Numbered from the stretch's first letter, positions 1-64,000 are shown. The stretch is DNA of 64,000 nt from Lingula anatina (GCA_051362555.1 CM120648.1:17542587-17606586); one strand, 5' to 3'. Notes: generated from the sequence alone by a model not told the origin. Numbers and translations are program-made.

Positions 1-166
1 TATTCATTACAAATAATGTTTGACCTATAGAGTAAGAAGGAATCCTAGTTTTACCCTTAGTTGTCAGCGTGAGGCTGTAAGGCCGACTGCACCTTTTTAC
101 TCACATTTCTGTCTGCGAGCATGAGCTGGGTCAATTTCGCTTTGTTCACCCCCCCCCCAAAAAAAA

Positions 167-203
<37 letters not shown>

Positions 204-884
204 AATAACAGCAGCTAGCTGCTGGGTTTTCGTGTATATTGTACGTAATCACCCGTATGACATATATTATACATACTAGCGTACTTATGAAAATACGGTT
301 CAGCTGTTAAACCCACTGAATGGCGTTAGAACAGATTGACTTGATATCATTCTGCTTATTAAACGTCTCAGTAATAAAGATAACACAGCATCAGGCGGTT
401 ATATTGACATACTGTCAGAAACATTCCCTCCTTTGTGTCAGGCGGCTGTAAATAGTATTTCCAAACATAGCTGACTAAGGTGCATCATTGGGTAAATAAA
501 GTGTCAACAGTGATAAAGGATATATAAACAAAACGACTAAGCTTACTGCACTCTGTAGTCTATGAGCCAAAGGCAAAAAAATAATTTGACTGCACCCGCG
601 ACAGGCAGATATTTAACGATTGATTCTTGTTGTTTAGAAATTGAATTTTTCATATCCGCTTTTTCCCGGCTTAAAAAAGTGTCCATTTGTACCTGAAGCA
701 CGCTAGGTCGAACTGTCGAGGAGACACATCTTCAAGCTAAAATATTTTTAGACATTTTATCATTATGATGCTTCCTTAAACCATCAAATGCGAAATTGGA
801 AAGAGAGGTAAAATAACAGCAAGAGGAATAATATGAGGATAAACGCAAAAATACGGTGCAAATGCTCCTCGACAACCATTTAAT

Positions 885-2070
885 GCGATATTTTGAATCC
901 CCATATATCTCAAATTATCACAAAGGACCCTCATGTCTGTGTCTAGTCACAGAAACGGTCGCTGTTAAGCCTGACCTCATCTGGCTGCTTCCAGGACTCT
1001 CAAGCGACAAGGCATTCCTTGGGATATGTTTTCAGAGTTCAATCTGGAATAACATTCCAGGAATCGGTCAATTATGGTCCAGTTTTGTGGTTGGACATAC
1101 AGTACGTTGATTTCGCGAGTAATGACCTACCCACATATTGTTTATGTGGTTCAAATATGGCGATAGTGATGTCTAATGCCCGTATTTCACACAGACCACG
1201 AATCCCACGAATAGCCAGGAATTGACAAATTTCAGGATTCGTGAGGATTCGTGAGATTTTGCCAATTTTCTGGTCTAATTCGACACGCTCACGATTCAGT
1301 TACGATACAGGTACGATACTGTTACGAATATTCGTGGGATTCGGCTGGAATCGTGAGATTTTGCCAATTTTCTGGTCTAATTCGACACGCTCTACGCTTC
1401 AGTTACGATACAGGTGCGACAGTGTTACGAATATTCGTGGGATTCGGCTGGATTTTTTGGAATGGGAGTTCGTGGCCAAAACTTTGAACAGCTCAAAATA
1501 TTTGCCACGAATTCCCGATTGATCAAGAAATGCAAGAACTGACTACGATTATATACGAATCTGTTAAGAACTTCACGAACTGATAACGATTCAACCACGA
1601 ATCCTGAAATTTTCAATTCCTGGCGATGCGTGGTATTCGTGGTCTGTGTGAAATAGGGGCATCAAAGTTTTTGCCACCAATTCCTGTTGGTCAAGAAGTG
1701 CTAGAACTGACTACGAATATATACGATTCTGTTGAGAACTTCGCGAACTGATTACGATTCAACCACGAATCGTGAAATTTGTCAATTCATGGCCATTCGT
1801 GGGATTCGTGGTCTGTGTGAAATAGGGGCATAAGGTAGCTGCTCATTTCCTTCGTTTTGTTACTTATCTTCTTTTAAAAGCACTCCGTGTGTACCGACAT
1901 TTTCATCGTGTAACCTAAAATTGTTCCTAAAGTGCCCCCCACCCCCCTATCAAAAGATAGTCAAGTGGTTATTCCTTTATTTGATCTGGTTCATGTTCAT
2001 GTTCAGGTTCAGGTCACTTAAGACGCTTCGTTGTAGGCCTCTTTAGGATGTCTGTAAACAACAGACTTGA
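885..2070 (-). mobile_element. Degenerate Tc1-like transposase remnant, copy 1 (interrupted by the MITE at 1177-1830)
   Basis: Direct-repeat homologue of 2280-2900 (shared caaaggaccctcatgtc, gttcaatctggaat, aaggtagctgctcatt, attcctttatttgatctggttc). Boundaries approximate. Confidence 0.6.
1177..1830. mobile_element. PIF/Harbinger-type MITE with internal duplications
   Basis: TIR tgcccgtatttcacacagaccacgaatcccacgaat / attcgtgggattcgtggtctgtgtgaaataggggca. TAA on both sides (1174-1176, 1831-1833). The empty site is visible in the paralogous copy near 2550. A second right-end copy ends at ~1661. Confidence 0.85.
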
Positions 2071-2279
2071 CATTTAATATGGAATTTGTTTTCCAATTCA
2101 TTTTTCATAAGATTTTCCCTATTTTGCTGACTGATAAATGAAAATAAGGATTAAACTCGTGTTTTGATAACTTTGAATTATATATTTGATGTCATGGTGA
2201 CATCAGTTCATTTATTGAATTCGCCAGAGAAGCAAACAAAAACACTATTATAAGGCATATGACAGCCATCAAAAGAGAT

Positions 2280-2900
2280 AATTTGAATCTCCATATTTTC
2301 CAAATTATTGTCTGTAAAAGAGTTACACGCTCCACAAAGGACCCTCATGTCAGTGTCTAGTCGCAGTAACGGTCGCTGTTACACCTGGCCTCTTCTGGTT
2401 TTAAGAGTTCAATCTGGAATAGCATTCCAGGATTCGGTCAACATCTGTCCAATTTGGTCCAGTTTTGTTGTAGGACATGTAGGTCATTGATTGGGCGAGT
2501 AATGGCCTGCCCACATATTGTCTTTGTGGTTCAAATATGGCTATTTTGATGACCAAGGTAGCTGCTCATTGCCTTGGTTCTGTAAGTAATATACTATTAA
2601 AAGTGCTCTGTGTGAACCGGCAATCTCACCATGCAACCTAAAATTGTTCCTAATGTGCCCCCTATCAAATGATAGTCAAGTGTTTCCCAGATTATTCCTT
2701 TATTTGATCTGGTTCAGGTTTTCATCAATGACTACCATTGGTGTTTTAGCATCAATGTGGTATCCACTCCAAATACTGACGCTGTAAAATGACGTTTGTC
2801 ACTTTAGACGCGGCACACGCTTCGTCGTTGGCCTCTTCTGGATGTCTGTAAACCCTGTTTTGTCTGTTGAGCGGCACAGGTGAAGTCTGACCTCAATAAA
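2280..2900 (-). mobile_element. Degenerate Tc1-like (DD34E-type) transposase remnant, copy 2
   Basis: Minus-strand translation gives SVSIWSG..KTPMVVIDENLN, GSHRALLIVYYLQNQGNEQLPWSSK*PYLNHKDNMW and QMLTESWNAIP. These match the Tc1 motifs SVMVWG, LPWPSxSPDLNPIENxW and EEWxxIP. Stops and frameshifts present. Confidence 0.7.
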
Positions 2901-4590
2901 GAAAGCCACGAGATTTCAGTGTTCAACCCAATTCGGGCTGGTTAGTTTTTATTTAGTTGCAGCAGCATACCCCGAAAGACAGTGAGTCCTGTACCCTGGT
3001 GGTAAGATTTCAATAAATTGGGCGTGGCCTCTGTGCAGGTACATCAGTCTGGGCATTACTATGTAAAACTGTGCGAACGGTTCCGTGTGACACAATAAAC
3101 TGTGAGATTAACAATTGTGTAAAACACTGCTTAAGTCATTTTACGCACTGCAAAACCGACCGCTTGTATGCACATTTTCAAATTCTTCTATGCAGTAGTT
3201 GCAGACCTATGGATACTTTTTTTGGCAGAACCATGCTTTGCCAAAGCCCCGCTTAGTCCAGCCCAAAGGTGCACTACCCAATTAAATCACTGCATATTAC
3301 ACAATGCAGCAATGGTTCAGACGTGGTAGTCAGTTAATTGGTAACGACAAACTGACTGCACACTTCTTCATTCCCATATCTGATGTGAGGTCATATTTAT
3401 ATATTTATATATTTATTTATTATTATTATTATTATTTTTTTTTTTTTTTTTGAAAATGAATGTAGTTTACCTTCTTGTACATTTGAAACTGAAATATTCC
3501 ATAATAAATGTCAGGTCTGTATACTGGTTCTTTTTTAATAAAATTAATGCTTTATTAATACTTTCTGCACCAGACTGAGCTGGTGAAAATGCACATAGAT
3601 AAGGTAATATCAGCAATAATAATGAAAATAGTAATAGTAAAATACATAAATAGCACCAAAATTACATATATAGAAATGTTCCAATGTTTTCTACTATGTG
3701 AACTAAATCTTCGTTTTTATAGTAATTATTGATAGACATCATGAAGTGGAAGATGTAGCACAGTTTCTTTTGTTAAAAGCAAGGTTAAGGAATGTTAGTT
3801 GCAAATAGAGATGACACTCTAGACACGGCGACAATTACTAATGTAAGTATGTATCATATGGTATATATCTTTACGGCAATTTGGCGCTTTTTCTAGTAAA
3901 TCTGCGTGTATAAAGACTTTAAAAGTCAATGACGGATCAGTGTCAATAAGCACGTTTTAATATCATAGTTAACTCATAATTTGCCATTTTTAAATTTCAG
4001 TTGCCATTTTCAAGTTTTTATTGTCTTTTTAGCTTTAAATATGTAAGGTGCACTGGGATTTCCATGCGCCGTATAAGAACAAATGAATATTATTATTATT
4101 ACTTAATGTGTGTTAGTTAAACTTGGTATTGGTTAATTAAATACGGGTTACAAATTTATCGTTCAATAAATCATTTCATAATAAAAAAAAATAAATTAAT
4201 AAATAAAAAAATAAAATACAATTAAAAAAAAAAAAAAACATTCAAACCGCAACAACACAGTGACTCGGATGGGGGCTTCTAATACTACATGTACCAGTAT
4301 ATACAGCAATCTCGTTCCAATTTGAGCTTCAGTTTTACCCTTCAAGACATGCATTCACGCATGTAGCTTTACGTTTGTGTTTTGCATCAGTATGTGGGTG
4401 TATTCCCTCACCTTGCCTCCGATAGCACACGTTGGGAGAAATAGTACTAAGGGTTTCTGGAGTGACCTCGCAGATGTATAGGGAAATTTATATGCCAGTG
4501 CTGATGTTTATTCTTTTCCGATATTGCAAATATGTACATGCAGATAAGTGTGACGTGTATTCCATCCATTTTTTCTTCCCTCATTAGTTA

Positions 4591-5859
4591 GGGGAGACCG
4601 GGGCTAGTTGGCCCAGTTAGACACTTTTGGCCTTGTAGAGCCAATTAGGAGTGGGTTAGAGTAACAAAACCGGTTTCAAAGTAAGCCCCATGAACTAAGC
4701 TACGTATGCAAAGTCATTATTTTTCAAATATTATGCCAGGTGGCTCACAATTTGACAAAAAACGCAGTTGACGTCAGGGGGGCCAACTTGCCCCGCCATG
4801 GGGCAAGTTGGCCCCAGGGTCGGGGCAAGTTGGCCCCCTATATGAAAATGAAGTATATATCCCATGTAAACGCCTTGAAATACATTTTTATACATTTTTA
4901 ATTTATTAAATTGATTTTTTAGTCTTTGATGAATAAATAGTTCAAATGAGGCAGATTTGTTGAGGTTTCCGTATGTCACGTTGTTGGGGGGGGGGGGGGG
5001 GGGGGAGGGGGGTGTGTTGCAAGAACCAAAATATATATCAATAAAATGTGTTTTGTTTTAATTAAGAATAAATAAATAATGGTATAAAGAAGGTTTTTAA
5101 TGAATGAAAACGAATAATAAATTTTCTTTTTAAATGAAAGTAACAAATTCAGTTTTAAAACCATTGAGTTTGTTTCAACAATGGTCTCTAGCTAGGGAGG
5201 GGTAGAAAATCCCCTTGGGGCCACATATAACACTATAAATACAAAGGGAATCCCCTTACAATGAATTAAGGCAAAATAAATGTTTTTCTACGGAAAGTCC
5301 AATGGATTTGCTTTTTAATACTTACAATCAACAGAATATTTCTAATATAAATTTTCAAAAAGACACCAGAGAGAAAATTTTAAAGAATCAATCAGACGGT
5401 AAGAGACACCGGTTAGCTTTGTCAATTTCACCAACTTGTCTATTTCAAACAGCGTTGCGCGCAAAGGTTTGTGGGTAATATGAGGGTCCAACTTGCCCCG
5501 AGTCAAGGGGGCCAACTAGCCCCGGGTGCACATTATTTATTTTAAAGAATGGTAGACATTTAGGGTGCTAGAATGAGCAAATATGATACATCTCTGTGAA
5601 ACTTGAAACGATGAGCTTCAGTTTGATGCCCTATACATATCTTATATTCGATCAAAAGCCTATGAAAATAGATTTTGAAATCTCTTAAACAAAATTACTT
5701 TTAGGTGCAAAAACTTTTTAACGTCTGACACTTCCTTAGCATTGTAGGCTACGGTCACTTTGCAAGAGTATGTGGCCAATTATTTTACCTCGTAGTTACT
5801 TTTTCATAAATTGACGGGGGGCCAACTTACCCCGGGGTCCAACTAGCCCCGGTCTCCCC
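4591..5859. mobile_element. Non-autonomous TA-TSD DNA transposon (Tc1/mariner/pogo-type)
   Basis: TIR ggggagaccggggctagttgg / ccaactagccccggtctcccc, flanked by TA (4589-4590, 5860-5861). Subterminal gggccaacttgcccc repeats; no ORF. Confidence 0.85.
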
Positions 5860-6056
5860 TACAAGCTGATCAACCTCTTCAAAGATGCATAGGCCCTATA
5901 CCTATATCTATTACCCAGAAAAGTCTACCGGTCTACCTTACCAAAGAGCTGAGAAATTATGTTATGAAGCTGAGAGGTTATTGACTTTTCCAAAAATGCT
6001 CACTTTTCTGCCCATCAATACCAAGCGACTTGCACGCGCTGGTTTCTACTACTCTG

Positions 6057-6277
6057 GGGCCGGTTTCACAAAGCAGTAGTTAGTTAGAACTAACTACTGG
6101 ACTACCTCGCTAACGAGCAAACTTAGCGATTTTCGAGGGGTGTTTCACGAAGCAGTCGTTAACTCATCGCTAAGTTCAGTCGTAAAGTTTAGTTCTCTCG
6201 TTACTCACCGTTGTCTCGAAACCGTCTGCCGGAAGTGGAACTCTTGCGTAAAAGTGTCACGAAAGCACTAACTCGTG
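6057..6277. mobile_element. Truncated Harbinger-like insertion within the BIR1 coding sequence
   Basis: Starts gggccggtttcac after CTG, the same terminus type as 58915-59842. Removing it restores YYSGQGTEVVC. Right TIR not found. Confidence 0.6.
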
Positions 6278-6583
6278 GTCAAGGGACTGAAGTCGTTTGC
6301 TTTAGCTGTGGTGGGCGATGTGATATTGGGGATGACCCTGTTGTGTATCATCGTATTTTATACCCAGATTGTCCAGTCTTGAGAGGGACTGACACAGATA
6401 ATGTCCCAATTCTGACAACAAGTGCTGCTTTTTTTCCCTCGTTGGCTAAAGATTCCTCTGTAAACCTCAACGGAAACACATCAGTTCTTGATAATATCCC
6501 TGTCTGTTCTGTAGAAATGTTGAAAACAGGAAAACGATTTCAAAACATTCAAAAATTTACAAAATAACAACAACAACAACAAC

Positions 6584-6626
<43 letters not shown>

Positions 6627-7040
6627 CAAACTTTCACGTGAAGCAATATTGTCCTGACAGACTAGCTTTTGGCATTGGTTTGTAACTAAAATGCAAATTT
6701 TTGCAAAGGATTTGAGGCATTGGACTTATACTCCTCAGCGTCAGAATGGATACATGGGTCGTGGGTGCCTGCCACTAATTGGTCGTTTGTTTTAGGTGAC
6801 CAACCAATGCAGGAACACCGCAGATATCTTCCAACCTGCCCGTTCGCCCTGGGACTGGAAGTTGGGAATATTCCTCTGCAAGCGCCAAGTACAACTCTTC
6901 CTTTACCTGTGTCAGAAACACAAAACCACGTTGTGCGTGGCAGCCCACCACGATCAGAGAGTAAGTATAAGTTAAATACAAGTACAGCACTTACATCCAG
7001 ACATACGGTACCGCAGGTACACATTGCCAGAGACCTAGAG

Positions 7041-7232
7041 CAGGCCTACCCAACTACCAGACTCGGCACCGATTGATCCAGAATGCACCGGTAAATCGGA
7101 CCACACTACCCGTTTTCAAGGTGTGTAGCAAGGTGTGTAATCTGATACACACCTTGAAAACGGGTAGTGTGGTCTGATCTACCGGCGAATTCTGGATCAT
7201 TCGGTGCCGAGTCTGGTAGTTGGGTAGGCCTG
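7041..7232. mobile_element. Near-perfect palindromic MITE with a 5-bp TSD (hAT5-like)
   Basis: caggcctacccaactaccagactcggcaccga ... tcggtgccgagtctggtagttgggtaggcctg, with TAGAG on both flanks (7036-7040, 7233-7237). Confidence 0.85.
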
Positions 7233-7852
7233 TAGAGGGTCTCATTCATGTGGTTCAATGTAATATATATTTATTCATTTTGACAATACCCCCAAAGCTT
7301 ATAACAAGGCATGTCTAAATGCTTGCAAGACGCTCCAGTTTGTTCTATTTTGATACTTAAAGCACCTTGAAAAAATGATTTTTTATAGACATTAAAAGAC
7401 ATTAATCAAATGAGTCTTAATGTATATAAATGCAGAGGAGTAACAGGGTCCGTTCAGTTACAACGTTGTGATTTATTTCCATAAAAATTAAAGGCCTTGG
7501 TGCTAAGATGAGATGCTTCCATTTTGACGGAGGGCTGATGAATTGGGAACCTCAAGACGACCCTTGGGCTGAACATGCGCGTCGGTTCCCAAATAAGGAA
7601 CGAGATTGGTCAAGGAACCCGGTAAAAAAATAATTAAAAAAACAAACAAAAAAAAAAAAACGTTTAGTCACATCATTTTATATGAAAATATAAAAACTAC
7701 GTTATTTTTAGTTGATTAAGTCTAGTTGACGTTTTAATAAAGCTGGAACCAGGAGCATAATTGAATGTTTGATTATCATTTAAACTCGTGGTAGCAAGGT
7801 GCCTTCCGTGACGTGCATTTAAAGCCTGTTCTGCTTGATGAACGATTAAAGT

Positions 7853-7855
<3 letters not shown>

Positions 7856-7912
<57 letters not shown>
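7856..7912. repeat. (TA)n microsatellite followed by poly-T
   Basis: Seen directly. Other (TA)n tracts at ~45118-45204 and ~45928-46004; (AAT)n at ~6586-6625 and ~34441-34583; (CA)n at ~53333-53370. Confidence 0.95.
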
Positions 7913-7928
<16 letters not shown>

Positions 7929-10900
7929 CACGGTTAATATTTATTTATTCAATAACCTTGCGCGCGTTATACGTCACAGGTCTTGCGTAACTACCCACGT
8001 GCTACGATTTTTCCCTTGGGGGGGCAGCAAGCGGCCATTTTGTACACGAGCAATGCATAGATGGGTGAAAATGATACGTTGTTTTTAACCAAAAACGATG
8101 TCCCCAGGGCGAAACTGCCAACGCCAAAAGTAAAGGAGCATACCAACGTTGTTTTGAAACGATGTGGTTAGACTGTCAGTGCCGAGTTGGGGAGAAAAGA
8201 GCAGCACTGATTGCAAGGTACTGTATACACGTGAACCGGCAAAGATAATGATAATTTCATGTTGCAAAAGCATAATTAAATCAGTAAGTTATTTTCCAAA
8301 GGATATTATTTGCATAGCAGATACATAAATCAAACTAACAACAATAAAAAATTTTGATGACATTGAAAATCAAAACCTGCGGTGCACGATAGGTTGAGGA
8401 TTACACTGCCACAGCAAGTAATGCATGAATTTTGTTACACAACACCATATGCTTGTGTCATTGTTAACTCTGTGGTATTATTACTCAATTTTCTGCTCAA
8501 ATTAATACCTGATACTATTTCTCAGGCTACCAAGTACAAATCAACTTATTTTGTGGCAATTGACCTCCATGTTCCATCTACTGAGTAATGTGCAGGTTCT
8601 TTATTATTATTATCATTATTATTATTTTTTTTCAAGCACATTTTGATAAAGTGGCTGTGCTTTAACAAGAGAAATTTATGCTGAAGTTTAAAAGATTAAA
8701 TTATCAGTAGTGTGTTCAATTAAAGCTATTAATTTGATTATGCATATTTGATTTTCAATTATCTTGATTATGATATGAGGTTTCTGCATTTTTCTCTTGC
8801 CCTCAAATCAATATCTAACAAGTAAATTGATAGTGCTTTATTACAATTTTTGCTTTATACTTTCAGATGTAAAAACTGTGTAGCAGTTGGTAAAGCTGTA
8901 GAGATTGATGTGAGCATAGATCAGGGGAAATGGTATTAGAGAAACTAGGAGGACAAGACATAGATAGTGTACTAGTAGATCCGTCATAACAGCAAGGATA
9001 GATGGTGTGATCTTGTCTTGAAGCTATGCCACAAGTTTTCAAACTGGTTGAGTCCTTACTAAGACAAGCTGCTGCGGTGTGAATCATTGTACATTCAGGT
9101 TATACATGGCAGATTTATGACAAAAGAGACCTTCACAATATACCTCAAATAAGTTATTCTTGCATCTATGCCTTATCAAAAGTACACAGTTACAGTGGCT
9201 AGAACATTGTCTGCAAATAGTGAGGCAGTGAAGGCTGCAAAGTGCCATTGTTTTTCAGTATTAAGAATGACAGTATCTGTTTTTTATTTATTTTCATTTT
9301 TCGTTTTTAATGGGAGGGAGACTCACTTTGTTCTTTCTATGCCCATTCAGTTTAGGGTTGGTGGCAATATATGGTAAATCTGTCATGCCTGTATGTAGAA
9401 TTTCTCTGGCTCAAATTTCTACATTTATTGGGTGCATTATGAAGTTTCCTGACTGATTAATGAGGTTACTTGCAGAAATATCTTGCTTACACACTTTTTG
9501 TGATATTTTTACTTCTTTATATATACATGTATGATTATTCACATCTCATCAGTGGTGTGTGAAAGGTACTTGGTATTTGCATTTTAGAACTGTAGATCTG
9601 TGTACCAGCAGGGTTATATTTCATATATCTTCGAATGTTTCTAAAAATAAGCTTCATGATTGGTAATTATTTGGTTTGAAATAAATAAATAAATAAATAA
9701 CCCAAATAAAATCAATTCATTTTATATTTCACATAATTTGTTTTTTATTATTCTTCTAAGCATTTAATCATAACATCTCCCATCATTATACTGTTATTGT
9801 GTAATAACATTGAAAGTTTCCAAGTTTTTATTAACAGGTTGATGCTAACGTATTAGAAATGAACATAAGCATTAAAGCACATTTCCTTACTCAAATGTAT
9901 CAAACGTACCACTGGCATAATACCGGTAAAGATACAGGTAAAGATGACAGCATTGACAACTGAGATTACAGCGCTTTTAGTGCAGCCTGGCCAGTGTCAG
10001 ATTGTTATCTGATAAAGTTTGCCACTAGTACCTGGGAACAAAAAGTCTGGCACTTGACAATCAAGTTGATAAAATCACAAAACGCCTGTAGAAAATAGAG
10101 CATACCTGCCCAACATTGATTTGTTCAGATTCTTGACTAAGGGTGCGTTACTGGTGTCAAGGGCCAAGACTTGAACTGAGGGGTTTGGCATGTCACTCGA
10201 TTTCTGTCCAAACCTAATAAAGCCTCAGTTGCTTAACTCTCCAAATTTCCAGTATCTACAGGTTGTGTTGTTTAATGCTTGGGGTCTCTTCTTTGGCGGC
10301 GGTTAACTGGGGACATCTGTGCGGCCTGTCAACGCACCTAGATTCACTTTTGCCGGTGCCACATTTTCAATTGCCGTAAATATCAAATTCATGAATAAAA
10401 TGAGGAAAAATGACAGTTATGAAAAAATGTTTGGAAGAACCTGTCACCTTCGCCACAGTAACCATATGGGCTGTGATGCCCCCCCCCCCCACCACAGGCG
10501 ACACCTTGCGGAGCAAGCGTGCGTAATCCAGGGTGCAACTGAAAATAACCAAGTCGCGCGACCTTATTTAGCCCTCCCTAGCTCAAGGACAAGAACGAAG
10601 ACATCAAAGTAAATAAGATTTTAGTTTCTGAGCAAAAAATAAATGCCAGCGTTACTTATCCGGTATGGCTAGTATTGCATCAATACTCAACTTTACAAAG
10701 TTTTCCTATCAGCGCCACCAGCACACCCGGTTTAACCGAAGCAAACATCTTTCATTTTTTATGTCGCCATTCTATAATGGCTGTAGCTGCGAACTCCTCA
10801 TTTATCCAATTATACAGTGGTCGGAATAATTTTGTTTCCGTTGTACACCGGTGTAACATCGTTCGAAATGTTTTAATCCCTATCTTGTGAATGGAAGGGG

Positions 10901-11205
10901 GCGGACAAACAATGGAGGGCCGTATAAATCCCTTCAAAATTCGAACGCACAAACACAATAGCTTAGGTGGAATAACACAATACTTAATACGAGTGAACCC
11001 CATGACGCCGGTTTCTGTGGCCCAGCGTGAGCGTGACAATCCGCTGTAACTAGGTGTAATGAACAGCAGGATACATCAGCCAGAAGGTCCCTATTGTTTG
11101 TTGCGGCGATAGGATTATAGCTTGAAGAGGCTAAACCCATGCTAAGGCGTGCCACGCGAAGAGAACTGTCCTTTTGTTCACTAGTTTGGCACGCGCAGCT
11201 GGTTT

Positions 11206-14200
11206 TTAGTGTTGCTAACAAACTGCTAGTTAAATTTGTTATCAGTTATTTCATCCTATATAAAATTTCCGCAGTCAAAAATTGAACTAATTATTGTTTG
11301 TTTGGTTGAAATGCATGAGCGTCAGCATCAATCTGTCTCAAAAAATTCCTATTGCATTAATTTATAAATGTATAATTCATTTATGTACTTACGTTTTAAT
11401 TTGAAATATCTGCATTCAAGCGTTCAAGTATTTATAAAACATGAATGATAATGAAAGAGGAATAAGGAAATAACATATTACTTATATTATGCTTATATTA
11501 TAATATTGAATTTAAATGAGGTGCATTGACATAGGCGCAATGACAATCCAACTACAACGTGCAACAGGGGGAAGTCTGGCTGTATGATCATACAATATAC
11601 GAAAGTACGGTCAATTAAAAGTGTAAATCATCAGTTAAAGAGGAGGGGGTCTTACTATAGCTCGCTATCTATTGTTAAACCTGACTGTTATTATCTCTCG
11701 AACAAGCTTAAAGCATGCCTATACAATTACTGTGTCTCCGGCTGCCGTTCAGAAACACTATGTCGAACATATTTTGCTACAGTGAGAAACATGGTACACT
11801 AGCGACTTGTTTTAGATCACTCAAGAAAGGATGCATACGTGCGACACCAGAGGAAAAACAATCAAGTATGCATCTGATCCTTTAATAGTAATTGCACAGT
11901 GCATGTTACTAGACCTTTGTCCTAACTCAGTAGTTAGGAATAGGATGTTTGGATAAAAAGCATCTATTCAACTCGCTTAGACCTAGGCGTGATGCTATCA
12001 TCCGATGAAACACGTAACTGAACCCTCTACCTGTACCTGAAGTCCCTTTAGCTGAAACAAAAAATGCCCCTTGAACATGTCCATTTTTTAATCGTCAAAT
12101 GATTTGTGATTTCATTGAACGTCTTTGATCGAAAGCTTTCAAGTGACAATAACCGAACCGTGTGTTGATTATTTATTAAAGCGTAATTAAGTTTATTCAA
12201 CATGATCTATTTTGTAAACGATACTTGCCAAGATTGAGCTTGGATTGATCACCGTCACTATTTAGCTACTCGCCTATAATGCGTGCTGAACGACAGACAA
12301 CTTAAAAATATTATCTGTGTAACTGTGCAAATGAACGCATTTAGTTAAAATATAACGAAGCCGGCATTTAATCCATCGAACATATTTATATTTGTTCTTT
12401 TAAACCCAGTGTAAGGTTAACGCCAAATCAAAGCAAGCCTTGCAGACTGGTTTTGTTTAAACTGTCGTGCATCAAGTAAAGCTAAGTAAAGCCTGTTTCT
12501 ACTTCGCAGTGTTCATCCCAGCCATAAAACTGCATGAAGGATAACAAGACTCCGTAGACCTGTGCTTCAGGTTTCCAGGAGTCCCGTGTAACACAATAAT
12601 ATCGAAGGCCTGAGAGTAATACATATATGAGGCCGTGTATGAAAGATTTAACAAATTAGAAATTCAAGAATTTAAACATGCTTGGTACATGCACATCACT
12701 TAATAAGTCATTTCACAAAAATCGCATCTAATATTGTTTAGATTAACCTTTACTTTTATCCATCTCATCCCATTGTCTTAACCACCTAAAAGAAATATAG
12801 TGAACTTGAGGAAAAGTAACACGTTTACATGCAGGCGAAGGAGTTATACTTCAATATTAATCGCGAACAATATCAACAGCGACTAAAGACCGTTGACTGT
12901 CTTTCACACTTTTACACAATCACACGAAGGTTTAATAAAGGGAGTCGCGGCGCGATATCTATCTCTTTCATTCGAACAAGCAAAGGGCTGACCCGAAGTA
13001 AGCTTTCTATACTAATGTCCTTTTTATTGTATATTGTAATTACTCTACTTGCTCGCCTCCATTGTCTTGTAAAAGTGACAAAGAAAGTGTTGTATTCACA
13101 CACGAGTTGAAAGAACTTTGCATAACTCCTTTGCCTTAAGTTGCATAATGTCTTTCTCAAGGTTATAATCAGTGTGAAGAGGGTGTCTTGCCTCATTTAA
13201 AAAGGGTGTTGTTCTTCATACTGGTTGTTGCTTAACTTATGCTAATCTTAAACTTTTATGTACCAATATGGTTTTAATAAATCGCCAAAATTATGAATTT
13301 AATGAACATTGTGTATCAAACGTTTTGATACGATTTAAATAAATGGACGAGGAGGATTACGGTATTAGGTTCTATTTACCTCTGGCTTTAACTTCGCCCT
13401 GCTATATAAATGAACAAATGTTGCAGATCGTAACAAAAAACTTTCTTATAGTGTTTTATGACATATATGATTTACACATTTGATAGTGAAACACTCCTCG
13501 ACTTTAACGAATCACCTGACGTAAACTGTCTACCCGCGCTCCCCGAAAAAACTGTTTCTTTTAATATTGAAATGAATTGCTTTTAAGGCAAAGAAGTCCA
13601 TTAAACCCTTTAGTCTCAACATCATTGTACAGCATGTTGTAATCGATATTTAAAAAAGTTAATTTTTGTACTCCGCTTTCATCGAGGATACCTCAAGTTG
13701 AGGTTACAATTACATCGCTCGCCTATGCTACTGGAATATATATTTAAGGACAAATTAAGCTTTGTAAAGTCCCTATTGTCACACACCATAGATACTTTAT
13801 TTTGTCTTGAATGAAAAAATAGCCTCAAATTATCGTTTTGTGCTTAAACCTTTCATTACTTGAACCAAGATCTGTACTATAGCTACCAAGACGTACATGC
13901 ATCAAGTTGGGTCTGCTGGGGGAGGGGAGCATTTAAATGATAAACGAGGAAGTCTACCTGCAAAAGCAGCAGCAGTGGTTTAAATAATCGCTATCTAGAC
14001 TCCTTTTTCTTTGACAGCAACATAAAAAGTGTTTAGGGAGAAAGTAACACAAAGACCCGACGTTGTTTTGTCTTCAGCATTTCCTCTTCCTTGTTATCTG
14101 CAATTACTATCGTCAATTAATGAAATCGAGAAAGCAATTAAGTGACGGCACATTGAATATAGTCAATAGGTGCATTTCACTGAGTGTTTACAAGATCTAG

Positions 14201-17200
14201 CGACACATTTTATCGCCACGCGTTCTAGTTTGATTAGTTTAGAAAATTAAACAGTTACTCTGGCGGCTCTCCGTCATTGCTATGAATCTGACATCGAATT
14301 TAGTCCAAAATATTAGTAAATTCAAAATTATTAGCTAAAACGTAAATTGCGCTAATTTGTCAGATAATCAAAAATGCCGGTGATCCACGCGGAGGGTACG
14401 CTTTCCTGAAGGTAGCGGCGACGAACGGCGACGATATTTTTCTGAATAGTGAACCTTTATTAGTTACGAAAAGCCCCCTTTTCAACAGGCGCGTTTTATT
14501 AATTACTTCATGTCACAAAGTTAGTTTATACAGGCAAAACTTTATTCAAGGAAATAGTTTCACGAAATGAACGAGAGTAAAATATAAGTCGGCACAAATA
14601 TAAGGCATACAACAATGAGTCATGTTATGGATCATGTTATGGGCCATGTCGGATTATAATGGCATACCTTGATGCAAAACACGCGAGCCAGTTACTTATA
14701 GTAACTTATAGTAACTTATAGTAACTGGCTCGCGCTGCCAGTAATTACGCGGCGGGATATTCAGTGCACAGACCGTGATCATAAGACATGCCGCAAATAG
14801 AAAATAGAATTTAGAAAATAGACATTGCATGTGAACGAAGCCTTAGTGTTGCTAACAAACTGCTAGTTAAATTTGTTATCAGTTATTTCATCCTATATGA
14901 AATTTCCGCAGTCAAAAATTGAACTAATTATTGTTTGTTTGGTTGAAATGCATGAGCTTCAGCATCAATCTGTCTCAAAAAATTCCTATTGCATTAATTT
15001 ATAAATGTATAATTTATTTATGTACTTACGTTTTAATTTGAAATATCTGCATTCAAGCGTTCAAGTATTTATAAAACATGAATGATAATGAAAGAGGAAT
15101 AAGGAAATAACATATTACTTATATTATGCTTATATTATAATATTGAAATTAAATGAGGTGCATTGACATAGGCGCAATGACAATCCAACTACAACGTGCA
15201 ACAGGGGGAAGTCTGGCTGTATGATCATACAATATACGAAAGTACGGTCAATTAAAAGTGTAAATCATCAGTTAAATAGGAGGGGGTCTTACTATGGTCG
15301 CTATCTATTGTTAAACCCGACTGTTATTGTCTCTCGAACAAGCTTAAAGCATGCCTATACAATTACTGTGTCTCCGGCTGCCGTTCAGAAACACCATGTC
15401 GAACGTATTTTGCTACAGTGAGAAACATGGTACACTAGCGACTTGTTTTAGATCACTCAAGAAAGGATGCATACGTGCGACACCAGAGGAAAAACAATCA
15501 AGTATGCGTCTGATCCATTAATAGTAATTGCACAGTGCATGTTACTAGACCTTTGTCCTAACTCAGTAGTTAGGAATAGGATGTTTGGATAAAAAGCTTC
15601 TATTCAACTCGCTTAGACCTAGGGCGTGATGCTATCATCCGATGAAACACGTAACTGCACCCTCTACCTGAACCTGAAGTCCCTTTATCTGAAACAAAAA
15701 CTGCCCCTTGAACATGTCCATTTTTTAATCGTCAAATGATTTGTGATTTCATTGAACGTCTTTGATCGAAAGCTTTCAAGTGACAATAACCGAACCATGT
15801 GTTGATTATTTATTAAAGCGAAATTAAGTTTATTCAACATGATCTATTTTGTAAACGATACTTGCCAAGATTGAGCTTGGATTGATCACCGTCACTATTT
15901 AGCTACTCGCCTATAATGCGTGCTGAACGACAGACAACTTAAAAATATTATCTGTGTAACTGTGCAAATGCAAATGTTAAAATATAACAAAGCCGGCATC
16001 TAATCCATCGAACATATTTATATTTGTTCTTTTTAAACCAGTGTAAGGGTAACGCCAAATCAAAGAAAGCCTTGCAGACTGGTTTTGTTTAAACTGTCGT
16101 GCATCAAGTAAAGCTAAGTAAAGCCTGTTTCTACTTCGCAGTGTGCATCCCAGCCATAAAACTGCATGAAGGATAACAAGACTCCGTAGACCTGTGCTTC
16201 AGGTTTCCAGGAGTCCCGTGTAACACAATAATATCGAAGGCCTGAGAGTAATACATATATGAGGCCGTGTATGAAAGATTTAACAAATTAGAAATTCAAG
16301 AATTTAAACATGCTAGGTACATGCACATCACTTAATAAGTCATTTCACAAAAATCGCATCTAATTGTTTAGATTAACCTTTACTTTTATCGATCTCATCC
16401 CATTGTCTCAACCACCTAAAAGAAATATAGAGAACATGAGGAAAAGTAACACGTTTACATGCAGGCGAAGGAGTTATACTTCAATATTAATCGCGAACAA
16501 TATCAACAGCGACTAAAGACCGTTGCCTGTCTTTCACACTTTTACACAAACACACGAAGGTTTAATAAAGGGAGTCGCGGCGCGATATCTACAGGTATCT
16601 CTTTCATTCGAACAAGCAAAGGGCTGACCCGAAGTAAGCTTTCTATACTAATGTCCTTTTTATTGTGTATTGTAATTACTCTACTTGCTCGCCTCCATTG
16701 TCTTGTAAAAGTGACAAAGAATGTGTTGTATTCACACACGAGATGAAAGAACTCCTTTACCTTAAGTTGCATAATGTCTTTCTCAAGGTTATAATCAGTG
16801 TGAAGAGGGTGTCTCGCCTCATTTAAAAAGGGTGTTGTTCTTCATACTGGTTGTTGCTTAACTTATGCTAATCTTAAACTTTTATGTACCAATATGGTTT
16901 TAATAAATCGCTAAAATTATTAATTTAATGAACATTGTGTATCAAACGTTTTGATACGATTTAAATAAATGGACGAGGAGGATTACGGTATTAGGTTCTA
17001 TTTACCTCTGGCTTTAACTTCGCCCTGCTATATAAATGAACAAATGTTGCAGATCGTAACAAAAAACTTTCTTATAGTGTTTTATGACATATATGATTTA
17101 CACATTTGATAGTGAAACATTCCTCGACTTTAACGAATCACCTGACGTAAACTGTCTACCCGCACTCCCCGAAAAAAACTGTTTCTTTTAATTTTGAAAT

Positions 17201-18309
17201 GAATTGCTTTTAAGGCAAAGAAGTCCATTAAACCCTTTTGTCTCAATATCATTGTACAGCATGTTGTAATCGATATTTAAAAAAGTTAATTTTTGTACTC
17301 CGCTTTCATCGAGGATACCTCAAGTTGAGGTTACAATTACGTCGCTCGCCTATGCTACTGGAATATATATTTAAGGACAAATTAAGCTTTGTAAAGTCCC
17401 TATTGTCACACACCATAGATACTTTATTTTGTCTTGAATGAAAAAATAGCCTCAAATTATCGTTTTGTGCTTAAACCTTTCATTACTTGAACCAAGATCT
17501 GTACTATAGCTACCAAGACGTACATGCATCAAGTTGGGTCTGCTGGGGGAGGGGAGCATTTAAATGATAAACGAGGAAGTCTACCTGCAAAAGCAGCAGC
17601 AGTGGTTTAAATAATCGCTATCTAGACCCCTTTTTCTTTGACAGCAACATAAAAAGTGTTTAGGGAGAAAGTCACACAAAGACCCGACGTTGTTTTGTCT
17701 TCAGCATTTCCTCTTCCTTGTTATCTGCAATTACTATCGTCAATTAATGAAATCGAGAAAGCAATTAAGTGACGGCACATTGAATATAGTCACTAGGTGC
17801 ATTTCGCTGAGTGTTTACAAGATCTAGCGACACATTTTATCGCCACGCGTTCTAGTTTGATTAGTTTAGAAAATTAAACAGTTACTCTGGCGGCTCTCCG
17901 TCATTGCTATGAATCTGACATCGAATTTAGTCCAAAATATTAGTAAATTCAGAATTATTAGCTAAAACGTAAATTGCCCTAATTTGTCAGATAATCAAAA
18001 ATGCCGGTGATCCACGCGGAGGGTACGCTTTCCTGAAGGTAGCGGCGACGAACGGCGACGATATTTTTCTGAATAGTGAACCTTTATTAGTTACGAAAAG
18101 CCCCCTTTTCAACAGGCGCGTTTTATTAATTACTTCATGTCATAAAGTTAATTTATACAGGCAAAACTTTATTTTAAGGAAATAGTTTCACGAAATGAAC
18201 GAGAGTAAAATATTAGTCGGCACAAATATAAGGCATACAACAATGAGTCATGTTATGGATCATGTTATGGGCCATGTCGGATTATAATGGCATACCTTGA
18301 TGCAAAACA
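11206..18309 (+). repeat. Recent ~3.5-kb tandem segmental duplication (copy 1 11206-14681, copy 2 14843-18309)
   Basis: Both copies start ttagtgttgctaacaaactgctag and end ggcataccttgatgcaaaaca, differing only by scattered SNPs and indels. Duplicated ORFs appear in the track (12829/16459, 11584/15221). Confidence 0.95.
14682..14842. mobile_element. Junction insert: short palindrome plus the right end of a Harbinger-like element
   Basis: cgcgagccagttact...agtaactggctcgcg palindrome around ttatagtaac repeats, followed by gcacagaccgtgatcataag...atgtgaacgaagcc, which is also present at 58508-58594. Confidence 0.65.
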
Positions 18310-19386
18310 GTCTATCGTTTCTTCCACCGCGAGTCCCTTTATTTAATGTAATGTATTACTCATTACCCGTTTCATTTGACACTCTCTCTTTTTATCTCCC
18401 TTCCCCTTTCTCTTGTTAGAAGGAGGGTACATAATTAAGCACTCAAAATCTGCACCACCAATCTTCAGAAAAACAGAAGTCAACGAACCAGTGGGCTGAT
18501 CCACAACATCTGACACAGCAGAATGAATCAAATAACAGCTAGCACAAATTTATATGCAGTTAGCTATAGTGTCACTACATACATAATCAGCTGCACGCGC
18601 GAAGCTGTTGAACAAAAGGATAGTTCGCTACGGGAGACCGTTTGTTTACATAAGTACTCTAAGGGGGCGTGGCTACCCAGGCGACCAAGGGATTAGGCTA
18701 GTTACTATATGCCGTCAACAATCGTTTAGCGACCCTATCATTATACACTCTCTCTATTGTATTTTCCACCGCATTAATCGCAGTGTAATCTTCAAATGGT
18801 CCACGGGGTAAATGTACACATTCTTAATCCGAGTACGGTACCATCCACGTATTGCTGGGCAGTGATGCGACGAACGTTACTCGGAATAGTTAATATAGGC
18901 ATAGCTAAGACGATCATTTTTGTCTTGGTGAAACTGGCGTATGCAGGGGGAGTTAACCTGGCGCACGGATGCCAGGCGTTGCGTATTACGACAGTCGTAC
19001 CCGAGTAAATTTATGCCCTATTGCTGCAACCTGGAATTTGTACCCTACATTAAACGGTTTCCAAAAGAGAATTGTGTACTAGATAAAGTGCGAGTTGCAG
19101 AGCTTAACGCAAAAAAAAAAAAAAAAAAAATTGAACTCTGTACTATCTGTAATACCATAAGGTCCGTGCAGACATCAACAGGTCTTGCCATGCACTGTAG
19201 ATCCGTGCATTCGTGCGCGTCATCATTCGGAATAGAGCACAACGCGACCTACTGTTACCCCTCGGACCATCTAGAATACATGTCAATGCATGGCGTAAAC
19301 TTCGGTTACTAGTATTGAGTGTCGTATACTTCTCTCTTTGTCAAGTGGTTCTGTAAAACTCGTCTTATTATGTCTTTGCCTCATAG

Positions 19387-21465
19387 ATGCCACAAGTGGA
19401 GCCACACTGGGGATACTAACAGCGAGACCCAGACACGAGAGATACGCCACTGAAAACACCAGAGTTCAGACTTTTGCTAACTGGCCGCCATCTCGTATCC
19501 CGCGTCCTGAAGAACTCGCCAGGGCCGGGTTCTTTTACGCCGGTAACTCCACTTTATTTTTGACTAACATATATTAATTATGTAAGTAATTACTGTATAT
19601 AAGCTCATATAATATTTGGTTTTGTCAAATTTATAAGAAACAATACTCCCCCCCCTCAATGTAATAGGTGTGCCATTGGCTACAATGCCAAAATTTAAAG
19701 CAAACACCAGCACCCCATATATCATATCAAAGGCACACTATACATAGTATGTAAAGGTGACAGTGAATTTCAGAGTGCATTCCACAGCTCTCACGGCCTG
19801 TTTAATAATAAACTGGTCATTTGTGAATAGAAATGGACAAGTGTCCTATCTTGTAATATTGATTAGAGGAGTAACAGGGTCCATTCAATATATGGTTACG
19901 GCCTATTTTTATTTTATTATTATTATTATTTTTTTTTAATATTCGTTAACAAAAGGTTTTGGTGACAACGTGAAGTGCTTCTTCTGTAACGGAGGGCTGA
20001 AGAATTGGGAACCACAAGACGACCCTTGGACTGAGCATGCGCGTTGGTTCCCACTCTGTGGTTTTGTACGCCAGTGCAAGGGGGATGAGTTTATTCAAAT
20101 GATTAAGAAACAGAATTCGCCAAACAACCCGGTAAGCATATATTTAAAATCATTCAGATTTACTAACGGTTAAGGCTAGATGGCTTTTAAATAATTGCTG
20201 TAACTTGGATCATTAGACGATGTTTGAATTTCATTTCAATAACGCCTTAATTGTTAATCAAGGTATATTCTACTTGTTGAACGATAAAAAATGACAAATT
20301 ATCTTTTGTGTGTATATTTGCACACCGTGTCGGCAAGTGCCATATGCATTAACTGTGTTTTTCATATTGATTTGATATTGGTTTGTTCAATTACGCCTCC
20401 CCAGGCTCAAGCACAAGCACAAAGACCACAAGGTTAGTCATCATTTACCCGGTGCATATGCTTGGCTAGATTTCTTTAATTTTGAAGCAACTCAACTTGA
20501 TAGATAGGCAGTAACAATGCAAATAAACCATCCGGTTTAACAGTACAGATATCCAATTATTTTTATTGTTCTTCAAAGAATAAGCAAAACTTGTAAATAT
20601 ATTTGAGGTAAAAGAACAAACCCTTGGTGTTCTTATTTGTGATTGGACCTCACCAAAGATTCAAGAACTTCTAGCAAAACATCACCTTTTGCTTATAAAG
20701 AAATAGTTGACCTTGATTTTTGTCTCATCACGTGACCAGAACCCCGTTTGCATGCAGGTGTGCCAGGCAGTTACCACGTAGAGGCGAGGGAGATCAAAGC
20801 CCGCCTGGACACCCCGAGAGTGCGGGCGGTCTTAGATATGGGTTTCAGTCGAAATACAGTGCGTCAGGCAATTGAACACAGATTGCAGGGTACTGGAGAC
20901 GATTTCCCCAGTGCACAGAGTTTACTAGATGCCGTTTTGAATATTGAGGACGAAATGAACCGGCAGATGACAGTTAGATCCCAAGAGGCGCCTGGTCAGC
21001 AGCCACTACGTGAAGCCCTGGCTGAAGCACCAGCACCTAGGGCAATTCAGAACACCTTTCCGGCAAAAAATACGGGTACATGATTGAGTTATTTGATGAC
21101 ATTGCATTATTCTACCAGAAGGAAGAACATTACAACCTACCAGTAAATGGTATTTTAGCATTTAAATTATTTAAGGTGCATTTAAATCTTGTCACTTCCG
21201 TAATACGTCATCGTAATGCATTTAGATATCACCCGTCTGGTTCTGAATAAGCTGTACTTATTTGATTCTAGAAACAAAGTCCTTGCTTGACGAGAACAAG
21301 AGGCTGAAACAAGAGCGCACCTGTAGAATCTGTATGGAGGAAGAAATAAGCGTGATATTTCTGCCCTGCGGCCATTTTGCCACTTGTGTCCAGTGCACTA
21401 CGATTGAAAAGTGTCCGGTCTGCGGAGCAGTAATTATGGGCACAATTAGAGTTCCAACAAACTAA
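19387..21465 (+). CDS. IAP paralogue 2, BIR-UBA-RING (5' exons not located); exons 19387-19542, 19956-20131, 20405-20432, 20758-21075, 21272-21465
   Basis: All exons have AG/GT boundaries and compatible phases (1,0,1,1). BIR: RVQTFANWP..ELARAGFFYAG|[37 protein letters not shown]-like: VRAVLDMGFSRNTVRQAI..LLDAVL. RING: CRICMEEEISVIFLPCGHFATCVQC..CPVC, stop at 21463-21465. AATAAA at ~21618. Confidence 0.9.
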
Positions 21466-21622
21466 GCTACATCCAGGGCAAGGTTAAGCATTATGGAAGG
21501 CAAACGGCAAGATATAAAGACAACTTCGTCACATTAATATTAACACTGTTATTGGAAATACCATTATGTTATTAGCACTGTTATATACATGTGTTATTAT
21601 CATAATATTCTGCATACAATAA

Positions 21623-21707
21623 AGCCTAGATTACATTTACACGGGTGCCGTGCTATGAATTTTTTTAATACTTTATTTTATTTTATTTTATTTTATTTTA
21701 TTTTATT

Positions 21708-21750
<43 letters not shown>

Positions 21751-21940
21751 TTTTTTGTGAAATCGTAAGGAGCTATGTCTACATAACATGGCCTTAAATA
21801 TGTGCGATTTCGTGCGATTTAAAAAAAAAAAAAACATTGCACAGCCATCGTCTACCTCCGCTGAGACGCCGTACGAAAAGGGTATTACGGGCAGTATACG
21901 TGCACCGCACGGGCATTGCATTTCAAATGTAATCTAGGCT
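21623..21940. mobile_element. Small TIR element in the IAP 2 3' region
   Basis: TIR agcctagattacattt / aaatgtaatctaggct; TAA on the left flank only. Confidence 0.7.
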
Positions 21941-23366
21941 TGTTGCTATGGCGAGTTAAAATTTTGCCTGACATATATCGTTTTTCGTTTTTCTTCACTG
22001 TCTGGAGGGATTTATTTTACATTATATGGAACTGAAATCTATAGTGCTTTTGTTCAAAATGGAGTATGTTGTGAACTATACATACAGTCGTGTTTTGAAT
22101 TTGGTGTAAAACACCGATCTAGTAGTTATTGGTTATCTATATTCATTCAGACAGTTATTGGTATATTAATACTGCATGTTATCTTTTGCACCGATAATGA
22201 CAGGAAACTGATGAAATATACATTCGGCTATTTCACAATCAGACGTACACTTTCAAAATTGAGCATGTTACATTGCCTCTAAGTATTATCAAAACCAATC
22301 TAGTGCCCACTTTTTGTCCAATCTGGAAGAAGGCACTTAGTCGGAGCAATCAATTTTTTTTTTTTTAATTGGACTTAGATTGGCAAAAATATACTAAGTT
22401 GAATACCCTAAATACAGCCGTTTTTAGTTGTTACGAAGGGTCACTGCAGTTGTGTAATAATTTCAGGTAGTGGATATGTAATTTGGTATTAATTTATTGC
22501 ATTAAGTTTGACTAAAGATATCAGTTGTGAGGTATAATGTTGTTTGAAAATCAGTTGGGCATAATATAGTGTAACATATGAGACAAAAGCCATTGAATGT
22601 TAAAAGGGAGCTGTGTTACGGATTTTTCTGTTTTTAACATAGTTGATTTCAAGGAGCCCCTGAAAGGAAATATTATGCTTGACAATAACTTTTCTTCAGT
22701 AAAATGTGTTTTTGAAGGTTTTTCAATACATTAAAAAAAGTACTGTGTCCAAATCCATATTTAGTTGAAAATTCCAACAATCCAAAATTGAAATCACATC
22801 TTAACACAACATTTTGTAGCGTCCGTCCCCCCTGCAGTTAATCTTTTTTTTAAAACCACACTCAGGCACTTATGCATTTCACTACCCATGATAAAATAAT
22901 ATACCTAAAAGGCCAGTAGTACGACACACTGTGGATATACCTTTTGATTAGTGGTCAAATGTAGCGTCCGACCCCACCTGTAGCGCCCATCCCCAATTTG
23001 TATTATTCGCTTTTTTAAGGATACACATGCTGAAATGGATTTTAATTAAGTATATTTTGTACATACTCATTATACAGGTAATCTATATAATGTAGGCCAA
23101 GGTTGTCACTGACGCATTGGCGCATTACTTGTAATGAATAAATGGATACATTTAAAACAATGTTATAATATGAAACAATGTTGTTGTTTTTGCTGCTTTG
23201 AAACAACACTTGTGTGCTTCATTGCTATGAGACGAAGTGACATTACTTGGTTATAGTTTGGACTAAAAAGCCACAGTATATTTTATCCAAGGTAATAGGT
23301 TGTAATTTGTGCATTTGAGCTTGGAACAGTGATGGAGCAATATAAATGTTTTTATTGTTGGTGAGG

Positions 23367-24172
23367 ATGGGTAAACTTAGTCAAAGTAGAAAAGAAAACA
23401 ACGAGAAAAACTCAAGAAAGATCCCGAACGTTTGAAAACTGTCAGAGAAAAGGACAGACTTAGAAAGAAAAAAGAAAGAGAAAAGAAGAGACTTTACTTG
23501 ATGAATCACCCAACATTAGTAAAAGCTGAAAGAGGAAAGGAAAGTAATAGAATGAGAAAATATAGAGAGAAAATCCGAGAACAAACAAAGATCAGTGCTT
23601 TATCAGAAGCAGCTAAAGCAAGAGAGAAAAGGAAAAAAAAAAAACTTTCAGCCAAAAGAGAAAGAAACAGAAAGATGAAACTCAGTGAAGAAGCTAAAAA
23701 GAAAGAGGTCTTGAGGGTTAAAGCATGGAGACTAAGGGTTCATTTACAAGATAAAACACCACAAGGTAAAGACTCAAGCCCGTTTTCATCTTCCTCCACT
23801 GAAAAGAGAGCCTTGAAACAAGCAAAGGATGCCCTTCCGAGGTCACCGAGAAGAAAAGCTAAAATTGTAGAAAGGCTAATAAGATCTCCTAGAGTAAACA
23901 GCATATTAGAACAGAAAGGAATTATAGCAAGCAAGGAAACAAGCAGAAAGTTGGAGATGGGGGAGACCCTTATTCAAAGTATGTCAGAGCATATAAAGGA
24001 AATAAAGTATAAAGGTACAGCATCTGCATCTCAAAATATGGCGTATAAAGTGTTTAAATCAGTGATAAACAAGAAAGGAAAACACATGAAACTCAGCAAG
24101 TCAATGGGAATCAGAAGAGGTGTGGGGAAGACGGGCAGTAAATGGTGGACAACAAATACAAGGAAAATAAGA
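23367..24172 (+). mobile_element. Truncated basic N-terminal region of a probable DNA-transposon protein (Sola2-like, tentative)
   Basis: ORF 23432-24307 has a K/R-rich coil then SPFSSSSTEKRALKQAKDALPRSPRRKAKIVERL, resembling transposase-associated N-termini. An upstream ATG at 23367 needs a frameshift. tgtagcgtccg-type subterminal repeats at 22815-22995. No catalytic domain is present, so the family is uncertain. Confidence 0.4.
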
Positions 24173-24332
24173 AATCGGACCACACTACCCATTTTCAAGG
24201 TGTGTGTCAGTACGCATTTCACAGTATCATACCCTGAACAAATTTTGCGTGGTTCTGCAATACTTTCCAACCCCGCTGAGAATCATCACTATCACATCGC
24301 GTACTAGACAAGAGTGGTGTCGCGTCTGATAC
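24173..24332. mobile_element. Internal fragment of the same family as the 7041-7232 MITE, cut by the L1 3' end
   Basis: aaatcggaccacactaccc.ttttcaaggtgtgt is shared with ~7093-7126. It ends in ctgatac, which in the 7041 element continues acaccttgaaaa. Confidence 0.6.
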
Positions 24333-27300
24333 TTTTTTTTTTATTCACAAAAAGACAAACAAAAATACATATGTAGACACACACACTAACACACACACAC
24401 ACACAATAACACACACAAGACATTCATTATACATTAAGTAAACATGAAATATATGTAGATAGCCGGACTACGTACAAAACAGTATATATTACATTATTAC
24501 AAGTGATGCTGCACATAACAAGATACCAACATTTTACATTTCACATAAGAAATTAGCGAAAAAATAAAGTAAATTTATAAGTGGAGAAACTAGTCAAAAA
24601 TAGAATCCCAGGTTCTCCACTCTGTAAGAAAATGGTCTAATTGAAGACTTTTTTTGAGAAACATATTTTTCTAATTCGAATTTTGTTTTGATATATAAGA
24701 GAAAGTAAGGGAAGGTCGGCTGCATTTTTCTTTTAAAACAAGTATATATATATAATTTGGAGACAAGAATAATGTAATTTAGAGGCTTGAAATTTGTTTT
24801 GGATACTCCAAAAAGTATATTTTCATCATAGAGTGTAATTCTTTCATCAGTTTTGTTAGCAATCAAGCGTTCCATTTCAGTCCAAATGTTTCTTATTAGA
24901 TAGCAATTTAAAAATACATGTCGCAAATCTTCCCTCTCCGCTCCACAGATAAAGCATTTCTCTGACACCTCAATACCGCTTCTTTTCAGGTATGACCTAA
25001 CTGGTAAGATTCTAAAAAACATTCTGTATTGGAACCATTGAAGTTTTGTTTCTCGTGTAACATAGAAACAATTCTCGTAAACATACTTCCAAGTGATATT
25101 TATATTTAGATCTAGGTTCCATTTCCTTTCGTGTACCAAGTTTTCAGGAGCTTCACTCATGAGAACTCGATAGAAATCTTTACACCCATTTCGACTCTTT
25201 ATAAGTAGCTGAACCGGCTGAGGAACATAAGGAAATAAATATCTTCAAAAATTTCTTCATTGTTCTTTTCTTTTAGCGTACATTTTAAACTGTTACGTAT
25301 TCCAAAATATTTTAGATCACATACTCTTTGAAATCCAAATTTCCTTTCCAGTTCAGCTTTGGTTAAAAATTTTCCTTCGTTGAAAAGATTGCCAATTATT
25401 CTTATACCCTTATTGTACCATTCTTTGTCCAATATTGATACCCCACCCAATTTTACTTTTCTATTATACCACAGAGGTTCAAGAGCAATATTGCTATTCA
25501 TATCTTCTATACCGTATGTTAAATCTTTCCAGGAGATAATGACATCTTTCCAAAACCTGTTATTGCAATTGCGTAAGAGTATATCTAAATAATCATTTCC
25601 ATAGTCAAATATATTCCAAATAGATTGTGAATCAAAGGTGCTCTGGAGAATAGTGTTATAAACGTTATTTTTAAGTTATAGTCTTCTTATCCATGTACAT
25701 TTTAATGCCGTTATGAATTTACTTAAGTCTGTCATTTTGAGACCACCATATTCATAATCCTTTACTATCTAACCTCTCTTTACCTTATCAATTTTGCTAC
25801 CCCAAATGAATTGGAAAAAAATGGAACTTAGTTTTTTGATGAATACTGGATCTGGATTTGGCAGAGAAATGAAAAGATGGTTCAGCATTGGGATGATAAG
25901 GGTTTTTAAGATAGTAATTCTACCAATAGGGGTAAGTATTCTTCTATTCCAATGCCGAATCATACCCTCTATTTTCGGGATTTGTTTATCAAAGTTTAAA
26001 GTGACCATGTCGTTTAAATTTACCGAGAATTCTATACCTAAGAGATTAAATTGAGTCGAACCCCAATCAAGTTTCCATCTAACGTGGTGAAAAACTTCCC
26101 GACTATATTTTCTTGAGCCAATCCACACTGATTTAGTCTTGCTATTGTTGATATGGAGACCTGAAATTTTTGAGAAATAGTCTAATGTGCGGAAAGATTC
26201 TAAGAAAGAAGACCTATTACCATCTAATATAAGGGTGGTGTCATCAGCATACTGGGTTATTTTAAATTCGGTGTCACCAAGTTTTATTCCGCAAATATCT
26301 TTATTATTCTTTATCATGATTGCGAGAATCTCAGCACAAAGCAGAAAGATATAGGGAGACAAGGGGTCCCCTTGATGACAGCCCCTCGAAATTTTGAAAG
26401 GCTCCGACAAGTGGCCGTTTTGTGTAACAGAGGCCTTGCTATCGTAATTAAGGATATGAAACCACCTTTTTATAGTTTCCCCAAAATTAAAAAAAGTCTC
26501 AAACTTTATCAATAAAGCCCCAATCTACAGAATCAAAGGCTTTTTCAAAATCGATAAGAATGAGTAAAGCAGGAATATTTTTCTTTTCTGCGATATGCAT
26601 TAGATCATAAATTAATCTTGTATTTTCCCCAATATATCTTCCGGCAATAAACCCGGACTGAGAATTAGAAATAATTTTATCAAGATAGAGTTTCATTCTT
26701 TCCGCTATGCAGCCCGAGATCATCTTGTAAATAACATTTAAAAGGGTTATAGGCCTCCAATTTTTTATAAATTTTCTGATTTTATCGGCTTTTGGAATAC
26801 AGGTTATAATCCCAAGATTTTGACTCGCCATCATTTTCTCATTGATGAAAATTTCATTAACTGCTCTAATTATAAAACTATGTAAATCATTCCAAAAAAA
26901 TTATAAAACTCTGCAGTAAAGCCATCAGATCCAGGCGATTTGTTATTTTTCATTTTTTCAGCACCCTCAAAAGTTCCTTTGAGGTAATTTCGGTTTGTAA
27001 ATATTCCTTATCAGGCTCGCTTAATTTGGGGACATCTAAATTTGCAAAAAATAATTCTAAGTCTACCTCTTCTAATTGATTAGTTTTTGACGAGTAAAGG
27101 CATTCGTAAAATAACTTTGCTTCATTTAGTATAAGTTTTTGATCAAATATTGTTGTTCCGTCTGGTAGTTCTAAATTCTGAATAGTTTTATTGACATAAT
27201 TTCTGGATTCAAGTGAACAAAAATATTTCGTAGGCTTCTCTCCTTCCTCAATCCATCTGCATTTTGCTTGGACGAGGACTCCTTTTAGTTTTTCTTGTCT

Positions 27301-28391
27301 GATATTTTTCAACGCCTCCCTCTTAGCCTCAAGTTCGTCCAAAGAATTTTCATTTGGGTGGTTCATTTCCATTGCATAAATTTCTCTTTCTAGTTCTAAT
27401 TCTTGCCTGTCCCTTTGTTTTTTCTTGAAACAGGAATGGGAAATTGTCATTCCTCTAATTTCCATTAAAAGCATTTCTAAAAACAAGGAGTCATCAATAG
27501 TGAACGATATTTGTTCGTTTGGAATTTCTGCATATTGTACTTTTGTTCTCTTAATTATGTCCTTCACTTTACTCACATATTCCTCATCTTTTAAGAGGGA
27601 AATGTTAAATACCCAAGTGCCTTTGCCCTTAATAAATGTATTTAGCTTTAATTCTAAAATTACGGGTGAATGATCAGATCGGTATGATGCCTTAATAGAA
27701 ATATTAGAAACTGAATTTTGAAGGTTATCCGCAATTAAAAAGAAATTTAGTCTAGCCTGCCTTCTGGGATTCCTTCTTCTCCATGTGAATCTCCTCTCGT
27801 CAGGGTAGAGAAGTCTGAAATAGTCAATTATATTTAGGTCATTCATAACTTCAAGTAATTTTTGCCTAGCTCTAGGGTTATTCACATTTGCATAATTTTC
27901 TGTGTTTATATCAGGGTTTAAAGTAAGGTTAAAGTCACCACAGATCAAGACATTTTCATTATTAAAGTCTATTATTATATCTCGTACCTGTTCATAAAAA
28001 TCTGGAGTATCCCTGTTCGGGCCATAAATGTTGATTAATGTGAATCTATTTTTTCTATATTTACATCAAGAGCTAAAAGATTGCCGTCGTTTGTTTTAAA
28101 TTCCTTAAGGTACTCGAATTCAAAATTATTATTTATTAAAATTGCAACACCCCGAGAGTTTGTAGAAGAGAAATTAAAATATGCTTTGTAACCCCATTCT
28201 GATAAGATCCTTTTTTCTTCATGACTGTCAAAATGGGTATCCTGCAAACATACTATATGATATTTCTTTGATCTGTAGAAGTGAAAAATATCTCTTCTCT
28301 TTGTAGAGTCTCTCAGGCCTTGACAGTTAATAGAAGCGATCTTAATTGAATTCATGCTAAGTGGTAAAAAAAAATCCTGTTAGTAAACATA
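24333..28391 (-). mobile_element. L1/Tx1-clade non-LTR retrotransposon: essentially complete ORF2 (frameshifted) plus 3' UTR and poly(A); ORF1 absent
   Basis: APE endonuclease (IASINCQGL, CLQDTH, GDFN, SDHSPV) from the ATG at 28355. RT motifs KNWRPITLLN, DFEKAFDSV, QGDPLSP, YADD. C-terminal CCHC (CFICGAEREDLRHVFLNC). AATAAA plus poly(A) at 24333-24345 on the - strand. Confidence 0.95.
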
Positions 28392-28879
28392 AGTAGTATA
28401 AGTAAGTCGTTTTCGACCTGCATTTTGGAAAGGGGCTATTTACTTTCAATGTAATTTTTTTTAGTGAACCTTGGACCTTTTAAGGGGCAGTATATTTTCA
28501 GTGTAATTTCTTAGTGACCCCTGAAGCAGAAATGAGGCAAGCGAATTTTAATGACAATCATTTTAGTGTGAATGAGGGACGAGCAAATTCTAATGATGAT
28601 TCAATAATTGAAATATAAAAATCATAGACGCCTAGGTACATGCACTTCACATACTGGTAATACATGAATATTATTTATTGTATGCGCAGTGCATCCAAGC
28701 AGTCTGCGCCAGCCATGCAATAAATTGATTTCATATACTAGTACTAGCTATAGATGAATAGTATTTGTTATACTATACACGTCCATCAGACCCAAGCGGT
28801 CTGTGCCAGCCATGCAATAAATTGATTTCATATACTAGCACTATCCCATATTGCCATTATCTCGTCCTCTTTAAAAACC

Positions 28880-29945
28880 TGTTTCTCGAGAGACAGTTCA
28901 TCGTTCAATTTAACCTTTTCGTCCAAAGTAAGGTCATTTCTTTTCCACAACTTGCGTTGGTCTGCTTCTATTTTATCAGTTATTTTGGTAAACGGTCGCG
29001 CCTTATGCACCCTGAGCTTCAGAGATAACTTGACACTAACCTCTTCACTATAGCCTATATCTTCATCGTGTCAAGTTACCTCTGACCACATTCGATTGCT
29101 CCCGCCGCCCGCCAATCAAATTTAAATCCCGCACTCACTGACTCATTGAACGATCTAGCCAATGAACGCGAACGAGTCAAAGCGCGCTTTGTTCAAATCC
29201 GGACCAATCAAAGATAAGGCTGAATATCAGGGACTTGCCGTAACCTGTGGGCAGCACGCAAAATACATCATCCCTCAGTAGATAATGATGCAGGGCCTCA
29301 AACTGCTCTGGTTTTAATTCCGATATACTCATATTTTGCAAAGAATCAAGATATAACTTAACACATTATTTTACGTAGTCACTCGTAGGAGACGCCATGC
29401 TTTCTTTGTGTACGGTTATGCACTCGGAACTACTCGGATGTCTCCACACTCGACAATAACTTTGTTGTTAGTATGGAGCTTGCGGTATCAGCCGAGGATC
29501 ACCGATTGACGGTCAACCAATCAGCGTTTTCACCAAACTTTGGTGAAAAATTTTGAAACTTGGATTCGATTGGCTTATATAAACTAGGTCAAACTATTTT
29601 CGTCAGAGGTAACTTGACACGATGAAGATAGGCTTTTGTGAAGAGGTTAGTGTCAAGTTGTCTCTGAAGCTCAGGGTGGCCTTATGTTTCTCCTCTTGTA
29701 AATACTTTACATTCTCTGATTGGTACTCATCACCGTTGTTTTCCTTGGGAAATATGCCAATGCGTAGACGACAGTCATCTGGAGTGTCTTGTTTTAGATC
29801 GATGAAGAGGTAGCCATGAGGAGGCGAGGTTGCCTGTTTAAAAACTCGGAGGAATTATTTTACCTATCCGGGATACATCTGCTGGGCTAGTGTTCTGACC
29901 TGCAATGTGTCCCTGGGGTTTTTAAAGAGGACGAGATAATGGCAA
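28880..29945 (-). pseudogene. Inverted partial copy of the ATPase gene (C-terminal part), interrupted by a hAT MITE
   Basis: Reverse complement matches 30765-31140 closely (HYLVLFKNPRDTLQVRTLAQQMYPG..., KHKARPFTKITDKIEADQRKLWKRNDLTLDE). Confidence 0.85.
29008..29678. mobile_element. hAT-type MITE with an 8-bp TSD
   Basis: ~80-bp TIR caccctgagcttcagagataacttgacactaacc / ggttagtgtcaagttgtctctgaagctcagggtg. GCCTTATG at 29000-29007 and 29679-29686. Empty site at ~31013-31020. Confidence 0.9.
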
Positions 29946-29984
29946 TATGGGATAATATATTTTTTAGAATTGCAGTAAATGGGA

Positions 29985-30180
29985 TTCTAAAAATATATAT
30001 TTACACCTCCTCCTCCCTCTCCTCTGCATCGTGCACGCTTTACTGTTACTGAGGGAGGATGAGGTGTAAATGTATTTTTTAGAATCGTGCGCGCAATGGG
30101 GAGGAGGAGAAGGAGGAGGAAAACAGTAAAGCGCGCACGATGGAGAGGAGGGGGAGGCGAAGTGTGTAAATATATTTTTT
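29985..30180. repeat. Central hairpin of the Maverick-like palindrome
   Basis: aaaaatatatatttacacctcctcctccctctcctc..catcgtgcacgctttactgtt pairs with aacagtaaagcgcgcacgatggagaggagggggagg..gtgtaaatatatttttt. Confidence 0.75.
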
Positions 30181-30234
30181 AATTATATGATAAAATAGCT
30201 AACACCTCACTCTAACTTTTCATTCTTTTACAAG

Positions 30235-32020
30235 ATGCTGAAGTGTCCAGAGTGCCCAAAAACCTTCTCTAGAAAGGACAACTTGAATAGACACGTTATG
30301 AGTGTACACCAGGCGAAAGCTCAGCTTAATCTGCAGGCGGGTAGTGAGTGTAGACCACTCATAGCCCCATTTACTGCCATGGTGACTGGTCCGACGGGCA
30401 GTGGAAAATCGGTTTTCGTGAAACGATTGATTGCACACGCCCAGTCAATGATTTCACCGTGTCCACAGAAAATAATTTGGTGTTATGATATCTGGCAACA
30501 TTTATACGAAGTCATGCTGGTCGAGGGAAAGGGTTTTATTGAGTTTCATCAAGGCATTCCTTCCAATATCCAAGATGACGATTTCTTTGATCCTAAGGTG
30601 AACAATCTCATAGTATTTGACGAACTATTTGCCGAGGCAGCGGTTGATAGCAGAATACGCGACCTGTTTACCAAAGTGTCACATCATCGCAATGTCAGCG
30701 TCATACTTATTACCCAAAACCTTTTTCCCAGAGAGAAGGAAGCGAGAACCATCTCCTTGAACTGCCATCATCTCGTCCTCTTTAAAAACCCCCAGGGACA
30801 CATTGCAGGTCAGAACACTAGCCCAGCAGATGTATCCCGGAGAGTTAAAAGAATTCCTCCGAGTTTTTAAACAGGCAACCTCGCCTCCTCATGGCTACCT
30901 CTTCATCGATCTAAATCAAGACACTCCAGATGACTGTCGTCTATGCATTGGCATATTTCCCAAGGAAAACAATTACCAATTAGAGACTGTAAAGTATTTA
31001 CAAGAGGAGAAACATAAGGCGCGACCGTTTACCAAAATAACTGATAAAATAGAAGCAGACCAACGCAAGTTGTGGAAAAGAAATGACCTTATACTTTGGA
31101 CGAAAATGTTAAATTGAACGATGAACTGTCTCTCGAGAAACAGTCATACTGGAAACGTCAAAAAACACAAGAAGGACAGTACTATAACCCCATGGTGGCC
31201 GAAACAGTGTATAAGAAGACCACTCCTACACACTACTCAACACTCCCTCCGCCATACAGGACTGTAGGCAGGGCCGTAGCCTCCGGGGGGGCAGGGGGGG
31301 GCAGCTGCCCCCCCTGGAATTTGGAATTTTACACACCATACCCACCCCCCGCGGTAGCTTCGCCCCCTCGTGTCCGCTTACTGCCCCCCCTGGCATTTTG
31401 CTCAGGCTACGGCCCTGGTAGGTTCACCGCAAAGACCGCCCACCATTACCAGTGGGGTCGACCGTCCCATGGCGGGACCTAAACGAAAGCTGTTTGATAA
31501 AACACCAAGAGAGCCCGTGCAAAAGCGTACTCGTTTGAAACAAGCTGTTTCTCAAAAGACATATAATTTTAGACCAAAACCTAAACCAAAACAGGCAGGC
31601 ATGGGAACTCCCTTATTACAGCGCCGGTATGTGTTGGATGCAGAATATGAAGGTCGATCTACATGTATGCCTGACAGCAATACGGAATACCGTACCGATT
31701 CTGATGTGTCTGACAGCATAGAATTGGCGAACACTGGAGAAACCGAAAAGTCAAACATAGAGTCACCGGACAGCGAGTCAGAAAGCGGTGAAACTTCCAA
31801 CGAGTCGGCTACAGAGACGGACGATAGTGAATTGGAAAGTCACAAATATAGGCACAAATCCCTTGACCCTATTATTTACAATAATAAGTATATCAAGAAT
31901 GATCCACTATACAAGGCGTTTTTACATTTCTATCAAAACAGAGAGCAATATCCGTGGATATCTTTCCATCGCCGATATGCTATTCCAATCAAGATACTAG
32001 TTCAGAAAAAAAGTAAATAA
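30235..32020 (+). pseudogene. C2H2 zinc finger fused to an A32/FtsK-like packaging ATPase (Maverick/Polinton type) with a long basic/acidic tail; disrupted
   Basis: ZnF CPECPKTFSRKDNLNRHVMSVH; Walker A GPTGSGKS; Walker B LIVFDEL; SHHRNVSVILITQNLF; RTISLNCHHLVLFKNP; PHGYLFIDL. Two frameshifts and one MITE separate ORFs 30235, 30803, 31096 and 31370. Confidence 0.9.
31269..31417. mobile_element. GC-rich MITE with a 5-bp TSD (hAT5-like)
   Basis: TIR cagggccgtagcc / ggctacggccctg, with GTAGG at 31264-31268 and 31418-31422. Confidence 0.85.
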
Positions 32021-33494
32021 TTTATTATCAGATGTTTTATAATGACAAGTTGATTACATATCCTTCCACCCCTGAATATTGATATTTATACATAACCCCC
32101 AGTCTAAATGCGTAGCGTATATTCTAATGATAGAGTGGTGTTTGTAAACCCTTCTGCAAATAAAACTACCTTGTCAATAAATAAATATCGTCATTCATTA
32201 TTGTTAAATCAGCAGGGACACCCACGTGCGCCCTTTACTGTTTGGTGTGTAAACCCATTTAGATACAGAAATATTCGATACAGCTGTTGAGTACAAAGGG
32301 CGCTTGAGCAATCAAATACTGGCTTCGTCCACTGCGTGCCGTAGCGTAAATGTTTTTATACATGTACCTGCTTATTGAAACAAACTTCAGTGCAAGCGCA
32401 CTTTTACCTATAAGATGAGACGCGGCTGACATCCAAACAGACAAGATAAGGTTTTCAGAAACAAAGAAAATGATGAAATAAATTAATGTAAATACACAAG
32501 AAAAAATAAATAAGACTTTCAAAAGGAAACAATTTAAAAAAGCATTGGTAGCCATAGTTACCCCTCCCCTAATGTTTGATCGATGTATTAACACAGGTTA
32601 AGCAGTACATAAAACACGCTGTACATTTAATACTATTGACATATTTTCAGTGCTAGTATATAACATCAAATTTATTGCATGGCTGGCACAGACCGCTTGG
32701 GTCTGATGGACGTGTATAGTATAACAAATACTGTTCATATATAGCTAGTACTAGTATATGAAATCAAATTATTGCATGGCTGGCGCAGACTGCTTGGATG
32801 CACTTCGCATACAATACATAATATTCATGTATTATCAGTATGAGAAGTGCATGTACCTAGGCGTCTATGATTTTTTATATTTCAAAAAAACTTTTCACAT
32901 TTCCACCCGTGTTGTTTACACTTAAAACGTTATTTAAATAGTTTAGAGCGGGTCTTTACAGTAAACTATATAACGTTTGATTGACACATCCACTCTTTCC
33001 TAAGAGTATAATACGGGCCGTCTAAGAGACATCAGTTATAAAAAGATCAATTTACTGCATGGTTAGCGCAGACCGGTTGGGTGCAATGTATTTCAAAAGG
33101 TTTCTAACTCATGCGAGCTTTAACGCATTCACAAACGTGAGACGGGTGCGGGCGCACCAAACGCATTCTTCCGCACATTTCTAGAACTTCACAAAAGGGG
33201 GTCGAAACGTTCTCCTTTACGCTTCTTTGCTCGCTATACAATTACATTTTTTCTTTAACAAAAAACCTACTAGGTTTTATTGAAACGTTTTTTGAAATTC
33301 GCTCGTCCCCCATTTACACTAAGATGATTGTTATTAAAATTCGCTTGCAAAGCCCCCCTTATGCTTCAGGGGTCACTAAGAAATTGCATTGAAAGTGCAC
33401 TCCTCCTCAAAATGTTCAAGGTTCGCTAAAAATTACATTAAAAGTATATACCTCCTCCAAAAATGCAGGTCGAAATCGACTTACTTATACTACT

Positions 33495-34214
33495 GTTGGT
33501 AGAGACTTTTCTCTTGTTGTGGATGCTAGTGAGGAATCCGCTTGTGCAGTGCTTCTTCAAGGTGATGATGACAATGTTGATAATCCCATTGCTTATTTTT
33601 CCATGAAGTTTAACAAAAAACAACGAATTGTAGAGAAAGAGCCCTTGGCTTTGATTTAGGCCCTTCAGCATTTCGAAGTTTATGTTGCTACAGGACCTTT
33701 GATTGTTTATACTGATCACGACCCTTTAGTGTTCCTCACAAAAATGAAAAACATAAATAGAAGGTTATTAAACTGGAGTTTTGTTTTACAAGAGTATAAC
33801 CTTGTTATGAAGCATATGAAAGGAAAGGATGATGTTATTGATGACTGCTTGTCTAGAGGTTAAGAAAATGCTTGAAGTTGGATGATTGTAATATGAATTT
33901 CATGTTATACTCAAATACTATTGTACAATTTTGCTCATTAGATCAAAAAGTTCTTTTTAGAGGGGAGTTGTTATGTAGTGCACTTTGCATTGCAGTAGAT
34001 AGGATGTGTTTGTGCTAAAAAAGAGGCTATGAGGCGGGGTAGTTCCGGTCAGAGATGGACCATGCGGTAATAAACCCGAGCTGCAATAAGTTCTGAAAAT
34101 TATCTTTTGCTTTGTTTGACACGGGGCGATTTTGGAATATTGTATTTGGATATTCCCTGTCGCAAGTTGACTGAAAACTTGACAACAAAAAACATTTTGT
34201 TGTATAACGTGACA
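33495..34214 (+). mobile_element. 3' end of a Gypsy LTR retrotransposon (RNase H-terminal pol, Gmr1-like), PPT and probable 3' LTR
   Basis: FSLVVDAS..AVLLQ..PIAYFS..EKE.LAL..F..Y..VYTDHDPL..RRLLNWSFVLQEYNL..H.KGKD.VI.DCLSRG* ending at ~33862. Purine tract agaggggag at ~33959-33967, then TGTTAT (33969) ... TGACA (34214). Confidence 0.8.
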
Positions 34215-34437
34215 TAATGGATTCATTTTCTATTGGTAAGTATGGAGAAATTGTCCTTAGCTTCGGGAAAATACATTTTTTTTTTTTTGCCAAAATGAGC
34301 AGTTGTTGTCCCTTTAATATCACAAAAATATTATCAATATGTATCTATGAAGAAATCAAAATAAAATGATAACATACATATTGACACTCATGTCACGCCA
34401 TGTTAAATTATATTCACAACGAGTGCTGTTTTTAAGA

Positions 34438-34491
<54 letters not shown>

Positions 34492-34550
34492 CTTTATTGA
34501 GATATTGCAACCCCAATGGGTGAAACTATACATATATTATATTAAATCGC

Positions 34551-34585
<35 letters not shown>

Positions 34586-34819
34586 ATTTATTTTGAGCCT
34601 TAAATCCATTACAACATGTTCAGAATACACATACATAAAACAATGATTTAAGAAATCAATTATTAGAAATAGATAAATGAAAAATTTCAGAGCTTAACGA
34701 CTAAAACATTTAAGAGTAGTCTAGATAAAAGGTATAGATTCTCACATAAAAGCACTTCCAGTAAATAACTAAAATATATTTGTGTAAAAATAAATCAATT
34801 CTAGATAAAAAAAAACAGC

Positions 34820-35560
34820 CCTAAAAATACAATAGGTAAAACGGCCTAATTTGTAAAATCAACTTAAAAGTCGATATATCTAAAAGTTTCCTGAATAGGT
34901 ATGTCTTCATTTTTTCTTATGTTTGGTAGACTTAATTGATCGGATTTAACGGTAATAAATTATTTTCCTTTGGACCTGCTGATTTAAAAGATATGTCACC
35001 ATAGATTTTAAACGTATTTTTTTACCTGTTTACGCAATTATCTGTCTACAGACCACAGGTTTCTTGTTGGAACATAGTGAGTGACTAATGCACTTTAGTA
35101 GATCGGTGGAACTTTGTAAAAAGCATCATGAACAAAGACTAGAAATTTTAATAAAACCTTGGCTTGTAGAGGTAACCAATGTTACTATTTCAAAATTGGG
35201 GTGATATGGTTACTCATGGATGTACGGGTTAATAATCTAAGATGTTCTGAACCCGCTGCAGTCTTTTAATCTGTTTTTAGACAACCATATAGATTTACAA
35301 ATAGATTTACAGTAGTCTTATCTAGATGTTACTAAACAATTGGTAACTGTAGCTGCAGCAGAGGCAGATAGGTGATTACGGATTGGTCCTACTGTTTTTT
35401 CCAAATGTTATACACTGCTGACTTGTATCTGCTAGCAATTTGCTAATTGATAGAACCGGTTCCATCTAAAAAACAAGATTTTTATCATGGGGCGCTGGCT
35501 TTATGATACTGGATCCAATGCTGAGTTTAATTTTGATATGGTAATAAGAATATAGAATAG
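34820..35560 (-). mobile_element. Old L2/CR1-group non-LTR retrotransposon 3' fragment
   Basis: Minus-strand IRNHLSASAAATVTNCLVTSR*DYCKS..LQRVQN and HITPILK..HWLPLQ match the L2-type post-RT motifs SRLDYCNS, LQRVQN and HITP.L..LHWLP. Boundaries approximate. Confidence 0.7.
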
Positions 35561-36387
35561 GAATGGTAAAAAAATGCTAAAAGCAAAAGGCTGTGACAGT
35601 AAAAAAAATCACGCAAAATCTTAACAGCTATTTGGAATGTTTCCATCAATCAAAAGATAAAAAAAGTATAAATTGTACCAAAATAATGATAAGATAAAAG
35701 TAAAAACTAAATGAAAATATAGTACACATAATAACAGTTATGGCCAATAATCTGTATCGCAATGGAATTGAATCACCTAAAAAGTACTTCATATATGATG
35801 TATATGATATACATATATGTCAAGTATATGATAAAGATCTTGTATTTTTCTAATTGTGATACCAATCTTGCAGCAATGACCTTTTCAACCGTTTTTGATA
35901 GAAACGAGAAACAGATAGAAACAGAGATTCACAGGCTTTTTTTCCATAAACAAAACAGGAATAACACCGTTTATAAAGAACACGATCATTTATCAAAACT
36001 GTGTTCCTCATCCAAAACCGTTGTCAAAAGAAGTTGTCAAAAACCAAAATTTTGAGTTCAAATTAATTATTTTATATCACACTCGTCACGTCGATAGAGA
36101 CTGATGCATGTACTAGTAAGTTTAAATCATAAGAACGTATGTGTATCATATATATTCAATAATGGCCTAACTGCCCCCCCTCCCCCGGATGCTATCTTAA
36201 AACTTACTTTGGCCTTACCGTACCCATATTGGAAGCTCAGCAAATGGTACTCCCTTTAGAGGCAGGTGTGCAATGGATATGTTAAAAACGTTAGGCACTT
36301 TAATGTACATTCCAACTGTAATTTACTTCATATTCACCTAGCGGTGCCCAGGACATAAGCCTGACCTAGGCGTACTCAGAGCAGTAT

Positions 36388-36587
36388 CTAAGAACTTAAC
36401 CCCCAAGTCACCCTGATTGTCCCCGTGATCTCTGCTCTGCAAACGGCACAATTCCTCAAGGCAGGTGCACAGGTCACACAAGCAACAAGATGACCACACG
36501 GCAGAAATAGCACGCTTATTTCTTCATCCATACAGATCTTACAGATGCGCTCATGTTTCAGTCTTTTGTTTTCTTTTTGGAGTGTCC
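36388..36587 (-). CDS. Terminal RING-finger exon of an IAP
   Basis: ttccag|GGACACTC.. gives TLQKENKRLKHERICKICMDEEISVLFLPCGHLVACVTCAPALRNCAVCRAEITGTIRVTWGLSS*. Paralogous to 21272-21465. Confidence 0.9.
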
Positions 36588-39500
36588 CTGGAATAAAATT
36601 TGAAACACTTTCTATAAAACAGATCTTCTTGTATACATGTACTTCAGAAACATTATTTGTTGTTGGGTGATCCCTACTCATATTGATCATTTTTTTTCTT
36701 TCTTTATTTTTTCTATATGCTGCTTATTTTTAGTCTACTGTATTATATGCTATACAAGAAAATCCGATAAACCTAACGTCTTCACCGAGAATAAAATCAA
36801 CGTTGAATTTATATTTGAAAACGGAAGTTTGTGTCAACGTTGAAAAGTCAATGTTGAATCAACGTTGGCAATTCAACATTGAATCAACGTTGGCAATTCA
36901 ACATTGAATCAACGTTGGCAATTCAACGTTGAATCATGATTGATAGTTCAACGTTGTTTCAACATTAGAAATCTCAATTAACGTTGATTATATGTTGATT
37001 TAGCATTGATTATAACTTGATTTAACATTAAATAAAAGTTGAGACAAATAGCATTTTCAATGTCTTTATTTTGTCACTGCATAAAAGGAAAAATGCTGCT
37101 AATTTAAAGATGCATACAAAGTCAATTTTTTGTCACAAAAACCAACCAAATACCAGCATATAGTTTCAAGTAGTATAAATAAGAGAATTACCAAAAGGCA
37201 TTGTTTAATTTTACCCGAAAATGATGTTTGAACAGATTTCTCTGCTGGCATTCTAAGCTGTATGTCAATGGGGCAGAAAAGTAGGTCACGGAAGTAGGTT
37301 AGATTTACAACCATAAATTTAAAGAAAGGAGCAGTCTAAAGGTATTTTATGGCTGATCGAGTGATCTATTCAGTTTTTCCCTTGGCATGTCAAATTTATT
37401 TGAGTCATAAAAGAATCTAGTAGAAGTGGTTTACATGTGTTACTGGGAATCCACACTCCACCGATGCTCGGTTCGTATGTACCTTTAAGTAGTTAAAATA
37501 TACATAGTTTACAACATAGCAAACATAAATAAAAAACTGAGAACAACACTTTTTTTTTTACAAAACAAAGCTGCACATCGAATCTGAACTAACACAAAAA
37601 TTGTAATTAATTATGCATGTACATTGGGGGGGGGGGGGGGGGAGAGATTTTTGCACACCTTAACCTAAATTGTACTATACATTGTCATTTTTTAAGTAAA
37701 TTATAATTCAAACATATCATTAATAATCATAATCACTATAGTTCTGTAATAAATAAATCCTGAATAATGAATGAAAAAACATTGTTTTTTAGATGACGGA
37801 GAGTTCATTATAACAAAATTATAAATAACCATGCAGTAACTGTTTCAACTAGAGGATCAGAGAGGCGATACCGCCTCCAAATATTGTACCACCAGCTGGA
37901 GCAAGCGCATTCGTATAGACCCCCACATACACAAAATAAGGGACACAGCCACCAGTCTTTTGCTTGACAAGCTGTAAAAATGCAATCAACAAGAATTTGC
38001 AAAATATGCAATAAATATATATCAAAAAGTCATCAAAAGGTAGGTCAAAGGTCAATGTCACATTAAGATTGCCAGTATATGACTTCCTATTCAACTTCAA
38101 AAGTAACTTCGGACCTATCTCTGCCAGTTTGGGAGATAAAAGGGAAGCAAAATTTGCAAAGTTCAGTTCATGGTGAAAAGTAGGTCAATGGTCAATTTCA
38201 AGGTCACATTTAGATTGCCAGTGTATGACTTCCTATTCAAGTTCAATAGTAACTTTGAACCTTTCTCTGCCAGATTTGGAGATAAAAGGGCAGCAAAATT
38301 TACAAAGTTCAGTTCATGGTGAAATGTAGGTCAAAGGTCAATTTCAAGTTTACATTTGGATTGCCAGTATATGACTTACTATTAAAGTTCAATAGTAACT
38401 ATGGACCTATCTCTGCCAGTTTTGGAGATAAAAGGGAAGCAAAATTTGCAAAGGTTAGTTCATGGTGAAAAGTAGGTCAAAGGTCAATTTCAAGGTCACA
38501 TTTAGATTGCCAGTATATGACTTCCCATTCAAGTTCAATGGTAACTATGGACCTATCTCTGCCAGTTTGGGAGATAAAAGGGAAGCAAAATTTGCAAAGT
38601 TCAGTTCATGGTGAAAAGTAGTCAGGCGGCTAAGTCCTAATTTTATCCAGAATTCTGCAAAAGATGATAAAAGCATGAAATTTTCCACGATGAATGACCA
38701 TTGGGTGTTTGTCAACCCCCGGATCCAAAATAGACGAACACCCAATGGTCATTCATCGTGGAAAGTTTCATGCTTTTATCATCTATTGCACAATTCTGGA
38801 TAAAATTTGGACATAGCCACCTGACTATACTGTACTGCACATTTTGCTTTCACCACCGATATGTACTTTTTTATAGCGTAACTCGAAAACCGTTTGGAAT
38901 ACAAAAACGGAGACCACCATTGGGTGTTTGTCAACCCCCGGATCCAAAATAGACGAACACCCAACGGTCATTCATCGTGGAAAGTTTCATGCTTTTATCA
39001 TGCTCTACAAAATGCAAAAAAGAATGGGTCTCTAGCATTAACGGTTCCCGAATTAGAGACAGTTTTCAGTTTCGGCATCTTATGGCCGCTACTCCCGTGA
39101 AAATGCACCGATTGACCCCAAAGATGACCTGAAGGGTAACACTTTCCAATAATATTATTGGTTAAGTCTGTGTGGTGTCTGAATAACAGGGCAAAAAAAG
39201 TTTTTTTTCGTAAAAAATTTTATTTTTTTGAAAATTTTGGCCCGATTGACCTTGAAGTAAAGGTCAAAGGTCAAATCCAAGGGCATATTTGAAATCTACA
39301 CATATGACTTTTGGAAAGCCGTCTGTAGAAATTTTTCCCATAACCCCTTCCGTAGGGTAGAGAATTAGCATTTAATTTTGCCATTTTTGGACAAGGGTGC
39401 ATTGCAATGAGTGCCACACCCAGACCCCAATACCGACAAAGCCCAAATTTTACGTGGAACGAGTTGAGATTATATGTGACCTAAATCCAAGAGATGGGTA

Positions 39501-42500
39501 CGGGGGCCCTTACGGTCTAGGAGGAGAAGCGGTAACGGTAGCCGTCCGGCGGAGCCGGCGGAACGATCCGGATGGGACCGAAACCATGTGTACCGCCAGC
39601 GCTAACGCTGGTAGTACAATTAAACTTGCATGCTGTCTACATACATGCGAACTCTGAAAAAAGAATTATGTATACCCCATAGATATAGATGTACAATAAA
39701 AAGACAATTACATGTGCACAAAAAAAAAAAAAAAAAAAAAAACAGTATATTGTTGATGCTTTTGTATAAAATTACATCATGAATTAAATCATTCAATGAG
39801 TTGAACCAGTTTGGAACACTTATGCTTTTTTCATATCTATATCACTAAGAAATCATACATCAGGCTCCTTGACAAGATAATAATAATTAAAAGAATTAAC
39901 AATGCAACAAGTACATCTACCAAATTAACAACAGCTCATTTAAATGTCAGGTAAAAACACAACAGCCCTTCCTTTGTTAAAGAGAAACTGTCCTTTCAAA
40001 TATATGCTAATTGACAGTTCAGTCTTTAAAGGTACATACGAACCGAGCATCGGTGTAGTGTGGATTCCCAGTAACACATGTAAACCACTTCTACTAGATT
40101 CTTATATGACTCAAATAAATTCGACATGCCGGGGGAAAAACTGAATAGATCACTCGATCAGCCATAAAAGACCTTTAGACTGCTCCTTTCTTTAAATTTA
40201 TGGTTGTAAATTTAACCTACTTCCGTGACCTACTTTCCTGCCCCATTGACATACAGCTTAGAATGCCAGCAGAAAAATCTGTTCAAACATCATTTTCGGG
40301 TAAAATTAAACAATGTCTTTTGGTCATTCTCTTAGTTATACTACTTGAAACTATATGCTGGCATTTGGTTGGTTTTTGTGACAAAAAATTGACTTTGTAT
40401 GCATCTTTAAATTGTCTTTTCAAACATTTGCAGAATAACATATGAACTCCAACTATAATTATTCTAACCACATTGAAAATTTTCAAATCTAATCAACTCA
40501 TATCAAACCCCATGTCTCATATCAAACCCCATGTCCCTTTCACTTCTACAAATTCCACATGGTCTCTTCCTTTGCCTCCCTTTAAGTCACAATCAAATGC
40601 TCCCTTCACTTTAAAGGTTTCTCAGACGTGTCTGAATAATACTGTTTGTTTTGTGGTCCTCCACAAGAGCCCGAGATGCATTTTTTTCTTGGATTGCAGA
40701 ATTCCCCATGTATTTTCATCAATGATATTACAATATGCGCCTGAATTTGGTAATACAGCTAATACACTGAGATTAATGCCGCCTATCTCTATTTCCACCA
40801 TGTCTCAGTGTATATTGCATTGGTTACCCCACACCAAATGTATATGCACTCCTGGAATATCATGTTCATAACTGTCATATACATGAATATTAGTTTCAGT
40901 TTTGCAGACTTGTTGCACGTTCCATGTTTTCTCAGTCGGGGTGGTTTCTACTTCGTTTTTTCATGTCCGAACTCGTGGTGTTTAGACTGAGTTGGTTTGT
41001 CAAATGACTTCGGTTTTTAACATACTCACAGTTTCTGGAGTTACACTTCCATTTAAAGCGTCTATGTGCATCCATGTTTCACACCTGCAGTATGTTTGGG
41101 AGAGTCGTGAAAATATCTTGTACACATGAATGCAACATCAGCGCGCGTCTCTTCTGACATGTATTTTTTAATCTTGTGTCTTTGAGCGCATTCTCAACGA
41201 ATTAAGCCAGGCTTTACAAAGCCGGTGACCTAAAAATGGCGGACGTACATGAAAGAAAAACCGCCTAATCTTTTAATAGTCTCTCCGCCTCCTCACACGT
41301 CGTCCCTGCGGGGTACAGTAATTAAATCGCGTCTCCGTTCGCCATGCGGAAGCTACCTGAAAAATATTAAGTGCGCATGCTCATCAGTTAAACTCGTGGT
41401 GAAGAAAGCATGGCGGCTGAAGGCGATCGAAGGAAAAAAGTTCTTCTGTTCTATTATCTTTGAAAACAGAGACGAAAAAGGAATAATTTGGCCCGTAGAG
41501 CAGCAATGAATCGACTATCTACGGAGATAATATCACCAGAGATATTCACGGAAATATTAATGTTCGGAGCCGAGATTTAATTACTGTACCCCGCAGGGGC
41601 GACGTGTGGGGAGGCGTGTGAGAGGCGGAGAGACTATTAAAAGATTAGGCGGTTTTTCTTTCATGTACGTCCGCCATTTTTAGGTCACCGGCTTTGTAAA
41701 GCCTGGCTTAATTCGTTGAGAATGCGCTCTTTGTTCATTATTCATTTCGTCCGTTGGTTCTGAAACGATCAAACCTTTTCCGTCAGCGGCTTCTTGTTAG
41801 TCTTAACTATAGCCTGTCTAGCCAGCGTGGCCCGTGTTTCTCCGGACTTCTGTACGGTTCGAATTTCGTAATTTCACGTTTTATATAAATATACGAAATA
41901 TTTATACTGATAAATGATGATGAAAACTGTTCTCTTCACGCCGTCTGATTCTGATTTTAGAGTCAGATTGGAACCTTGAGAGCCAGGGGGAGATTGACTA
42001 TGTTAAGAGCATGTATAGACTCTGGTAGTGGGGTAATTTGACCCTTATATAGGAGTCAAATGAACTCCATGAGTGCCAAGGGGTGCTGGACTCTGACTAG
42101 AGAGTCAAATGACTCCAATATTATTCTCAATGTTCAAACGTACAGGAGTGATCAAATGTTACTGAAATGCAGGTTGAATAGGAAAATCAGCTTCCATTTT
42201 TTTTCTTGTTGGCATGCTGTCACGCGGCTTTTACAGATAACGCTTTGATGGAGAAACTTTTGGACTATTTTTTCCTAACTTAAAATAAGTATAATGACTT
42301 AGAAACACTTATTCATTAAAAACCAGCCTGATTATATTATTTTTTTAGTTATCCCCCTATGTCACTTTTACAGTGTGATTTTTGATGGGTCTAAATGCCT
42401 TTGCTAGTCACACTGTCTGAAAATCCATGATATTTATATCATATTTTGTGAAATTTCGGTAATTATGCTAACGGTTTTGTAATGTTGCATCAAAGTTGAA

Positions 42501-45115
42501 GGAGACCCAATTTTAAGCACTGATGTCATAATTGCCATTTAAAGTAAGTAATTTAACAAATTATCTTTAAACTTAGCGAAAAAGATTGAAAGGACTGAAT
42601 ATGGCTTCATTTTCAAAATCAACGTGATTCCATTCTTTTTCTGGACATAATGCACTTTTATTGTTCAAAATTTGCATTTTTCACGTGTCGGCATGGTCAA
42701 AGTGGGAAGCCTTAGGGTAGTCGCATTTTCAATATGTCCATATTATATATAGCAGTTGATAAAAAGTGGTCGTGATTATGATATTGATTATTATGTAATA
42801 TTGCTTCAAAACTGATAGTCCTATCACCACAAATGCTGTGAAAAGAAAAGTGTGTTACTTATCATTTTGTAACCAAAATAAATGATTCTTCGGATATACT
42901 TCTTAATTGGATTATCTTTTTGAATGTATATTTTAATGTTTTTTTTTTCCACATTTTCAAATTTTCAGGGTAAACATTCAGATATTTTGTAGGACCTATT
43001 ACACATACCACACACACACACGCAAACTTTAATATGCATGTCCCCTGCTATATGCAAACAAGTTGGTGTTGGTTTTACAGTAATTCTTTTTAAACATACA
43101 TGTATATTGTATTGTATGCAATGAAGATAACACATTTCAAGGAAAATCAAGCGCCTTTTGTCTTCAATGTTGATGAATATGACAAAAATGTAGGCAGAGC
43201 TTGAAAAAAGCCTGATCAGATTATGTTTTTCTTTCCGTTATGCTATTATTGTTACTTTGTAAACTTAACTTTGTGTCTGGTGATATATTGCCTTATATGA
43301 TCAGTTTTTTACTTCTTGTGGATAATTACATGACCTTCCAAGTGGTCAAAATCACTTTGCCAAAGCCCTAATGTTTACACGGACTTTCTAAAAATTACTA
43401 GACGCATTATTATTCTATATTGTACCAAAAAAGACACAAAAAGAAGCACATGAAAAAGGAAGACATTAAACGTATTAGTATATAACTTGTCTTTATACGT
43501 TTTTTTTTATTTTTAATCAATTATTGTTTTTATGTAAATCGATCACATATTGGTATCTTCAAGGAGTGACTTTGAACTTCAATGGGCATGAAGGCATTTG
43601 GTAGTCACAGTATGTGAAAAAACATAATACTGATGTCATGTTATTCAAATCGCGGGAGGTTATGATGTTCAGCTCTATGTCATATTGCATCAATCCAACT
43701 TTAGGAACTAGGTCATAACGACATTACGGTAAAACAATTAAGTTATGAATTCTAATCTCACAGAAAGATTGAATTTGAAAAAAGTCTCATTGCTTTACCT
43801 TTTCTAACAGATATACAATGAACATTAGCATTTTCATTGTAGGACTTATATAGGTCCCTTAAGGACGGGCACAAAACAATATAGTAGTTACAAATTCTGG
43901 ATATCCGTGTTAAGAATAGTGCATAAACGGATCATGGTGGTGATTATTTTAAATCAAAATTGACAAAAAAAAAATCCCATTTTATGCACTGCCAACACAC
44001 AATTAAAGGAAAACTGTGTTATCTTATTTTAAACTTACAAGGATGATTCCGAGGACGATCTTTTTTCACTTCAAGGTATTTTCAAAGTGTGCCTTTAATC
44101 CATTTTAACGCTATTTTATTCAACTCACAAATCAAAGGTTTTAGCGGTTTTAAAGAGGTTATAAGGCCATTTTTCCCTAAACATCCTGCTATAATAAAAT
44201 TATTTTGGTAGAGAACAAATTCTAGCAGCCCATTGTTTTGGATCCCTTTCCGTGTATGATGGTCTGATCTGACAAATAATTGAAGGTCCATGTCCTTTGT
44301 TTCGTCTATGTTCAAAATGTATTAAAAATTAAAAAAAACGCTTTCGGATACAGGCAGACTTACTCAAGTCCAAATCCTCAGGGGTGGGGGGATGGGCAGA
44401 CGTGTTCCCGTTTGAGGGTACATCACTAGCAACCCCAGCTTGAGTCAGTGTGCTACTTTCCTGTGACGTGATCTGCGGGTTGACTTCCTCTGGTAAAGTT
44501 GTGTCAACTGACCTGGGTACGGCTGTAGTACATAAAAAAAATAGTTAACTCTGCTGTTGAGCATATTATTGCATAAAAATGTAAAGTGTTGACAGTACGT
44601 ACTTCGTACATCATTATTTGCAAGACATTTTCTAAGAATCGTCGTCAACCCATGCTTACTCTCTGGTCCCCTTGTGTTTCCTGGTACAGCGGGACTTTGT
44701 GTTTCTTGTACAGGAAGAGCCGTGCCTGGCACTTGGTTGGGGTTGTTCTCAGCTCCCTGTCTTAGGTCGGATGGAAAGGTGGAAAGATTGTCTTGCCTTT
44801 GTTGGTCATCTGAAACAAACATTTGATAAAAAAAAAAATGTTTTTGTTATTTTATTCTAACACAGTCATATCGCTACTGGCTCAAAACAGAATGGAATTA
44901 TTTGAAACGTTTTCAGTGAGTCTGCGCCACTAAGTAGTGCAGTTTTACGGCACTTGAGATGACCAATGCGAAAAGACATACTTTGCAAATAAAGCGCATT
45001 TGAAATCAAACAAGAACACAGTGAGTAGTCATTTTTTATATGTTTTGAAATGTAGTAAAGTAAGCATCCTTATCCATAGTTTCAAAGGATTAAACAAATG
45101 TGCATTAATTTAAAA

Positions 45116-45207
<92 letters not shown>

Positions 45208-45923
45208 CTTTGGGAAAAAAAGTAAAGCAAAAGAGGATATGGCAGTTGTGGGACTATGGTGCAAAAAAGTTTTAAAGCCTGATTTTTTTTTTCACATCTA
45301 GATATGAGTTAAACCAAGGGTTAGACCAAGGTACTTTTCTGTTTGTAAATGTACATGTACCAGCATACTTCATTTGACCATGGCAAGTTGGATAAGAGAA
45401 AATGCTTTTCATTTGTTATCTGAACTGTCAGCTTCTCAACATCAAGTCACATACATTTGCTGTTTGTTTTTATAGCCAGATGTTAGGCAGATGCAATTAC
45501 CTGTCTAGGGATGGATATAGTTTGAATTCTGAATTACGTCATAGCAGAGCTCTATTCTTTTCACTGCAGTTTTTACATGATGTTGTTAAACTTTCCCTTT
45601 CACAAAGGACATTTCATGTTTTGTGTATGTGATTTAAGCCTTTGACTTTTGTTTCAACAAAATTTTAGTGTATGAATACATCTTTTATTGCCCTTTTAAA
45701 TTATTTTTTCTACACTGAAAAGCTGAAGTAATTGTTCATATATTGGAAATCCTTATCCAGACACACAATCACCCTTCTCAAACTATGAAAAAATGTATAA
45801 ATGGACATTTAACCTGTGTATGTACCCTGTGAATGTTTTCATCAAAACATGCATTTTATTCTATTTTTGAAATTTAGACAATAATATATTTAGGATAGTG
45901 TATTCATTGGGTCCTAATAAATG

Positions 45924-46007
<84 letters not shown>

Positions 46008-49000
46008 ACGGTCTTTTGTACGCCTTCTATTCCGAGGGTCTATTGTTCCGAGAGTCCCACATTTTGAATATTGTAGAAGCCAAGGCCAAAAACTGACCTC
46101 TGTTCCAATGTCACTGTATGACATATGAAGCGCTTCTAATTCCATTAAAAAGCCATTTTTGTCATTGTGTGGTTCTTATTGAATTCCTCCATATATTGAA
46201 GGAAAATCCTTAAGCAGTGTCATTTATAAGTCCGTTTAGATTTACTATTTTAATAATGAAAATAAAAAAAAAAACATAAGAAGAGACGCAGTAGATTATG
46301 GTAAACGAATAAATAAGCAGCTTTCAGCTTACTCGACACTTGCAATGGTGCAGATAAAGCTTTATGACAGCACAGAAAAAAACTTCTAAGATCGCAGAAA
46401 AATGTGTGTGCTATGGACAAAAAAATGACGTTTGCCAACTCATTAATTTTATCTTCATTGTAGGTAAATTGCACAAACAAAGGTACGTTAGGTACTTGAT
46501 AAACGCTGCCACCATCTTTTCTTTTTTTCACTAGGGACTTTTAAAGGCAATAAAGTTCAATTCTCGAACTTAAACGAAGGTTGCAAAATTTACGAAATTC
46601 CGACCTCATCAAAGCACACACGCCAGTTCTGAATATCTTCATAGGCGCAGCCAGTTGTCATATGCCTGGTAAAAATTCAAATATTTTGAAGGCTTTGAAC
46701 ACGTAGTACAGGTAGGGACACAATTTCCTGAACGTCTTGCTATAAAATGTTTTTTTGGAAGAAAACAGATACTGACAGCCCGTTTTATTGTTAAATAAAA
46801 GGGATAGTAGCACGTTATGATACAGGCAAACTTACGTGGTTGGGGATCTATTAATTCCCAGTCCTCAAAATTGGGGGGGTTGGCAGATGTGTTCTCGTTC
46901 GAGGGAACATCACTAGCAACACCAGCATGAGTCAGTGTGCTACTTTCCTGTGACATCATCTGCGGGTTGGCGACCTCTGGTGAACTGATGTCAACTGACC
47001 TAGATAAGGCTGTAGCATAAAATGAAAATTAGTTGTTTACTTTCCTGTAAAGCATTTTGTCTTCTTGCACCGAAATTGACCACAGAACATTTTAGTGTGT
47101 TATTATTTGCATCCCACAATTTTTAAGAATCATCGTCAACTCATGCTTACTCTCTGTTCCTGCTATGTTTCCAGGTACAATGGAACTCTGTGTTTCTTGT
47201 GCAGAAAGAGGCCTTCCTGGCACTTGGTTGGGATTGTTTTCAACCCCCTGTCTAAGGTCGGACGGGTAGGTGGAAATAATGTCCTGCATTTGTTGGTTAC
47301 CTTAAAAAGAAACGTTTTATAAGCATGTTTATTGCTATTTTTCATTCTAGTAACAATTTAAAGATTTTGGAAGCCTTTAAATGTGTTAAGGTCATATTTC
47401 TTAGAACGTCTAGCGATTTAACCATTATTTTGGTAGGAAACAAAATCATGCAGCCCGTTACATTGTGTCCTTTTTATTTTTGATGAGCTATTTTGACAAA
47501 TAATGGAAGGCGCTTGCCCTTTTGTTCCGTCTATGTGCACAATTGAATGAAAAAAGGATAGTTGCACGTTAGGAAACAGACAGACATACGTGGTTCACGA
47601 TCTATAAATTCGAAGTCCTCAGGGTCGCAATGGGCAGATGTGTTCTCGCTCGAGGGTACATCACTAGCAACACCAGCATGAGTCAGTGTGCTACTTTCCT
47701 GTGACATCATATGCCGGTTGGCGACCTCTGGTGAACTGATGTCAACTGACCAAGATAAGGCTGTATTATATAATAAAAATTAGTTGTTGACTTTTCTGTA
47801 AAACTTTTAGTCTTTTGGCATCGAAATTGGCCACAAAACATTTTAGTGTGTCATTATTTGCAAACACATTTTTTTATGAATCATCGTCAACTCATGCTTA
47901 CTCTCTGTTCCTGTTGTGTATCCTGGTACAATGGGACTTTGTGTTTCTTGTGCAGAAAGAGGCCTTCCTGGCACTTGGTTGGGGTTGTTCTCAACCCCCT
48001 GTCTAAGGTCGGACGGGTAGGTGGAAATAATGTCCTGCATTTGTTGGTTACCTTAAAAAGAAACGTTTTATAAACATGTTTATTGTTATTTTTCATTCTA
48101 GTAACAATTCAATGATTTTAGATGCCTTTAAAATGTGTTAAGGTCATATTTCCAAGAACGTCTAGTGATTTAACAATTATTTTGGTAGAAAACAAAATCA
48201 TGCAGCCCGTTACATTGTGTCTCTTTTTTATGTTTGATGGGCTATTTTGACAAATAATGGAAGGCGCTTGCCCTTTTGTTCCGTCTATGTACACACTTGA
48301 AGAAATAAGGATAGTTGCACTAAGAATCATTGCCAACTCATGCTTACTCTCTGGTCCTGTTGTGTTTCCTGGTTCAATGGGACTTTGTCTTTCTTGTGTA
48401 GATAGAGACCTTCCTGACATTTGGTTGGGGTTGTCCTCATTTTCCTGTCTAAGTTCGGACGGGCAGGTGGAATGATTTCCTTGCGTTTGTTGTTCAACTG
48501 AAATAAACGTTTTATAAATGTGTTTATTGCAATTTTTCATTCTATGACAATTCAAAGATTTTGAAGGCTTTTAAGATGTGTTAAGGCCATACTTCCCTGA
48601 ACGTCGAGTATATTTACATTTATTTTAGTAGGAAACAAAATCTTAGTGCATGCCCTATTATTTCGTCTATGTGCAAAATTTAATTCGATAGTAGAACGTA
48701 AGGATACAGACAGACTCACGTTGTACAGAATCTATAAATTCGAAGTCCTCAGGGTCACAATTGGCAGATGTGTTCTCGCTCGAGGGTACATCACTAGCAA
48801 CACCAGCATGAGTCAGTGTGCTACTTTCCTGTGACATCATCTGCCGGTTGGCGACCTCTGGTGAACTGATGTCAACTGACCTAGATAAGGCTGTAGTATA
48901 AAATAAAAATTAGTTGTTTACTTTCCTGTAAAACATTTAGTCTTTTGGCATCGAAATTGGCCACAAAACATTTTAGTGTGTCATTATTTGCAACCACTAT

Positions 49001-52000
49001 TTTTTAAGAATCATCGTCAACTCATGCTTACTCTCTGTTCCTGCTATGTTTCCTGGTATAATGGGACTTTGTGTTTCTTGTGCAGAAAGAGGCCTTCCTG
49101 GCACTTGGTTGGGGTTGTTCTCAACCCCCTGTCTAAGGTCGGACGGGTAGGTGGAAATAATGTCCTGCATTTGTTGGTTACCTTAAAAAGAAACGTTTTA
49201 TAAACATGTTTATTGTTATTTTTCATTCTAGTAACAATTCAATGATTTTAGATGCCTTTAAAATGTGTTAAGGTCATATTTCTTAGAACGTCTAGCGATT
49301 TAACAATTATTTTGGTAGAAAACAAAATCATGCAGCCCGTTACATTGTGTCCCTTTTTATGTTTGATGGGCTATTTTGACAAATAATGGAAGGCGCTTGC
49401 CCTTTTGTTCCGTCTATGTACACACTTGAAGAAATAAGGATAGTTGCACTAAGAATCATTGCCAACTCATGCTAACTTTCTGGTCCTGTTGTGTTTCCTG
49501 GTACAATGGGACTTTGTCTTTCTTGTGTAGATAGAGACCTTCCTGACATTTGGTTGGCGTTGTCCTCATTTTCCTGTCTAAGTTCGGACGGGCAGGTGGA
49601 ATGATTTCCTTGCGTTTGTTGTTCAACTGAAATAAACGTTTTATAAATGTGTTTATTGCAATTTTTCATTCTATGACAATTCAAAGATTTTGAAGGCTTT
49701 TAAGATGTGTTAAGGCCATACTTCCCTGAACGTCGAGTATATTTACATTTATTTTAGTAGGAAACAAAATCTTAGTGCATGCCCTATTATTTCGTCTATG
49801 TGCAAAATTTAATTCGATAGTAGAACGTAAGGATACAGACAGACTCACGTTGTACAGAATCTATATATTCGAAGTCCTCAGGGTCACAATTGGCAGATGT
49901 GTTCTCGCTCGAGGGTACATCACTAGCAACACCAGCATGAGTCAGTGTGCTACTTTCCTGTGACATCATCTGCCGGTTGGCGACCTTTGGTGAACTGATG
50001 TCAACTGACCTAGATAAGGCTGTAGTATAAAATAAAAATTAGTTGTTTACTTTCCTGTAAAACATTTAGTCTTTTGGCATCGAAATTGGCCACAAAACAT
50101 TTTAGTGTGTCATTATTTGCAACCACTATTTTTTAAGAATCATCGTCAACTCATGCTTACTCTCTGTTCCTGCTATGTTTCCTGGTATAATGGGACTTTG
50201 TGTTTCTTGTGCAGAAAGAGGCCTTCCTGGCACTTGGTTGGGGTTGTTCTCAACCCCCTGTCTAAGGTCGGACGGGTAGGTGGAAATAATGTCCTGCATT
50301 TGTTGGTTACCTTAAAAAGAAACGTTTTATAAACATGTTTATTGTTATTTTTCATTCTAGTAACAATTCAATGATTTTAGATGCCTTTAAAATGTGTTAA
50401 GGTCATATTTCTTAGAACGTCTAGCGATTTAACAATTATTTTGGTAGAAAACAAAATCATGCAGCCCGTTACATTGTGTCCCTTTTTATGTTTGATGGGC
50501 TATTTTGACAAATAATGGAAGGCGCTTGCCCTTTTGTTCCGTCTATGTACACAATTGAAGAAATAAGGATAGTTGCACTAAGAATCATCGTCAACTCATG
50601 CTAACTTTCTGGTCCTGTTGTGTTTCCTGGTACAATGGGACTTTGTCTTTCTTGTGTAGATAGAGACCTTCCTGACATTTGGTTGGCGTTGTCCTCATTT
50701 TCCTGTCTAAGTTCGGACGGGCAGGTGGAATGATTTCCTTGCGTTTGTTGTTCAACTGAAATAAACGTTTTATAAATGTGTTTATTGCAATTTTTCATTC
50801 TATGACAATTCAAAGATTTTGAAGGCTTTTAAGATGTGTTAAGGCCATACTTCCCTGAACGTCGAGTATATTTACATTTATTTTAGTAGGAAACAAAATC
50901 TTAGTGCATGCCCTATTATTTCGTCTATGTGCAAAATTTAATTCGATAGTAGAACGTAAGGATACAGACAGACTCACGTTGTACAGAATCTATATATTCG
51001 AAGTCCTCAGGGTCACAATTGGCAGATGTGTTCTCGCTCGAGGGTACATCACTAGCAACACCAGCATGAGTCAGTGTGCTACTTTCCTGTGACATCATCT
51101 GCCGGTTGGCGACCTCTGGTGAACTGATGTCAACTGACCTAGATAAGGCTGTAGTATAAAATAAAAATTAGTTGTTTACTTTCCTGTAAAACATTTAGTC
51201 TTTTGGCATCGAAATTGGCCACAAAACATTTTAGTGTGTCATTATTTGCAACCACTATTTTTAAGAATCATCGTCAACTCATGCTTACTCTCTGTTCCTG
51301 TTATGTTTCCAGGTACAATGGAACTCTGTGTTTCTTGTGCAGAAAGAGGCCTTCCTGGCACTTGGTTGGGGTTGTTCTCAACCCCCTGTCTAAGGTCGGA
51401 CGGGTAGGTGGAAATAATGTCCTGCATTTGTTGGTTACCTTAAAAAGAAACGTTTTATAAGCATGTTTATTGCTATTTTTCATTCTAGTAACAATTTAAA
51501 GATTTTGGAAGCCTTTAAATGTGTTAAGGTCATATTTCTTAGAACGTCGAGCATATTTACATTTATTTTGGTAGGAAACAAAATCTTAGTTCTTGCCCTA
51601 TTGTTCCGTCTGTGTGCAAAAATAAATAAAAAAGGACAGTTGCACGTTAGGATACAGACAGACTCACTTTGTTCAGAATATATTAACTCCCAGTTCTCAT
51701 GGGCGCAATGGACAGATATGTTCTCGTTAAAGGGTTCATCACTAGCAACACCAGCATGAGTCAGTGTGCTACTTTCCAGTGACATGATTTGCGGGTTGGC
51801 GACCTCTGGTGAACTGTTGTCAACTGGCCTAGATATTGCTTGTTGACTTGACAGTAGTGAGGACACATTGCCATTATGGTCACGTGGTGTAGGCGTGGCA
51901 TTTGCTAAGTTTGGGAAAGGGTCTATATTCTCATTGAAAACAGCATCATTTGTTGGAAGAATTGGGATATTTTCTGTGTCAGTCCCTCTCATCAATGGAC

Positions 52001-52681
52001 ACTCTGGGTTGAAAGCACGATGTCGTACAGCAGGGTCATCCCCACGAGCCCACTCCCTCAGTCGTCCACCACAGCTAAAGCAAACAACTTCATCTCTTTC
52101 TCCAGAATGGTAGAATCCAGCGCGTGCAAGTCGCGTGGCTGGCACGGGGACAAAACCGGGCATATTTGCAAAGGTCGATAATCTTACAGCTTCAGAATGT
52201 AATTCTTCTCGCCTTTGGAAAGGTGGACCATTTCCCTGTTGATCGAAGAAAGGAACTGCATACACAGTACTGCAAATGTTCTCTGGGTTGCAGAGAGCGC
52301 CATCACCTTTATATATGGGGTGTCCATTTCCAGAAAAACACTTTGCTCGTTTGTATAAAAACTCCCTCACCAGGTAACGAATGAGTCGGAGGGGTTGTGA
52401 AATACACGTCATGCAGAGCTTATAAATCGGATTGCAGTTTCGAACTTGGGATTGATTGGTAAGAAATCTTAACATAATATTATGCAACAAACAACGTCGA
52501 GCTGCAAGCTTATGTGCAGCAATAGCCAATAGTTTCTTCTTCAGATGATACGAGTATACCTCCCTTTGAGATACCAAAGTTACTGCTTTGTCGTGGACAT
52601 TAGAGGTATCAATTTGGTCAGCTTGCGGTAAACTAGATGTCTTTTCGTGGGCTGCAATATTCTGTATGTCAGTGTGGACAC
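36388..52681 (-). CDS. IAP paralogue 3: BIR, ~790-aa repetitive linker, RING (5' end lies further upstream)
   Basis: BIR exon 52681-51668, 15 linker exons 51438-44364 and RING exon 36587-36388 are all phase 1 and join in one open frame. The long intron 44363-36588 is inferred. Confidence 0.7.
36790..37030. repeat. Array of self-complementary tcaacgttga-type repeats (MITE-derived)
   Basis: Repeated tcaacgttgaat / ttcaacattgaatcaacgttggca units. Confidence 0.7.
37108..37484. mobile_element. Kolobok-type MITE, copy A (377 bp, TTAA TSD)
   Basis: TTAA on both sides; imperfect TIR agatgcatacaaa / ttcgtatgtacct. Inverted copy at 40030-40406. Confidence 0.75.
37988..39620 (+). mobile_element. Non-autonomous Helitron/Helentron-like element with an internal ~122-bp tandem array
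   Basis: Starts AACAAGA. About five aggtcaaaggtcaa-containing units at 38030-38620. 3' hairpin tgtaccgccagcgctaacgctggtagtaca at ~39590-39618. Internal inverted repeats at 38640-39000. Confidence 0.6.
40030..40406. mobile_element. Kolobok-type MITE, copy B (inverted relative to copy A)
   Basis: TTAA at 40026-40029 and 40407-40410. ORF 40200 (+) is nearly identical to ORF 37099-37314 (-). Confidence 0.75.
40430..41160 (-). mobile_element. Decayed Gypsy-like gag/protease remnant
   Basis: Minus strand MVEIEIGGINLSVLAVLPNSGAYCNIIDENTW..PLKVKGAF..VEFVEVKG resembles a retroviral aspartic protease (DSGA degraded to NSGA). Confidence 0.5.
41184..41729. mobile_element. Fold-back MITE with long (>100 bp) near-perfect TIRs and GAG...CTC ends
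   Basis: gagcgcattctcaacgaattaagccaggc...ctctccgcctc and its exact reverse complement. TSD is TTT, or CTTTG if the ends are shifted by one base. Confidence 0.85.
44364..51438 (-). repeat. Tandem exon array of IAP 3 (~1129-bp period in the core): 15 symmetric phase-1 exons
   Basis: A (150 nt): 51438-51289, 50310-50161, 49181-49032, 48051-47902, 47300-47151, 44809-44660. B (171/174/159 nt): 51148-50978, 50019-49849, 48890-48720, 47760-47590, 47009-46836, 44522-44364. C (150 nt): 50755-50606, 49626-49477, 48497-48348. All have AG/GT and lengths divisible by 3; no stops seen in the copies translated. Confidence 0.9.
51668..52681 (-). CDS. Large BIR-encoding exon of IAP 3
   Basis: Acceptor ttttgcttcag at 52682; frame open from 52681 (GVHTDIQNI...). 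BIR: RLSTFANMP..RLARAGFYHSGERDEVVCFSCGGRLREWARGDDPAVRHRAFNPECP with CxxC/H/C ligands. Donor A|gtgagt at 51667. Confidence 0.9.
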
Positions 52682-52845
52682 CTGAAGCAAAACATAAGAG
52701 GAACGTATGACAAAATGCACCGAATGCACAATAACATTGGTTAATAAGGTTGTCCCATCCCCAGTTTTATGTTCCTTTATTTACAAATGATCGCTTCACT
52801 GGTGTAAATTTAAATGAAGAGTTAATTTTATACAAGCTTCTATAC

Positions 52846-53332
52846 CTTACATGACAAATGATATATACCCTACAAAGCAGTCGTGGAGATGCCCATCGTG
52901 AAAGGCCACATCTTTAATAGCGTGTGTGCCGCATAGATCAATTTTCTTCATACGGCATGCCTTCATACATGTATGTACGGCAAAGTTATTCCATTATTTT
53001 TAAAGATACTAGCGGAGTTCGTACATATAATAAGAACTTTATTTTTACTCTGCACTGCACACTCAAATTCATGCTACAGGTGCTCAGTAAGGTTAATATC
53101 AGAGCCCAAAGATGGATGTGCCATCAGAATATTGTGTTTCTGCAACAGATCAGTCAGCAGACGATAACTGGGATCAAGTGTTCCTTTATGTTAAGGCATG
53201 GAGTTGACCCCAAAATGTTACAGCAAAATGCTACAATACCAGTATGTTTCAGGAGGAACAATGTTCTAAAAACATGGGCTTGGAATGCTTTCTTAACACG
53301 GATTAATCTGATGCCTGAAGCCATATTATCTT

Positions 53333-53372
<40 letters not shown>

Positions 53373-54187
53373 CCAGCAGGCATTCTGCAACATGTCAAAA
53401 TTTGACCACGATGGGATACAAGAAATGCTTCGATTCTCCAGCAAAACCAACTGGAATCCTTTGCTGGTTACCCAGGTTCTGGCACTTCTGGGGTCATTGA
53501 ACCTAACAATGATTTTGCAAGTTTGAAAGAAAGAATTTAAGTTGGCAGCGATATTGCAAACATTTGCAAAATTTTGCAGCAAGGCTGAAATTTTCCAAAG
53601 AGATTCATTAGTATTTGGCAAAATGTAAATCTTAATAAACTCACCTGGGACTTTGTGTTTTTCACCTTTGATTGTCATATTGGTGTGAGTAAAATATACT
53701 GTCTCGTGGTTTAATCCCTTCTGTTTGGCTTCGGTGATCAATTCATCATACGCTCCCTTTTCCAAATTCACACCTAATGAAAACATCTCATAATTGGAGG
53801 TTGTAAATAAACTTTTAAGTTGCATATGATTTTATTGTTTCTTTTTTGTAAAATGTATAAAAGGAAATTGATCAACTTTACTTTCATTATTTAGACTCAT
53901 TTTCATACTTGCCAGGTGGTACATAGGACGTTCACACACCCCATGGATCCCCATGATCGCTAAAAACAAAACGTACAAAAGACGCAGCGGAGGTTGGTGG
54001 ATCAATGGAAGTAGAAATGAGGCACACACCAGGCTTTTGCTGCTGAATGGTCGCTCAGTGATCGGCTTTTGGTCGGCACATAATGTATACCATTTATTCT
54101 ACTTTCAAAGTGCAGCGTGTCAATATGTTTTTCAACAAAGGCAAGATATATGAGGGAAAGAGCTACTGACAGCCTCAATACAACCAA
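52846..54187 (-). pseudogene. Disrupted coding-like segment, possibly TIR-domain-like
   Basis: ORFs 54187-54002, 54029-53832 and 53825-53154, plus the continuation LLTDLLQKHNI..LGSDI..AVQSKNKVLIICTNS, loosely follow a TIR fold pattern. Stops, frameshifts and a (GT)n insertion are present. Confidence 0.35.
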
Positions 54188-55964
54188 TACACTTTATTTC
54201 CTATTGGTATTCTGTTTCTAATTCTTAAAGTTAGCTGTATACTCACCGTAGCAAAAGCAGTCACCCCTCCCACATTTACGCACATTGCTACAAAGGTACC
54301 CGTAGGTTTAATTGTACTTTTGACTAACGTGTGGGCAACTGATCATCGTCTAAATTAGGACATTAACCTACCTAGTGTGACCCTTGGCATACCCATTTTC
54401 AATGCGTGGTTCTTAGTGACGGGCAAACAAAGAAGGGGGTTTTGACCCGCCGAATTTGTGAAGAAAGGGTTTTGCCATGATAGCTGTTCATAGGGTTAAA
54501 CAATATCCAATAACCCTACAGGCATAGGGGCAATTCTGCCTGAGTAAGGATGACCGAAAGAAAATACACTAAGAGAAGAGAGAATGCCAAGATGCCATTC
54601 TCACAGAAAACATTGAATGATATTTAGCAAGAATAGACCAAAGTTTGTACCTGAGTTTACCATCAGAAGACGCCTGCAAAAGTCATTGTCATTTCGTCAA
54701 GGTTGCTGTTAGGAAACCACTGCCAGGAAGAGTTAACATTGAGTCAGATGGTATTTTCAAACTCGGTCATGGGCACCAGCCAACAACTGGACAATTCTCA
54801 CAAGCTTTGTCATAATTAATGGACGCATAAAGGAACCTTAGGGGACCGGGCCACCATTTATGTTCCAACATGATTATGCTACCCCACGCTCAGCCAATGC
54901 ATATAGACTGGGTAGGCAAAGCTGATCCACCCTCAATGGCATATAGGTTTAGAAAACAGCTGTTGGAAAGTATTTCCACATTCCCGCCCCGTGTCAACAT
55001 ATAGCACTCCACATAATCCATGGTATGGGATGGGTGTATTGGCTTCTATAACTGGTATTGGTCAACTAGAACCTTAACGCGGAGCAATGCATCCAATGAC
55101 TGGAAGGAAACTTGACCACTCATTTTAATCTCAACATGATTATGCTACCTCAAGTACAACCAATGCAACAGTAGGCGTAACTTTTTTTGTATTAGTCTAC
55201 AAGTTGCATTAGGGTCACCCTAAAATATTTGCTGCATCTGCAGACTTCCTCTTTTGCAAACGAACTGAATTATCAGAGCTAACCAAAGACACGTGGGTTT
55301 AGGAATGCGGTGGCTTTGTGATCATTCATACCGTACAGTGCTGGTGTGACAGGAATGGTAGTGCTGGGTCCCATATAATTTGTATAATTAAGTACCCCCT
55401 GTATGTCCTGTACATAAATTAAACATGGCAAACTTTGCTCTAGACAAGGCAAAGTAAACCATGCAGGTATATCACGTGTCCTTGTTTTGATTTTTCTAGT
55501 TGTTCCATTTCAAGTGATCTATATGGAACAAATGTCACCTGTGCCCAGTAATTGGTTTTGATCGCAGTCCCAAGCAGACTAACCTACCTGTCACACCAGA
55601 AGAAAATCCAGAGCAATTTCACCAGGCAATGCCCTCATGCAGAAAAATCATATTATTGCTAGAGACAAAATAAAACAGAGGAAAATGTATGATATGAAAT
55701 ATAAATGGTCTTACAGAATGCTTTACATCATGGTGGACCTCCATTTAAGGAGTGTGTCTTGGGGTTGTCTGGGGGTGTGCCGTTGATGTATCAATGTTTA
55801 TGGAAATGTTTTAAGGATAAATGCTACATGGATATTTATTTTAAAACAGCTGGAACCTGTTTCTTACTACGACTTATGTTTAAATGAGGAAAGGGTGATC
55901 AGGATGATCAAAAGTTCAGACTTGTTCAGTTCATTATATGGAACCAACACAACATTTAACTCAC

Positions 55965-56984
55965 CTGCCCCACTGTCTGCTAATTTCAACCTTCGTTGTT
56001 TTCCTATATTGGCAACATCAAAAATATCCTTCTTGGCTTGCGTATCATATTCCTTGTTGGCATCTGCAAACAAATATGGTTAACATTTTTTTTGTTATCT
56101 AGTTTTTAGTTAGATTGATCGGCCCATGTTCGCCTTACCTTTTCAGAATTTTGTTCAGGTATATGCCATAATCAATTTATTGTCAATAGCACCAGTATTT
56201 GGGTGTACTGTTGAATAGCCGAACCTGTTCAGCAGATCGTTATGACAAAAATATGTCCACTTATTGAACTTAAGTCTCTGAGCAAAGAAGCATGGTGGAT
56301 ATAAAATGTATCTTCTCCGTGGTCTCCATCAGGCCAGATAAAAAGAAACAATTAAGAATTAAAGAATGAAACTAATATGTATACTATCATAAACTGATTT
56401 CGAGAGCATCCATTTTAAAAGCCGAGTTGTGAAATGAATTACAAGCGTACAAGTAGGATATTGCGGTATGTATATGTATCACTTACTGTTTGATTGAATA
56501 TTACCTCCACTTAACTTACCTAGAAGAAAATAACTATCTTGACATTCCTCAAGGAAGATCTGCATCTCGGTGTATATCATAGTTGATATCAAGAAGTTTG
56601 GTTTCGTTTACTTTTAGTGTCAAACCCCTCATACGTTCCCTTTCCCAGACCCTCAACTTAAGGAAACAACTCACAAGGTCGTATATGGGTGTTTGTTTGC
56701 AAAACATGCTTCTTTCGTACGTATATCATTGGGGAAAATAAATCAACATTACACCACTTAATTCATTGTGAGCCTCACCTTCACACGTATGGTGCTTTTG
56801 TAATTCAACAAAGTTTTCTCCGTCATCATTAGCATCGTTGGTTGGTCCCATGTTTTTAAAAAATGATCTGAAAGAACATGGTGCAATTGTCAATGAAACA
56901 GACAAACGAATAAATAGACTACAGGCTATCATGAACTGTAACTTACCATTATGGTTATCTACTTTGGAAGTATGGAGACACACC
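55965..56984 (-). other. Exon-like segments upstream of IAP 3, including an intact 99-nt phase-1 exon (56063-55965)
   Basis: ttgcag|ATGCCAAC...GGGGCAG|gtgagt gives ANKEYDTQAKKDIFDVANIGKQRRLKLADSGA. Further strong donors at ~56138 (aag|gtaagg) and ~56519 (tag|gtaagt). WERERMRGLTLKVNETKLLDINYD is weakly death-domain-like. Confidence 0.35.
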
Positions 56985-58249
56985 TACATGTAGTCCCTTG
57001 CCTACAGTGGTTTATCGTTTCATTGTGTTAAAAGCTCCAATGGCCAGACAATTTTCGCAGTGTATGAAGATTAACAGTAAAAAAATACCAACAATAAATT
57101 CGGCAACCGTAGGATGCGCCAACATAATAGATAATTGCGATAGTAATTATGCCGAAATATCAAAATGAATAGCCCTGCCGTTCCAATCGGCAATCCTCGA
57201 CTGTCGAGTGTGGAGACATCCGAGTAGATCCGAGTGCTGCCGTTCGACCCTTTAAACCAATCAAAGCAACGGAAAGAGGTCACATGATCACTTGACCTAC
57301 ATCTGAACGATGTAAACAATGAATTTCCATGCGAAGCTTGCACATTTAATAGATGATTCCCATGCGTTGTTTCAATTAAAAAAAATACGTCCTAGGTTTT
57401 TTAAATCGATGTCAATATTGAGAGAAAGATTTAAATAGTTAGAGAATACGTGTATTTTAGGTGTATTTATATAATTGGCTAAATGATGACGTGAATTCAC
57501 GGCAAAAAGGTAGTATAGCCCGTACACTGTGCACTGTACCACTTCTACAATCGCACACAGGTCACACTATTACCCAATATAGTGATCATATAATCACTTG
57601 CATGTATGTGCAGTAATGTTACATAGAATGCATTTTCAATTCTCAGGTGTGTTAAAGCGCATATAATCACTTACAATTATTTGACTCAATATTTTACATT
57701 GATAAATAGTATAAATCCATGTATAAAGTTGCAAACAAGGTATCATGCGGCCTGTCTGTTTATGAAGCTGGCAAGTGCTAAAAAAATATTTCAAAAATAT
57801 GTAAGTGTTTCACTGGGTAGAATAATTGATTTTTTTATGTTCAAGTTTATCTTTAAATTGCAAAAGTACAATTTTTAGAGAAGTTTGATTATTGCAATTA
57901 ATTGCAGCATTGTCTAGTAACAACAGCATATTAAAAAAATAATAACAGCTCACATTTAACACGGCTTTTATGATATATTTAATATATTTTTTCCAACTTA
58001 ATTATTTCAACTGTGAAATTATAACTTTCTACATTTCTTGTGCATATCTGAAAAAGATTAATAAAATGCCATTCGAACAGGTACACTAAAAGTTTTGCAA
58101 TGGATTTTAGGTCTAAGAAAGCAGGCTAGCAATACCATTTTTAGAGCTGAGCTTGGCAGTTACCCTATTATTTAAACTATAACTAAACCTGTCTAAAGAT
58201 TAGTCTTAGACTGGAACAACTACCAGTAGATAATAGAACTGTACATCAG

Positions 58250-58610
58250 GTGCACAGTCTTGAGCAAGATACAAAGGGAAACACATGGACAGAATCTATC
58301 CAAATATAACAACCCACCAAAGAAATTATATCAAATAGAAATACTGAACATAAAAATCGAAAAACACTTCTGGCAGGAATTAAATAGCTCAATCTCAAAC
58401 AAATTAAGGACATACAAAACAATTAAAAAAATATTATGAATGTGAAAATTACATCAAAATGAGTGTCTTCCCATTAAATATCAAAACACTTGCAAAAATT
58501 AGACTAAGGCTTCATAGGGCACAGACCGTGATCATAAGATAGCGCGAATAGAAAATAGATTTTTAGAAAATAGACATTCCATGTGAACGAAACCTAAGTG
58601 ACCACAACTT
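58250..58610 (+). mobile_element. Non-LTR retrotransposon C-terminal fragment (RTEX/CR1-group-like), interrupted by a small Harbinger-type insert (58508-58594, TAA TSD)
   Basis: FWQELNSSISNKLRTYKTIK..YECENYI..TLAKIRL[insert]SDHN matches the KLRTY..K..E.YL..KxRLSDH motif. Confidence 0.55.
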
Positions 58611-58914
58611 TTTTTTACAAATAATGCAGATAGCTGGCAGCACTGATGACTTTGATATACCAAACCCTGAAACTGATCTCAATTTCTTGTGAGATGGACC
58701 TTGTATTTTGGGAAGATTACAGCTGGTTGATGGTTCTGTAAAAGAAGCAAAATAACATTTTACTTTTCATACCATATATATTAGTGCATTATAATGTGCA
58801 GATACTGACTACTTAAGAAACAACTTTAACGTTGGATAAATATCCAAGTGGGTGTAACAAAGATATGCAAAAATAGTAATGTGCTCAAAATTCAGTTATA
58901 AATAAAAACATCTG

Positions 58915-59842
58915 GGCCCGGTTTCATCAAGGCTGGATAGCGCTATCCTATGGATATAAATGGCCGCTATCCTCTGGATAGAGCTATCCAGAGAATAGTG
59001 CGTTTCATCAACAAAGGACAGCGTTATCCAGGGGATAAATCAGCTTATCCAGAGGATAAATAGGTGGGATAAATCTGCTATCATGCTGTCAAATCCTCAA
59101 AAATGGCGAACCTGCTTGCTTTGGGAGTAAATCCTATGAAATTTTACAGGCGTAGAATGATAAAAAAAAAGAATTTTAGAAGATGTGTGTTTGCTTTAAG
59201 TGATGCTGAATCAATAGATTACATAACAGACTTTATCAAAGTTGACATCATGCCTGCTACAAACAGAACCCATGCAATCTCCGTGAGATAAATTATCTTT
59301 TATTTTACTAAAAAATACCTTTTAAATCGATGAAACAACTCTACACTACTATTACATAATCTGCCAAACTTGCCAAGTCAGCCATTTTGTTAGAAAGTAT
59401 GTCACGACCTTGCCCTTCAACTGTAAACATTACATGAGGCACAACTAATGCAATGTGATGTGTATTTGACACTGACACTAAAATATGCTGTAGATATTAG
59501 TCCCATTTTTTTTAATGAATGTATAATATACATGTCTTGAAATATACTTAGAATATTGTTTATCATGGGTAATTTATTTTCCAAATATGGTATAAATCAC
59601 TTTTTTGTTAGCAACTACCATGGCTTTTATAATGTTTATAGCAACCAACTGCATTATGGGAATGTCTTTTTCTAAATATGGTATTGGATAAATTTATATC
59701 CACTGGATTACTATCATGCTGTTTATCCAGCCTTTGTGAAACACAAATTTATACAGGGGATAACTATACAGAGGATAAGAATTTTATACCTTGGATAGTG
59801 TTATCCATAGGATAGACTATCCAGCCGTGATGAAACCGGGCC
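58915..59842. mobile_element. Harbinger-type MITE with a CTG TSD
   Basis: TIR ggcccggtttcatcaaggctggatag / ctatccagccgtgatgaaaccgggcc; CTG at 58912-58914 and 59843-59845; tatcc/ggata subterminal repeats. Confidence 0.9.
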
Positions 59843-60813
59843 CTGGATACCTGGATACACAAATGATTTAGCAAATGCAGAGCAGACCGCAAATTCTTGA
59901 TTGTTGGAAGTGCAATTATATATACAATCACTATGATTTAACAATAAAATAAATAAATAATAATGAAATAAGATAAGACAGTAGCATGTAAGTTTATCAA
60001 ATGATTGAAACCAAGTAATATTGACAACTAATTACATATATCCTCATGATTCAAAGGGCATAGGGTAGGTATAGGATTCAATGTATTAGTGGCTCAGCGT
60101 GTTCTTAATTGTTGTTAATGAGGAACTAAGCTGTAACAAACTACAGGCAAATGAGATCCACTGTTTAATATTTGTTGCAACAAAGACAAATTAATCAAGC
60201 TTATATATCTAATAAGTAATATGGAGCCCACTAGCATTATGCTGCCCAGATTAATATAAGATGTCTTGAATAAAAGTGCCTCTTCTCTTTAACTGAACTA
60301 CATCTACCAGTCATCCTACTCATTATCATTATTCCTTTATTGATACTGTTTGTCAACGTATTTCTTTATTAATACTATTTATGTATACCTTTGCTTATTC
60401 TATTCATAAGGGAAAGTTATAGTATATAGTTATAGGAGTATTCATAATAGTCCTAATTAAATTAATCACATTGCAGCTTATTCTGTGAAAAGCTATCCTA
60501 CTTTTTCTGGCTCACAAGATACAGTGAATATTCCCTAAAATACATTCTCATTGAAATTGGGCTAAGCCTATACATATTAATATTCACTAATGGTTGCACA
60601 TGTGCAGCAATGTATTGGGGGGAGGACCACTCCACAAATAACATAAAATATTCCACCAAGATACTTAAGCCTCTGTCTCATAAAATCCCACCATAACATT
60701 TGTTTGTATATCTTGTTGTGTGAAGCCTTACATAATTTTGTGTAAATGCAATGCTAATATCTAATATGCTAATAATGAGATGTTAATCATGGCAAGAACA
60801 TCCAGCTAGCTTA

Positions 60814-61028
60814 GGCTGTATTCCCAGAGCTTTTAGATCAATCCATCCCCGCGGGGAATCTCACTAGATTACTGTCAGACAATCAGACTTAAATGTCCGT
60901 CTCGCCTACTATAAGCTGTAAGGGGGTAATTAACTTTCGTGTCCGCCCCGCTGACAGCTGTTTAGCTTGAACCCCCAGGGAGTTAGGTCGATCTAAAGTA
61001 GATCGATCTTATCTCTGGAAATGGGGTC
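60814..61028. mobile_element. Small Harbinger-type MITE (TTA TSD)
   Basis: Imperfect TIR ggctgtattcccagag / ctctggaaatggggtc flanked by TTA. Confidence 0.5.
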
Positions 61029-62055
61029 TTATACTATCTTATTCAACAGATAATGAGTTGTTTCAAATCTTAAAACCTCTAAGTATTTACAAATAAAATA
61101 ATAATAACACAAATTAACTTTTTTATCATTTTCTTTTTTTGTCTTTCTTTCATATCACTTTTATCAGTCACATATTGTTATGTAACATCAGCCACGTACA
61201 ATGTTAACATCACACGATCGGGGCTGACTTAAAAACAAATAACAATATGTTGACATACCTTCTCCAGCATGCCTGCCTTGTTTCTCAGCTTTCTCATACT
61301 TCTTTGCCGCCTGAGATAACCCCTTCTTGCTAGTTAGCTTTTTGTAGCAAAAAAGTGACATCGTGGTTTGGCTTCCAAATCGTCGAATCCTTTATCTAAA
61401 TCCGTACGGATCCACTGAACAGCAGCGGCTTCTCTGCTGCCAAATTTCAGCCGTTGTTTCGCTGTGACTCTAAAAGTTTCCCAGCGAAGACGTGTGATGG
61501 TATCTAGAGTCTCTTAACTAGCTACCTTCTTCTATGTGCATGCAACACGAAAAATGAGAATTTGGCGAAGATTTCGCGTCTCCCTCCTCAGAATCTTCAA
61601 TACAGCCGACCATGCTGCTTTGTTTACATGGCATGGCCTGGTGGGAAGGTGACATGACCCCCTTTTCGTTGCTTTGATTGGTTAAAAGGCTCGAACGGCG
61701 GGGCTATTCATTTTGATATTTCGACATAAATACTGTCGCAATTATCTATATGTTGGCGCACCTCTTGGTTGCCGAATTTCTTTTGGATATTATTTAACTG
61801 TTTATCTTAATGCACCGCAAACAGTACTGCAATATAACAATTAGGATTTTGAATACGTTTTCATCCCTGCTAATCATTTCATCCACGAAAATGCAGTAGT
61901 ATCGAAGTAACAAAGATGCATTAACGCAGTAGTGGTGTGGATCATATTTGCAGTAGAAGTGCAGCATAGCCTACTCCAACTCTACTCCAAAAAGCACATA
62001 GGTTTGTACAGAGAGGAGCATTAATGCAGTAGATTAGCAGCATGATAGAAGCATG

Positions 62056-62355
62056 TATATTCTTCATAAAGTATCCTAAAAGAAAAGATGTCAGAGTGAT
62101 CATCAAATATCAAATAAATAGTTTTTTTTATAGGGGAGTCATTGGGTGTTAAAATACAAATCCTTAATTTTTCTTATTTTTCATGTGTTTTTTTTTTCAC
62201 ACAATTTCTTACCATCAAACTTTCAAATACTTTCAAAATATTCTTCATAAAGTATCCTCAAAGAAAAGATATCAGAATGATAATCAAATATCAAATAAAT
62301 AGCTTTTTCATAGGGGAGTCCTTGGGTGGTAAAATACAAATCTTTAATTTTTAAT
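62056..62355 (+). repeat. Short tandem duplication (~180-bp period)
   Basis: atattcttcataaagtatcct...ataggggagtc...aaaatacaaatc.ttaatttt occurs twice. Confidence 0.75.
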
Positions 62356-63047
62356 TTTTATTTTTTCATAAAAAATGTTCACCTGCAAACTAAAAAAAGT
62401 GCCAATGTGTCCTCCATTATGCATACTACAAGATCACAGTCATATACTCAAATTAAATGAGATTTATGAATTTATGTGGAAGGGGAGTCAAATTTTCATG
62501 GGAGGAGTCAGATTTTCATTATGAAAATCTGACTGGGGGAGTCAGATTTTCATGTTACACCGCTCCCTTGCTCCCTTTATCTCCACCTGGTCGAGTATAC
62601 AATGTGTATGGAACATGCGGAAAAATCATTAGCGCAGTCTATCAGGTATATAATAATGATAGATTTAAAATGATATCTGCATATCAGGTGACCAAGGTGA
62701 CCGATTATTCATAAATAATAATTTCTCCAGGTCCTGAATCTTTCACAGGCAGATTTCATTGACCATACCGATAGTCATAGCACAAATGATATTGCTTGTG
62801 TAAAGCATTTGATAGCAAAGATATTTGAGGTAACATAAGACTTATTTATCCCAAGTGGAAGTAAAATATCAAGGGACCGGGCCTCAGAGGCCCGGTTTCC
62901 AGGAAACGGGACTAACTTTTGGAAAAGTAAATTTCTACATATGGTGTAAATAATTTCAAAACTAATTATTTATCCATTGATCGGGTATAAGTTGCCAGAG
63001 GATTGCATGAAAGGAACAGGCTCAAACCCTGATGCGAACGAAGAGAG

Positions 63048-63312
63048 CCCGCACGAAAATGCAGTAGCATCGATATAGCAAAGAAACATTAACGCAGTAA
63101 TGGTGTGAAGCATATTTGCAGTAGAAATGCAGTATAGCCTACTGCAATTCTACTCCAAAAAGTGCATAGGTTTGTACCGAGAGGAGCATTAATGCAGTAG
63201 ATTAGCAGCATGATAGAAGCATGTTTTAAATATGCTAATTAGCTCCCAAAGCGAAGCAGGTTTGAAGCATGATTGCAGCATGACTGCAATATCTACTGCG
63301 TTTTCATGCGGG
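63048..63312. mobile_element. CCC...GGG MITE (partial second copy at ~61885-62055)
   Basis: TIR cccgcacgaaaatgcagtag / ctactgcgttttcatgcggg with AGAG on both flanks. Confidence 0.75.
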
Positions 63313-64000
63313 AGAGCAAAAGATACATGGGTCCGGGCCTGCGAGGCCCCTGAAAGGTGGATGAGGGTTAATGTTCGAACATGCCAACAGCAGGTGGAGT
63401 GAATAGATGGATCTTACATTTCTTACTGCTGGGTGTTAAGAAGCTAACTGATCAAATGTTTTAAAAGCTGCAATTGCATTTTAAAAACTAAAACAAAAAT
63501 CTCAAACAATTGGATTTTAATTTAAAAATTGTAGTCCTTAATTGGCTGACTTCAATATGAATGACACAGTTAACTATTGATGAAAGACAAGATAGTTTAT
63601 CCAGAGTTCCGGCTAGCTGTTATAAATGTGGTTGAAGGAGAGAGTATCAAACGTAGCAGCAATATGTATGTAGATAGCGTTTTAAAGAGTAAATAAAATT
63701 GTGCCTTTGTCATAGCATTGTTTAGATTATTACCAATGATTTGTAAGAATCAGCTAAAACCACAGCAGATATTCTCAACATCTAAATCGAAAATTTCAAA
63801 ATATACCAATGACAGGTAGTTTTCACCTAATATTGCAGTGTTTGTCCTACGAGAAAACTTAAGTCAAAGCAACTAAGTTTAGGTATCAGGTAAAAACCTA
63901 ATGTTATTCTGAGAACAAATAAAACAGATAAAGATTTAAAAGAAAAGTTCTAATTGAATATTGATCGGCATACAGTTTTTTGCTGTCTTTGATCACCTGC

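What the first reader, a model, noticed from the sequence alone, without database searches (positions are those of the whole stretch)
44364..51438. A decayed BIR domain recycled into a tandemly amplified 15-exon linker of an IAP
Seen in sequence: every repeat exon is phase 1-1 with AG/GT, a multiple of 3 long and open, even in the diverged outer copies. Together they total 2367 nt (789 S/T/P/Q/E/N-rich residues) between the BIR and the RING. The 150-nt A/C exons align at DNA and protein level with the 165-nt BIR2 C-half exon of paralogue 1 (6796-6960): GDQPMQEHRRYLPTCPFALGLEVGNIPLQAPSTTLPLPVSETQ vs DDQQRQDN---LSTFPSDLRQGAENNPNQVPGTALP--VQETQ, with the same GAGA|gtaag donor. A 9-nt deletion removes the zinc-binding His, and the Cys becomes Tyr/Phe (kept only in type C). 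Inference: a folded domain lost its metal ligands and was amplified as a disordered spacer under frame-preserving selection, giving an unusual BIR-(pseudoBIR)n-RING protein.
Basis: partly seen in the sequence, partly recalled or inferred. Interest (0 to 1): 0.85.

Follow-up and report, generated by a model that had tools for sequence, protein, structure and literature searches.

The report
IAP with amplified lysine-free linker exons
A cell-death regulator (IAP) gene, whose closest relatives are from the brachiopod Lingula, carries 15 in-frame repeat exons copied mostly from its two floppy inter-domain linkers plus remnants of a deleted BIR domain, and these would form a roughly 790-residue, nearly lysine-free, predicted-disordered spacer between its one BIR domain and a RING domain whose joining to the array is untested.

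Summary
Minus-strand gene 2 has an intact BIR exon, 15 open phase-1 AG/GT exons (2367 nt) and a RING exon 7.8 kb further on. A/C exons are homologous to exon 6796-6960 (DNA z 14-25); the His is deleted and the Cys survives only in type C.

The interpretation needs correcting. That exon holds only the last 17 of 70 BIR profile positions plus the BIR2-BIR3 linker. B exons are the BIR1-BIR2 linker, ending in a remnant of BIR2's first exon. So BIR2's core was deleted in frame, and what was amplified is about 80% pre-existing linker, not a pseudo-BIR.

Selection kept the frame (0 stops vs 4-5 expected, P about 0.01; in-frame indels) but not the sequence (dN/dS about 1). Lysine is avoided (1 of 788; nominal P 0.02-0.05).

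RNA reads of diverged homologues (mostly under 90% identity) join A/B/C exons at the predicted ends, 2 reads per junction. This copy is nearly silent in 6 runs, and no array-to-RING junction was seen.

Verdict: a new variant of lophotrochozoan XIAP/cIAP-like genes, likely a long-tether BIR1-RING adaptor or ligase; function unshown.

The parts
53645..53773 (-). Upstream 129-nt phase 1-1 exon of gene 2 (no Pfam hit)
   Evidence: AG/GT and open. The 963-nt intron to 52681 is seen as a CT..AC joint in X7 (3 reads) and X8 (1 read), at 85% likeness.
55965..56063 (-). Candidate upstream 99-nt phase 1-1 exon
   Evidence: AG/GT and open; no read support (depth 0 in that bin).
51668..52681 (-). 1014-nt exon: N-terminal extension of unknown identity, intact BIR1 (C-x2-C-x16-H-x6-C), then a B-like tail (B0, 51838-51668) ending E-N-W-E-L + 5 codons
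   Evidence: Pfam BIR 63.7 bits at residues 166-230. AF2 gives a BIR fold with pLDDT 80-88 and pLDDT <50 for 233-337. 58-67% identity to Lingula IAPs.
51289..51438 (-). A1 exon (150 nt): BIR2 tail without His, Cys->Tyr, plus BIR2-BIR3 linker
   Evidence: acceptor end joined to a B donor in 2 homologue reads
50978..51148 (-). B1 exon (171 nt): BIR1-BIR2 linker plus inferred BIR2 scar
50606..50755 (-). C1 exon (150 nt), Cys kept, weak A|GTTAG donor
50161..50310 (-). A2 exon (150 nt)
49849..50019 (-). B2 exon (171 nt); holds the only Lys of the array
49477..49626 (-). C2 exon (150 nt), identical to C1, weak A|GTTAG donor
49032..49181 (-). A3 exon (150 nt), identical to A2
48720..48890 (-). B3 exon (171 nt)
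48348..48497 (-). C3 exon (150 nt)
   Evidence: acceptor end joined to a B donor in 2 homologue reads
47902..48051 (-). A4 exon (150 nt)
   Evidence: donor end joined to a B acceptor in 2 homologue reads
47590..47760 (-). B4 exon (171 nt), donor C|GTATGT
47151..47300 (-). A5 exon (150 nt)
46836..47009 (-). B5 exon (174 nt)
44660..44809 (-). A6 exon (150 nt), diverged outer copy, Cys->Phe, contains PVQET
   Evidence: low sense-strand coverage in X3
44364..44522 (-). B6 exon (159 nt), diverged outer copy, last exon of the array
   Evidence: X3 depth pattern fits about 2 reads that stop near the donor (inferred from bin depth)
36388..36587 (-). Phase-1 RING exon (C3HC4 intact; tail 3 residues longer than cIAP1, Thr at the Phe616 position), presumed last exon of gene 2
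   Evidence: Pfam zf-C3HC4_3 55 bits; best PDB hits are cIAP1/cIAP2 RING; dN 0.23 / dS 1.25 vs the gene 1 RING. Junction to B6 not observed.
6796..6960 (+). Reference exon in paralogue 1: BIR2 last 17 positions plus BIR2-BIR3 linker
   Evidence: Pfam BIR 53-69; matches P0001 273-328 and P0014 235-289.

Best explanation
This is an XIAP/cIAP-like IAP paralogue with one intact BIR and 15 in-frame phase-1 exons copied from its own two inter-BIR linkers, which likely encodes a BIR1 module tethered to a RING by a roughly 790-residue acidic, lysine-poor, predicted-disordered spacer. Origin (homology shown, order of events inferred): the ancestral exon I carried BIR1, linker 1-2 and BIR2 positions 1-52; exon II carried BIR2 positions 53-69 and linker 2-3. 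An in-frame deletion of about 70 codons removed the BIR2 core with its CxxC and left an N/D-W-E-L/P scar at the exon end. The orphaned tail then lost His (9 nt) and mostly Cys. A duplication breakpoint at the start of linker 1-2 created a new phase-1 acceptor, giving a B+A exon pair. The pair was amplified by unequal crossing-over, most recently as three 1129-nt A-B-C units. BIR3 and UBA were lost. Selection keeps the frame open and probably keeps lysine out, but not the sequence. Function (inferred): without BIR2/BIR3 it would not be a direct caspase or IBM-binding inhibitor. It would act as a long-reach, length-variable adaptor or ligase whose BIR1 docks on a signalling partner while the Lys-free tether avoids self-ubiquitination. 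It is expressed at low level or in unsampled conditions.
For: Exon geometry and open frame. B matches linker residues 114-162 and A/C match residues 240-289 of intact XP_013399962. Exon I ends in the codons for E-N-W-E-L (B0), E-D-W-E-L (B5) and E-D-L-D-L| (B6), matching the R-N/D-W-E-P/L-G that precedes the exon-II sequence in 4 of 4 intact paralogues examined; chance about 6e-5. Exon counts of 8 and 6 for XP_013399962 and XP_013391201 fit one exon for BIR1-linker-BIR2N (supplement rows; inference). No BIR2 N-part, BIR3 or UBA match lies between 36587 and 52681. Neutral simulation: P(no stop) 0.004-0.012 and 0.007-0.009. In-frame indels: 2 of 2 in exons vs 1 of 15 in introns, Fisher P 0.022. 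dN/dS about 1. Lys gains 1 vs 4.6-5.7 expected, the lowest tail of the 20 residues. FoldIndex is negative for all 8 exons tested and for the array. Homologue reads splice A>B, B>C and B>A at the predicted ends. RING is under purifying selection. Best single-domain PDB hits for the BIR are XIAP and cIAP2 fragments, recalled to be their BIR1.
Against: This copy is almost silent. At 92% likeness, array depth was 0-0.1 in 4 of 4 runs except 0.78 over the outer A6-B6 pair in X3, and the BIR exon had 0 depth in X1 and X4 and 0.03 in X3. In one search only 5 of 521 laid reads were 99+% alike (4 in X3, 1 in X7). Junction support is 2 reads each, below the tool's own listing threshold, and comes from sequences mostly under 90% alike. 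No B6-to-RING joint was seen; read-through of the B6 donor stops after 11 codons with an AATAAA at 44120. The RING tail has Thr where cIAP1 has Phe616, which is needed for activity (PMC6349121 passages). The Met shared by paralogues before BIR1 is Leu here, although the frame stays open upstream. The Lys result is post hoc, does not survive correction for 20 residues, and the ancestral linkers were already Lys-poor (0-2 per linker). Gene conversion among copies can bias the tree-based tests.
Confidence: 0.58

Rival explanations
1. A relaxed or dying duplicate. The frame was kept during earlier history, but this copy is now a near-silent paralogue in an IAP birth-and-death cluster, and the array is a by-product of unequal crossing-over tolerated only because the exons are symmetric.
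For: Near-zero expression in 6 of 6 runs laid. dN/dS about 1. Loss of BIR2, BIR3 and UBA. Altered RING tail. The neighbouring paralogue is broken. Lingula has 50 predicted IAPs with frequent domain loss (PMC13159474 passages and supplement).
Against: No stop or frameshift in any of the 15 array exons, the BIR exon or the RING exon, where 4-5 stops are expected in the array alone. Diverged homologues are transcribed and spliced. About 2 sense fragments cover A6-B6 in X3, which has 4 reads at 99+%.
Confidence: 0.25
2. The array is real coding sequence, but the main product lacks the RING or skips many exons. Transcripts end by intronic polyadenylation after B6 or use variable subsets of the phase-1 exons, giving BIR1-plus-tail decoys rather than a ligase.
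For: The intron before the RING is 7776 nt and repeat-filled. There is a stop 11 codons past the B6 donor and an AATAAA at 44120. Two C donors are weak. Homologue reads show a shortened in-frame A exon (84 nt) and an A exon joined to the BIR-exon acceptor.
Against: The RING exon is phase-compatible, intact and under purifying selection. No other IAP exon was found that could use it. Depth in the 44000-44433 bin fits exon-only coverage in X3, X8 and X9 (inferred).
Confidence: 0.12
3. One reading: each repeat is a degenerate BIR domain that lost its zinc ligands by point changes and was amplified as such.
For: A/C exons begin with 14 residues of the BIR2 tail, with His deleted and Cys changed.
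Against: Only profile positions 53-69 are in the source exon, and the 3 A/C exons and 1 B exon scanned give no Pfam hit at E up to 10. About 48 of 70 BIR positions are absent from exons and introns. 77-84% of array residues are linker-derived.
Confidence: 0.03
4. The three near-identical 1129-nt units are an assembly artefact that inflates the exon count.
For: The units are 97-99% identical. No DNA run was listed, so depth could not be checked.
Against: The units differ at 9, 25 and 32 scattered positions. The diverged A, B and C lineages and the outer pair stand regardless.
Confidence: 0.05

Closest known systems
Lingula anatina XIAP/DIAP2-like IAPs (XP_013399962.1 = P0014, XP_013391201.1 = P0001, P0022, P0023); BIR1-BIR2-BIR3-UBA-RING
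   Same: BIR1 region 50-67% identical. B and A/C exons align to their two inter-BIR linkers and BIR2 tail. C-terminal IAP-type RING.
   Different: Gene 2 lacks the BIR2 core, BIR3 and UBA, and has 789 residues of repeated linker in 15 exons. In the published table of RefSeq Lingula IAPs, no non-BIRC6 model has more than 12 exons and none with one BIR plus RING exceeds 555 aa (PMC13159474 supplement parts 22-23).
Lophotrochozoan IAPs remodelled by BIR loss (PMC13159474) and oyster non-zinc-binding NZBIR (PMC8917759)
   Same: Domain loss by unequal crossing-over is reported for L. anatina and C. gigas (passages); BIRs lacking a zinc ligand are reported in oysters (passages).
   Different: Those are clean losses of a whole BIR or single substitutions in a full-length BIR. 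Here a partial deletion leaves a scar, and the flanking linkers are amplified as exon pairs.
Disordered regions built from phase-symmetric tandemly duplicated exons (Schad, Kalmar, Tompa 2013, PMC3632108, abstract only)
   Same: Symmetric exons, internal tandem duplication, predicted disorder.
   Different: Here the source is traceable to named IAP linkers and a broken folded domain, and the copies are young enough to measure selection.
RING E3s with disordered lysine deserts (San1, Slx5, RNF6, RNF12; PMC10665810 passages)
   Same: RING plus long Lys-free disordered stretch. Lys-free runs here are about 430 and 570 residues (hand count) against the paper's 150-aa threshold.
   Different: No homology claimed; here the desert arose by exon amplification; ligase activity and protection from self-ubiquitination are untested.

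Membership tests
IAP/BIRC family | At least one BIR with C-x2-C-x16-H-x6-C | tested here: met
   Pattern match, Pfam BIR 63.7 bits vs cut-off 22.9, AF2 fold.
RING-containing IAP (E3 ligase) | C-terminal C3HC4 RING in the same transcript | tested here: inconclusive
   RING exon intact and phase-compatible; no spliced read joining it to the array was listed.
RING-containing IAP (E3 ligase) | C-terminal tail with a Phe/Tyr at the cIAP1 Phe616 position | tested here: not met
   Thr at that position, then Trp and a 3-residue extension (role of Phe616 from PMC6349121 passages). Intact Lingula paralogues have Ile there, so the criterion is loose in this lineage.
RING-containing IAP (E3 ligase) | Ubiquitin ligase activity | not testable with these tools
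   Needs an in vitro assay.
XIAP/DIAP2-like 3-BIR IAP | Three BIRs, with C-terminal IBM/caspase-binding BIR and UBA | tested here: not met
   No BIR2 core, BIR3 or UBA found in gene 2; it derives from this type but no longer has the architecture.
BIR domain / pseudo-BIR (for the repeat unit) | Sequence covering most of the 70-position BIR profile | tested here: not met
   Source exon covers positions 53-69 only; 4 of 4 array exons scanned give no Pfam hit; at most about 22 of 70 positions are represented per unit.
BIR domain / pseudo-BIR (for the repeat unit) | Descent from BIR-coding sequence | tested here: met
   First 53 nt of the source exon match A/C exons at 31-33 of 44 aligned bases; B-end scar (inferred).
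Lysine-desert protein (definition of PMC10665810) | Continuous Lys-free stretch of 150 aa or more | tested here: met
   One Lys in 788 array residues and none in BIR-exon residues 125-337, assuming the exons are spliced as modelled.
TRAF-binding scaffold (PVQET-type motifs of MAVS/CD40) | Functional TRAF-binding motifs | tested here: inconclusive
   All 9 A/C exons carry [PS]xQE at one position and A6 has PVQET. The count is not above shuffles (4 vs 1.8, P 0.09). The general pattern is recalled; PVQET is from PMC3743401 and PMC9655775 passages. Binding not tested.

The most novel reading that the evidence does not exclude
A broken BIR2 and its flanking linkers were turned into a selectable exon-pair cassette that builds a length-tunable, about 1000-residue lysine desert studded with nine TRAF-type (P/S)xQE motifs. 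The result is a multivalent TRAF/NF-kB adaptor or decoy IAP that resists its own RING and varies in reach by unequal crossing-over and exon skipping: the birth of a lysine-desert E3 caught in the act.
Probability: 0.15. Interest if true: 0.8.

Novelty: new variant of a known kind. Interest (0 to 1): 0.5.

Why it matters
It is an unusually well-resolved case of how a long disordered region arises inside a multidomain signalling protein. Every segment maps to a position in an intact paralogue. The copies span 0-20% divergence, so one can separate selection on frame (seen), on sequence (not seen) and on composition (lysine avoidance, suggestive). That makes testable whether linker length and lysine depletion are selected in RING E3s, and whether expanded invertebrate IAP families innovate between domains rather than only by domain gain and loss; domain-count surveys would score this gene as plain BIR-RING. 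If the copy is merely dying, it remains a tidy example of symmetric-exon amplification with modest interest.

Tried and rejected
No whole genome is held, so other copies and the exon structure of intact paralogues could not be read directly. Sequencing-run search: no RNA holder listed; 9 same-label raw-read runs were offered, of which 6 were laid (X1, X3, X4, X7, X8, X9) and 3 not (X2, X5, X6); 6-30% of each run was read. In one search, repeat-derived reads between 37 and 43.5 kb crowded the joint table (80 joints not shown), so absence of a RING joint there is weak. Protein search with the A/C alignment (87-2000 aa): none of 182 candidates at E 0.01, weak evidence. Profile of B exons against 1.84 billion representatives: 4 hits, one a true Lingula IAP with a single linker copy (P0014); P0013, P0015 and P0016 are unrelated low-complexity repeats and were rejected. 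Intronisation of BIR2 coding sequence as the origin of the B>A intron was rejected: AT-rich, no tblastn match. Source of the new B acceptor: no homology of the A>B intron to four candidate regions (z at most 0.8). N-terminal 146 residues of the BIR exon: no Pfam hit above cut-off, no Atlas hit, AF2 long helices without alignment support. Enrichment of S/T-Q, S/T-P and TRAF6-type motifs: none. Earlier scan notes: nothing returned. Literature searches for an IAP with such an array (listings only) returned none describing it; the library is partial. Complex prediction was not run, since no TRAF or partner sequence was available and a RING homodimer would pass by likeness. The IQ-TREE report did not print omega, so the fixed-value comparison assumes the braced value is omega; the pairwise counts do not depend on this.
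Full report
1. Observation. The window holds two IAP genes in tail-to-tail orientation: gene 1 on the plus strand (about 5.9-21.5 kb) and gene 2 on the minus strand. In gene 2 a 1014-nt exon (52681-51668) encodes an intact BIR (Pfam 63.7 bits). Fifteen exons follow in the order A B C A B C A B C A B A B A B. All have AG/GT ends, phase 1-1 and lengths of 150, 159, 171 or 174 nt, 2367 nt in total. A phase-1 RING exon lies at 36587-36388, 7776 nt further on. The conceptual splice has no internal stop. The array is 58% S/T/P/Q/E/N, has net charge -76, 2.3% aromatic residues and one Lys in 788. Two C exons have A|GTTAG donors. The three central 1129-nt units differ by 9-32 positions.

2. Homology. 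Seven of the nine A/C exons were tested against exon 6796-6960: DNA z 14-25, 0 of 1000 codon shuffles; four B exons gave nothing. The alignment shows the 9-nt gap over the His codon, a 6-nt gap, Cys TGC to TAC/TTT in A and retained in C, and the shared donor. Protein-level scores against this exon are significant for A (z 5-8) but not for C (z about 1). The closest database proteins are Lingula anatina IAPs, so the window is probably from Lingula or a close relative (inference). The intact paralogue XP_013399962 (P0014: BIR-BIR-BIR-UBA-RING) gives the map. B exons match its residues 114-162, the BIR1-BIR2 linker (z 13-20). A/C exons match 240-289 (z 2-9). Exon 6796-6960 covers only BIR profile positions 53-69 of 70, and the four array exons scanned have no Pfam hit. 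AF2 on P0014 gives pLDDT under 50 for 62-179 and 257-299, so both source linkers were already coil-like. No BIR2 N-part, BIR3 or UBA match exists in gene 2.

3. What happened to BIR2. In 4 of 4 intact paralogues the residues before the exon-II sequence are R-N/D-W-E-P/L-G. The exon-I tail of gene 2 has codons for E-N-W-E-L plus five more, B5 has E-D-W-E-L plus five, and the outer B6 ends E-D-L-D-L directly at the donor. The chance of such a 4-mer near the exon end is about 6e-5 (MAFFT itself did not place it there, so this is my reading of the codons). The five extra codons look like a 15-nt tandem duplication (inference). So each B|A pair is linker 1-2, a scar of BIR2 with about 48 of 70 positions deleted including CxxC, and linker 2-3. 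Exon counts of 8 and 6 for XP_013399962 and XP_013391201 (PMC13159474 supplement) fit one ancestral exon for BIR1-linker-BIR2N. That makes the B acceptor a new junction (inference; its source was not found). BIR-derived residues are 16% of the array, or 23% with the scar. The C>A introns are chimeras of an A donor and a B>A intron end, i.e. a B exon was lost.

4. Selection. Pairwise dN/dS among diverged copies scatters around 1. A codon model fits as well with the ratio fixed at 1 (lnL -426.84 vs -426.84; -526.52 vs -526.39) and worse at 0.5 (-429.26; -530.44). Neutral simulation on the exon trees expects 4-5 stops; none is seen (P 0.004-0.012; 0.007-0.009). Indels: 2 of 2 within array exons keep frame, against 1 of 15 in introns (Fisher P 0.022). 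I dropped one of the 16 listed intron gaps because it marks the chimeric junction, many intron gaps are in homopolymer runs, and some lie in a poorly aligned stretch. The outer unit differs by 53 of 306 bases in exons and 121 of 393 in introns (P 5e-5), though base composition may contribute. Lys gains are 1 against 4.6-5.7 expected (P 0.016-0.049, uncorrected, lowest of 20 residues), but ancestral linkers held only 0-2 Lys each. The RING shows dN 0.23 and dS 1.25 against gene 1. Gene conversion among copies is not modelled.

5. Expression. No RNA holder was listed; nine raw-read runs under the same species label were offered, six were laid, 6-30% of each read. At 92% likeness the bins 47452-51435 had zero depth in four runs apart from 0.03 in one bin, and X3 had 0.78 sense-oriented depth over 44132-44795. 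At 85%, X8 and X9 covered A and B exons and the BIR exon, but 132 of 178 and 135 of 187 laid reads were under 90% alike and none was 99+. In X8, two reads each join 47903/47007 (A to B), 46836/48496 (B to C) and 47590/51437 (B to A), exactly at the predicted ends with 1-3 substituted letters. Two more join a shortened in-frame A to B6, and three join an A end to the BIR-exon acceptor. The upstream 963-nt intron is seen in X7 (3 reads) and X8 (1). So exons of this kind are spliced as predicted in a diverged allele, sister lineage or paralogue. This copy itself has only about two sense fragments over A6-B6 (X3, which has 4 reads at 99+%). No array-to-RING joint was listed; one search did not include the RING and hid 80 joints.

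6. Likely working. Shown: exon structure, origin of each segment, frame-keeping selection, splicing in homologues. Predicted: disorder (FoldIndex negative for 8 of 8 exons tested; pLDDT under 50 for the B-like tail). Inferred: the product is BIR1, a long acidic tether, and RING. The best single-domain PDB hits of the BIR are XIAP and cIAP2 fragments, which I recall as the BIR1 domains that bind TAB1 and TRAF2. PMC13159474 (passages) describes N-terminal E2-type BIRs as often unfit for IBM binding. Lacking BIR2, BIR3 and UBA, the protein would be an adaptor or ligase rather than a caspase inhibitor. The tether, with Lys-free runs of about 430 and 570 residues (hand count), meets the lysine-desert definition of PMC10665810 (passages), which in San1 and Slx5 limits self-ubiquitination. 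Against ligase activity, the RING tail has Thr at the cIAP1 Phe616 position and three extra residues. All nine A/C exons carry [PS]xQE at one site and A6 has PVQET, the TRAF-binding motif of MAVS and CD40 (passages); the count is not significant (P 0.09), so this is only a lead. Confidence 0.58; dying duplicate 0.25; RING-less or skipped products 0.12; assembly inflation of the three young units 0.05; strict pseudo-BIR reading 0.03.

7. Comparison and novelty. It is an IAP by the BIR test. It descends from the XIAP/DIAP2-like type but fails that architecture. Lingula has 50 predicted IAPs, and BIR loss by unequal crossing-over is reported (PMC13159474: passages, section 8, supplement parts 22-23). 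Non-zinc BIRs are known in oysters (PMC8917759 passages). Disordered regions from symmetric duplicated exons are known (PMC3632108 abstract). No listed Lingula non-BIRC6 IAP has over 12 exons. Protein searches found no array-bearing protein (weak negatives), and five literature searches (listings) found no description. Supplementary figures of PMC13159474 (e.g. S18) could not be seen and might show related cases.

Noticed in passing
window 5909-6564 (+): Gene 1 BIR1 exon is split by an insertion of about 215 nt (6060-6280) with stops, carries deletions in the BIR and linker, and no BIR2 N-part was found; its 3' exons (BIR3 19389-20132, UBA about 20760-21076, RING 21272-21465) are intact, so a shorter BIR3-UBA-RING product is possible.
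   Followed up: partly
window 7490-7620 (+): Degenerate extra copy of the BIR3 C-terminal exon inside gene 1 (82% to 19952-20053; ligand Cys residues altered).
   Followed up: no
window 44661 / 52682 (run X8): Three homologue reads join the end of an A exon to the acceptor of the BIR exon: either a back-spliced circle or a paralogue with a larger head-to-tail duplication. RefSeq model P0005 likewise ends in that exon's first residues after a BIR3 exon.
   Followed up: no
window 52240-52679 (-): 146-codon open stretch ahead of BIR1 with AF2-predicted long helices and a Lys cluster; no Pfam or Atlas match. The Met used by paralogues just before BIR1 is Leu here.
   Followed up: partly
window 11206-14681 and 14843-18309: 3.5-kb direct tandem duplication (97.6%) in the long intron of gene 1, separated by a small palindromic element at about 14682-14842 that is also found at 58516-58600.
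   Followed up: no
window 24594-28379 (-): LINE-like retrotransposon remnant (endonuclease- and reverse-transcriptase-like ORF pieces, frameshifted; labels recalled), inserted between the halves of an element with inverted ends at 7093-7178 / 24172-24210-like repeats.
   Followed up: no
window 30199-31117 (+): ORFs with a zinc finger and a Walker-A packaging-ATPase-like motif, resembling a Polinton/Maverick-type element fragment (label recalled).
   Followed up: no
window 37101-40413: Element bounded by 388-nt inverted repeats (96.6%) with an internal 146-nt tandem array (38036-38621), in the intron before the RING exon; attracts very deep, mostly one-strand RNA coverage from related copies.
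   Followed up: no
window 61258-61361 and 56779-56867 (-): Further candidate 5' exons of gene 2 with ATG-started open frames and phase-1 donors; start codon not settled.
   Followed up: partly
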